Origin: Anolis carolinensis
Lineage: Eukaryota
DNA: 64,000 nt
Direction of reading: 5' to 3'
NCBI RefSeq assembly: GCF_035594765.1
Contig: NC_085845.1
Coordinates: forward strand, 173,616,897 to 173,680,896
In this document: positions 1 through 64,000 of the stretch, in pieces
Position numbering within the stretch: position 1 is the stretch's first letter
Layout: each line of letters starts with the position of its first letter
Program-made: the position numbers and the translations under genes
The notes under the pieces: generated by a model
Database searches by the model: none
Told to the model about the DNA's origin: nothing
The model's input: only the letters and a program-made list of their open reading frames with translations

Positions 1-511
1 TGCTTAGCTGTGAAAATCTACTGGGAGATCTTGGGAAAATCACAATCTGAGAATGTCTCCAAAAAACAAAAACAAGTTGAAGGCATACAATAACCCAATA
101 CAGATTTTGGTTTGTGTGGTTAAAAATATTTTTTTTTCAAAATAGAGGGTTTATTTTTTGCAAAAACACAGAAAATGTGTTTGCCCCCAAGATTTTTGTT
201 TGTTTTGGGGGAAGTCAGGCTTTTAAGAGCAACTAGTTTAAAGCAAAAGTCACCACTCTGGTGATTCAAACATAGGTCCTTCCCCAGAAAACATCCTGGT
301 ACAAGGAGACATTAGGGTGATTATGTTGGAATCTAGGGGCCATAATATAGGCCTCTGGCCACCTTAGTTCTAGAGAAGGCATGGATGTGGCCTCCGTATA
401 GCAGATTTCCACTATGCTATATTATCATAAAGATTAATTTAGTCCTGCAACACTTTGTGTAAGAGAACACCAAGAAAAAACTTTTTCTACCTTGACTACC
501 TCATTTCTCAC

Positions 512-908
512 CTGCGCTCAAGTCCAAAGATGCGTTCCACCTCTGCTCGGCCAGGACTTTGGGTGCGGGAGCTGCTGCGGTCTTTCTCAAATGCCTGCCG
601 ATGGTTGAGTCGCTTTGTCTTAGGCACGTCTGCCAACACCGTGTACTCCTGCCTCATCAGTCCATGCCGACTCTCGTGGCTGCCACTTGTCCTCCAGCTC
701 ATGTCTGAGTCTACTGAGCTAACAGAGGAAGCGGGCCACCCACCTGTTGCCTTGGCATTGCCATGGACAAGTAAGGTACTACGTCCTGCAGGGGATGGCG
801 ATGAGGCCCGGGTTGGGTCAGACTTCTGACGCTCCAGAGAGAAATAGCTGCTGTCTGCTTGACGCTTCCTCCTACTGTCCCCATCGTCTTGGCTCGTCGT
901 TCTGCATT
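512..908 (-). CDS. TRIOBP: TRIOBP coding exon 5 (397 nt; ...DSSYFSLERQ...RASSP...EYTVLADVP...SPGRAEVERIFGLER)
   Basis: Acceptor ttctctccctcacag|AA, donor CGCAG|gtgaga; conserved TRIOBP/MPRIP motifs; lies inside ORF 508..1143. Confidence 0.92.
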
Positions 909-3068
909 CTGTGAGGGAGAGAAATAAGATTCCTCTCATGCTCAAAGGATGGGAATGTTTAGGGAGGGAACGGAGCAAACAAATAGCCAAGATAGTATGC
1001 CAAGTGGGTGTGGGTAGCCCTTCTCTTAGCATAGTTGTGTCTATGTCAGAACTGGGCACAATGGCAGCACCAGGGGAAAAGGAATCAAGGGAAACTATAG
1101 AAGGGGCAAAATGCATCCTGTAGTGGTGGCAAACTGCAGTCATTTTTTAAAAAATGAATAGGAAGATGAAAAGATTGCTCAGGGCCTATCCCTGATTACA
1201 ATACATGAATGCAATTTGTATATGTGAAAAGAAATGTGGGGAGGCAGTGACTCGTTTTGGGGCATATTCCTGCTTCAGGCAGAACTTCTCTTGAGCTCAT
1301 TGGTCAGCATGGAAGCCTCTGAAGTATGCGGATGGACAACTCAGAGTCGTTGATTTTGGTGTGGTTTCATCACTAACATTGGTTAGTAACTGGTGTGTAA
1401 ATCATTGCAGCTCTATAGCCAATTTTTAAAAAATACTTACATTTACCTCATCTCACCTGGAATACTCTCCAGATGTGTTGGGCTACAACTCCCATCAGTT
1501 TCAAGCAAGACAAATCATATCGCCCAGGTTTTTTTCCGTGTCAAAAGCAACTTGAGAAACTGCTAGTTGCTTCAGGTGTGAGAGAATTGGTTGTCTGCAA
1601 AGATGTTGCCTGGGGGACGCCTGGATGTTTTATGTTTTATCATCCTTGTGGGAGGTTTCTTTCATGTCCCCACATGAGGAGCGGGAGCTGACAGAGAGAG
1701 CTCACCCACTCTCCCCGGATTTGAACCGCCGACCTGTCTGTTTGCAGTCCTACTGGCACAAGGGTTTAACCCACTGCGCCACCAGGGCCTCCATAAAGCC
1801 TAAGGTGATGAAATGGAGAACACAATGCAACAGGAAAGCATCAATTTAGGGAGGGTGATGCTCCAGGGAATGCCAGAAAAACAATTTTGACCTGCAGATG
1901 TGTTGAAGCCAAAGGAAAACTCATACAAACGGATGGTTAGAGGGAGACAGTTGGCTTGAGCAATTGCAGGGTTCTTCCATTGCTGCCAACAGCCTGTTTG
2001 CAACTTTTGCACCACTCTTGTTAGTTTTTCAGGACAAAATGTACCTCTTGAGTTGAGAGGCTTTGTTGTGAAAGTAGAGAATCTTTGCATAAAAAGTTTG
2101 ACATGCCAATCCAAGGCCGCGTCTGCATTCCATTCTCCCAAGAGATCATTATACCAGGGTCAGAATCAGAGGGTGGAAAACGTTATGTTCTGGACAATGC
2201 CATCCAGAATCTTCCAGCCAGGATGGCCACTGGCCATGTTATCTCAGGGGTTCTGCATTAGAATTCAGCCAAGTAACTTTATCAAGCTATGAGGCCAAAT
2301 CTAATTACTAGATCTGAAATTTTCACATTTCCAGAACCTTAGCTTCCATTTCAAGAAAAGTTTTTGTTCTTGTCTTCATGGCCAGATAGTCAGTGTTTGG
2401 AAAAACCTTAGAAATCAAAAGCTGGGCTTCCACTGTAGCTTTTGCTGTTCCCCAAACCGCAGGGTTTCCCCCACCCCCTTCTACATCTTATTCTGCACTC
2501 TTCAATTTCATTCCCATTCATCTCTGCACCTTAAATCTATCTAAAATGAGGATTAAAAAAAAATCTAAATCAGGGATAAAAACAAGTTTTTGGAGAACAA
2601 CTCCCATCAGACCTTACCACGATGGTCAATGCTCACAGTTGATTGGGTTGTAGTCCATAACAACCTGAAAGGACGCATTCCCTACCACTGATCTAAATGG
2701 TGGAAGTAGAATTAATCAATGTAAATAAACACAAACAAATGTATGCTTATTTCATCTGGGTACTGGATTTGAGTTCCTTGCATGTAAGTGAGAGTTTTTT
2801 TCCTGAGGAATCAAAACTTCTACAGAGTATTTTCTTTGGTCTGTAGATCAGAGCTTTCCAAACATTGTATGATGGTAGCACACTTTTTAGACATGCATCA
2901 TTTTGTGACACAGTAATTCAGTTTTACTATAGTAATATGTTTTAATATGTATCTTTTATAGAAATACATTTAACATGTTTATTTATAGATTTTTAAAAAA
3001 ATGTTTATGTGTTTTAACTATGCTATAACTCACTCTGAGCCATGATGAGAGGTGGGTAAGAAATAAAC

Positions 3069-3120
<52 letters not shown>

Positions 3121-6100
3121 TGCTACTACTACTACTACTGGCAAACCAAAGATTAAATGAACTCCTTATAAGAGATATGAACACATATATAAATTGCAAT
3201 AATGAAATGTATGGAGACACAATCAATCTAATGAGAATCTTTCATTTATATACATTTAAAATATACGAGTTATTTTGCTATTGCTATGTAATGAGTGAGA
3301 ACCAGAAAGGTATACTCTCTGGAGAGTAGTATTCAAATCCCCACCTGACCATCAAAACTAACTGGATGAATTTGAGCAAGTGCCCTCTTCTCAACCTTAG
3401 AGAAGGGCAAAGTTATTGATTATTTCACATAGACACAGAGAGTTCTTGTAGCATTCCTATGCACACTAACATGTTGCAACATAGTTTGGAAAGTTCTGCT
3501 CTGTGGCTGCACCACCTTTTATATGTGAAACTGAAAGCTTGTTTTGATTTTTGGAAAAAAATAACTTTAGTGGAAGAATGAAGAATTTCCTGGTGAAATA
3601 AGATGGACACTTTTGTTTTAAAGAAGGATAATCTATATGACCACAGGAGGAATAATTCTTTTGTGTGTCTAAAAACAAAACAAAACATTTGGGCTAGAAA
3701 AATGGGGCTAGGACAGAGATACAGCTATAGGAGACAGCAAAATTAGGACATTGGCTCCTGATAAGACACACACCCCCACGAAACTTTCCTTTTCCCTTCA
3801 AATTACTGCAGTAACTTCACCCAAACCTTTAGAAATGCAGTTTAGGCATCCAAAGCAAAGGGGAAGCAAAGTTACCAATGGAAAATAAGCAGCAATACAG
3901 GAGGTCTAGATGAGAACAATGTTTAGTGTCTCACTATGATATGCTAACAATTTGGACACTCTAAAAAAACTCATTTGAGGAGCAGATTTCTTGTTTGTGA
4001 GGATACTACACCTCTTCATTGTTATATCCCAGAGGTGGGGCTCTGGGGGTCACAAAACAACATTGTGGGGTATATGTAGCCTACAGATTACATTGTTACA
4101 CACACATGCACTTCATGATATCTAGATAAAGATAAAGCAGACAGTGCTAGGACTGAGAGCATGTACCTGTTTTCGGACGGCTCTTGGATTCTGTTCTGCC
4201 AGATGGTGCTGCCTCAGCCCATCTAGGTCTATCAGAGGGAAGGCTTTCAGGTTGTACTGCTTGCTTCTGGCCTGCATAGTACATCATGTCTCCTTTGTCA
4301 GATCCCAAAATGCTGTTGAGGAGTCTGGTCATTTCCCAGTCCTAAGGTGGAAAAAAGTTTGAAACATTTTGGCTCTTTCAAAAAACTGCCTGTTCAAGGG
4401 ACTCAATACACATAATTTTAACAATGTACAGAAAAATGAGACTTACACAACATTCCCTTACAAAAAAATAATTCCACTAAAAACAAACCATAGAACTCTT
4501 AAATAAATGGCAACTCCCAGTCCTTGAATTAGAAGCAGACACAAGGAGATGTATTTAATCCACTGACCTTATAACGTGTCAACAAAAAGATGACAATACA
4601 AAAAATTAAAGAGCGACATAATCATATCTATTCATTATATCACTGTTATCCTCAAGTACTTTCCTTCGTATGGCATTCCTAAATTGAACCTATGACAGGG
4701 CCTTTTTGGCAAGATAGGTTCAATGGTGTTCTACCTTTGCCCTTCTCTAAGGTTGACAAGAGGGAAACTTGCTCAAGTTCATCCAGTTAGTTGTGATGGT
4801 CAAGCGAGGATTTGAACACTACTCTCCAGAGAATATACCTTTCTGGTTCTCACTCATTACATAGCCATAGCAAAATTATTTATAGAAAAGTCACAGAGTA
4901 AGTTGTCTATTAAAGTGTTGAAGCTGTATGAACTTCACTAGAAAGGCAGAACTCCATAGTTTGGAAGCCATCTGTGAAAAGGATTCACTTCTCTATGGAT
5001 ATTGCTAGCAGGCTTAAGAGCAGCATCTACAGAGTACATCTTAATAAGCAGGCAGGTTTGTATAGATGTTGTTGACAGAGCCTTTGAGCATACTGGTCGC
5101 AAACCATTCTGGACACTACTGGCTCAAATCAGCACTTTGAACTGGGACCAGAGATACACTGACAGCAGCTACAGTAGATGCAAGCTTGATGACATATTTT
5201 CTATTCTCTGTGTCCACAGCAACATAGATCAGCAGAAGTTCCCAAGATGACCTTAGAAGGAGCCTCATGCAAAGCATATTACAGTAACCTGAACTTGAAA
5301 CATGACTAGTAGTGCAAAATCTGATGTTTCCAGAAAGGTAACATACTAATCTATGATGGCAAAACAGAAGTCTTTGTCCAAAAAGAACCGTCAAACTATG
5401 AACATGGGTTCCTTGGATGAGGCTGCACTTCTTCCTATTTTCAACCAATGTGACTTTGTTTCAGTTTGTTTACCGGCTTCTAACTCCAAGCCATCTCTAC
5501 TCCAAACAGTGTATAGGGATTTCTATGGCTTCTCTTGGACTTAGAAATGAAAATGAGGTCTAGAGTTGGATGCCATCCACATACTGGTAATGCAACAGCT
5601 CAAAATCTCCCGATTTTATTTAAATGAGAAAATTTTGGCACCCGAACACTATGGACTATAAAAAGCCCTGCAATCATCAGCAAAAGACTGTTGAAGTTGC
5701 AGTCCAAAACATCAGGAAGGCTAAAGATTCCCTATATAATATAGACATTAAGTAGCATGAAGTCAGAATCTTGCAATGTGATCGACCCCTCCCCCAAGGA
5801 CTTTGTAAAAGATAGTTCAAAAATCAAGGCTTTATGTCCTATATTTCATATATTTATAGTAGAAGGTAACTGAGATATCTTACTGGAGTTTACTGTGATT
5901 TACTAAAATCCCGGCACATTTTCAAACCTGCAACCGGAAGGCATTGAGTCTCCCTATTTCAGAGGAGAACCCCTAAATTTTGGCTCGATAACAGCATCAT
6001 CTCATTTACCAAAGAGTGGAGTCAAGCCTTCTAACACCAATCCATAAACAACTCACAGTCTATAAAAGTACCATGATCTAAGGCCACTGAGAGGTCAAAA

Positions 6101-9100
6101 ACAAACAATGGAGCTCTTTTAGCAAGTTACCCAAAAAACTACTTCATGGGATATCTAGGTGGCTCCACCTGCTGGCAGGAAAAACTTGTTAACTGCACAA
6201 TATACTTAACTCATAGAGAGAAACAGCCCTCTCTTAAATAATTAAAGATCTTTGTCTCAGTACATGACTTGACTCAACTCTCCACCTTGCAATTATAATT
6301 GTATTGCTTTGCAACTGGTCACCAAAAGGTAAACACTTTGGGTGGCAATATCTCGTAATCTTAGATCACCAACAATCATAGATCAGATGTCAAATGGCTC
6401 TTTAAAATGAGTTTAAAGGTTGACTTTGCAGAAGTGCCCTACAGCAGGCATTTAAGGAAGCTCAGAAAAATTACAGCTTTATTTATTTAAAAAAGAAGGG
6501 TGCAAGTTTCAGGTTAACAAATACCAGTAATATGCATACAAACACACTTCCATCTCACCGTGGGAAGCGTGTCATTGGTGTCTGTCTCAATGCCAAGAAG
6601 TGTGTTGGCATCAGGACAAGGACTGGCTTCTTCAGTTTCGTCTTCAACTTTGCAGCTAAGCTGAGTGTACTCCAAACTTTCCTGCCAGCTGTGGGCAGGT
6701 AAGACATACATGATTAACAACCAACCCAAATTTCAAATACAGAGCACTACTGTAAGTGATATGCTTATGGTAGGATAAAGGCTCACATTAAGACAGTCAA
6801 CAGCAGTGACAACAACATGTAACTTTAAACCAGTATGGGAACTATGCAGACAATAGGTTGTTGTGGTCCTGAACCTCTCCTTTAATCTGGAAAATGGGTG
6901 AGGATCTGAAAAAGAGAATATCACCTCCAGAAACCTCCAGGATTTGTGATTCTGCATTGCAATGCTATCTGCCTACCTCAAAAAATATGTGGCTTACTGG
7001 TAAAATTCTGGTGGCAAAATAATTCACCTCCAATGCCCAACTTACCAAATTTTCCCATCTTTAAATTATTATAGCATCACTTATGGTGAGCAACAAAACA
7101 ATCTCAGCCTTTGGGTGAATCCATCATAGAGCTATATGAACAATGGATGGAAGAAACAGAACCAACAACCTCTTTGTCCAGTCCTGTCGACCAAAGTAGC
7201 CTTCAAAAAATGTGAATTTATTTTGCTTTTTAAGAGCTGAGAACAAACCCTACTTCATTAAATCCTCCAAAAGTCCTATAAGGTATGTCAGTATTTACAG
7301 GGACATGTTACAGAAATCTTGTTGGTACTAATCAAGTAGTGTTTGATTAATACACAGACAGAAAACTGCCTGGATCCAGATGCAGATCCAGTCAGTACAT
7401 AAATAACGCGATGTGTGTGCCATATCTGAGGACTTCCAAGGTGGTTGTAACTCCAAATAAACACTATACTTTTTAAAACAGCCAGTCCTCCACATGTGCT
7501 GGGTGCAGGGACACAGGGTACCCATGGGCATGGAAACTTTGTAAATGAAAATGCTTTTTTTTTTTCAAATCTGAGATATCATCATCTAGGACTCTTTAGG
7601 TTCTTCAGAGCAAGGAAATTAAACAGAGTAGTACTGGAAAGCTTTAGGGATGCCTGGAGAGACCATTTTAATCAAATCTGTGAATAATCAAATCAGCAAA
7701 AGTTAAACTTGTAAATGGGGAGAGCCAACTACATACTTTATAGTCATTGAAAACTGCTGCACAGTTTTATGAACAAATACACTTTGTAAATAAATGGCAA
7801 TAAACTATGAATTTTAACCTTATATTTTATTAGTATTTGTGTCAGTCGTTGTTCTGTGTATTTTAATTTATGCATTTTAATAGTACTATATATTATATCT
7901 GTGTGTTTTAACCACGTTGTACCCCATCTTGAGCCATGGGTAACAAATATTGAGGAGGAGGAGTACCATAACTTTTAACCACTTAATTTAAAACATTGTT
8001 AATAGACAAAAATGCTATCCCTGATAAAACTGAAATATTTACAAGCATTGTTCTTTTTGTAAATGTTAAGTATTCTAGAAACTCCTCTTGTGCAAGGATT
8101 TCTCCCTTCCCTCGAGAGTAGCTATATGTCCTGCTTACAGAAGGTAGTCCTCTATTTGAAAAGCTGCTCAATCCAAACTCAGTTTAAAAGGAAAGAATCA
8201 TAAACTTAGGTTTTAAAAAATCCTGGTTTACTCATGAATTTTAACCAGTTAACCAAATCCCCATGAGTGTCCATTGAAGTTTATCTGTCTTGAGTGTCCA
8301 CGGAAGTTTATCGATGGAGCCTGGTTTCTAAATTATTTTGTGTTATGAAACTACTCTTCATGATTTGCTAAAAAAAAGTTTCACACCCCCCCCCCCAATG
8401 TTTTTCCTGTCTATGGCCCTGCCTGCTCATCATTTTTCTTGCTATGACAAGATGCATTTCATTTTACATATAGACATAAAATCAGTGTATGCAAATTTTA
8501 TGCAGTTCTGCACTCTCCTTTACTCTCTTTTTGTTTATGTATGTGTTTCCTCTTTTGTGGCAATGCATAAGCATCCTCCTCCTCCCTACACCTAAACACT
8601 GAAGATCTGTTGTGGGATATATATAGGCAGCAATATAAATATGAATGTACAACTTGAAGGAATGACTCTGTGAAACCATTCACTTGGGAATATGCAAGAT
8701 CTAATTCAATAATCACTTTAAAACTCATTTCATACTTCTTTAACAAGGTGCCGCCCTAGCAAACAGTACTATCCATGTATTACAATAGGATTATTAATTT
8801 ATGAGACATTTATTCCAGCCTTCGTTCAAATTGCTCAAGGAGCCATGCACAGGTCACCCTTTCCCTCTTCCTATTTTATCCTTAACAATAAACCTGTAAG
8901 GTAAACTAAACTGAGAATGACCCAATGAGCAGAGTGAGGACCAGAAAATGGATTTCATTAACATCTTATTGGATGATGGGAATTGTAGTCCACATATCTA
9001 AAGTGAGGGCCTCAGCAAAAGTGGCATTTAAATCTCACATGTAGATCACTCCCACCATTTTGCTAGGAGCCCCAGTGCTGCAATGGGTTAAACCCTTGTG

Positions 9101-12100
9101 CTGATCTGAAGGTTGCTGGTTTGAATCCAACCCGGGGAGAATGTGGATGAGCTCCCTCTGTCAGCTCCAGCTCCATGCAGGGACATGAGAGAAATCTCCC
9201 ACAAGGATGGTAAAACATCAAACATCCAGGCATCCCCTGGGCAACATCCTTGCAAACGGCCAATTCTCTCACACCAGAAGCGACTTGCAGTTTCTCAAGT
9301 CGCTCCTGACATGAAAAACAAAACATTTTTCTATGTACCTTCTTGATCATTCATAAAGCAGGGGCTATCCACCCCTAAATGGCTTTTATTCCTTTGTATA
9401 ATGCCCTGGGAACATTATTTTATCAAATGAATAAATATAATCTGTTGTCTTCCTCCAGACTCACCAGCAGAGCACTTACCTCTCAGTTTTGTCCTCGGAG
9501 CCCACGCAGACGTAGAGCTCACACTGGGGCACCAAAATGCACAGTGGGTCCCATGGGTCACAGGCACTGGACTCCTTGCTATCCACAGCAAAGTCAGATG
9601 TTTTCACGGCTTTTTCCTTCACTTCCTATCGGAAGAAAAGATGGTCCATTATCACCCTACCATTTGTTTTGCAGAACTCAAGAGGCAAACTTGAGGAAAA
9701 GGCGAGTATCAACTGTGGCTGCATTCTCCTTAGATACTTTTTCATTCTGGTTCATGAAGAGTTCAGTGCAAACTTAAAGCTTGCATATTAAGTAACACAA
9801 TTTACAAAGATGCCGCCTTCCCTATTATAAACGTCTTGTTTAGGAAAGCAGTAAGTGTCACTTCTTTTCATTGTTATTCTGCTCCTCCGCCTGGCGCAGC
9901 AACAATATTAATTTCTCTCTGGATGTTACATAATCCACCATCTTCAAAACATTTATGGGTATATATTCAAGTAATACATCATGTCATTGGTGGTGGCCCC
10001 TTGACTAGACAAGTATAGTACAGTACCAATCTGTCCCATCAGTAGTTTCAAGATAACTGGTTTGCCAGTTTAAACAACTTTTGAGTTACAATCTTCATCA
10101 TTACAAAGGGTTACATATATTTCACAGGTTCATGATCCTATTTGTGCTAGTAAAGTGAATGTTATAATTTTGTTCTTTTTATATCACCATTGTTTTTAAT
10201 TTGTGTTATTAACTTTGAGAACACTTTGTGCCTTCAAATTATTTATGACTTATGTCAACCGTGATGCGAACTTGTCATGGGATGATTTACAGAATCATAG
10301 TCCAACACTACACCACAGTGGCTCTCAAAAAGCAAACTTTGATGTTGTGTGCCTTCAAGTTTATGGTGACTCTAAAGCAATGGTTTCCAACCTTTGGGCC
10401 TCGAGGTGTTTTGGACTTCAGCTCCCACAGTTCCTAATAGCTGGTAAGCTGGCTGGGATTTTGGGAGTTGAAGTCCAAAGGTTAGGAACCACTGCTCTAA
10501 AACAACCATATAATTGGTTTTCTGGGGCTGAAAGTGTGCGACTCACCCAAGGTCACCCAATGAGTTTCCATGGCTGAGCAGGGAATCAAATCCTGATTTT
10601 CAGGGTCTACATGTTCCTATATATAGATATAGATATAGATATAGATATATATTCCCTTCTGTATATGGCAAAAAATTGCCTGGAAGACTCTTTCCTATCT
10701 GAAAGTCACCTAGGCAGCATCAAATTTGGGAGTGGTGTCGAAAATCCCTTCAAACCTCATAGATATTGCCAGCGCTAGCATCTTGGAGTGTGGCATCCTG
10801 AACAATTCAACATTCCACAAAAGTTGATATTCGCAGCATTCTATGAACATCAATTTCTTCCTTTGTACCATTTACGCACTTCATTTAACAATATAGTCCA
10901 AACTTGAAGAAGTCTGAACCAAAACATTGGGAAAACAAAAATAGAAATAATATGTCCTACCAATTGATCTCCTATCTAGCAATCGATAGCACATGCTGCA
11001 CATGGCCTTCTGCACTGGACTAATGCAACTATCTTGACCCTTGCACCTTGACAGCCAGGCTAGGTCATGCAACAGAAAGAGACTGCATACTGTGTTTGCT
11101 GATCATCTCCGTCTCTTCAAGGGACCCCGTCTTGCTCTACAACAATTCCCAACATATAACGGCTTGTTTATTTCCTCCAACATTACAAGGTCTCCTGAAG
11201 GATGAAAGCTAAACAAAGACAATCCAAACCACTGAGCCATATCACAAAACTAGAGTATCAGACTTTATCTTCACCAGACACAGGTCTTTTGTAGAGTCTG
11301 TGGCTCTTAACTGGCTATAGAAAACTAATGCATCCCAAAATATTTTGTATAACAAGGATAACTTGCAACAGGATGCTCTGTGTGTGACTAGGTGTTTTCA
11401 AATTATTTTTAGACTTATGGAGACTACATGAACATCATACTCAGAGGCGGTGTTGCCAGTCCCTTCCTCTGAAATGTAGCATACAAGACCGGCATTTCTG
11501 GGCAGTTTCCCATCTATGTAATAACCGGGACTGGGCCTGCTCAGCTTCCAAGATTTGATAGGATCTGGTACCTTTAGGCCCAGTCAATAGGAAGAACTTT
11601 ATGAGATTTAGAGCTTTTTGATTGGGGAATATGCTGCTTCAGTGTGTGATAGAATCCCCTTCTCTGGATGTTTGTAAGCAGAGGCTAGAAGGCCATCTGT
11701 TGGGAATGCTCTGACTATATTTTCCTGCCTGTCAGGGAATTGGACTGGATGACCCTTGTGGTCTCTTCCAACTCCATTATTTGGTATATCTATCTGTGGA
11801 CTGCCTGGGGCAGAGCTGGAAAATGACACCATAACCTGAGCAACTCAATAAATCCCTTATTTTTGACCCTGCAAATCCCATGTGTACTACAACAACAGAG
11901 ACTCCTCTTCCAGTTCTGTAAGTGCATGGGTACTGTTTTCCTCAAACTGCTCTCCTTCAGGTGTTTTGGACTTCAGCTCCCAGAAATCCCAGCCAGCTTA
12001 CCAGTTGTTAGGCATTGTGGGAGCTGACGTCCAAAACATCTGGAGCAGAGTTTGTGAACCACTGGGTTAAAGTATCTCCACACACCAGAACCAACAATAG

Positions 12101-15100
12101 CATGAGGAAAGCAGTTTGGAGTTGTAAAGCCAAATGACAGAATGGGAAGCACTGCCTGCATTGGAAAAGGGAGCTAACAAGAGTCAAATCAAAAGCAAAT
12201 GAAATAGACCAGAAGCTTCTCTATCCTGGTCTACCTGCTAAATCTCAACTCTGCCTGTCCCTTTAAGAGCTTCCTCTCATTGCAAGGAGAGTGTGGATAT
12301 ATATCATCCCCCATCCCACCTCCGCCCAGTTACCTTTGCAGGTTATGATCCCGAAAGGGAGGGTCCCTGTCAGCACCTCCACGTCCCCTCCATTGTCCTG
12401 CTCAAGCTCAGGGGGGGAAGGACTCTGAGCAGACAGTAGCCGAGCCAGGAGGAAACTCTAGAGGACCAGGGCTGGGGGGAGGCAGTGGGGGGAGAGAGGG
12501 AACCTCATTACTATTTCATAATCTTAGGCTGATCTGGCCCAGCAATGAACAACACGAAACCCTTTGTGAACAGGATACCAGCTGGCACTGCAGAGGGAGG
12601 GATGGGGCTTACACCTGCCCAGCCAGGGAGAGGTGGGCAAGCCAGGTGCCAACAGGTGACTCACTCCACCCTGACTTTTTCAATCTTAATCTGCATAAAA
12701 GAGAAAGGCTCACGAAAAAGCAAAAAAGACCAGGAGGGGAGGAGCTGCAATGTCAATGAGATCTGTATCCTAAGGGCACATAAACACAGGATAGTATAGA
12801 ACCATAGAAGAGACCCCAAGGGCTATCCAGTCCAACCCCATTCTGCCATGCAGGAAAATATAATCAAAGCACTCCCGATGGGTGTCATTAATAATAATAA
12901 TAACTGGGTGCCGTGCCAAAAGATCTCAGCCGGCATTTGGAAACAATAGACATTGACAAAATCACGATCTGCCAACTGCAAAAGGCCACCCTACTGGGAT
13001 CTGCACGCATCATCCGAAAATACATCACACAGTCCTAGACACTTGGGAAGTGTTCGACTTCTGATTTTGTGATACGAAATCCAGCATATCTATTTTGTTT
13101 GCTGTGTCATAATAAAATAATAATAATAAATTTATTTTTATACCCTGCCACCATTTTCCCAAAGAGACTCAGGGCAGCTTACAAGCAGGACCAGGCCCAG
13201 GACACACAGCAAAGTTCACCAACTAAAAACGTAGTTAAAAATATAACATACAACAGTCCAATAACACAATTAAAGCAGCAAAATATAAAAGCAGCATTAA
13301 AACTGCATAAAGCAAACCTCAACAAACCAGTAACCAGGAATACAATAGACATGGTGAAATAAAATGATCATTCAGCTTCAGCTTAAAAACCTCGAGAGAA
13401 GGCGACCCCACCACACTCCGAGCTGAACAGCTTTAACTCCCCTGTTTGGATATCAGCCAGCACGCCAATGCCTTAAATCAAGAAATAGCTTTCTAAGAGC
13501 TACAGAGATGCTCGCAGGGATACCTCAGCAAGCAAGAGTCGAAAAGTGGTAGGCTAAAACCTGGAACTTGAATCCATGGCTGAGACCAGAAGAGAGATTC
13601 CATCCTGGACGACATGGAAGACAGTGAACAGACTGTGCTCTCGCACCACGAGATGCAGAGTCAACCTTCCGAAATGGTGCTACAAAGTGGAGTCTGTGAC
13701 ATGCGAGTGTGAAGAAAAGCAAACCACAGACCACTTGCTAAATTGCAGCCTGAGCCCTGCCATGTGCACAATGGAGGACCTTCTCACAGCGATACAAGAG
13801 GCACGTCAAGTGGCCAGATTCCGGTCAAAGGACATTTAGTATAATGCCAAGGTTTTTTAACTTTGTGTTTCTAAATACATTACAACTGTACCCTCAGTTT
13901 TGCTACTGATGTGATAAATAAACTGTCAGGAAGGTGGTCTTAAAATTTAGGTGGGATCTCTTTTTCTGCAGCTTGAATCCATTTCTCTGTGTCCAAGTCT
14001 CTAGAGTAGGAAAAACCCAAGCTTGCCCCTTCCTCAGTGTGACATGCTTGCAAATATTTAAACATCATGTCCCCTCTCAGTTTTCCTTCAAGCTAAACAT
14101 ACCCAGCTCCAGAAGCTGTTCCTCAAAAGGCTTGGTTTTCAGAACTTTGATCATTTTGGTTACCCTTCTCTAGGCATGTTCTAGCTTATCAATAGCCTTC
14201 TTGAATCGTGATGCCCTGAACTGGACACAGTACTCCAGGTACTGTGTCTGGTTCTGAACAACGTAGAATAGAGTGATGCTTTCACTTCCCACAGTCAGAT
14301 GCAATAATCCTATTGATTTAATTTAGAATCACGTTGGCTTTTCTAGCTACCACATCACACTGCTGACTCATGTTCCGCTTGTGGTTTACTAAGACTCCTA
14401 AATCTCTTTCACGTGTACAGTTGCCAAGTCAGATGCCACCCATACTATATCTGTGCATTTCATTCTTCTAAGTGTAGTATCTTACACTTAAGTGTAGTAG
14501 CACTAAAGGCACAGTTCCCCACAGCAGCATTCACAAGTTGTGTTTATTTATGTATTTATTGCCCTCCAGCTTCCCATCTAAAAGAACATGAAAAACAACT
14601 AGCAGTAACACAACACAGATTAGAAAAAAACCCTCTTGATTAAAAACACAACATGAAAACAAAACCATTAAAAAAACACAATGGTAAAAGGCAAAACTGG
14701 CACTCAACCAGTTAGAACAGGGTAAACAGCTGGGGCCCTCCAGATGTTTTTGGCCTAATACTCCCGGTTGTCCTAGCCAGTACTGGCAACGATGGAGGAG
14801 GATGGGGAATCTCAATGATCTCACCTCTGAGTTAGACTCCAAAGGTCTGCCTGAACAAAAAATATCTTTTAGCATTGGACTATAATTCTGGAAAACTGAG
14901 TTCAACCAGGCAAATCATACACATTTAGCCTCAGAAAACTCCATGATAGGTTCACCTTAGGGTCACTGTAAGTTGCAAACAGCTTGAAAGTCCACAACAA
15001 GGACAGAAGCTGTGAGAATAAAGATGGAGCCAATCTTGCTTCCTTCAGCAGGGAGTTGCAGAGTCTGGGAGCAACCACTAAAGATGAATCTACACTGTGT

Positions 15101-18100
15101 AGAATGAATGCAGTTTGACACCACTTTAACTGTCCTGGCAGAGCTCCTTATGGCGCAATGGATTAAACCCTTGTGCTGGCAGGACTGCTGCCTTGAAGGT
15201 TGGGTTGCTGACCTGAAGGCTGACGGTTGGAATCTAGGGAGAGCGTAGATGAGCTCCCTCTGTAACCTCCAGCTCCCCATGCGGGGACATGACAGAAGCC
15301 TCCCACAAGGATGGTAAAACTTCACAACATCCGGGCGTCCCCTGGACAATGTCCTTGCAGACGGCCAATTCTCTCACACCAGAAGTTACTTGCAGTTTCT
15401 CAAGTCACTCCTGATACAAAAAAAACCTGTCCTAGTTTAATACTATGGAATAATATTAGTTCCCATTTGGTGAAACATCAGCACTCTTTGGCAGAGAAGG
15501 CCGAAGACTTTGTTAAACTACAACTCCCAGGATTCTGTGGCACTGAGCCATGGCAGTTGAAGTTGTGTCAAATTGCAGTCATTCTACAATGTAGATGCAC
15601 ACCAAGAAAGTCCTCTCTTGCATCCCTCCCAGATGTGTATCTGACAGTGGTGGGACTAAGAAATGTGCCTCCCCTAAAAATGTTAAAACGTAAGTAAATT
15701 GTAGTATGGGAAATGCAGTCTTTCAAAATGCCTAGCCCCTGATTGTACAGGGATTTACAGGTCATAACCCTAGCTTTTTAATTGTACCCAGAAACAGCTA
15801 ACAGTGTTGCAACAATGGATTTGTTTTCAAGGTTTCTGTTGCTTGTGACTCAAATCCTGGGAAATTTCTTTCTGCTAGTAGAATACGTATCTCTTAAAGA
15901 TAATTCTGAATATCCTCTGTGATTTCCCAGAACTGGTCTCTCACTTCAATAAGAAACCCCAGTTTGTGATGCAGATGGCGCTTCAAGCCTATTTTGAGAT
16001 GTGGTGAAATAACCTTGATCACAATCTGCCCTTATGGCTTCCTGTCACAACTATAAGAAGATCCACATTGGTCTCATAAGTAAACCCATGGGACTTAACA
16101 CTACTGAAACTACCACCCCAGTTCCCTTCCTAATCAAACCCCTGACACAGTGATCAAGGCTACAAACACACATAAGGTCACCTAGGAGTAAGTTCCACTG
16201 AACTTAATCAGACTTATTCGGAGGAGACATGCAGAGTAAGTTTTAGTTAGTGTAGGAAGAAACATTATTTGTTCTGCAAAGCCAACAATGAAACCAGCAC
16301 ATATGGTTTCATAATTTACAATCATTTATTTTCTGCTCTTTTCATCAGAAACAGCTGGCTAGAGTATTATGTAATGTTTAAACACATTTTAATATTTAAT
16401 GTTTTAATTTACAAACTGCTTAATTGTTTTTTAATCTTATACTATTATTCTGATTTTTATATTGTTGTTAGCCACCCTACGTGCCATTATTGGGAAAAGA
16501 GCAGCATATAAATAAAACAATAACATCATGATGTTGATGATGTAACATCTATGGTACTTCACTCATTGCAAGATTGCCATTCCAGGCTTTTTAAAAAAGA
16601 ACTACATGGGAGTGAGAAGTGGGCGAGTAGATAGCGACTACTGGATGGCAGATGTTCTGTGTCAGAAACTAGAGCTGACGTGGTCTATCCAATGCAATTT
16701 TCTGAATCAGCACCCCAAATAACCAAACCGAACCTAAAGTTGACCAAAAATTGATTCGTAACCATTTTGGTACTAATTTTGGAGAGTGGTCCCTCGTCAA
16801 AGTGGCCCCTGGTCAAAAAAAGGTTGGGAACCACTGCTCAAGGCAATCTGCTGTTTCTCAAGAACTGCTGGATTTGGATAATATTTTGAGCAGAGATTAT
16901 AAAGCAAAATGCAAGTCAGTGGGATGAAGCAGTGAATGTGTTAGGCTACAACATGGATAATCTAAGCTCTAGTCCCATGTATTGATGAAGCTCAATGGAT
17001 GGCTTTGGGCCAGTCACTTTCTCTCATTCTCTCTCTGCCTGATCTAAATCACAAGATTGTTGTAAGGTCACACTGGGAACAGGGGAGGAGCGTCATATAT
17101 ACCACTTTTAGCTCAATGAAAGAAAAATGGGACATAAACATATAATTAATAAGCACTGAAATGCATGATGACACTGTTAAATAGAGAAGGTTCATCCAGA
17201 TCATGGTTTCTCAAACTGTGCATCTCCAGGTGTTTTGGACTTCAGCTCTCAGAAATCCCAGCCAGCATATCAGCTGTTGGGAATTGTGGGAAATGAAGTC
17301 CAAAACACCTGGAGGAGCAGAATTTGAGAAACACTGCTCCAGATGAATAGCTATCTGTCATGCGGACGTTAAAGACATGACAACATTAGCCAATTCCAAA
17401 ATGGGACAGCTACTCCACAAAGCAGCCATAAAGGTCCCATTTACAGCATTTTGCATCTCCTCCCAGAACCCCAAATATTTTATTAGCACAATATCTATGG
17501 TCCCTATGGTGTCTTTCAAAGCCCATGTTAGTGGACTTTGAAAGTTTGGGGATTTTTCTTCCTCACTCCTTTCCCAATCATTCCTATCATCCCCATATTT
17601 TATCACAAAATGGAAGTCACTAAACTGAATCCACTGACCTCCACATGATGCCCTAAAATAGGATGTTGCCATTAGTCCTTGTTTGCTGGACTAGAAAATG
17701 GAAATTGCAGGGAAAGACCAAGGTATACTTCAAAATACAAGTGCGTCACCTGACTATGATACAACAGTGTCTGAAAAGAAAAGAAAAAAGTCAGCAGGTG
17801 CAGTCTGTCACCTCCCAAGTCTGAAGGGTGAGAGAAGCTGACCATTGGCAATTTTTACTTCTACACAAGTCTCATTATTTAAAAAGGGCAACTGGGTCCT
17901 TCCTCAAGTATGGCAGTCCTACCCAACCAGGTAGTCTCTCAATACAGCCATCAACTTCCAACCAGCACAGCTACAGAGGTTCAAGAAAACAACTGTCAAA
18001 TTCACTGCAATGAGCACAGAAGCTAATGTAATTGATTTTGGGTCAGATACCAAGTACAAGCTTAGCCAGCAATTCCAGTTGGAGAACGGGAAGTAATTAG

Positions 18101-19937
18101 TATAAGATGAGGCCCAGTTGTCTGGTAATGAGAAAAATTAAGAGCAATTATAGTAGGGCAGGGAGTAAAGGTAGGAAGACAATGAGGAGAGGAGGGGTTG
18201 AAAAAAGCTTGTTTGGTTGGTGCCTTCAAGTCCTTTTTGGCTTATGGCAACCCAGACAATCATTGGCAAGATTTCTTCAGAGGGGTTTGCCACTGCCATC
18301 CTCTAAAGCAGTGGTTCTTAACCTTTGGGCCTCCAGGTGCTTTGGACTTCAGTTCCTACAATTCCTAACAGCTGGTAAACTGGCTGAGATTTCTGGGAGT
18401 TACAGTCCAAAACAACTGGAGACCCAATGGTTGGGAACAACTGCTCTAAAATGAGGGTGACTTGCCCAAGGTAACCAAAAGGGATGATCAGGGATTTTAA
18501 TCTTGGAGCTCTGGTTCAATGCTCAAACCACTACACAACACTGGGTCTTCAAGAGAAGCTTATTCCATATCTCCCTGCATGTCTATATCAAATTTGGGGC
18601 AAAGTAATACATCAGAGCTTGAAAAAGTTACTTGTTTTATTACATACCTCCACCCCCAAAAGAAAGTCTGAAAAGAAACATCCATGGAGACCTGATCCTG
18701 CCCCATCGTCAAGCCTCTGCCACTGGATGTGGTAGCCTTGTGCTGCCAGCTCTGAGACTGTGCATTATCAAACTTTCAAATTCCTAGAGGGATTCACAAC
18801 TGATGACTTTAACTAGGATGAAAGTGTGCACTCCATGACTATTTGTGTAGGCTCCTTCAAAACATTTCTGCCAATTTTGGAGGGTCAAAGGGGTCAATTT
18901 TCTATATTATTTCATTGTTGTAGTTGCGACTGTTTCTACTCCAGGAGCGGCAATTCTGTACTCCAAGGTCAGATCTCAGTGTACTTTAGGTCCCAAAAGA
19001 AATCAGAGCAAGATGTCCAACCACCTCCTCTTTTAATTCTTCCTCTCCCTCATTCTCAGGGTCATGATGTGGTGCAGAAAATGACTCTTGAATATCTCTG
19101 TACTTGTTTGCCCTAACAATTAGAAATATGGTACGAGTCAAGTATTTGTGGAGAATATGCTTCAAAATTCCTTTGATATTTTTGATAATTGAAAACCTAT
19201 TTTTGACTATACTTTGGCATGCAACAGACTCACACTGGAGGACTGACAAAGACCTACAGACATTTCCAGGGTTAACATTTTTGGAGCCTGGGAAAGTGAA
19301 AATCCTGACTATCGAATCTATAGATAAGGAGGAGCAGTCAACCCCCCTGTTCAAGCAGCTCCACTGGCTGCCGATAATATTCCGGGCCCAATTCAAGGTG
19401 CAGGTTATTACCTATAAAGCTCTAAATGGTTCGGGACCTGCCTATCTTCGTGACCGCATCGTCCCCTATGAACCCACCCGATCGCTGAGATCTTCTGGGG
19501 AGGCCCTCCTCTCACTTCCACCCTCCTCACAACTGCGTTTGGTAGGGACGAGAGAGAGGGCCTTCTCGGCCGTGGCTCCCCGACTCTGGAACTCCCTCCC
19601 CAGGGAGATTAGGTTGGCTCCCTCTCTACCTTCCTTCAGGAAGCAACTGAAGACTTGGATGTTTCGGCAGGTCTTCGGAGATAGTCATTAATTAATCAGC
19701 CCCAGTGGGTTTTTAATAATTTATCCTGTTTTTATTACGGTCTTTCCATTTATGTGTTTTAAATGAAATTTTTATCTTGTATTGTTGTTTATATTGATAT
19801 ATTGTATTATTGTTTTATCTTTTTATATTGTGATTGTATTGTGTTGCTTATATTTTGTTCTTATGTTGTTTGGGCCACTGCCCCATGTAAGCCGCCCCGA
19901 GTCCCTGTGGGGAGATGGTGGCGGGATATAAATAAAG

Positions 19938-19991
<54 letters not shown>

Positions 19992-20247
19992 GGAGTGTTC
20001 TGCCTCAGTTATACTTTTCTCTACTTGGAAATACTTACTTGTGCTTCCTGTAGAAACAGTGCCGTGAAACAGGTCGACCCTCATGAAATACTCATAACAG
20101 TGCCACCCACAAGCATATCCAATGTAAGCTCACCTGGTTACCACACTGGTGCGCAGCGACTGTTCGGAAACAGTTCTGGCAGCGGCTCTTGGCAAACACA
20201 TTGGCCTCGAACTTCTCACAAGTAACAGGTTCTGCCATTTCTGACAT
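512..20247 (-). CDS. TRIOBP: TRIOBP (TRIO and F-actin binding protein), long isoform, 5' part; coding exons complement(20134..20247, 9480..9625, 6559..6688, 4167..4341, 512..908); continues beyond the left edge
   Basis: All introns are GT-AG and the phases (0,2,0,1,2) join into one open frame. N-terminus MSEMAEPVTCEKFEANVFAKSRCQNCF resembles recalled human MEEVPGDALCEHFEANILTQNRCQNCF. QEYTVLADVP...SPGRAEVERIFGLERR resembles human EEYTVLADLP...SPGRAEVERLFGQERR. It lies downstream of NOL12 on the same strand, as in human. Confidence 0.92.
1528..1792 (-). mobile_element. tRNA-derived SINE (Anolis SINE2-type, ...TGACACG-polyA tail)
   Basis: Reverse complement of the family seen at 9066, 15140, 23476, 38556, 58735 and 60797; A/B-box-like head. 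Confidence 0.85.
3070..3138. repeat. (TTA)n/(CTA)n microsatellite, tail of a degraded L2-type 3' end
   Basis: Read directly from the sequence. Confidence 0.9.
4167..4341 (-). CDS. TRIOBP: TRIOBP coding exon 4 (175 nt; DWEMTRLLNS...SRPKT)
   Basis: Acceptor ttttttccaccttag|GAC, donor ACAG|gtacat; starts with DW like the human exon; phase 0 to 1 fits both neighbours. Confidence 0.8.
6559..6688 (-). CDS. TRIOBP: TRIOBP coding exon 3 (130 nt; SWQESLEYTQ...DTLPT)
   Basis: Acceptor cctgcccacag|C, donor ACG|gtgaga; phase 2 to 0; open frame. Confidence 0.78.
9066..9320 (+). mobile_element. tRNA-derived SINE (SINE2-type)
   Basis: ggagccccagtg...gggttaaaccc...ctcctgacatgaaaaa. Confidence 0.85.
9480..9625 (-). 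CDS. TRIOBP: TRIOBP coding exon 2 (146 nt; EVKEKAVK...DPLCILVPQCELYVCVGSEDKTE)
   Basis: Acceptor cttttcttccgatag|GAA, consensus donor GAG|gtaagt; phase 0 to 2; open frame. Confidence 0.82.
10378..10494. mobile_element. hAT (Charlie-type) MITE
   Basis: TIRs caatggtttccaacc / ggttaggaaccactg; near-perfect 8-bp TSD ctctaaag/ctctaaaa. Confidence 0.8.
10618..10652. repeat. (ATAGAT)n/(AT)n microsatellite
   Basis: Read directly from the sequence. Confidence 0.85.
11620..11780 (+). mobile_element. CR1 LINE 3' end fragment
   Basis: ...cagaggctagaaggccatctg...ggactggatgaccct...gtctcttccaactc, the complement of the CR1 at 36523. Confidence 0.75.
12904..13130 (+). mobile_element. R4/Dong-clade non-LTR retrotransposon 3' end inserted in (TAA)n
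   Basis: Encodes LGAVPKDLSRHLETIDIDKITICQLQKATLLGSARIIRKYITQS*, a restriction-like-endonuclease-clade C-terminus; TAA repeats on both sides. Confidence 0.75.
13438..13922 (+). mobile_element. Vingi/Ingi-type LINE 3' fragment
   Basis: WKTVNRLCSRTTRCRVNLPKWCYKVESVTCECEEKQTTDHLLNC (C-terminal zinc knuckle); same family as 44060-45010. Confidence 0.8.
15085..15601. mobile_element. Palindromic Harbinger-type MITE with a SINE2-type SINE (about 15140-15425, +) inserted
   Basis: tctacactgt...acaatgtagatgcac termini; SINE body inside. Confidence 0.75.
18309..18443. mobile_element. hAT MITE
   Basis: TIR cagtggttctt/gggaacaactg; TSD ctctaaag/ctctaaaa. Confidence 0.8.
19325..19990 (+). mobile_element. 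L2 LINE 3' end (ORF2 C-terminus, 3' UTR, (TTA)n tail)
   Basis: LHWLPIIFRAQFKVQVITYKALNGSGPAYL...RAFSAVAPRLWNSLP is the typical L2 C-terminus; frame intact, so probably young. Confidence 0.9.
20134..20247 (-). CDS. TRIOBP: TRIOBP first coding exon (114 coding nt; exon probably starts at acceptor 20324)
   Basis: ATG at 20247 (second in-frame ATG at 20238); CEKFEANVFAKSRCQNCFRTVAAH motif; donor CAG|gtgagc; upstream acceptor cctttcacag at 20325. Confidence 0.9.
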
Positions 20248-20712
20248 GGTCCATGCAGGGGAGGAAATGTCCTTTAGGCATGCAGGGGAGCAAGTGTTCG
20301 TGGGGTTTGAGGGGAGAGGAATGGCTGTGAAAGGATCATAATAGGAGACACATCAGCACCTTCTGTTTCCTCCAACCTTATCAAAGAAAAAATGTTTCAC
20401 ACACAGCTTGGTGTTCATTGGCAACAGCAGCAGGAAATGATCTCCAATCACGTCAGAGCCAAAATCTTCAAACAGTAGTATGGGAATGTGTAGGCCAAAC
20501 ATGAGAAAGCTTTCGTCCATGTGAGAACTGTACATCTTTATTACCATATGGGCTGATTCATTTGAACCAGGATGGTGTAATGCAGACATGCTGGGCCACA
20601 CACCTGTGTTACTGCCATAACATCTGGGAGGCACCAGGCTGGTTAAGGTTGTATCAAAGTAAGCCACAGTTCAGATTCTCTGCAGCCATGACACTTGACT
20701 TGGCCAGTCACT

Positions 20713-20936
20713 GGGTGCATCTACAGTGAAGAATTTAATGCAATTTAGCACCACTTTAACTGCCATGGTTCAGTGCCATGGAACCCTGGGATCTGTAGTT
20801 TGATGAGCCACCAGCACTCTTTGGCAGAGGAGACTAGAGACCTTGTAAAACAAATTCCCCTAGGGTTTCATAGTATTAAGCTACAGCAGTTAAAAGTGGT
20901 GTCAAACTGCATTAATTTTCCAGTGCAGATGTACAC
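20713..20936. mobile_element. Palindromic Harbinger-type MITE
   Basis: gggtgcatctacagtg...cagtgcagatgtacac with long internal inverted repeats; related copies at 24780-24969, 26698-26817 and 46038-46246. Confidence 0.75.
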
Positions 20937-22156
20937 ACTGCCACTCAGACTAGCCTACCTCAGAAGGCTATTGTGAGGCAAGATGAGGTGGAAGGATACT
21001 GTATACCTCAAGCCAAACAGAGCAGGGGTGACAAATCTTTGCTCTTCCAGATATTTAGGCCAATAACCCCCAGAATCCCAAGCCAGATGTGGCCAGTGAT
21101 ATGGGACTGTGGGAACGGTACTCTAAAACATCTGGAATGCTACTTTCTTGCTTCTGGGAACAAGTGAAATAGATTAAGGGTCATGCTAAATGCATTTAAA
21201 TCTAGTGAAGAGAGAATAAAATCCTCATGCGGGTGCTCACAGCTTCTGCCGTACCTGTTTGGGCTCCAAATATCTCTCCCCCCCCAAACTACAAACATCT
21301 GCATTTAAGAGGTTGATGAGGTTATGACCTGAGCATGGCAAAGTTTGGTTTTTGTCCAACTACAACTCCCTGATCCTAACAGCAGGGATATGGATAGTCC
21401 ACAATATTAACTTTTCTGATATCTTTAGGCCTTAGAGCAAGGGTGGCCAAAAAAGGAGGCAATAATCTACCAGAAGGTCACAGCTTCCCTTTCTAGTGGG
21501 TGTTCTTGGCTTTTACCCAATCTCATTTTGATCCAGGAAGGCTCTTCTGCATATTGAGGATCATGCTCATTATGTGTTGACAGTGAATTAATCCTGAAGG
21601 TCGTCTATAGATTTGGAAGTTTTAGAAATGCATCACTAGAGCACAGAGGCTAATCCCAACTAATTTGGAGCAACGGTATTTTGAATGACAACTGTTACCT
21701 GATATTTGCACCCAAACTCTGCTGAGGAGAAACCTTCAGTTTGCATTATGCTTTGGCTAGCCTTGTTTAAAAGAGGCAACCCAAGAATACTCAGTGCTTT
21801 CACTTGATAGGGAACAGGCCTTATTAACTCTCTACCCTTCCACTTTTTCAGCTGCTTTTAAAATGCCTGTTTATCTCCGCACCTTTCACCTCCCCCCTTT
21901 ATGTTTTGCTTATTTCGCCTGATGCAAAGTAAAATCAAAGTGAAAAAGTAGCTTGCACTCAGTTAACTCAGCAAAGTGAATAAAAAGCCTCTTCTTTGGC
22001 ACTTCAAACTATAAGAGTATGTCTGTGTTTTCTACCCAATTTGTTCCATGGCATACTGTTGATTTACATACCCAAAGCATTTTCATCTATTCAGAGTATG
22101 GAGAAGTGACATTTTTAAAAAATTATCACACCCAGAACCCCCCAATATTCCCCAGA

Positions 22157-23127
22157 CTGGGTTGCTATGAGTTTTCCAGGCTATATGGCCATGATCCAAA
22201 AGTATTCTCTCCTCACATTTCACCCACATCTATGGCAGGTATCCTCAGAAGTTGTGAGTTGTTGGAAACTAGGCAATTGAGGTTTATATATCTGTGGAAT
22301 AATGTCCAGAGTGGGAGAAAGAACTCTTGTCTGGTTGAGGCAAGTGTAACTGTAGCAACTGGCCAGCTTAATTAACACTGAATAGCCTGGCAGCTTCCTG
22401 CCGGGGGGAATCCTTTGTTGGGTGGCGTTAACTGGCCCTGATTGTTTCTTGTCTGAAATTCCTCTGTTTTCTGAGTGTTGTTCTTTATTTATGGTCCTGA
22501 GTTTAGAGTTTTTAAAAATATTGGTAGCTAGTTTTTGTTCATTTTCAAGGTTTCCTCTTTTCTGTTGAAATTGTTCACCTGCTTGTGGATTTCAGTGGTT
22601 TCTCTGTGTAGTCTGACATGATGGTTGTTAGAGTGGTCCAGCATTTCTGTGTTCTCAAATAATATGCTGTGTCCACAAGCATGTGGACAATTTCAACAGA
22701 AAGGAAGAAACCATGAAAATGAACAAAATCTGGCTACCATTATTTAAAAAAACTCTAAAATCAGGACAGTAAATAAAGAACAAAACTCAAAAACAGGGGA
22801 ATTCCAAACAAGGAACAATCAGGACCAACAAAGGATTCTCCCAGGCAGGAAACAGCCAGGCATTGAAGCTGTCAGGCTATTTAATGCTAATCAAGTTGGC
22901 CAACTGCAACATTCACACTTGCCTCAAACAGACAAGAGTTCTCTCTCCCACCCTGGACATTATTCCACAGATATATAAACCCAACTTGCCTAGTTTCCAA
23001 CAGGCCTCACAACCTCTGAGGATACCTGTAGGCAAAACATCAGGAAAGAATGCTTCTGGAACATGGCCATACAGCCCGGAAAACTCACAGCAACCCAGTG
23101 ATTCTGGCCATGAAAGCCTTCGACAAC
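22157..23127. mobile_element. Penelope-like element, inverted pair of 3' ends
   Basis: Minus arm 22157-22675, plus arm 22672-23127 ending gaaagccttcgacaac; TSD cccagact. Confidence 0.88.
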
Positions 23128-23475
23128 TCATTTCCCAGACTCTGCGTATCTCTGTTAGGGCATCCTTTTAAATTAATGCTACCTTTCCAAACATGAAAGT
23201 CTTCACCTAAGTTTATAACATGAAAGCATCCTTTGACCACATCTGTGAGGCAGATCAATTCTCATTTCCATTTCACAGATATTGGGGAACGTTAAGAACT
23301 AAGATCATGCAGAAGGAAAGAGTTTAGAAGGGAGGTGAACATTTTTTAAAAAAAGAAGCACATGCTGGGTGTAACTGGGTTAATTTTAACAGCAATCAAT
23401 GCATGTTTCCATACTGATACGGCCTGGGTTTATAATCATGTGAAGTAACCTACTGCTACATTTAACCTATTTATG

Positions 23476-23748
23476 GTGAGCCGCAGTGGCACAATGGGTT
23501 AAAGCCTTGTGCTGGCTGGACTGCTGACCTGAAGGTTGGGTTGCTGACCTGAAGGTTACAGGTTTGAATCCGTGAGATGGGGTAAGCTCCCATCTGTCAG
23601 CTCTAGCTTGCAGGAACCTGAGAGAAGCCTCTCAGCAACACATCCGGGCGTCCTCTGGGCAACGTCTCTGTAGATTGATGGCCAATTTTCTCACATCAGA
23701 AGCGACTTGCAGTGTGTTCTCAAGTCACTTCTGACATGATAAAAAAAC
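23476..23748 (+). mobile_element. tRNA-derived SINE (SINE2-type)
   Basis: Family match; flanking duplication ctatttatggt. Confidence 0.85.
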
Positions 23749-23802
23749 CCCAACTATTTATGGTCAGAAGAACATAACTAGAGAAAAAGCGCCTCCAAAG
23801 AT

Positions 23803-24246
23803 GGGCCCTTCCAAACAGCCATATAACTCAGAATATCAAGGCAAAATAACCCACATCTGGGTTGTTGTGAGTTTTTTGGACTGTATGGCCATGTTCCAGA
23901 AGCATTCTCTCCTGACATTTCACCCACATCTATGGTAGGTAGGTTGTGAGGTATATTGGAAACTAGGCAAGGAACGTTTATATATTTGTGAAAGGTCCAG
24001 GGTGGGAGAAAGAACTCTTGTCTGTTGGGTTGCTGCCATGTGGGCAAAACGTCAGGAAAGAATGCTTCTGGAACATGGCCATACAGCCCAGAAAACTCAC
24101 AACAACCCTGTGATTCTGGCCATGAAAGTCTTCGACAACACATTAACCCACAATATCTGCTTTGAACTGGACTATCAGAGTCCACACTGTCATATATCCC
24201 AATTCAAAGCAGATAATGTGGGATTTTATTAAGCTGTGTGGAAGGG
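23803..24246. mobile_element. Palindromic MITE (gggcccttcc...ggaaggg) containing an inverted Penelope insertion at 23857-24143
   Basis: Penelope TSD taacccaca; the MITE resumes after the insert. Confidence 0.8.
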
Positions 24247-25029
24247 TTAACCATTAACCCTTTGCAATCTAGTAGCTGTAACACACCTGTGATACCAGTG
24301 TGTTTCCCTTCACTGCCACCTGGGTGTGCTTTTTTTCTGCATTACTTTATAGAAGCAAGATAAAAAGACAACCTGTGCTAAAAGAAAATGGACATTCTTA
24401 CTTGCATGCAATTTCTTACCCCCAAACAGCAGCTTCTGGGTTAGCACTTCAAGTTAGTCTTTAGGAAAACTCTTTAAAGCGTCAAAAATCATTCTCCTTC
24501 TCAAACAGGGACAAGTCCTCCCATTGAACAAACGCTTCCCAGCTTCTTCCTTGCATGACTTCAAAAAGAATTGCTGTTTTTAATTACCGCTCAATGCACT
24601 TAAAGAGACTGATTCCAAGGGAGCTTCCAGTTGTGTAAAAACATTTGCAGCTACCCGCAAATGAAAGCCGTTTTATGGTATCACCTGGGGGGAAAAAACC
24701 ACACAGGCCTTGGACTTGCTCCCTGCAACTGAGAAAAAAGAGAGGGATAAAAAAAGCTGTTTTCTCATTGACATCTATAATGGCATGGCACATTGTAGAA
24801 TTAAGCCAGTTCGAAACCACTTTAACTACTATGGCTCAGTGCTATGGAGTCTTGGGAATTGTACTTTGTGCCTAAGAGGGCCTAAAATACAGATTCCACT
24901 ATTCCACAGCAGTTAAAGTGATGTTAAACCACTTTAGAACCGCATTAATTATAAAGTGTGGATGCACCCTCAGACGCCCCTTTTAAATTACAACTTAAAA
25001 AATATATTCCTTCCTGCTAAGCAACTCAC

Positions 25030-25225
25030 CTTTCAGAACTGAGCGTCCACACTGCACGTCTGCCGCATCTGGAGCGCTTCTATCGCTGTCTACAGTCCTC
25101 TTTTAAAAAAAGCAATGAATACAAACTTTTCTCCAAGGGGGCGGTGGGAAGCCCCGCCCTCTCGGCACCTTTTGATTGGCTGCAAGGACCACCCTTATTT
25201 GCATGCGGCGTCCTCATTGGCGGCT
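25030..25225 (-). promoter_or_regulatory. Probable TRIOBP promoter and non-coding first exon
   Basis: CpG-rich non-repeat patch. Donor AAG|gtgagt at 25030/25029; TATA-like TTTTAAAA near 25101-25110; GC boxes at 25137-25144 and 25151-25159; two CCAAT boxes on the minus strand (25174-25180, 25215-25221); octamer ATTTGCAT at 25197-25204. Confidence 0.65.
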
Positions 25226-25447
25226 CTGCAGACAGCTTGGTTCCTCTCCCTCTCTATAGGGCCGCCTTTCTCTTCCAGCAATCCCTTGCCTCGCTTTGGT
25301 GCCAAACCAGAGTTGCCTTTATGCTTAATGAGAAGGGAAATGAGAAAGGCACACATAATAGGACACGGCATCTGTTTCGAGCCCCATTGCTTCGCTTCCC
25401 CCTGGAGAAACACTTCTGTCTCTTTGCCTTCTTATTTGTGGCCCTTT

Positions 25448-26691
25448 GGGTGCATCCACACTGTAGAATTAATGCGGGTTGACTCCCACTTTAATTGCCA
25501 TAGCTCAGTGTTCCGCACCGGGCATGTGTATTCAACAGCAGAGTAGCAAAGTGCAAGGGCAGATGTCTTTACTGTGTATGTTTGTGATCCCCAGGTTCTG
25601 TCAGTCAACTTTCATACAATATTATTTCTAGCATCCACTTTTGGCTTGTGCTTCTTTTAAGTCAGAGCACGGCCCAGGGTCACTCCTAAGTATAACTCCC
25701 TGTAATAGGAAGTAAGAGCACCTAAAGTTTCAGAAAACTTCTGTCCAACCATTTCAAAATCTCTGATAGGGCGTTGATGGCATGATCGTCAGCATAGATG
25801 AAGCTCTCTGTCCCTTAAATCAATGCCTTAAATCAAGAAATCAGGATTGTTGTATGTTTTCTGGGCTGTATGGCCATGTTCTAGAAGTATTCTCTCCTGG
25901 TGTTTCGCCCACATCTATGGCAGGCATCCTCAGAGGTATCTTTGGAACACAGGAAAATACCTTACAACCTCTAAGGATGCCTGCCATAGATGTGGGCGAA
26001 ACACCAGGAGAGAATACTTCTAGAACATGGCCATAAAGCCCGGAAAACATACAACAACCCTGTGATCCCGGCCATGAAAGCCTTCGACAACACAATCAAG
26101 AAATCATTTTCTAATATGTACAGAGAGATACTCGCAGGAACACCTCAGCAAGCAAGAGTCCAAAAGTGGCAGGCTAAAACCCAGAACCTCAATCCATGAC
26201 TGATACTGAATGAGAGACTCCCTCCTGGGCACACAGAAGACTGGGCAACTTTGAAGGTGCTGAACATGAGATGCAAAGCTAAGCTTCAGAAATGGGGCTA
26301 CAAAGTGGAGTCCACGACATGCGAGTGTGGAGAAGAGCAAACCACAGGCCACCTCCTGCAATGCAGCTTGAGCCCTGCCACATGCACAATGGAGGACCTT
26401 CTTATAGCAACACCTGAGGCACTCCAAGTGGCCAGCTACTGGTCAAAGGACATTTAGTATCATGCCAAATTTTGAACATTGTGGTTCTAAATACAACTGT
26501 CCACTTGGTTTGCTTCTAACACAATAAATAAATAAGTGCTATGGAACTCTGGGATTTGTAATTTGGTAAAGCACTGGGACTCTTTGGCAAAGAAGGCTAA
26601 AGCAAACTACAACTCCCATTATTCCATATCAATGAGCCCTGACAGTTAAAGTAATGTCAAACTGAACTAATTCTACAGTTTAGATATACCC
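25448..26691. mobile_element. Nest: Harbinger-type MITE containing a 5'-inverted Vingi-type LINE (25511-26533), which contains an inverted Penelope (25842-26094)
   Basis: Minus-strand RT piece with FIYADD at about 25780-25815; plus-strand 3' end with taaa tail; Penelope TSD aatcaagaaatca. Confidence 0.8.
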
Positions 26692-29142
26692 TTAGAGCAG
26701 GCTGAGTACACTGTAGAATTAATCCAGTTTGACACCACTCTTATGATTCCATAGCATTGAGCAAAGTCCATCAAGGTGATGTAAAAGTGTATTTATTCTA
26801 CAGTATAGATGCACCCTTATTAAATGAGTCTATTCTATGCTGACAATATAATGCACTTTTTCAAACTGCATTATATGGCAATGTAGGTCCATCCTCAGTC
26901 ATTATTTATACACTGATTTTCCTCAGAACTAGGACCTAAAGTGGCTTACAATATAAAAAGCAATACAAGTAAAAAAACAGAAAGGTCAATATTTAAGTAG
27001 AATCAAACCTATCACAATGATGAAAACAATGGTTAAATATACTTTAAAAAATTAATGTAAAAGCTCAACTAAAACAACGCAGCATAGTCACTGGTTGCAG
27101 TAGCTGCGGGTTCCAAGAGTTTTAGTCCCCAAAACAAACGAACAAAAGGAATATTTCCAAAGGTGAACAAACTGCAGGCTTGTGGGACTTCATTTGTGTT
27201 TTATCGAATCCCAAAACCCACCATCTAAAACTATTATGAGCCCACACCTGGTTTTCAGTTCCAGAGCTGAATTTACAATCTTGTCACAGAAGCTCAAGTC
27301 AGGTTACCCCAATCTTCACTTTAGTAGACTAATTTAGATGGAGAACATATATATATTTTTTTTTTGCTGTTGTTCTTAAATTGTATAGGGATCTTTTTGA
27401 AGTCACTGAAAAAAATTCACTGGTCTATTCTGATGTATTTAAAATCCACCCATCATTTAGGAGATTATCTGCAACTGTGGATATTTTGTGCCTTTGCCAA
27501 AGGTCTCTGCTCCAGAATCTTGAAAATTTTGCATGATTTTCCCAGAGCTGACGAAAATATCTTTGGAACATAGGAAAATGCCTTACACTGAGTTGTACTG
27601 TTGGTTCATTTACCTTAGTATTGTCAACACTGGATGCATCTACACTGTGGAGTTTATGCAGTTTGACACCAATTTAATCACCATGGCTCAATGCCATGGA
27701 ATCATGGAAGTTTGACGAGAAAATAAGTTGTGGAGGCCCAAATCCTATTGTTAGACCTGGAGAGGACTCACTGAACTCAAGCTACTTGGTAAATCAGTAT
27801 TTAGATATATTCCATGGATCATTCTAACCTGGGACTCACAATAGGTCCTGGATACTGAATTACAGCTAAAAAGTAAATTTTCCCAGGTTCTGACCAGTTT
27901 ATAAAGTAGGATAGGGATGCATTGTGTTGCCCCCTGGATGGTGGATTGCAAGTCCCAGCATTCCCTATCATGAGTTAAATTGGCTGGAACTTCCAAGCCA
28001 ATAATATCAGGAATGTTATCCAATCGCAACCCCTGATCTAAAACATCCTCTCAATTTTTCTGGTAGGTTAATCGATAGGGTTACAATACACCACAGTTAA
28101 CTTGGTTTTCACTGCCATTTTATATTTTTCATATAACATTTTAAGCCTTTACTGCCTCACCTTTCCCTTTTCTCTCCATTACTCTGCCTCAAATAATGGC
28201 TCTTAGGACAGAACCGACCCCTCTTTATTTCACATTGATTATTCTTAGGCATGTGTCGTGCTATGCTAGCGGAAGGTTGCTAAAACTGAGCATCTTTCCA
28301 TTGGACCACCCAACATCTGACAGCTTTGTCTTCTGCACTGAAGTAGGAAAAAAGCTAATCCATTACATATTTGAGCCCAGACACAACATTTCAAATTATG
28401 GATGATTCCCAGATGTAGCAAGCCAAATGCAGATGGATCCTGCAATCCTATTGTACTACTGAGGCTGGATCTACACTGCCAGATAATGCAGTGCAGATCC
28501 AGCCTGAGATACCTGCCACTAAATGGGAGGTTATACGTGTAATCATGCAAATTGTTGTAGTGCAGCTCCCATCTGCTTTCTTCATGGGCTGAATTGACTA
28601 GAATCACAGAATTATAGATTCACAGAGTTGGAAGAGATCTCATGGACCATCCAGTTCAACCCCCTGCCAAGAAGCAGGAAAATCGTATTTAATACCAGTG
28701 ATGGCTCTACATTAAATATCATTGCATAGCTAGTGATGTAGTGGAGACAGGCTCATCCAGAATGGAAAACGTGATCATATTGATTAACAAGAACAAGGAC
28801 GTAATTGCCCATCCTCATCAGATTACCCTGTTCCCTCTGAAACCTGCTGCAAACTTCTCAGCCACTGGGATAGTGCAACAATATCCCAGCAAAAATATAT
28901 TGCTGCAAACCAAAGGTGTTGTAATGTAAAATCCTTGCCTTGATAGGCAGTTAAGGTTCCTTCACTCTACAAAAGATCTGCACATAGTGGAGATAACATT
29001 TGATTTGTCGACACAGCTGCCTGAATTGTTTTGAAATACAGACTATCATGATAAATATCTGCATTTCAGAATTTTCCAGTATACTGCTGCACATAGCGAC
29101 TGCAGTGAAAATACTAAGATTATATCACCAAACCCCTTTAAA

Positions 29143-29356
29143 AAGGTAAAGGTTTCCCCTGACGTTAAGTCCAGTCCTGTCTGACTCTGGGGGTTGGTGC
29201 TCATCTCAATTTCTAAGCCGAAGAGCCGGCGTTGTCCATAGACACCTCCAAGGTCATATGGCTGGCATGACTGCATGGAGCGCCATTACCTTCCCGCCGG
29301 AGTGGTACCTATTGATCTACTCACATTGGCATGTTTTCAAACTGCTAGGTTGGCAG
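29143..29356 (-). mobile_element. Sauria SINE (5'-truncated)
   Basis: aaggtaaaggtttcccctgacgttaagtccagtc... is the reverse complement of the BovB-related tail with (accttt) repeats. Confidence 0.88.
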
Positions 29357-31127
29357 TTACCCCTTTACTCACCCTCTAAATGCTGTTTATGAAGACAGAC
29401 CCAGAAATCACTCACTGAACTTCTTTTTCATCATATAGGCTCCCTACAAACACCCAAACAGACTTTTGAATATAGAAACAGCCACAAATAAACACCAGTC
29501 CAGCCTGGTGCTTCCACATGTAAGTGCTATGGAAGCCTGCTTGTAAAATGCCATCCATCCAGCTCTGTTGGACCAATGGGCAAAGGATGTTGGGATTTGC
29601 AGTGTAATAATAGATAATAATTGAATTGGAAAAAAAACTCTTTAAACAGTGAATCGTCCACTCAAGCACCCCTGAGAATGGCCTACCAAATCTGGAGGCT
29701 CCCACAGTTACCCAATCCTGGGAGATGTGATAGGTCCTCAAGGAGAAAGAATCAGACTCTGCTGATGGCTCATTGACCCACACAGAAATTGGTCCTGTGG
29801 TCAGTGTTGAATGTCTAAAATGAACCTTCATCTCTTTTTGGAAGGTGGGAGACTTCAGAGGTTTTATGGTAAAAATGTTTGGATGCTCTTTCTCAGGATC
29901 TGAAATAGCAAGCCACTCCAAACTCTTCTTGTTGGGAAGCGGGAGTACAATATGACCCCCTTCTCCACAGACCCACTTTCTAAATGTTTTCACTTTCCCA
30001 AAATATTCCCTCCCACGAGTATTTGTGGACCTAAGTTCCTCAATGCTATTCTGTGGTATGCTTTCAGCTCACAGATAGCTAAAATATAGGGTTCACTATT
30101 ATCTGCAGTTTCAGGTATCTACTGTGTGTGTGTCTGTTTCCATATCAAAGAGTGTGTATGAAGCACCTTGGAACAGAAACCCCATAGAGATGTGGGCTGT
30201 ACTTACATAGTTTGTTGCTCTATGTCTTCAAGTTGTTTCCAACTTTGGGCAGTCCCTAAGGCAAAGCTATCATGGAGTTTTCTTGGCAAGACTTGCTCAG
30301 AGGGGTGTTTGTTGTTGCCTTCCTGAGGTTCAGGGCCTTCCACAGAGCCATATAACCCAGAATATCGAGGCAGAAAATCCCACAATATCTGCTTTGAACT
30401 GAGTCCTCACTGCCATATATTCAAGTTCAAAGCAGAACTTGTGGGATTTTATCCAGCTGTGTGGAAAGACCTGAGAGAACGTGACATGCCCGAAGTCAGC
30501 AAGTGGGTTTTCATGGCTGAGCAGGGATTCAAACTCTGGCTTCCAGAACTGTAGACTAATACTCAGACCACTGGTATACCATTTTGACTCTCCCAGGAGT
30601 GTAGTACTAGCAGACTATTTGCATTTTATCTCTAAGTTGCAGTCTTCCTGTGGACATTTGGTTTGTTACAATGGGGGCAGAAGACAGGATGGGGCAGGAT
30701 AGGTCTTGTAATATGGTTCAGCATGGCTTTTGTTCATGCTGGCTGCATTACAGATAACTGATTCTGTTTCTTGGCACAGCTGTGACACTAATACTGGATG
30801 GGAAGAGGATGAGCCAGCATGCATCTCCCCTAGTGTTTGTTTGCATCACTTGGACAATTTTAAAAGGGAATTAGTCACACGCATGGAATAGCAGGCTATG
30901 AGCCACAGTTGGCTCTATATTGCTTTCACGATCACTGGCAGTATGTCTGTCTGTTCCAGTTCTTAGGAAACTACCCTACTCATGCCCCACTTGTGAGCGT
31001 CCCTGGGGAAGGCAGTAGGAAGAAAGGGAAGACCACACTACTAATAGACCAGCTCAATAAAGGAAGGCAGAGGCCAGAGTTTGCAAGATTTGAGCAAGGT
31101 GGTAATAACTGGGCTACTGGAAGACTC

Positions 31128-31270
31128 AGAGCCCTTCTACACTGCCATATAATCCAGAATATCAAGGCAGATAATCTGCTTTGAAATGGATTATCGGAGT
31201 CTACACTGCCATATAATCCATTTCAAAGTAGATAATCTGGATTTTATACAGCTTTGTAGAAGGGGCCTCA
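31128..31270. mobile_element. Palindromic MITE
   Basis: gcccttctacac...tgtagaaggggcc; same family at 30332-30470 and 45128-45420. Confidence 0.7.
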
Positions 31271-31589
31271 ATTAGCTTCACAGTAAGTGAGAATATGAGG
31301 CTTCCATGCTTGACTGATCCTTCACTGTTAGCTCTGTTGGCTGTGACTGATGGAAGTTGTAGTTCAGTAAAAATGACACATTTCCCTGCATTATATTGTC
31401 ATATCTTCACTAGGTTTCCATAAGGACTTGAATAAGAAAAGCTGTATTCTTTCAGCTGCTACTACTCCTTTCCACCTAAAGCAAAGGAAGCTGTCCAGAC
31501 CCTAAACCAGTGTCTGTCATCAGTAATGGACTGGATGAGATGGATCCGGTCCAAGCTATTTGGCTAACCGCATTCTCTTGTACAAACCT

Positions 31590-32010
31590 GCCTGGGCCCT
31601 GAGATCTTCAGGAGACCTTTCTCTCAGTCCCGTTGCCATCTCAAGCTTGGTTGGTGGGAACGAGAGAGCGGGTCTTCCTTCTTGGTGCCTGCCCGGCAAC
31701 TCTGGAACTCCTTGCCCAGGGAAGCGAGGATAGTCCCCTCCCTGCTATCCTTTCTGCAGCAAGGTAAAACCTTTTATTCAGGCAGGCTTTTAAAGATAAA
31801 GGTGTTTAAGACCATCAAGGGCTGCTGTGATTTTTTTTGATGTGATTTTATATGATTTTATGACTTTAACCTGGATTGTTTTAATATTAATGTTGCTTAA
31901 CACAGTTTTAATATTTGTATATTTTAAGTTGTATTGAAATGCTTTTAGTTGTGAGCCACTTTGAGTCTCCGTATCGAGAGAAAAAGTGGGATATAAATAC
32001 ACATAATAAT
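31590..32010 (+). mobile_element. L2 LINE 3' fragment (degraded)
   Basis: Aligns by eye with 19480-19940 (gagatcttcaggag...gggaacgagagag...ctctggaactcc). Confidence 0.75.
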
Positions 32011-32788
32011 AATACAGATGTAGGCTAGAAATGTGTTACATACTTTAAAATGTAATTAAGCATTTATATTTCAATTCTTGAAATTTCACAATTTTGGTCT
32101 TTTCTGTATAAGTTACCCCTATCTCTCTCCGGACAGCTAATCCTGTCCATTTTTATTTAACTAGTACATTACTAGTTAAATAAAAACAGTCGCTGAAGTC
32201 ACTGTTTGGCATTACACCAGTTCACTGTGGCTTGTTCTGTGCAGGCGAGGAATGTGACAGTACCAGACACGTCACTTAGAAATGGGACACATCTTCTCAT
32301 CTCTGCATGTTGAATTATCACATTAATCCTTTCACCCACACCATTCTCATGCCTGGGACAACTTTAGAGTAAAGAGAACACTTCTGACACATTGTACATG
32401 TGTAAAGCACTACCATTTAGAACCCACCTGTAGCAGGTACACATGTATATATTTGTATTGAAGAGATTGTTCTAATTTGTTTTCCTAAAAATAGTGAGCG
32501 TCCTATATTAACCAAGAAACCCGAAGATTCAAAGAAAAATGCGTAAAGTCATCCAATTTCCTTGAAGCTGCTCCTGCTGACTTTTAGCCATTTACTAGGG
32601 GTAGCCTAAACACTTAATCCTATGATCTGCATACCGAAATCCCCACATGATTGAGTCACAAGGTACACATAAAAGAGTTCAACCATCATATCATCCCACC
32701 CCACCTGCTAACTTCCTTGCATGCACCGTTCATTTCTGTGCTTTGCTAGGCTCTCTTACAAATAAACAAGAAGCAGTCTGCCTGGGGT

Positions 32789-33496
32789 AGGTAAAGGTTT
32801 CCCCGACATCAAGTCTAGTCGTGTCCAACTCTGGTGTGTGGTGCTCATCTCAACTTCTAAGCCAAAGACCCACTGTTGCCTGCAGACATCTCCAAGGTCA
32901 TGTGGAGGGCATGACTTCCCGCAACAGCAGTACCTATCGATCTACTCACGTTTGCATACCCTGTTTCCCCTAAAATAAGACATCCCCAGAAAATAAGACC
33001 CAGTAGAGGTTTTGCTGAATTGCTAAATATAAGGCCTCCCCCGAAAGTAAGACCTAGCAAAGATTTTGTTTGGAAGCATGCCCAACGAACAGAACACCAG
33101 AGCATACAGGGTTGGTAAATGTACATACCAAAGAGTGTTGTACATGGAAATAATGGTAGTAACAAGAAATTCTAGATAGGATTCACAGTTTGTCTGGTTA
33201 TGCTGGTTTGTGATGACAACTACTGTAGAGTATATAATAAATGTTCATTTTTTTTGTTCAACAATAAATGTGAATTCCTCTTCATGGAAAAATAAGACAT
33301 CCCCTGAAAATAAGACCTAGAGCATCTTTGGGAGAAAAAATTAATATAAGACAGTCTTATTTTCGGGGAAACACGGTATTTTGAACTGCTAGGTTGGCAG
33401 AAGCTGGGGCTAACAGTGGGAGCTCACCCCACTCCCCAGATTCAAACTGCCGACCTTTCGGACAAGTTCAGCAGCTTAGCCCCCTGTGCCACCATG
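32789..33496 (-). mobile_element. Sauria SINE interrupted by a Tc2-type MITE
   Basis: SINE halves 32789-32958 and 33377-33496 are collinear with 57199-57513. Confidence 0.85.
32959..33376. mobile_element. Tc1/mariner-superfamily (Tc2-like) non-autonomous element
   Basis: TIRs ccctgtttcccctaaaataagac / gtcttattttcggggaaacacgg; TA TSD; internal repeats of aaaataagac. Confidence 0.85.
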
Positions 33497-34512
33497 GGTA
33501 GAACACGTAAATTCTGGGGGCAGAGGAAACTGCACCTAGGCAATACATTCTGCACTGATTTCTATTTCCTGCATTCCCATTTTAGAACACATGCTTTCCA
33601 GTATTGTATCCCAGAGGCTTATGCAGTTCTATCAAAGTTTACGCCAAGGGGAGTCAGTAGCTGAATTCAACTGACAGGCTGCTGGGCCAGAGAAAATGCT
33701 ATCTGTCGTCAGAAAAACATTAGTTGGTGAAAGGGAACCGCAGCTGAGAAGGCCCTTTTCTCCAGCATCTGCCATAAACTGAAAAGCTTCCTAGATTACA
33801 CAGCCCAACAAAAATAAAATAAATGTATTGGTGTCTTGGCTATTAGGCCTGAGTTTCTCTAGGCCATTGTTTCAGAAAATTGCATTGGTCAGGTCGAATC
33901 AGCTCTAGTTTCTTAGATATGGTTATCAAGGTTTTCTCTGGATAAGCAGATGGTGACTGGTAGGTGACATATGTTATGTATCTCAAAAATAAAGCTGATA
34001 GGAGTAAAACTAGTGCTATTCTTGGAATCAGCAGATCAAATATACCCAGAAACAGGGCTAACATTCGAGGCACCAAAATGTGTATTGGGCAGTGTTATGA
34101 ATGTCAGCTTGTGTAGGCACTTGGAGGAAAAGACATGTCTGGACACCATTTTATAGTAGAGCTTGTCTCTTATTTGTCACTGTTACAGAGCACTACTTCT
34201 TCCACCTTTTTATCACTGAGGAAAAGATAGAGCACCTATTCTTTCAAAGGGGTACCCATTCCAGAAAGGAACATCAACCACGTGGCTCTTTCCTTACAAA
34301 GGCAAACAGAAGAAAAAGTTGTGAAGCACAGTCAGAAATCTTGTGTACAGTGTTAAGAGCCTTATGTTGATGCTTCCCACTCTCCAAAGATCAAACCAAA
34401 TATAAACAAAAAAATCAAACCACAAATACATACAATGGTCTTGGAATAATTTTAAAAAAGAGATTTATAAAGACGGAAAAGATATGCACAGGAGGATGGG
34501 ATAAGGTCCTTC

Positions 34513-34630
34513 AGATTGACATGGTCATGTTTCAGAGATCAAGGGGGCTACATCTTCATCACCTCCAGAAAGATTGACATGGTCATGTTTCAGAGATCAA
34601 GGGGGCTACATCTTCATCACCTCCAGAAAG
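34513..34630. repeat. Perfect 58-bp tandem duplication
   Basis: agattgacatgg...cacctccagaa repeated at 34513 and 34571. Confidence 0.95.
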
Positions 34631-35104
34631 AGCTCTAGTTATATGGTGTCACTATGGTTTCCATTTTGGGAGAAGGAGTGACTTGTATGCCTGGTGTTCT
34701 CTCTAAATGGTACGTAATAACCCCATTAAGATTTTTAAAATATTTTAAATGTGTTTGGCAGAGGAAAATGTCATTCTTTGGCCAAAATATGGGGTCCAGT
34801 CTTTAAGGAGAGAGTCAGTGGAGGATATCAAGGATGGTACATTCCCAATGGCTGTGTGATTCCCAATCCTGAGGTATGCATTTATCTCTTTAAATATGGA
34901 TTTGACCAGTCAGTGTTCATAGCATCAGATCTCCAGGTACAAATGGGTGAGACTAAATAGCTGGGTAGGAAATTCTGAGTCCAAAAATGTAAAAATTTCC
35001 AAGCTCTGAGTCTTCATTCATATAAAAATGGCCTTTCTCTGCATCCCAGCAATGTGATCTACACGGTCCTCCATGGTCCCACCATCTTCACTCCTATTTG
35101 CCCT

Positions 35105-35276
35105 TCATTCCTGGATGTGCCTCCTTTTGCCTGTCATTTTCCGGCGCTGTCTCTTGCTTGTACGTCCGGCAGTAGGTTTCTGGACTGGCTTCTTTTTGCC
35201 TTGATTGTGTCTTGTCAGCTTTCCTTTCTTCTTTCTCTGACTCCGGGAATGCAATGAGGCAGTGAGTGAAGAGATC
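35105..35276 (-). CDS. NOL12: NOL12 exon 6 (coding part, ends TGA)
   Basis: Acceptor tttatag|G; [19 protein letters not shown]...RHIQE*. Confidence 0.92.
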
Positions 35277-38200
35277 CTATAAAGGGGAAAGAATAATAAT
35301 TAAAAACTCCCCTATGCAAGTCAGTTCCCAGTTTGTGCTTTTAAAACTCTTCATCCCTGACAACATTTCTTGCATGCGGACACACACCAAACTACACTTG
35401 AGTTCACCTTTTGTTTGGAAGGCACATGATGCCTTCTATCACTGAAGCTAAGTACCTCTGGCTCTGTTAAGCTGCTTGGATGAGAGACCACCTAGAAGGA
35501 GGCATAGCTCAGTGGAAGGGCAGAGTTTGCAGGCAGAATGTTCCAGATTCCATACCAGGAAGCCAGGCAATCCCCTGTTTGAGGCTCAGTGTGGGCCCTC
35601 TGGAAACTTTTCTAAGAATGGGGCTTTTAATGAGAGTAGGCAGCCAGGAGTTTTAAAATCACTTTTAATCCCCTAATGTTTTTTGATATCAGAATTCATT
35701 TCCATTTTAATATCATACATTTTTGTGCTTCTGTGTCTACAAAAAAAGAAAACACGCTGCAATATGTGTAACAGCTTTGGAAGTAAGGTGGGATACCACT
35801 GAGTAATTGTGCTCCTAAGAGAACAAGTGAGTTCGATCTCCTTAGAGCTAGGACAGAGTAGAAATGAAAGAAGATATCCTTGCATGATTCTCTTTTTGCA
35901 CTTCCTGTTCCTTGTGTACCTGAAATTACATCAGTCCATTCTACTCTCTTCTTCTAAAGTGTTACTTTATACGCAAAAAGAAGAGGACAGATCACGCAAT
36001 GAGTTCAATGGTGCATATTTTCAGGTAACTGTTATAGATTTGCTTTGTAAAACTCTGGCAATGGCCCAGCAAACACCAGCATACAATGGAAAATGAATAA
36101 ATAACACCTATGTTGTCAAAATCAAACTCATAACTGTGTATGAAATTAATCCAGCTGTTTAAACAATTGTTGTGCTACTTCCCAAAAGACTAAAGACAAT
36201 AATAGTGAGACTGTGTTGCTCTGGGTTTTCCAGGCTGTCTGGCTATGTTCCAGAAGCATTCTCTCCTGACATTTTGCCCACATCTATGGCAGGCATTGTC
36301 AGAGACTGTGAGGTCTGTTGGAAACTAGGCAAGGGAGGTTTATGTATCTGTGGAAGATCCAGGTTGGGAGAAACAACTCTCGTCTGTTTGAGGTAAGTGT
36401 GAATGCTGCAGTTGGACAGCTTGATTAGCATTTAATGGCTTTGCAGATTCAAAACCTGGCTGCTTCTTGCCTGAGAGAATCCTTTGTTTGGAGGTGTTAG
36501 CTGGCCATGACTGTTTCTTGTAGAATCATAGAATAGTAGAGTTGGAAGAGACCTCATGGGCCATCTAGTCCAACCCCCCGCTAAGAAGCAGGAAATCGCA
36601 TTCAAAGCACCCCCGACAGATGGCCATCCAGCCTCTGCTTAAAAGCTTCCAAAGAAGGAGCCTCCACCACAGTCTGGGGGAGAGAGTTCCACTGCCGAAC
36701 AGCCCTCACAGTGAGGAAGTTCTTCCTGATGTTCAGGTGGAATCTCCTTTCCTGTAGTTTGAAGCCATTGTTCCGTGTCCTAGTCTGCAGGGCAGCAGAA
36801 AACAATCTTGCTCCCTCCTCCCTATGACTTCCCCCTCACGTATTTGTACATGGAATTCCCTTGTTTTCTGGATGTTGTTGTTTTATTTACTGTTCTGATT
36901 TTAGAGTTTTTTAATATTGGTAGCCAGATTTAGTTCATTTTCATGGTTTCCACCTTTCTGTTGAAATTATCCATATGCTTGTGAATTTCAGTGGCTTCTC
37001 ACAACCTCTGAGGATGCCTACCATAGAGGTGGGTGAAACGTCAGGAGAGAATGCTTCTGGAACATGGCCATACAGCCTGAAAAATTCACAGCAACCCAGT
37101 GATTCCAGCCTTCAACACATACTGAGACTGTGTTTAGGAAGTAGATTGCCATCTTGTGGCAAGAGCAGGAATTGGGAAATTCTTCTGGATAAAGCTATTT
37201 AAGCTTTGAGAACACAATAGTTTAACAACTTGATGTTTTGAGGTCTAGAGCTCACTCTGTCCTGTATCTGAAGAAGTGAGTTTATATCCATGAAAGCTCA
37301 TGCGAAAATACAAATCGGTTAGTTTCAAAGGTGCTACTACAGTCCCTTTTCCTGGTCCCAAGCCTTTTTGATGCTGCTAGAGACTAATCTGGTCACTTCT
37401 TTGAAAACTAACTTGATGTGAATATACAAAGTCTAATATATTGAAAAATGACTGACACCAAGCCGATATAAAGTGAAGACTGGGGAAATCATTGCCTGTA
37501 GATGGGTGGCGGGTGGGAAAGTGGAAATTAAATCCTCCAACTTCAAAAAACAATTACCACAGTTTATTTCCCCCTAATGAATTTTACTTTCTACTTGGGA
37601 ACTTCATGGGCCATCAAGCTGGGGATGCAGGGGAAGAAGAAAAATAAAAATAACAACACTTTACTGGGGGGGGGGGGGCATTAAAAAGAAAGAGCTCTGC
37701 AACTCCTTTTCAATCACAATTTCTTTCTATGAACTCACTTTCATTTCCCACAGTTGTTAGCCATTTGGCAGAACCTCATGTTCTGAAATGCAAGTCCACC
37801 ACTATTATATCTAGCTAGGACTGCAAAGGCATACCAAGCAGGTGGCAAGAGCAGAGCTTATAAAACATGTATTTTTGGCTAACGGTCCATGCTTTTAACC
37901 AGCCAACCAGAGCTTAGAAAAATTAATGTTTTGAGTTACAACCCTCAGAATTTCCCCGCCACCATGACTATGACTTTTTATCATATGCAAGAGTCCTTTG
38001 CTTGTTGTTTTAATTGCTATCAAGTTGTCTCCAGCTTAATGGCAACAATATGAATGAGAGGCTCCAAAATACTCTGCCTTCAACAGTCCTGCTCAGGTCT
38101 TGTAGACCCAAGATTGTGGCTTTCTTCATGGAGTCTCTGCGCCTGTAATGCAATCTCATTCTTTCCGTACTATCTCCCACTTTACCAAGCATGATTGTCT

Positions 38201-41200
38201 TTTCAATGGGTTTATGTTGCCCTTGGTCAAAGTACAATTTTGTTAATTTCAGTCTTCATTTGCTCTAAAACCCATTTATTGGTCATTTTGGCAGTACGTA
38301 CACACTTTCCACAGAATTCTCCTTTTGCAACTCATTTCAACAGAATTGTTTTTCCCTGCACTATCAGCTCATTTAACAACCAGACACACATCAGAAATAC
38401 AATGACATGGGCAATCTTGATTTTGGTATTCCATGATATCTCTTTACACTTGAGCATCTTATCTAGTGCCTTCATAACTGCTCTTCCAAATCTGGATTTT
38501 CTTCCAATTTCTTGACTATAATAATTGACTAGTTCATATCGCCATCATCCACTTTTGAGCCCCCGGTGGCGAAATGGGTTAAACCCTTTTGCCAACAGGA
38601 CTGCTGACCAACAGGTCGGCAGTTCAGATCCGGGGCGAGCGGGTGAGCTCTCTCTCTCAGCTCCAGCTCCCATGCAGGGACATGAGGGAAGCCTCCCACA
38701 AGGATGGTAAAATACCAAACATCCGGGCATCCTCTGGGCAACGTCCTTGCAGACAGCCAATTCTCTCAAATCAGAAGCAACTTGCAGTTTCTCAAGTCAC
38801 TCCTGACATGAAAAATAAAAATACATGTATTAGTTTTATATGTTCTTTTACCTGGGGTTATGCATCTAATTTGTCATTGTTCTCCGCTTCGATAATCAGG
38901 AAAAGATGGGTAAGAAATTATTATTGTTATTACTATTATTGTAATTCCTATCATCAATGATCTCCCCCCTCTGACCTGTTTTTTCAATGTTCAACTGCAA
39001 TCCTACGTTGCATTTTCCTCAGCAGCAGTGATCCTAAGTCTTTGTTATTTTCCAACAGTGGTATGGTATGATGTACATATCATAAACTGTTCATGGTCCT
39101 GTTTCCAAATTTCACACCTTCAGGAACAATTTCATCAGGGATACGTTTGCCAGTGGATCAAAAAGAGTAATAAGAAGGCAACCCCTCAACTCACTTCAGC
39201 AATCCCTTCAGAGATCTGACAGGATAATCTGAACTGGTTTTGAGGTAAAAGAAGAGTTCATCATACCTCTGAGACAGCAAAGGTTCTTTAGATTTCTTAG
39301 GCAATGTAGGCTGGTTGGAGGTATCCTCTTTTTCCACGCCACCTTCTTCTCCCTGGAAAAGCCACATGAACCCGGATATTATCATCACTCAGAAGCAAAC
39401 TTTGGCCCTCCAGGTGTTCTGGACTTCAACTCCCACAATTCCTAACAGCTGGTGGGTGATAAAGTCCAAAACACCTCTTTTTGCCCAAAGTTTAACCATG
39501 CCTGGGTTAGAGCCACAAGCACTTCATGACATCACAGCAAAACAAATTTGGTGGAACCGTTTTGTTATCTATGTGAACATTTCCCCAACCTCAACTAAAA
39601 AGTAATTCCTAGTGTAACAGGAATGTTATCTGCAAAGCACATTTCAGTTTCTGTGCTGGGTGTTTCAATTCCTCTGATCAGTGGAACTGCAGATGCAACC
39701 CATGGGTTGAATGGAAGTTGTTCCACAAACTGGAGGGAGATCTAAACCAGGAGTAGGAATCCTGGACTATAAAATGCATCAGCCCTACCCAGAATAGCCA
39801 AGGTGAGGAACGCTGGGATTTACAACCCCAACGATATCTGGAGGACTACAGGACTGCAACCTCAGTTTATGAAGATAACCAAGCTGGCAATTAAAAGCCC
39901 CTAAATACTTTATCTGGACACTACTCCCCTGCGTATACATACTCACAAAAAGGCTACCTTGTGAAAGAGGGGTGAGCCAGTGGAAATTTAGGAGGCCATA
40001 TTAGCCCTTGGCAGAACTTTGAGGGTTGCACCTGCTCCAACAATTAACCAACCAGTTTCTTTAAAAATTGCAAAAACATCTAGGGAATATGGGGTCTTTT
40101 CCAACCTATTCCTGATTGCAAAAAAGACCCCTTCTGAGCCTTATTCAGCCTGGGAAGAGGCATAAAATGTGGAAATGCACGCTCATCCCCTATTGCAGGG
40201 CTTCTTGAATTTTTCCAATCACAACCTCTTTTGGCCCAAGAAATGTTTACATGACCCCAGGTATATAGGTATACAAAATAAATATAGAAATCAAACATTT
40301 ACTGTTAACAAATCAGCATTTGCAAGGCTTGCTGTACAGGATGATTTTCCCTTTTACAAAGCACAGCTGAAGCATTTTCTGCAGAGATAACTGTAAACAC
40401 TGTACAATAGGTAAGTGTAAATATCTACAAAAGCCACTAGGTGACATTCAGAAACCTTTTACTATTGCCAACTTAATTAATAGTAATAGTAGTAATAATA
40501 ATAATAATTTTTATTTATTTATACCCCGCCATCATCTCCCCAACGCTCTAGGCACTCTCCTCCATATATAAATATATCTCAATTAATCAATACAAAAAGC
40601 AAGTTCCAAAACACTGTAAGAAATGCTAAAAAAAATTAAACTGCAGATTAAAAAGCACTGGCCATCATCCCATTAGAACGGTCTACCTTGAAAGGGTAAT
40701 TAGAACCAGTAGGATAGATGAACACACAGATGTTTGACGTGTAGTAGTCAGGCACTACTGAAATTAAGTTTAAATAAAGAAAACGAAAGGCATATTCTTT
40801 CTTCCGACCATCCACCCATTGCCTTCTACATAATGAATGTTAACTTGCACAATAATCCCTGGATCCCCAGGCATCAAGAAGATTCTGAGATTTGCTAATC
40901 AAGATGATAGCTTTTCCAGACTCTCCACAAGCCAACTGAAAAGCATTACCTTCTCCTCCTGGGCGTCCAGTCCTAGAAGGCGTGCTCCTGAAAGGTCCAG
41001 GTCACTGACTGTAGTAACGGTGACCGTGTGGCCTGGGTGGTCGTAGCTCACAGACTCTGTCCGGGATGTCACCAGATGCTCTAATTCATCAGCTTCCTCT
41101 GAGAATGCAAAAGAAGGAATATGCTGAAATGATACGTATCACAGTAGCTTCTCCAATAAAATGGCTGGGAAAATAGCACTGAAAGAAAACATCTTAAGTT

Positions 41201-44200
41201 TGAACTTTCAGATTTGTTACTTTATATACAGTGTCACCTCTGCACCTGCTGGACTGGCACCTGTGCTTTCAGTTACACATATTTGACAAAATATAGGTAA
41301 TTTATAAATCTTCAGGCAATTCTATAGTATGCTTCTGCCAGAAATTACTTAGGAGTTGCCCCAAAGAGCATAGCAAATTCCTAGGGAGTTCTATCTCTAG
41401 GAATTTTTTAAGTTATCCAAGCTGACTCTATGATAACATCTATGATAATATCAGGCTTTGTTATTGTTGGAGATAGCAATCTTCTCAAGCCTCCTCTATC
41501 TAATGTATTGTCTGTTTATAATGTGTTGTTTATTTCCTGAAGAGTATGTCTTTTTTGTTTTGTAGCTTCCCTAGCTCTATGCACTTGAGGCAGTGGGAGG
41601 GGCTGCAGTTCATGTGACTGGTTCAGTGACAGTTTAGAATGCAGTTTTAAAAAAGGGTGACAGTTGAGGTTTGAGTCTGTTTGAGTACAGAAGTCAGTGT
41701 TAGAAGTTAGAAGTCAGCTGTGGCTTGAGTTCCTTGGAAGTAGACTGTTATTAAAGACAACTGTACAGAGCAATATAGTTTTTAAGAGACTGTTAAAGAC
41801 TATAAGTTAAAGATACAAACTGAAATGTTTTAAAGTTTAACCTGACAAGAAATGTATCTGTATATTTAAATACATTAAGTTGTGAATAAAAGAAATGTTA
41901 TTTTAAAGAAGTCTACTTGAATCTTTGTCTGCTGAGAGCATCGAATAGAAACCAGATATTTATGCGCCCAGTGATCTTTCATTACACAATAAACTCAAGG
42001 AACACTCCTGAAACTTTGCTACACAATAGGCTTACGATCCTAACAATTCATAATTCCCTATATGTTATAATCCTAACAGGTCATAATCCAATAGTCCAAT
42101 AGTTCTTACCCAGACTTTCCTATTTCCACACTATTCCAAGAATGTATCCCCACAGACACAGGGGATGTACTGCATTGCTTCTTCCGATATCATACAACAC
42201 ATAATTGGGATAGAAATCCATCAACTAGTATTGCAGTTAGATGGTCCTTATTGAGATTCTAGGGCAAAGCTTTCCATACTGTGTGTTGTGAGACATTAGT
42301 GTATTGGCTGCAGCATATAGGTGCACAAACATGAGAAACTTGTGAGTCTAAGTGAAATAAGCATTAAACCACATATTTTAATATATAAATGAAGATTTTC
42401 ATGAGATATGTTGTGTCCCCATACATTTTATTATTGCAATTTATGTATGCCTCTGTTTCTCTTATATGAATTTGGTTTTAACCTCTGGTTTGCTAGTAAA
42501 ACTGAATTACTGTGTTGTGAAATTATGTGTGTCTAAAAAGCGTGTCACCAACATGAAATGCTTGGAAAGCTCTGTTCTAGGGAATCTAATACCTACCACA
42601 ATCCTTCTGCCTTTCATTGAGTCTGTAGAAGACATTATAGACAAATGTCCTTCAAATGTTGAGCGGACATAATTTGGATTTTATATGTCAGTGCCGAAGA
42701 GGCCTGAGGGGATCCCACACAATTGCTCACTATCTAAAAGTATCAAAATTCATGGCTAAAAAACAAACAGTAACATATAATTAGTAAGCACCTAGAAGCA
42801 ACATTGGAAGCCTATCTTTTTCACAACTGCTTCATTGCCCAGACCTAAGCAACTTTCCTGTGATCCGGTCTCACTCAGAGAAAAAATCCCCAACTCTTGC
42901 ACAGGACAGAAAATGAAATGCTGTCCATACTTCAAGCATGCTCATTTCAAGTCTTCTGCTCCCTTCTTTCTCCAACCCTTCACAATGGTTATACCTTTAG
43001 AAAGGACACTCACCTAAGGCATCTTCTCTTTCCTTCAACATTTTCATGTATTCCTTATGTCTCTAAAAGGCAAGCAAAATAAACAAAATTCCAGTATAAT
43101 AGAATGTTTTTCAAATAATTAACTGTTTGCATGTTCTTGTGTAAGAGTTGGGACACTGGCAGTTTGGGCTACTGGGGCACACAATGTAGGCAACCACATC
43201 GGGAAATATGGCCGAATGAACCTAGTGGTGTTTACTTTGGGATAAGCATGCATGGGATGAGGAAACATTTCTATAACTGGAAAAAGAAGTAAAATAATAG
43301 GAAAGGTGATCAAGAACAGTGAACAAGTGCAAGTCTGCATCCTCTTAGCTACAATAGGTATATGAGGAGAAGTCAACAGAAAAATGTCTAGAATTAAGCC
43401 TAATTAATACCGTGGGGTTTAAACAAGGCATGGGCAAACTTTGGCTCTCCGGGAGTTTTGGACCAACTCCCACAATTCCTAACAGCCTACTGGTTGTCAG
43501 GAATTATGGGAGTTGAAGTCCAAAACACCCACAGGGCCAAAGTTTGCCTGTGTCTGGATTAGACGATATGCCGCATTTGGTATCACAAGAATGGAAATCA
43601 CAAGGCTCTCCGGATGCTATCCTTGAATGTTAAGGTTTAAAGAATGATGGGAGTTGCAGTCCATTATCATGTAAAGGTGCTGGGTTTGAAGCCATGTGGT
43701 GTTTTCGTCTGCAAGTCATCCCTCGCCTAATTTCTTCCATCTGTCACGCCAACTGCAGAACCCCTTCTCTCAAGTAGACCACCCCCAAAGAGAGCGGTAC
43801 CTCTTCCTTCATTTTCTTCTGTTCTTCCTTCAGCTTGCGCCTGATCTCCTCCATGGCTATTTTCCTCCTCTCAACCTTACGTTTGTGGAAGCCGGTCAGG
43901 TACTCACTGGGAAGAGGAAAAAGATTGCAGTAAGTTAGAGACACAGGAAGAAAGGCAGTCTTTCTTCTTCAACGCACTTCCATGCACATGGGAAGAAAAA
44001 GGTAAAGCATTTGCCTGCATAAACATCCCATAGCTTATTTTGTCATGTTAAAACAATTATTTATCTTATTTATTTATCCTGCCAGAAGCTAATTAAGAAT
44101 ACAGTTATAATGTATAGAAAAACCACAAAGTTAAAAACTTGGCATTGTACTAAATTTCCTTTGACCAGAGGCTGGCCACTTGAGTGCCTTTGGTGTTGCT

Positions 44201-46373
44201 GTAAGAAGGTCCTCCATTGTACATGTAGCTGGGCTCAGACTCATTTGTAGTAGGTGGTCTGTGGTTTGGTTTGCTCTTCTCTGCACTCACATGCCGTGGA
44301 CTCCACTTTGTAGCCCCATTTCTTAAGGTTAGCTTTGCATCTCATGGTGCCAGAGCGCAGTCTGTTCAGCGTCTTCCAAGTCACCCAGTCTTCCATGTGC
44401 CCAGGAGGGAATTTCTCATCTGCTATCAGCCATGGATTGAGGTTCTGGGTTTTAGCCTGCCACTTTTGGACTCTCGCTTGCTGAGATGTTCCTGAGAGTA
44501 TTTCTGTAGATCTTAGGAAGCTGTTTCTTGATTTAAGGCATTGGCATACTGGCTGATATCCAAACAGGGGATGGACCGGAGATGTCACTGCCTTGGTCCT
44601 TTCATTATTGGCTGCTACTTTCCTGCAGAAATCAGACAGTGCAATATCGGCTAAACTGTATAATTTCTCCAGCGGTGTGGGCCATAAACATCCTGTGATA
44701 ATGCGGCATGTCTCATTAAGAGCCACATCCACTGTTTTAACATGGTGAGATGTGTTCAACACTGGGCATGAGTACTCAGCAGCAGAGTAGCAAAGTGCAA
44801 GGGCAGATGTCTTCACTGTGTCTGGTTGTGATCCCCAGGTTGTGCCAGTCAATTTTCGTATGATGTTATTTCTAGCACCCACTTTTGGCTTGATATTCAA
44901 TAAGTCAGAGCACGGTCCAGGGTAACTCCCAGGCCTTTTGGTGTGCTGCAATGCGCCAGTGGGATTCCTTCCCAGGTAATCCTCGGGGCTCGAGATGCTT
45001 GTCTGTTCTAAAGTTATCGAGGTGTTTTTGCAAGAAGGGCTTTTAAAATATTTGTATGGATCTACAAACCAAAATAATTGTAGTACAGTATTCCAGACTG
45101 TAAAGAATGGGGATACTGGTTACAATTAGGCCCCCATCTAAACAGCCATATAAAATCCAGATTAACTGCTTTGAACTGGGTAATATGGCAATGTAGACTC
45201 AGGCCCCTTCTACACTGCCCTACAGATCATCATATCAGATATGATAGGATGCTTTTATGTTAAGCCGTTTTGAATCCCCTTTGGGAGAGATAAAGTGGGG
45301 TATAAATAAATATAATAATAATCCACTTTACCTGCTTTGAACCAGATTATTTGAGTCTACACTGCCATATAATCCAGTTCAAAGCAGATAATTTGGATTT
45401 CATATGGCAGTGTAGGGGCCCTTCCAGACAGACCATATATCCCAGGATCTGATCCCAGGTTTTCTGCTTTGAAGTGGATTATACCGTGTTTCCCCGAAAA
45501 TAAGACAGTGTCTTATATTAATTTTTGCTGCCAAAGATGTGCTAGGTCTTATTTTCAGGGGATGTCTTATTTTTCTATGAAGAAGAATTCACATTTATTG
45601 TTGAACAAAAAATGAACATTTATTATATATTGTACAGTAGTTGTCATCACAAACCAACATAACCAGACAAACTATGAATCATATCAAGAATTTCTTGTTA
45701 CTACCATTATTTCCATGTACAACTGGTATGTACATTTACCAATCCTGCATGCTCTGGTGTTCTGTTTGGCAGGCGCTGGGCATGCTTCCAGACAAAAACT
45801 TTGCTAGGTCTTACTTTCGGTAGAGGCCTTATATTTAGCAATTCAGCAAAACTTCTACTAGGTCTTATTTTTCGGGGATGTCTTATTTTCGGGGAAACAG
45901 GGTATGAGTCCGTACTGCCAGATAATCTAGGATAAACAGAAAATCTGGGATCAGATTCTGGGATATAGGGCCTGTCTGGATGAGCTCTATGTGGGGCCTT
46001 AGTCAGCACTATACATATATCAGTTTCAGTCCATTTAGGGTGCATCTAGAATTAATGCAGTTTGATACCACTTTAATTAAACGGCCTTAAAGCCATGGAA
46101 TCATAGCAGTTTTGCAAGGTCTTTAGCTTTCTCTGCCAAGGAGTGCCAGTGTCTCACCAAACTGTACCTCCCAGGATTCCATAGCATGGGGCCGTGGCAA
46201 TTAAAGTGGGATAAAACTGCGTTAAGTCTACAGTGTAAACGCGCCCCTTGCTCTTGCCCATGCACTCCTTCCCCACTGCTTCCCCGCTTCTCTCACCGCC
46301 GGTTTTCCTCGTCGAAAGTGACGATCCTCCGGAGTGCGGAGGATGCATCGCGTCTCTTCTTTTTGCGACCCAT
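35105..46373 (-). CDS. NOL12: Nucleolar protein 12 (Rrp17/Nop25 family), 212 aa; complement(46297..46373, 43801..43906, 43014..43062, 40950..41098, 39267..39352, 35105..35276)
   Basis: Six GT-AG exons (77,106,49,149,86,172 nt; total 639) give MGRKKKRRD...[22 protein letters not shown]...RHKEYMKML...[27 protein letters not shown]...[16 protein letters not shown]...[12 protein letters not shown], matching recalled human NOL12 along its length. Confidence 0.96.
36523..36850 (-). mobile_element. CR1 LINE 3' end (young)
   Basis: [34 protein letters not shown]...FKQRLDGHL; (attct)-type tail. Confidence 0.9.
37005..37045 (+). ncRNA. Minimal type-I hammerhead ribozyme motif in the Penelope pLTR
   Basis: CCU-CUGAGGA-U-GCCUAC-loop-GUGGGU-GAAAC-GUC-AGG: core boxes, stem I (CCU/AGG), stem II and palindromic ACGU stem III. 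Confidence 0.7.
38010..39020 (-). mobile_element. Degraded RTE-clade LINE fragments
   Basis: [11 protein letters not shown]...[15 protein letters not shown] resembles an RTE C-terminus; interrupted by a SINE. Confidence 0.7.
38556..38818 (+). mobile_element. tRNA-derived SINE (SINE2-type)
   Basis: gagcccccggtggcgaaatgggttaaaccc...ctcctgacatgaaaaa. Confidence 0.85.
39267..39352 (-). CDS. NOL12: NOL12 exon 5
   Basis: ttttccag|GGA ... CAGAG|gtatga; [28 protein letters not shown]. Confidence 0.9.
40950..41098 (-). CDS. NOL12: NOL12 exon 4
   Basis: ttctcag|AG ... AAG|gtaatg; [43 protein letters not shown]. Confidence 0.94.
42265..42574. mobile_element. hAT non-autonomous element
   Basis: TIR caaagctttcca / tggaaagctctg; perfect 8-bp TSD ttctaggg; related fragment near 2850-2930. 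Confidence 0.85.
43014..43062 (-). CDS. NOL12: NOL12 exon 3
   Basis: cttttag|AGA ... TTAG|gtgagt; [16 protein letters not shown]. Confidence 0.93.
43801..43906 (-). CDS. NOL12: NOL12 exon 2
   Basis: cttcccag|T ... GAG|gtaccg; [35 protein letters not shown]. Confidence 0.95.
44060..45010 (-). mobile_element. Vingi/Ingi-type LINE, about 0.95-kb 3' fragment
   Basis: ORF 44241..44951: [16 protein letters not shown]...[11 protein letters not shown]...[19 protein letters not shown]. Confidence 0.88.
45484..45902. mobile_element. Tc2-like non-autonomous element (second copy, opposite orientation) inside a palindromic MITE (45416-45985)
   Basis: TA|ccgtgtttccccgaaaataagac ... cttattttcggggaaacaggg|TA. 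Confidence 0.85.
46038..46246. mobile_element. Harbinger-type MITE directly next to NOL12 exon 1
   Basis: gggtgcatct...cagtgtaaacgcgccc. Confidence 0.75.
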
Positions 46374-46520
46374 TTGCTGGGCTTTTTCCGGCCAAAGCAG
46401 CCTGGCTTCCTCGCTCTCTTCCACGCCGAGCCTGGCGCCGCCTCTTCCGCCGCCGCCTTGGGCGGGCCATGGAACATCGCCCCCTGCCGGCCATTGGGTG
46501 CATCACTCCAAGGCGAGCAG
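46250..46520. promoter_or_regulatory. CpG island / NOL12 promoter
   Basis: Sharp GC and CpG enrichment over NOL12 exon 1 and upstream; CCAAT on the minus strand near 46492-46497; ETS-like CGGAAG on the minus strand near 46444-46449. Confidence 0.75.
46297..46373 (-). CDS. NOL12: NOL12 exon 1 (coding part)
   Basis: ATG at 46373; [25 protein letters not shown]; donor GGCG|gtgaga; lies in a CpG island. Confidence 0.93.
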
Positions 46521-47749
46521 CTCATCAGTGGAATAGGCTGAGTCTTGAAACAGCTTGGATAAATAGCCATTTTCCATCAGCTGTGTATTTCTGCATAGCC
46601 AGGGTTGCATAAATGCCCCTTAGGGTCCCTTCCAACCCTGTCATTTTATCATGAGGACTGTTCAGAATCATAGATATTAAGTGAATGGGTTCCTGACTGA
46701 AGCCAAAACAACATTTGCCTACAAACACAAAGATATAAAATGTCAATGATAAATCAATTGTTATACACAGTATAGATTAGTATTAAATGAAATACAGTTG
46801 GTACAGAATTTACAGTTACAATGGTATTTCTTTGTACATCCAAATCATTTCTAACTTGAGCAATGCAAATTCTATATGTAAACTTGCAGCTTGTAAAATC
46901 AATATGTTGAACCGACCAGCACGGTTACCACAACTAGTTTCAACTCTAGGTCTTCCTCAGGGGAATTTATCTGTGAATATTAGGTATATTAAATTAACAA
47001 GAGCGCATACCTATATCCACATATATACAGTTACAAATCTATTTGAAATACAATTTCACATTTTCATTAAAAAAAATCTTACATCCCTTTCAACAGTTTG
47101 TATTCATGTATCCATTTTCAATGGTGGGTTCTAAACAAAAGGAACAAACAGTGGCTATCACAAATTGACAGTATATAGGTGAGAATTTAAGAAGTTTATA
47201 TATATATCCACATACTCATAGTGTCTATAATTTCATGTGCTCCTATAATACTCTGCTGAATATAGGTTTGTTCTTATTGCAAGTATGGGGTATTCTTTGA
47301 GATTACTCTTAATATAATGGGAGAATTATCATCAGATTGATTCATATTAAGAGTAATTTTGTTTAGAATCCACACAAAGACTACTTAATTTTGTCTCTTG
47401 AAAGCATGATTTAAACCAAGGTGTTTTAAGGGAGAGTAGATGTGTTTTCGGCCACTGAAATATCACTTCTGAAACTCTGGTATATTTTTGTGCATTGGCA
47501 TCTCTCTGAACCTAGACAATAGGTTCAGTCTAATAACTGAAGACAATTTGCCTTGCATGAATATTAGTGGATATTTACTACTAAAGAGAAGATTCACTCA
47601 AACGGGTTTTTAGCTCTTCTCTGGAATTCATGCCTTTCCCAAAAGGTTATGTGTTCAAAAGGTTTTGAATGACTTTCCCCAAAATGTTATGTCTCTAATG
47701 GGTCATGCTTTCCCCAAAAGCTACAGCCATAGTTTGGTAAGGAACCAGC

Positions 47750-47922
47750 AATAGGTACCATTCTGGCAGGAAGGTAACGGCGCTCCATGCAGTCATGCCA
47801 GCCACATGACCTTGGAGGTGTCTATGGACAATGGCGGCTCTTCGGCTTAGAAATGGAGATGAGCACCAACCCTCAGAGTTGGACACGACTGGACTTAATG
47901 TCAGGGGAAAACCTTTACCTTT
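47750..47922 (+). mobile_element. Sauria SINE 3' part
   Basis: ...gagttggacacgactggacttaatgtcaggggaaaacctttacctt. Confidence 0.85.
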
Positions 47923-48538
47923 CATATGCAACCTAAACCGCCACATATTTAGATTTTGCTAAAAACCACAGCCTCTCAATCTTTTTGCCTTGATTTTTTT
48001 CTCTTGAAAGGCCATTTGCCAGTTCCACAAAAGGCCAGCTCATTGCAACATGTTTTCATTGCATATATTTTATTATGTGTGCTCTGAGATCTTTTATCAG
48101 GCCAGGAGGCACAGCAACACAGAGTGTTGTTCACAGTGGAGCAAAGCGAGGTGTGCTGCTCTGCGCATTGCTGCCGCTTATTTTCCTTTTCCTGTAGTTG
48201 TCCATTCACCCTACGTGAGCAGTGGAAAAACCGGTTCTGTGGTTAATAACTGTACTTCCCCTGACATTCACCACCACAGTCTCGGCCTCATTTGCTGCAG
48301 CCACAGTTGCTGCCTTTTGGGTCTAAAAACCACCTCTGCCTGAGCTTGCTTCGTCTTGCCTAACCCTCTCCCAAAGGGGCTGGGTAGTTGTTCTTCCTGA
48401 AAATCTTTGCTTTTCCATCCAAAGGAGGGGAGGGTCCTGTCTTTCTGACTCTTCTGCAATCTGAAGGTGTGTTCGCAGGTAAAGAGGAAGTGACATTTGC
48501 TCTGCCTGGAGGGCTCCAAAGCAACAGGAGAAAAGGCA

Positions 48539-48629
48539 ATGGCTGGGAACATGGACAGGAATGCAAAAGCCCTCCAGGAAGCCTGGAGGAGAGAAGAAAA
48601 CACCTTGTGCGCTGACTGCAAAAAACCCG
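48539..48629 (+). CDS. ADAP-like exon 1
   Basis: Kozak gcaATGg; [30 protein letters not shown]; donor G|gtaaat. Confidence 0.88.
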
Positions 48630-51600
48630 GTAAATGACAGCTCTATCAGGGATGGGAGGAAAGGATGCAGCAGCTAGTCAGGGGGATACTTACAGAAGAG
48701 ACAGGAATACTTAGAAAGGAAGGAGGCTGGAAATTGACAGTGGCTATTGCCACAAAAAAGGCCAAAGTATGTGTATCTGTTCTCCCCTTATTGGGATCTG
48801 TTTTGGTTCTGTGTATTAGGGAAGGCTATGCATCTAAACCAGCTGGTAGGCTGTTAAGAATTGTGGGAGTTGAAGTCCAAAACACCTGGAGGGCCGAAGT
48901 TTGCCCATGCCTGATTTAAACTTTCCCACTAAGGTTATATAGAATTGATGCCATTAATCTGCCATGGCTCACTGCTAGGGAATTCTTGGAGATGCAGTTT
49001 TGTAAGCTGTCTCTGCTAAGGGGTGCTGGTTCCTCACCAAACTACAACTCCCAGGATTCCATAGCATTAAGCCACAGTAGTAAAAGGGATGTCAAGCTGA
49101 AATTATTCCTAAATGTATGCATCCTAAATGTTGGGAACAGGTCTGTAATCTTCTATACCAGCTGTATGAAATGTTTTTATTTACAAAGCTTAACTGTCAT
49201 GTGTAAGATCCGAATGCTAAGCATGGCACTGAACCACTCAGGGGGAAAAAATCTTCATCTCTATCCCTTCTCAAACATCTACATGTCACTTTGGTAGCCC
49301 CAAATCCCCTTTATTTTCTAAGACCTATTTCAGGAAGTTGCTCTCAACTCAATTCCATCCCCATTCCCTGTGCTTATTCCATTTGAAACCAGTACAGATC
49401 CAAAGAGACTCTTGTGGTTCAGATACAAACCCACTTGCTCCAGAATGTAATAAAATAACTTTTGGATTGAAAATAATAGTCTGTCATAATGTCTAAATAT
49501 GCTCGGAATAGCACAAAACAGAATTCACTTTAATGGTCAGATTTTATTACGATGTAAATGAGTTTGACGAGATTTTATTACGCTTTCAAATTAATTATTG
49601 GGTTTTAATTTACTTGCTTTTGGTTAGTTATTATAAGTTTATATTGATGTTGTTTCATTCATTTGTTTGATTTGGTTTTTGATTTCATTATGGCATTGAA
49701 TATTTGCCACTTATTGTTTGGAAACCGCCCTGTGTCCCTTCGGGGAGATAGGGTGGGTTATAAATAAAGTTTTATTATTGTTTATTAGTTTTTTAATTAT
49801 TGTTAGCTGCTCTAATTGGACTGTTGTCCAATTTTAATCAAGAAATCAAAGTATTAATGTAATATCAGTAATAAGCAGAGATTTGGAAAGTTACTTTTTT
49901 AAAGGACAGATTGGGGATTATTCGTGAAAAAAGTGACTTTTGAAACATCTGTACTTATGCAATAATAATTTGTACTAAAGACACCCTCTCCCCCCAGTCT
50001 TTGGGTGCACTGTTACCAATCCTTTTGTCAAGAACCAGTCTCCAAACATGGATATAATGCTTTTATTCTATTCAGATCCTGACTGGGCCTCCTATACTCT
50101 CGGCGTCTTTCTCTGCTTCGACTGTGCAGGGATTCATCGCAACCTCTCTGGCATCAGCAAAGTGAAGTCAATAAGGATGGACTGCTGGGAGGAAGGCCAG
50201 ATAGAGGTGAGTCTTGCTCTGAGGTTTATGCAGGAGATGCAGGACCAGCCCTTCCTTCTATTAGGCACAGTGACAGATCTTGCAAGGTCTTGTAGGAGAT
50301 ATTATAATAGACAGCCTGCTTTGCATCTTACTCATTAAACTTGCTTTGTGGGATGATGAAGGCTACTGCCTCATTGCCAGTGTCAAGGAAAGTTCAATTG
50401 CGAAGGCACAAACAATAAAATGTCTTGAAGCAACTTTGTGGCTATCCTTGCATCTCACTTTCTTCTTTCCCCATGGACACTAGGAGTGCATACCGGTAGG
50501 ATGACAGAAGATATAGCATTAAAGACTTCATCTCACAAGGGAGGTGGGGGGAAGCAGGTATGATTGTCTTATTTGCATGGCATTTACTGGGGTTCCATCC
50601 TTAAAGAAGATGGAAAATTTACTCACCCCATTCACACAGGATCACCTCCTCCCCTTTCTAGCTCAACCATTGCAAGGATAACCAGCACACTTTTTTAAGC
50701 AGGCATCTTTTTTGAGACAAATTTACACTAAAAGAGACAGACTTCTTAAAAACACTTCTTTCAATGGGATCCACACCATTTTTAAACCACTAATGGTAAC
50801 AGAAGGAGCATTAGCAGACCACCCACATGAACGTCACAAAGTAATGTGACAAATACACTACCTTCCATTACAAAGAAAAAAGTATATTTTAAAACTTTTA
50901 TATACCAGAAAAAATAATGTTTGTAAGTTTTGGATAGTCCTAGGCCAGAGAGATCTCCTATATGAAAGGAAATAAAACTTCAGTATCTTCCTACTTTACA
51001 GTTTTTGATGCAGCATGGAAATGCAAAGGCTAAAGCTAAATATGAGGCCCATGTTCCATTTTACTATTACCACCCGGTCCACACCGACTGTCTGTAAGTG
51101 CCATCTGTTCATTTGGTTAAGGAGAAAATGGAGTAGGGTGGGCAATGCTGGGTTCTTTTCATCTGTAATTGTATATCATTTGTTGTGATATCTCACAGAG
51201 TTCTGAGAGAGCAGTGGATACGAGCCAAATATGAACGGAATGAATTCATGAAGCCGGGAAAACAGTCACCATATTCTAATGGTACTAATTCTGCAGTAAA
51301 ATATCTCCCCCCTTTTTTCATTGAAACTATTTTCTAGAATCCCCAAGACACAATCATGATGTGTGTACACCACAACAACTTTAGTACAACTCACATAAGT
51401 TTGCTAGCAGCATCAATGGCTATTAGCTGCAAGACACTCAGACAGAAGTTAAGTAGAAGGGAAAATTTACATCATTGTGGTGTCGAAGGCTTTCATGGCC
51501 AGGATCACAGGGTTGTTGTATGTTTTCCGGGCTGTATGGCCATGTTCCAGAAGTATTCTTTCCTGACGTTTCACCCACATCTGTGGCAGGCATCCTTAGA

Positions 51601-54600
51601 GGAGAGAATACTTCTGGAACATGGCCATACAGCCTGGAAAACATACAACTCCAGTTTACATCATTCTTTGCCTAAGGCAGTTGCCTTACTCTGCCTCAGG
51701 ATTGAACTGGCCATGTGTAGGGATTTTTGGATTGCAACTCCTAGCATTTCTAGCCATTGGCTTGGCTAGCTAGGGCATGTCAAAATTTGTAGACTCACAC
51801 TGTGCCCACTGGGTTACTGCTGATCAGAGAGTTCTTATTGTGGCCACCAAAAAGAGCAAGCATCACTGAGATTACAACTGTACCCTTGGTTTGCTTCTGA
51901 TACAATAAATAAATCACTCAGAGGCTAACTAGGTGAGGCTGGCCAATGGGATGCTGGAATATCAAATAATAGCATTTTAATTGTGTAGTTGTATCATCCA
52001 ATAGACTCCTGTGATTTGTAGTTTTGTCAGGATACTTTGGATTCTTTGAAAGAGAGCTCCGGTGAACTTCAGAGGAGTGGTGAAGAGCAGAGCTTCTCAA
52101 CCATTTGTCCTCCAGTTTTTTCTTTATACTTCAGTCAGCATAGTCAGTAAAGCAATAGTTGATGTCCAAAATATCTTGTGGGACAAAGATTGAGAACCAA
52201 GAAGAGAACTCCAAGTATATCAACAAATGAGAAATGTGCCCTGTGGGAGTTTTATGGAACAGGTACAAGTGGTACTGGATGTCACTTTATTTCTGTCCTC
52301 CAGAGGAAATGCTTTGTCTCTGAGAGACTGCAAAATATGACACTTTTAGCTCAATGGTTGTGGCCCATGTCTGTTGGAAGCTGTGAAGCTGTGCAACAAA
52401 CACAGTGAGACATGGCAGTTTCTGTGGGGAGACATTTTTCCATTGGGTATGGGTAGAGCAAATTTCAGCTCCCATCACTTAGGAAATGCTAACACTGGTT
52501 TGTTGTTGTTGTTGTTGTTGTTGTTTTTTTGGGGGGGGAGGGTGAAGGTCACAAGCTTTCAAAGAGAGGTGGCAAATACATACCTTTCAACATGTCACTG
52601 ATAAAAATTGGCAAAAAAAGGCAACAAGGAGGAACACACTAAATTATTATTTTAAATAGACAAATCCTTAAATGTATGCACTGCGTTTATTTGGAAGGCT
52701 ACATGTTCCCCATCTCTACCATAGACAATCTAGTCTGACCCAGTTTAAGGTAGTTCTCAAAGGTTATCTGATGCCCCTTCTGTGGTGACAAAATATACTA
52801 TCCAACTTGGATTTCTTCTTAGGGTTGAAAGAAGGGATTCTATGGAAACGAGGCCGAGACAATGGACAGTATCTTTTGCGCAGGTTTCTCTTGTCGGAGA
52901 GAGAAGGTTGTCTCAAGTATTTCACCAAGCAGGATGTGAGTAACACTCTCCTTGTGCCACTTTCCAATGAGTTAGTTGTGTTTGCCTGCTATAGTAAAAA
53001 CAAAGAATCATTTAGTACCTAAAAGACCAACACGTCTCTTATAATGGAAGCTTGTGAGTGCATTGCCAACCAGAGTGTGAAACTTTCCTTCAAGTCAGAG
53101 AGATATTTCAGAAAATTGTCTATACTCATAAGATCACCGTTGCTTACACTTGCTTTTAGTGTAGTATATGTTGAACATTTAAATTGTAAGCTCACTGTGA
53201 TCACAGATCACTGTGTGTATATGTGTAGGTATTAAATTACAAAACATTCTGTAGATAACATCTTATTAGGGAGATATAAATGCAGATTTGTGGCTTATAT
53301 GCACATACGTCTTTATGTATTCATGTATAGATATGGATTATGTATGCATGGTATGGGATACAGGGAATTGTTCTCTAGCTTTTTTCCCTCCATCCAAAAC
53401 TTCCCAGTTTTGTCAGCTGTCAATCCACTACTTATTGGTGAAAGAGAAAGAGGGGAGGGAAGGGGAAGGGAAAAGGGGGAAGGAAAGGAGAAGAGGGAAA
53501 GGGAGGCAATTCAGTGAGTGGAGGGGAAACTGCTCTGGGGGGAAAATGGTACAGTTCATGAGCAATCCATTTGCAGTTACCCCCAAATATGTTTTATTTA
53601 TTATATTATTAATGTGATAAATAATAAAAATAAAATGCATTTTCTCTTCAGGCAAAAGAACCCAAAGTAGCTATTAAAATTGACACTATCAATGCCGTGT
53701 TCCAGCCTGAAAAGACAGGGAACCCCAATGGCTTGCAGATCACGTATCTCAAAGACAACAAGACTCGCAACATCTTTGTTTATCATGAGGATGGGCAAGT
53801 ATGTGAACCTAGTCAACCATGTTATAGAGCATTATCAGCCACACCTATCTAATATTATGGGGAAAGCCTTGGTTAACAAAATCATTTCCCTCAATGGTAC
53901 TAGAGATAGAAAGAAATATAAATTCTTAAAAATGAGGAGAATGAACAGTACAGAATCTGCACATTTCTTCAACAAAGCTAATTTCAAGCATTCAGATTTT
54001 GAAAATGCTGTGTGCAGGGTATAACAAAGACAGTTGCTTTTCTGCTTCAGCCTTTTTTGAGGATTAGAGTTTAAGATTGTCCTGATGAAAGGTCCTATTG
54101 TTTTGACACATTTTCGGTCTTGGCACTTCTGAGAATGAGTTCATTTTTTGGCTTCTTATTGGTCTTGATGTCCTTTTGTATTTTTGTATTGCTAATGCAA
54201 GGCCAGCCCTAGGCAAAGTGCAGTGACTGCCTCAGAAGGCAAAATTTGGATCCAGTGAAAGAAACACTGTCATTTTCCCCTTGTTCTTATATACTTACTT
54301 GCAAGTAGGGGAAAAGCATTTGTGGGGAGGGGGAGGTTGCACTTCTGTGACAGAATAGATTGGCTGATTTCAGGTATTTGTGGGCTTTTGGCTGGGAAAG
54401 ACTTCCTGCCTTGTCATGGACAGTAAAATGTTCTGGGATGGCTCTTACTGAAGGGTATCGTTGAAGGCCATTGAGATCCCTTCTGCCCATAATCTAAAAG
54501 TCTCCAGGCAAGCAATAAAGTTTCAAGAATTTGCTTCCTGTAACCATCTTTCCCCGGGATACATGTGTATGCTATGTAAACAATATAGTAGCATTATTAA

Positions 54601-57600
54601 ATATATTAAATAATATAATAGCATTATTATAGTTCAGAGCCATTGCATTGTCTGAAAATATTTTCTGTATTGTCTGTAAATATGTACATGGTGGGATCTA
54701 TAGCAGATAAGGATATTGTTCGGGTTGTTTTGAATTCTGGCTTTGGAAGAGGTTCATAGTGCCAAGCCCAATATAGAAACTTTTTTGGACAACTACTCTA
54801 AGGACCTCATTGCATGGATGTTGCCCCCTGTTTTCTCTCAATTTTTGCATGCTAGTGAAACAGAGTCAAATGGAAGCCATCCCATGATACACAACCACTT
54901 TCAGTGGCTGCCCATGGGACTCCGTCCTGCCAGCATGCTATAAGGGAGAGAAGACTCTGTTGGAGTTGAGTGTTGGGTGGGTGTTAAGGAAAAGCGGGAG
55001 AAGCAAGGGAAAGTGAAAAGAAGAAGGGGAAAGGTTGTGGGATGGCTGGCCATACCCAAAGTAGGACCTCGCTGGGAGAGAATGGGTTAAGATGGTTTCC
55101 CCATTCCACCCAATGCTTTCCCCTGCTTTCCCTCTCTTCTCTCCTTCTCATTTGATGGAGTCCTTATTTTCCAGCCAACACTAGTTAACTTTGAGAACTT
55201 GTAGTCCAAAAAAGGTGATTTTTCACAGCTCTGGGACAAACTGTATGTTATACTTCCTGCATCGCATGTAATTATGTCTGCTATATATCAGAAATTAATT
55301 TGAATTTAAATACAAGAGCATGAATCTCTGTGAGATGTCAGATGGATCAAATGTACACTGCAAGTTTGCCAGCAGATCCTCCAGAGCAGAGTTTCTCAAA
55401 CTGTAGTCTCCCAGGTGCTTTGGACTTCAGCTCCCATAATTCCTAATAGAGGGTAAGCTAGCTGGGATTTCTGAGAGCTGAAGTCCAAAAGACCTGGAGG
55501 AGTACAGTTTGAGAAACACTGCTCCAGAGAATTAAATGATCCTTTATCAAGCTGCCAGTCACTTATTAGCCACTTTATATTCTGTTTGCCTTTTCTAGGA
55601 AATAGTGGACTGGTTCAATGCGATCCGTGCTGCACAGTTCCATTATCTGAAGGTGGCTTTTCCTGTTGCCAGTGACCAAGAGGTAATAGAATTACAAAAC
55701 AGGATAGCACATAAGCAGTGCTACATTATAGAATCATTGATTCCTAATAACATGGCAAATTTCATTGCATCCAGTCTCTTGACCATCTTCATATCAAGAT
55801 ATAATTATGGTGGGCAGGCTCACACAATGTGATAAATTGTGAGTTGTGTGAAGTATGGTTTGCTGTTTAAGTCATTGCAGAGAAGGTGACAAAATGATTA
55901 TGCTTATTGACTTTTTTGTGCTTTGACACTTGCTTTCCTCCCCCCCCCCCCCCCCCGTTAGCCCATGTTTCAGGGTGGAAGCCAGGGACAATCCATGATT
56001 ATGGGATTGAACATCACAGTAAGCCATGGTTATAACAAAGCCAGAGTTCAGAATCTGGCAGCAAATAATGTGTTGGAATCAGGATTTGTGTCTGGCTAGC
56101 AAACGATGGCTTGCCAGCAGAAAGAGGCTCACACATCACAAAAAATGATAATTTTGCAAGTCTTACTGTGATGTGCAAATGTGGATTCTCTCTGTCTATC
56201 TGGACTAGCAATAGGCATGTTGATAACTTGGGTAAAATGGCAATTCCCCTAGATGCTCTAGATTTTTGGTTTCTCAAATGGTTGTGGGTGACTTTCTATT
56301 TTGATGACAAGAAATGGTTGCTTTGTTTCAGCTAAGAAACCGATTGACACGGAATTTCTTGAAAGAAGGCTACATGGAAAAGACCGGGCCAAGGGTAATT
56401 AATTACTCCTTTCATTTACTATGTTATGTTATTGGCTTGATTATTTTGATTTTGATTTGAATGAAGCAAAGGTTTAACTGTAATTCTGGAAGTTGCGATA
56501 GGTAAAGTTAAACTTTACAAGTTCTGCCTGGTAAGTAATGTAAAGGGATGAAGATAATTGAACTCCAACAACTTCCTGCACAGACCTTAGAAAACAATAC
56601 TATAATTCTCCGACTACAATTCAGAGAATTATAGCGTTCTGGGAGATCTGTTTTTTAAAAGAAGCTACATTTCCATGTTAACAACCTGGCTAAGAGCCAC
56701 TGCAAACTCCTTGGAAGCAAGCCCAGTTCTAAATTCTAGAGACAGGGATGTGTTTGTTGCTGCAGAAATAATGAAGAGCCTATTGGCACCCTAATAAATA
56801 AATATGTGAGCCTGTTAATGTAATCTGTACTAATGCATCTGTCTCTGGAACAGATGCACCACAGGATTTCAATGAATGCCGTTCTTATGCCACCTCCCTA
56901 TTTTTGCCAGATGAGGGCACTCCCCTCTTATAAATGTCATTTGTCCTCTTTTGCAACTAGTCCTTGGTTCTCTTTTGCAGCAGAAGGAGGCTTTTAAGAA
57001 ACGGTGGTTCACTCTGGACCACAGGAGACTGATGTACTTCAAAGATCCTTTGGTAAGCTGGCATTTGGGGTGCTTTTTCTCCCTCCCACCATCTCTACAG
57101 GTCACATTTAGTGGAGTGGAGATGCCAAAATTAGGTCTGATAGTCTAGTCCTGCCCATTGCATGCTTCTCAGTAGTCTTGCAGGAAAATAATTTGACAGA
57201 TCCTTGGTGGTGCAGCGGGTTAAACCACTGAGCTGCTGAACTTGCTGGCCGACAGGTCAACGGTTCGAATCTGGGGAGAGGTGTGAGCTGTTAGCCTCAG
57301 CTTCTGCCAAACTAGCAGTTCAAAAATCTGCAAATATGAGTAGATTAATAGGCACCGCTCTGGCGGGAAGGTGACGGCACTCCATGTAATGCTGGCCACA
57401 TGACCTTGGCGGTCCAATGCCAGCTCTTTGGCTTAGAAATGGAAGTGAGCACCAACCCCCAGAGTTGGACACGACTAGACTTAATGTCAGGAGAAAACCT
57501 TTACCTATACCTATCTGTGTCATATTCCAAATTGGTCACTAAGGCATAGTTTCCATTTAATTTTCTTTCAATGCTCAGGATGCTTTTGCTAAAGGTGAAG

Positions 57601-59384
57601 TATTTGTGGGCAGCAGGGAGCAAGGGTACAGCGTCATGGAGGGCCTGCCAGCTGGCACGCAGGGCAGCTTCACTTGGCAGCATGGCATCACCATCATCAC
57701 CCCTGATCGTGAATATCTCTTTACCTGTGAGACAGAGCGGGATCAGCAAGAATGGATGACTGCCTTCTGGCATGTTATAAAACAACCCATGACACCCCAG
57801 GAGTATGCAAGTAAGCCATATAATGTCTTGTGTCCCTGTCCATCTTGTTCTTATAGCCGGCTATTGATATCTATTATTTGCATAGATGTAATGCTTTAGA
57901 GCAGTGGTTCTCAACCTGTGGGTCCCGAGGTGTTTTGGCCTATAACTCCCAGAAATCCCAGCCAGTTTACCAGCTTTTTGGATTTCTGGAAGTTGGAGAC
58001 CAAAACATCTGGGGATCCACAGGTTGAGAACCACTGCTTTAGAGGGTTTTGCTACATAATCCTTGTCATCCACAAAACAACTCTCTATTCCAGGGCTGCA
58101 CAACCTATGGCTCTACAGATGTTTGCGAAACCAATTCCCAGAAGCCTTAGCCAGCTTTCCGAATGATCAGGCATTTTGGTAGCTGAAATACCTGGAGGGC
58201 CACAGGTTGTGCACACCTTGTATATTCCATGTCAATTAAAGTGGTGTCAAACTGCATTCTGTGGTGTAAATGCACCCCAAGATTTTGACATCCACTTATT
58301 TTATTTATTTCGTGTCAAAAGCATTGGTACAGCAAATACATTTCAAATAATGGAAATAAAATAAAAAAGAAAAGAAATCACAAGCAACTAAATAGTTTTG
58401 GACCAAAAGCGGGCAACAGCAACCGCATTGTCTGTAGCTTTAAACAACTCCTCCTCCGTACATGAGGCAGGGCATTGTGGGCAAGCATACATATGCTGAG
58501 TTGTTTGTTCAGCTCCACAGTCACACAAGGTGGAGGATTCCTCCAGGTAGTGCCACCTTGCCAAGTTGTCTTTTGATCTGCCCACTCCACTTCTGAGTCT
58601 GTTCAGGGACTTCCAAGTTGCCCATTCCTGGTTTGCCCCTGGAGGAAGACCCTCTTGGGGGGCCATCCAGTTAGAATTGCCAGGTTTAGCTGCCCAGAGG
58701 GACATCCACTGAATCTTTATGATTTCATCAGGTAGGAGCCCCCAGATGGCGTAGTGGACTAAGTGACTGGAAGGTTGGGTTGCTGACCTGAAAGTTGCCA
58801 GGTTCGAATCCCACCCGGGGAGAGTGCGGATGAGCTCCCTCTATCAGCTCCAGCTCCATGCGGGGACATGAGAGAAGCCTCCCACAAGGATGGTAAAACA
58901 TCAAAACATCAGGGCGTCCCCTGGGCAACGTCCTTGCAGACGGCCAATTCTCTCACTCCAGAAGCAACTTCGGTTGCTCCTGACACGAAAAAAAAAAAAA
59001 ATTCATCAGGTATCTCCTACATCCATTCAAGTGTCTCTGTGAGCCAGAAACTAGATTCTGAAATAAAATTAAAGCTCTGCTTTGATGCCTAATGTTGAAC
59101 ACGGTGAGTGTGGTATAGTGGTTTGGACATCGGATTCTGATTCTGGAGACCAGAGTTCAGTTCCCTGCTCAACCGTGGAAACCCACAGGATGACCTTGGA
59201 TGAGTAACATACTTTCAGCCCAGAAAAGCCTTTCGATAGACAAGTTGGATATGACTCAAAGACCCACAAAAGCAATAATTATTCTTATAAAATTCACTCC
59301 TGCCTATCTGTAGCTGCCTATTTTGTGCTCTAATGGATTCTCTTTTTTTCTGCAGTTGAAGCTTATTTCAAGCTCAGGCCATAA
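48539..59384 (+). CDS. ArfGAP with dual PH domains, ADAP1-like (centaurin-alpha paralogue), 378 aa; join(48539..48629, 50076..50206, 51002..51093, 51199..51281, 52823..52935, 53652..53798, 55599..55682, 56332..56394, 56981..57052, 57579..57810, 59356..59384)
   Basis: Eleven GT-AG exons total 1137 nt with no stop or frameshift. ArfGAP zinc finger CADC-x16-CFDC plus the IHR arginine finger; PH1 [20 protein letters not shown]; PH2 [21 protein letters not shown]; C-terminus [13 protein letters not shown] resembles ADAP1 QEYAVEAHFKHKP. Symbol withheld because the neighbouring genes are not those of ADAP1 or ADAP2. Confidence 0.95.
50076..50206 (+). CDS. ADAP-like exon 2
   Basis: attcag|AT ... GAG|gtgagt; [24 protein letters not shown]. 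Confidence 0.95.
51002..51093 (+). CDS. ADAP-like exon 3
   Basis: tttacag|TTT ... CT|gtaagt; [25 protein letters not shown]. Confidence 0.93.
51199..51281 (+). CDS. ADAP-like exon 4
   Basis: ctcacag|A ... ATG|gtacta; [16 protein letters not shown]. Confidence 0.93.
51475..51654. mobile_element. Short Penelope insertion with inverted arms
   Basis: TSD tttacatcatt. Confidence 0.85.
52823..52935 (+). CDS. ADAP-like exon 5
   Basis: cttcttag|GG ... GAT|gtgagt; [33 protein letters not shown]. Confidence 0.95.
53652..53798 (+). CDS. ADAP-like exon 6
   Basis: ctcttcag|GCA ... CAA|gtatgt; [49 protein letters not shown]. Confidence 0.95.
55387..55521. mobile_element. hAT MITE
   Basis: TIR cagagtttctcaaact / agtttgagaaacactg; perfect TSD ctccagag. 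Confidence 0.88.
55599..55682 (+). CDS. ADAP-like exon 7
   Basis: ttttctag|GAA ... GAG|gtaata; [22 protein letters not shown]. Confidence 0.95.
56332..56394 (+). CDS. ADAP-like exon 8
   Basis: tgtttcag|CTA ... AGG|gtaatt; [21 protein letters not shown]. Confidence 0.94.
56981..57052 (+). CDS. ADAP-like exon 9
   Basis: ttttgcag|CAG ... TTG|gtaagc; [24 protein letters not shown]. Confidence 0.95.
57199..57513 (+). mobile_element. Sauria SINE, near full length
   Basis: tRNA-like head (ggtggtgcagcgggttaaa...ggttcgaatc) and BovB-type tail acctttacct. Confidence 0.9.
57579..57810 (+). CDS. ADAP-like exon 10
   Basis: atgctcag|GAT ... GCAA|gtaagc; [17 protein letters not shown]...[25 protein letters not shown]. 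Confidence 0.95.
57902..58036. mobile_element. hAT MITE
   Basis: TIR cagtggttctcaacctgtgg / ccacaggttgagaaccactg; perfect TSD ctttagag. Confidence 0.9.
58297..58700 (-). mobile_element. Second Vingi/Ingi-type LINE family, 3' end
   Basis: [24 protein letters not shown]...[15 protein letters not shown]; tail ttttgacacgaaataaa; TSD gacatccact. Confidence 0.85.
58735..59000 (+). mobile_element. tRNA-derived SINE (SINE2-type), young
   Basis: Full head, polyA tail, TSD ttcatcaggta. Confidence 0.9.
59105..59260 (+). mobile_element. Old MIR/CORE-like tRNA SINE fragment
   Basis: gtggtatagtggtttg...ggagaccagagttcag...gatgaccttgg; similar degraded copies near 3.3, 4.7, 10.5, 16.9, 18.5 and 30.5 kb. 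Confidence 0.6.
59356..59384 (+). CDS. ADAP-like exon 11 (coding part, ends TAA)
   Basis: ttttttctgcag|TT; (I)EAYFKLRP*. Confidence 0.88.
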
Positions 59385-60796
59385 CATTCCTGAAGGAACA
59401 AGAACCTGTTGCTATCCCACCTGGCATTTCCTTTTTGAGGAGCACAAGGAAGGCAAAGAAGACATTCTCTACCAAATGAGTTGCAGCACTATATTCCATG
59501 TTTCCTCAAGGTTGGAAACATGCTTTCTTAAATCTTTGAACCACAATCCTTCAAAATCTCCTGTGAACCATTTCAGACAATCTTCTTTGCTGGGTGAATG
59601 TGTTTAAAAATGAATTTTATCCAGTCTGCTCTTTGCAATTGTTAAAGAGCTGCTTGTTGCCTATGAACATCAGCACATTCTGTTATTTGGACTGCCAAAG
59701 AATGCAAAGATGAATGCTCATGAACCTTTCTGCCATTTTGGGTCAGTGTACTGCCCTATTGAAGGACTGACATGTTTGTTTCCTGTTGGCAAAAGTGTCC
59801 TGGTGGCTTTCTCCACTGATCATTACTGCTTGAGGCTGATCGCTTGCTGACTATTAAAGGCTTCACAGCCAGATACAATAATCTATTCAGTGTGGTGACT
59901 GTGTGTGATGCCTAAGAGACGCATAATACTGAATTAACCCCTTGCCTTTTATTCAGTGATCATTCTGATCCCATTGCCACAAGCATTTCCCAGGAGGCCC
60001 TGCTGTATCTATTGAGGTTTGGCTAAACTTGAAATTGGAGGCAACGTTCAAAATGTTGTCTCCAACAGATACATTGGAAGTAGCATGGATATTAGGGCTG
60101 TGCAAAACTTCATTTGTAATTCGTTTGTCATATCTATTTTGTAAGAATTTAACATACAAAGTGATATTAAGAAACACAGGGGTCGCCCACACAAAAAACT
60201 TAAAATTCAAAGCACTGACCTGTGACTTTTGGATGAATTATGTAAGTCTTGTAAATGGCTCCAGGTCTCCATCACACAATTCCTCCTCCAAAAGGGCTGT
60301 GTTTGGGTCCTCCAAATGGTCCCAGGGAGGATGGTGAGGCCTGAAGTCCAGGGAGAAGCCCCTCTGTTTCCCCAAATGGGGTGGCAAAAGGGAGGGAGGG
60401 ATACCTGGCTGGATGACGGCAAGGAAGAAGCCCCTCTGGCACATGGCTGGCCCAGAGAGAGATGGGCAGAGACCACACACACATTGAGGTTTTAACATGG
60501 CCAGCCCCAGTATTCTGAAGCAAGCAGAATTCTGGGAAATGCAGTTTAGGGTGGGACCTGTCCAAATCTTTCTGAACTTGGGGAGACTCTACCAGTAAAG
60601 GCATTGAATGTTTGCCTATGTCTGCTGTAAAAGTTGTAATCCGCTCCGAGCCCCTTAGGGGAGAAGGGCGGAATACAAGGTGTATTCTTATTATTCTTAT
60701 TCTTATTCTTATTATCCCCAAAGCAATATATTCCACTGTTGGGCAGCTCTTACCATCAGGAAGTTTTTCAAATGTTTAGGAAGAATCTCTTTTCCT

Positions 60797-61052
60797 AGTG
60801 GCTTAGGGGATAAAAGCCTTGTGACTTGAAGGTTAGGTTGCTGACCTGAAGGCTGCCAGGTTCAAATCCTACCCGGGAAGAGTGCGGATGAGCTTCCTCT
60901 ATCAGCTCCAGCTCCATGTGGAGACATGAGAGAAGCCTCCCACAAGGATGGTAAAACATCAAAACATCCGGGCGTTCCCTGGGCAACGTCCTTGCAGACA
61001 GCCAATTCTCTCACTCCAGAAGCAACTCTGGTTACTCCTGACATGAAAAAAA
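60797..61052 (+). mobile_element. tRNA-derived SINE (SINE2-type) inside a CR1 remnant
   Basis: Family match; flanking duplication ctcttttcct. Confidence 0.85.
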
Positions 61053-62690
61053 ACTCTTTTCCTGTAGTTTCAACCCATTGCTCAATGTTTTAGAGATCAG
61101 CTGGTTCTCTCCTTATTTCCCTGCCTTGAGCTTTAAAAAAATCAATACACAATTCTGCTGGGCACACTGTAATACAAATGTTGCAGAGATTTATCAGATA
61201 GTTTGTTTAGCAGCAATATGCAAGACACTATTTGCAATGGATTTCATGGCTGCATGTCCCACGTTGGAACAAAACACTCTTCAGTAATGGTAGTACCAGG
61301 CTTGTAGAAAAACTAAATGGAATTATCTGCTGCTGTATTTCCAGTTCTCTTGAGCTTGAGTTGTCACAAGTTAGACCATCCGTAAATAGCTGCCTTGGCA
61401 ATGGGATAGTAGTCTAGATGAGCTGGCTTGATTGGTGAAGGGCCAAATTTGGAAGGCTTTGGCTAAGAGCTTTAATGCTCTTATGGAAACAAGCTCAAGG
61501 AAATAATACATGAGTTAATAGTTCCCATAGTTTTTGTTGAATAATTCAGAGCTTGGGGAAATGTATCTTTTTGGGACTATAGTTCTCAGAATCCTGCAGC
61601 CAGTAGAACAACAGCTATTATCTATGGAGAATTCTGGGAATTGTTGTCCTAAGATTCTGGGAACTATAATATTTTGGACTATATCTTCCAGAACAGAACA
61701 GAACTGCTCTTGTCTGTGGGAGATTCTTGGAATTACAGTACGAAAATGTGACTTTGCCAAGTTCAACTCAGCAATAATTCCTTTGAATCCAAGAAAAGTA
61801 ACCAGTACGGCTGGTCCTAGAGATTGGGTCTTGGATAGGTGTTTGGTGTTAGAGGGGTGTCTATTTCACCTCACTTTCCCCTTTACTTTTTGGATTATGT
61901 TATTTTTTAAAACAATTATAATCAAAAACTAGCACGCCATGCATTCCATGAGTGGTTATACCAACAAGTAGGTCCAAAGCAACATGAAGAACAGGCAACA
62001 TTTCAAAAAAGATAGCAAAGGACTGAAGAAATATGGAGGAATCAGGGAAGAAAACTGTAAAGGAAGCTTCTGAGCAGAAGTGTAGTACCATTCCTTAGGT
62101 AAAAGTTAACGGTTGAATAGCAATTGCTGAGTGTGTTGGCACTTAAGTGTGAAATCACAAGTCACAGTTAACAGCCCTCCAGTGAGAAGGGAATGGAATT
62201 TTTGGTGGGGGACGGTTGAGGTTGAGGAAGTATAAGAGGCAGGAAAGCAAGGAGAAAATCTGCATGGCAGCCACAGAGGGAGTTTTTTCCTGTTAATGGA
62301 CCAGCGAATCATGGAGAGAAATGAGAAAGAGAGGTAGACTGCCTGGGAGAAGACATGAACAAACACTATCTCTGGAGGTAGGAAGCAAAGAAAGGAAACA
62401 GTGGCATCTAATTCGTAGAGTGAAATGGATTTGCTTCTTCTTCAATACCTTTCTTCCCTCAGGAATGGTAAGAAGCAGTTGCTGCGCACAGCAATCAGAA
62501 AAAGGAATTGAGGCACCTTGTCGACATATATCATTTCCAAAGAGAAATAGGCTTCTCACTCTCCCATTTCCTACAAACCGTTAATGGTTTCTTCCTATCT
62601 CCCTGACTTGCTAAGCCAAGAGTGCCCTAAACAAAATGTGCATTCGTCATCATTTTTCCTAGATCCAAAGTACGCCTTGGGTATACCGCG

Positions 62691-63728
62691 ATGGCAGAGA
62701 TCACAGAGGAAGCCTCTTGGGGCAATTTCTCTGAGGAGGATGAGCTCAGAGAGGAAAGTCCTATCGCTGAGGTCTTGGGTGCGATCCTTCTTCTCATGTT
62801 TCTCCTTGGTACGGCAGGAAATATCTACACGCTTGTGGTAGCCTTTGGAGGCACATCTGTCCGCTCAACAGGTTCTTTGTGTGTGTATGTGATCAACCTG
62901 GCATTTGCTGACATACTCTACCTTTCCACCATCCCTTTTGTGGTGTGCACCTATTTTGCCCAGGACTGGTTTTTTGGGGACATGGGCTGTAGGATTTTGC
63001 TTAGTCTTGACCTGCTTACAATGCATGCCAGCATCTTCACATTAACTACCATGAGCTTGGAGCGTTATTGGGCAGTGACTAGGCCACTGAGGGTCAGGTG
63101 GGCCCAAAATAGCTACCGCAAACTTGCCATTGTGGTAGTTTGGCTCCTCTCCATGTTGCTTACAGTTCCTATGATGATCATGATCCAGGAATGGGAAGGA
63201 AGAAATCACAAGCGGATTTGCTTCCCCACGTGGACACCTGATGCTTACAAGGTTTATCTCACGATTCTCTTCAGTACCAGCATCCTTGGTCCTGGCTTGG
63301 TCCTGGCTGTGGCTTACTCCCATCTTGCTTGGACCTATTGGACCTCCATGAGAATAATGCAGCCAACAGTCATGGGCAGAGCCTTGAAACAGAAGTTGTT
63401 CTCCAGGATCTTCAGCATCATTGTTGCCTACTGGGCTTGCTTTGTACCATTCTGGGCATGGCAACTTGTCAAACTCTATTGGTACGATGAGCTGGAGATC
63501 GGGCCAACTGCTCAGGCATACCTCAACTTTGGCGTTACTTGCTTGACCTATGGCAATAGCTGCATCAACCCATTTCTTTACACTCTGCTCACCAGGAATT
63601 ACCAGCAATACATGGCAGAGCAAAGTGGGGAGAGAAAAGGTGGGGGCTATATGCTCTTTAGGAGGAGAATATGTGAAAACCCTCAGGTAGAATGTATATC
63701 TATGGCACAAGGAGGAGTGGTTGAATAA
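62691..63728 (+). CDS. Urotensin-II receptor-like class A GPCR (UTS2R-family paralogue), 345 aa, single coding exon
   Basis: Seven hydrophobic segments; GN (TM1), LAxAD (TM2), GCRILLSLDLLTMHASIFTLTTMSLERY (TM3, typical of UTS2R), YWACFVPFW (TM6), TCLTYGNSCINPFLYTLLTRNY (TM7/H8, close to recalled UTS2R); N-glycosylation sequon NFS; an acceptor tttttcctag at 62662 implies a 5' UTR intron. Confidence 0.93.
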   Translation: MAEITEEASWGNFSEEDELREESPIAEVLGAILLLMFLLGTAGNIYTLVVAFGGTSVRSTGSLCVYVINLAFADILYLSTIPFVVCTYFAQDWFFGDMGCRILLSLDLLTMHASIFTLTTMSLERYWAVTRPLRVRWAQNSYRKLAIVVVWLLSMLLTVPMMIMIQEWEGRNHKRICFPTWTPDAYKVYLTILFSTSILGPGLVLAVAYSHLAWTYWTSMRIMQPTVMGRALKQKLFSRIFSIIVAYWACFVPFWAWQLVKLYWYDELEIGPTAQAYLNFGVTCLTYGNSCINPFLYTLLTRNYQQYMAEQSGERKGGGYMLFRRRICENPQVECISMAQGGVVE

Positions 63729-64000
63729 AGATGACTAAGTCTACCCGCTGATGATACTTATATGACTCAGTTAGAGCAGGGGTGGAAGCAGTGTAACCAA
63801 ATGCGATTTATCTTAAAGGTTACTTTGGATTGATTTACAGTTTTTTTTTTTCAGTGTTGGGAGAAAATAGGCATGAGGCTGCCATTTGGTGTTTTTGAAC
63901 CTTTCGAAATCCCCACCTTCAAATATAGGAAGATCTTGATGCTTTTGAAGACATCAGAGACTCCAAGATGGGACCCCGTGGGTACACTTTCTCCACCCAT

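What the first reader, a model, noticed from the sequence alone, without database searches (positions are those of the whole stretch)
512..908. TRIOBP rootlet exon is short and repeat-free: a single RASSP unit
Seen: a 397-nt exon running from YFSLER to SPGRAEVERIFGLER, with exactly one RASSP motif and no tandem repeats. Recalled: in human these landmarks bound one exon of about 3.3 kb containing the R1/R2 repeats (many PRASSP units). Those repeats let TRIOBP-4/5 bundle actin in stereocilia rootlets, and mutations there cause DFNB28 deafness. Inference: the lizard keeps the pre-expansion state, and the mammalian bundling domain grew by expansion of this seed motif within the exon.
Basis: partly seen in the sequence, partly recalled or inferred. 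Interest (0 to 1): 0.7.

Follow-up and report, generated by a model that had tools for sequence, protein, structure and literature searches.

The report
Lizard TRIOBP exon without bundling repeats
In the green anole, the TRIOBP exon that in mammals carries the long actin-bundling repeats needed for hearing is a short, repeat-free 397-base exon; every other non-mammalian vertebrate I could check has the same short form, so the repeats look like a mammalian addition.

Summary
Window 512-908 (minus strand) is a real, spliced 397-nt exon of Anolis carolinensis TRIOBP. It equals residues 190-320 of RefSeq isoform X1. It has one RASSP and no tandem repeat. RNA contigs from three studies show both junctions, and a DNA run shows even depth, so the assembly is not collapsed.

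The acceptor, donor and reading phase match the bison exon to the nucleotide. The bison exon is 1969 nt and repeat-rich.

The spacing between the YFSLER and EYTVLAD landmarks is:
- 59-77 residues in all squamates, turtles, crocodilians, birds, amphibians, lungfish and cartilaginous fish recovered. This includes the alligator lizard, the classic rootlet species.
- 577-982 residues in marsupials and eutherians.

The paralogue MPRIP aligns across the same segment without a long insertion. The short form is therefore ancestral and the R1/R2 array is a derived within-exon expansion, at least therian in age. No monotreme sequence was recovered.

The "seed motif" idea is plausible but not proven. A single [DE]-P-x-[RW]-A-S-S-P-P-R site sits at a conserved position (RASSPPR in Pogona) and matches the mammalian repeat core.

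No paper I could search describes this.

The parts
512..908 (-). TRIOBP long-isoform coding exon, 397 nt. It is the orthologue of the mammalian R1/R2 repeat exon (human exon 7, formerly exon 6) and encodes residues 190-320 of Anolis TRIOBP isoform X1.
   Evidence: Translation. 100% match to P0001. Spliced on both sides in RNA contigs of 3 studies. Same boundaries and phase as the bison exon.
909..910 (-). Splice acceptor AG, preceded by a pyrimidine tract.
   Evidence: Joint 908->4167 with skipped ends CT..AC (GT..AG on the minus strand) in X1, X5 and X11.
510..511 (-). Splice donor GT (CAG|GTGAGA). Read-through would give ...ERR then a stop at 510-508.
   Evidence: The loose end at 511 reads into the next exon (KSETLEAFQA). 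The same AG|GTGAG donor is seen in seal and bison.
829..846 (-). 5' landmark YFSLER, part of the conserved block ESGYFSLERRKS.
   Evidence: Alignments. F, S and K are invariant in 23 species.
796..810 (-). The single RASSP motif (CGG GCC TCA TCG CCA). It sits at the conserved [DE]-P-x-[RW]-x-S-S-P site, 7 residues after YFSLER.
   Evidence: alignments, matrix scan.
628..648 (-). Landmark EYTVLAD, part of the conserved block RQEYTVLADxPKxKR.
   Evidence: Y, L, A, D, P, K and R are invariant.
514..558 (-). 3' landmark SPGRAEVERIFGLER. It is invariant as S-P-G-R-x-E-V-x-R-x-F-G and is predicted to form a short helix that continues into the next exon.
   Evidence: AlphaFold model (helices at P0001 309-320 and 323-333, pLDDT about 65-74).
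4167..4362 (-). Upstream TRIOBP coding exon (about residues 124-189).
   Evidence: tblastn of P0001. RNA contigs lie on 4167-4343 and join to 908. The upper boundary is approximate.
6559..6690 (-). TRIOBP coding exon (about residues 87-130). Boundaries are approximate.
   Evidence: tblastn, 100% identity.
9434..9658 (-). TRIOBP coding exon (about residues 39-88). Boundaries are approximate.
   Evidence: tblastn.
20134..20247 (-). First coding exon of the long TRIOBP isoform: ATG at 20247, 38 codons carrying the CEKFEAN...CQNCF motif, donor after 20134.
40962..43905 (-). NOL12 exons, seen at 43905-43837 and 41096-40962, upstream on the same strand. This is the conserved NOL12-TRIOBP neighbourhood.
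   Evidence: tblastn with a turtle NOL12-TRIOBP fused model, P0107, 87% identity. Fused NOL12+TRIOBP models occur in several sauropsids.

Best explanation
Window 512-908 (minus strand) is the green anole's orthologue of the mammalian TRIOBP exon that carries the R1 and R2 actin-binding repeats, in its ancestral, unexpanded form. It encodes a 131-residue, mostly disordered, mildly basic linker (pI 10.2, net charge +7) of the long, TRIOBP-5-type isoform. The linker holds four conserved short blocks: ESGYFSLERRKS; one [DE]-P-x-R-A-S-S-P site; RQEYTVLADxPKxKR; and SPGRAEVERIFGxER, which runs into a predicted helix in the next exon. In the lineage leading to marsupials and eutherians, 500-900 extra codons of RD-x-P-R-A-S-S-P-x-R-type units were added between the first and third blocks of the same exon. 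The splice sites and phase did not change. Lizard TRIOBP therefore has no R1/R2 module. Inferred, not shown: in lizards, birds and other non-mammals, TRIOBP contributes to stereocilia rootlets through its conserved parts. These are the C-terminal coiled coils that oligomerise and bind F-actin, the basic disordered central region (pI 9.8, net +28), and the blocks it shares with the N-terminal F-actin-binding half of MPRIP. Other bundling proteins may also take part. Also inferred: the mammalian array most likely arose by duplication of the single ancestral RASSPPR-type site. I put that at about 0.55.
For: Identity and splicing. A 5433-nt RNA contig in X11 carries the exon between its neighbours and has room for the full 1436-aa reading frame.

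Exon orthology to the nucleotide: bison L002 14263-16231 is one 1969-nt exon with 2 nt plus 20 codons before YFSLER and a GAG CGC AG|GTGAG donor, exactly as in Anolis. Weddell seal shows the same donor.

Distribution: the landmark spacing is 59-77 aa in all non-mammals recovered and 577-982 aa, with 7-30 RxSSP, in therians. MPRIP proteins align over 94% of the segment.

Flanks retained in therians: opossum aligns to Anolis on both sides of the insertion.

No repeats in Anolis. No Ser/Pro/Arg-rich open frame elsewhere on the minus strand between 908 and 20134.

Seed site: alignments; matrix scan (rank 1 in Anolis, Podarcis, Mauremys, Cuculus and Protopterus); RASSPPR in Pogona equals the R2 core.

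Literature: R1 and R2 lie in one exon and are the actin-binding parts (PMC9544205, PMC7663296). Alligator lizards have actin rootlets (PMC6981779), and Elgaria TRIOBP (P0099) has the short exon. MPRIP binds F-actin through its N-terminal part (PMC8068864).
Against: No monotreme protein was recovered, so 'mammalian' is shown only for therians. The tissue of the RNA runs is not known. An ear-specific alternative exon outside the window is not formally excluded, although the whole RefSeq protein has a single RxSSP. Most non-mammalian proteins are automatic gene models. Teleost TRIOBP was not resolved. Polypterus shows that this segment can expand independently, so expansion is not unique to mammals. 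The seed inference rests on a short low-complexity motif. In 7 of 12 species the site is not the top match to the mammalian unit. No actin-binding data exist for any non-mammalian TRIOBP.
Confidence: 0.85

Rival explanations
1. The mammalian repeats arose within this exon from some other stretch, for example by slippage in the Ser-rich middle of the segment. On this reading the likeness to the lizard RASSP site is a coincidence of composition. The lizard exon is still the ancestral short form, but it is not the 'seed'.
For: The site is not the best match to the mammalian unit in Elgaria, python, alligator, axolotl, caecilian, Mobula or Paroedura. The exact RASSP is not general across species. 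In therians the native site is degenerate (DPTQTSQS) and the repeats begin about 40 residues downstream of it. Polypterus expanded the same segment with a different unit.
Against: The site is the top match in the whole protein (>1200 positions) in 5 of 12 species, above the 95th percentile of shuffles in three. Pogona carries RASSPPR, a 7-residue identity with the R2 core, at exactly this site. R1 and R2 share one core, which points to a single founder unit.
Confidence: 0.35
2. Secondary loss: the vertebrate ancestor had a repeat-rich exon, and sauropsids, including the anole, lost the repeats.
For: Polypterus has a 390-residue segment with repeats.
Against: Axolotl, Pleurodeles, caecilian, lungfish, manta ray and catshark all have 69-77 residues between the landmarks. 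MPRIP, the outgroup, aligns across the segment without a long insertion. The Polypterus units (SSLHRNIETG type) are unlike R1/R2. This reading would need many independent precise losses.
Confidence: 0.03
3. Artefact: the repeats exist in the anole but were collapsed in the assembly, or lie in an unannotated exon or isoform.
For: Tandem repeats are often collapsed in older assemblies. The tissue of the RNA runs is unknown.
Against: RNA contigs of three studies carry exactly this exon between its neighbours. A DNA run has even depth of 27-40 across 1-1400 and an identical contig over 1-1579. More than 40 independent sauropsid assemblies give a spacing of 59-68 aa. No Ser/Pro/Arg-rich open frame lies in the TRIOBP introns of the window. 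P0001 has one RxSSP in 1436 residues.
Confidence: 0.03

Closest known systems
Mammalian TRIOBP-4/TRIOBP-5 repeat exon (human exon 7, formerly exon 6; mouse exon 6)
   Same: It is the same gene, lying next to NOL12. The acceptor position, phase and AG|GTGAG donor are the same (bison, seal). The flanking blocks GYFSLER, EEYTVLADLP and SPGRAEVERxFGxERR are the same. The downstream PH and coiled-coil part is the same.
   Different: The mammalian exon is about 2-3 kb, with 577-982 residues between the landmarks. It carries the basic R1 array (pI about 11.5-11.9) and the R2 units VCIGHRDAPRASSPPR. The anole exon is 397 nt, with 66 residues between the landmarks and one RASSP.
MPRIP (p116Rip / M-RIP), the vertebrate paralogue of TRIOBP
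   Same: It shares the CxKFQANxF...CQNCF start. A short segment with GYFSLE(K/R), DYTxLAD and SPGRxEVERxFG lies at about residues 245-380, inside the N-terminal part reported to bind F-actin (PMC8068864). Like lizard TRIOBP, it has no R1/R2.
   Different: It is a different gene with two PH domains. Identity to the anole segment is only 33-39%. It has a different function, targeting myosin phosphatase.
Polypterus senegalus TRIOBP-like protein (XP_039623524.1, named SRRM2-like)
   Same: It has the same N-terminus and the same two landmarks. The segment between them is expanded to about 390 residues by tandem units.
   Different: The units are SSLHRNIETG-type plus two RSSSPRRG, not R1/R2, so this is an independent expansion.
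Gecko TRIOBP (Paroedura, Sphaerodactylus, Heteronotia; 1784-2014 aa)
   Same: It has the same short, repeat-free exon, with 66 residues between the landmarks.
   Different: A tandem repeat of about 37 residues (about 14 copies in Paroedura) has grown in a downstream central exon. That region has only about three SPGR units in the anole.

Membership tests
TRIOBP orthologue (long, TRIOBP-5-type isoform) | Sequence identity with an annotated TRIOBP product of the same species | tested here: met
   The exon peptide is 100% identical to residues 190-320 of Anolis carolinensis TRIOBP isoform X1, XP_008108902.1. Five exons of P0001 map to the window.
TRIOBP orthologue (long, TRIOBP-5-type isoform) | Exon boundaries and phase shared with the mammalian repeat exon | tested here: met
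   In both bison L002 14263-16231 and the Anolis exon, 2 nt plus 20 codons precede YFSLER and the donor is GAG CGC AG|GTGAG. Seal has the same donor.
TRIOBP orthologue (long, TRIOBP-5-type isoform) | Conserved neighbourhood: NOL12 directly upstream on the same strand | tested here: met
   NOL12 exons lie at 43905-43837 and 41096-40962 on the minus strand. That human has this order is recalled, not tested.
TRIOBP orthologue (long, TRIOBP-5-type isoform) | C-terminal PH domain and coiled coils in the same product | tested here: met
   P0001 carries PF00169, and its residues 860-1436 show the PH and coiled-coil sequence. These exons lie left of the window. A 5433-nt RNA contig links the exon to about 4.2 kb of downstream transcript.
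TRIOBP-4/-5 actin-bundling module (R1/R2) | R1: tandem basic units of about 24 residues ([24 protein letters not shown] type, pI about 11.7; PMC7663296) | tested here: not met
   No tandem repeat was found. There is one RxSSP in the whole protein. The segment between the landmarks is 66 residues with net charge +3.
TRIOBP-4/-5 actin-bundling module (R1/R2) | R2: about five VCIGHRDAPRASSPPR units, 30-40 residues apart | tested here: not met
   No such unit occurs in P0001. Therians have 3-4 RASSPPR.
TRIOBP-4/-5 actin-bundling module (R1/R2) | Binds and bundles F-actin in vitro and localises to stereocilia rootlets | not testable with these tools
   This needs co-sedimentation and bundling assays and immunolocalisation in the lizard ear.
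TRIOBP-4-type short isoform | A transcript that ends just after this exon, giving a protein without PH and coiled coils | tested here: inconclusive
   Read-through of the donor gives ERR then a stop at 510-508. Any consensus GTRAG donor in this phase does the same. The three RNA runs show no depth at 201-400, in the intron just downstream of the exon.
TRIOBP/MPRIP shared N-terminal segment | Blocks GYFSLE[RK], [DE]Y[TS]xLADxPK and SPGRxEVERxFG, in this order, within about 130 residues | tested here: met
   Alignments show 21 invariant positions in 23 species. MPRIP proteins cover 94% of the query at 33-35% identity.

The most novel reading that the evidence does not exclude
The R1/R2 actin-bundling array of TRIOBP, whose loss abolishes rootlets and causes DFNB28 deafness, is an innovation of the mammalian (at least therian) lineage. 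It was built inside one exon from a single ancestral RASSPPR-type site. All other vertebrates, including lizards and birds with well-formed rootlets, make rootlets with a TRIOBP that lacks the array. Rootlet bundling in non-mammals would then rest on a different mechanism, and the mammalian array would be an added reinforcement, possibly tied to the mechanical demands of the mammalian cochlea.
Probability: 0.5. Interest if true: 0.7.

Novelty: new variant of a known kind. Interest (0 to 1): 0.55.

Why it matters
TRIOBP-4/-5 are taken to form stereocilia rootlets through R1 and R2. Almost all deafness alleles truncate that exon, and the published conservation analysis I found covers mammals only (PMC7663296). 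If the array is absent from every non-mammal, including the alligator lizard in which rootlets were first dissected, two questions become testable. What bundles rootlet actin outside mammals? What did the array add in mammals? The anole exon is also a natural 'minus R1/R2' version with all flanking motifs intact. It could be used in actin assays or for exon replacement in mice. The gene is also a clear case of a functional domain born by repeat expansion within one exon. Independent expansions occurred in the same segment in a bichir and in another exon in geckos.

Tried and rejected
- Pfam gave no family for the exon peptide.
- Paper searches found nothing on non-mammalian TRIOBP, on TRIOBP/MPRIP paralogy, on zebrafish triobp or on positive selection that describes the taxonomic spread of the repeats. 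One of these searches was badly posed and returned unrelated papers.
- Kitajiri 2010 and Mulder 2004 are not held. The mapping of actin binding in MPRIP therefore rests on PMC8068864 and on my recall of Mulder 2003.
- Monotremes appeared neither in the exhaustive profile search, nor in the word search with the anole segment, nor in a search with the opossum N-terminus, which returned marsupials only. I left the third costly protein search unused.
- Opossum DNA is not on record for that isoform. The seal locus starts in a run of N, which I left as it is. Bison gave the complete exon.
- The AlphaFold model is mostly low-confidence, as expected for a disordered segment (mean pLDDT 58). I did not use it for fold searches.
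- The read-through stop is not evidence for a TRIOBP-4-like isoform, because any consensus donor in this phase gives a stop.
- No human DNA or protein was fetched or compared.

Full report
**What is in the window.** The finding lies on the minus strand. Read that way, 908 is preceded by a pyrimidine tract and AG (910-909). Position 512 is followed by GT (511-510) in the context CAG|GTGAGA. The exon is 397 nt: two bases finish a split codon, 131 codons follow, and two bases are left over. The peptide starts CRTTSQ..., reaches YFSLER after 20 codons, has RASSP once (810-796), then EYTVLADVP, and ends SPGRAEVERIFGLER. Tandem Repeats Finder and the repeat finder show no repeat in or near the exon. 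The window has no N. Pfam has no family for the peptide.

**Identity.** An exhaustive phmmer search gave a 100% match to residues 190-320 of a 1436-residue protein. [quoted passage not shown]
- 20247-20134 (start codon, CEKFEAN...CQNCF)
- about 9658-9434
- 6690-6559
- 4362-4168
- 908-512

The remaining exons lie to the left of the window. NOL12 exons lie upstream on the same strand at 43905-43837 and 41096-40962.

**Transcripts and assembly.** Contigs of three runs from three studies (X1, X5, X11) cover only the exons. They join 908 to 4167 across an intron with GT..AG ends on the minus strand. From 511/512 they run on into sequence that reads KSETLEAFQA, the start of the next exon of P0001. 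One contig is 5433 nt, with room for the whole long reading frame. A fourth run (X9) is genomic. Its depth is even at 27-40 over 1-1400, and one contig is identical to 1-1579, so there is no sign of a collapsed repeat. The runs' tissues are not on record. The run kind was itself a guess, and I read three of the runs as RNA from the exon-only coverage and the spliced joint.

**The mammalian counterpart.** I did not use human sequence. In bison (L002) a single uninterrupted exon, 14263-16231 (1969 nt), runs from 2 nt plus 20 codons before YFSLER to ...LFGQER and ends GAG CGC AG|GTGAG. Acceptor position, phase and donor are the same as in the anole, and the length difference is 524 codons. In Weddell seal the repeat exon ends at the same donor. 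Its 5' part lies in a run of N that I left alone. Papers place R1 and R2 in one exon (human exon 7, mouse exon 6) and identify them as the actin-binding parts. R1 is basic with about 24-residue units. R2 has VCIGHRDAPRASSPPR units (PMC9544205, PMC7663296).

**Distribution.** Two searches, with names, gave long TRIOBP models from many clades. The number of residues from YFSLER to EYTVLAD is as follows:

| Group | Spacing (aa) |
|---|---|
| Lizards, amphisbaenian, python, rattlesnakes, geckos | 66-68 |
| Elapid snakes | 60 |
| Turtles | 66 |
| Crocodilians | 66 |
| Birds | 59-64 |
| Axolotl, Pleurodeles, caecilian | 74-77 |
| Lungfish | 74 |
| Manta ray, catshark | 69-76 |
| Marsupials (15-25 RxSSP, 3-4 RASSPPR) | 748-878 |
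| Eutherians | 577-982 |

The lizards include Anolis, Sceloporus, Pogona, Podarcis, Elgaria, Varanus and Lerista. In passerines and some other birds my landmark pattern failed, but the alignment covers the segment. MPRIP, the paralogue, aligns over 94% of the segment at 33-35% identity. Opossum aligns to the anole on both sides of its insertion: DSRRKRQADSSYFSLERQKSDPTRASS against ESRAKSRGESSYFCLERNKLDPTQTSQ, and SRHGLMRQEYTVLAD against GRHNLEREEYTMLAD. The short form is therefore ancestral. The array is an insertion or expansion inside the exon that predates the marsupial-eutherian split. No monotreme was found.

**The seed motif.** At the anole's RASSP the other species read as follows:
- Pogona: SEPSRASSPPR
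- Podarcis: SEPSRAPSPPR
- Turtles: SDPTWVSSPPR
- Birds: TDPPWASTPPR
- Crocodile: SEPSQPASPPR
- Axolotl and lungfish: SESDRSSSP and SEPDRSSSP

I built a position matrix from 101 RxSSP units of eight mammals (consensus QRDAPRASSPPRTT) and scanned whole non-mammalian proteins with it. This site was the best hit in Anolis, Podarcis, Mauremys, Cuculus and Protopterus. It exceeded the 95th percentile of shuffled proteins in three of them. It ranked 3 to 86 in seven others. These species share the site by descent, so this is closer to one observation than to five. R1 and R2 share the same core, which fits a single founder. I rate the seed idea at about 0.55. The rival view, an origin from another part of the segment, I rate at about 0.35.

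**How it probably works.** The exon peptide is mildly basic (pI 10.2, net +7) against +34 to +37 for R1. It is predicted disordered, except for short helices at the 3' block that continue into the next exon, with pLDDT about 65-74. Shown: the anole makes a long TRIOBP mRNA with this exon and without any R1/R2. Inferred: actin association of this protein comes from three parts. The first is the coiled-coil part shared with TRIOBP-1, which binds F-actin and oligomerises (PMC7663296). The second is the basic central region (residues 321-860, pI 9.8, net +28). The third, possibly, is the set of blocks shared with the N-terminal F-actin-binding part of MPRIP (PMC8068864; the homologous MPRIP stretch lies at about 245-380). 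Alligator lizards have actin rootlets (PMC6981779), and Elgaria TRIOBP has the same short exon. Rootlets therefore do not require R1/R2 in that animal, whatever TRIOBP's share in them is.

**Other expansions.** In Polypterus the same segment is about 390 residues, with SSLHRNIETG-type units and two RSSSPRRG. In geckos a unit of about 37 residues is repeated about 14 times in a downstream exon. These disordered Ser/Arg/Pro-rich parts of TRIOBP are prone to expansion. This makes the mammalian event less singular, but it also supports the proposed mechanism.

**Novelty.** The exon and protein are in RefSeq as automatic models, so the sequence itself is not new. I found no paper in the held library stating that R1/R2 are absent outside mammals or comparing this exon across vertebrates. 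The one conservation analysis I read covers 57 mammalian genera only (PMC7663296). Subscription papers such as Kitajiri 2010 and Bao 2013 could not be read, so prior mention cannot be excluded. The scan's own notes hold nothing on TRIOBP.

**Verdict.** The 'pre-expansion state' reading is supported. The 'seed motif' reading is plausible and unproven. The expansion is dated only to therians.

Noticed in passing
window 62691-63728 (+): An intronless 345-codon open frame encodes a rhodopsin-type receptor. Its best solved relative is the urotensin-2 receptor (E 4e-87), far ahead of galanin and somatostatin receptors. It is probably one of the extra UTS2R-family genes kept by non-mammals.
   Followed up: partly
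window 50048-50338 and 57606-57899 (+): These are exons of a gene with an ArfGAP domain (E 5e-16) and a PH domain, the ADAP/centaurin-alpha type. It lies between NOL12 and the receptor gene. I do not recall this order from the human TRIOBP region.
   Followed up: no
P0003 (Paroedura picta TRIOBP) residues about 600-1150; also P0102, P0103, P0104: Gecko TRIOBP is 350-580 residues longer than in other lizards. A unit of about 37 residues (RSISPERS...SPQRYTGD type) is tandemly repeated about 14 times in a central exon downstream of the one studied. One gecko model is even named filaggrin-2-like.
   Followed up: partly
P0026 (Polypterus senegalus, named SRRM2-like) residues 166-556: This is an independent expansion of the same inter-landmark segment to about 390 residues. 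It uses units of about 11 residues (SSLHRNIETG type) and a duplicated RSSSPRRG.
   Followed up: partly
window 508-511 (-); L001 2378-2384; L002 16230-16236: Read-through of the exon's donor gives Arg then TGA in anole, seal and bison, as needed for a TRIOBP-4-type end. Any consensus donor in this phase does the same, and the anole RNA contigs show no read-through.
   Followed up: partly
window 1401-1800, 2801-3000, 5600-6000: These intron pieces have depths hundreds to thousands of times above their surroundings in both DNA and RNA contigs, and many loose ends. They are interspersed repeats, not exons.
   Followed up: no
window 34513-34631: A perfect tandem duplication of a 58-nt unit (2.1 copies, 100% match) lies in the stretch between TRIOBP and NOL12.
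   Followed up: no
P0107, P0138, P0139, P0155 (turtle and bird models): Several automatic gene models fuse NOL12 (PF09805) to TRIOBP. This reflects their close tandem arrangement and is probably an annotation error.
   Followed up: no
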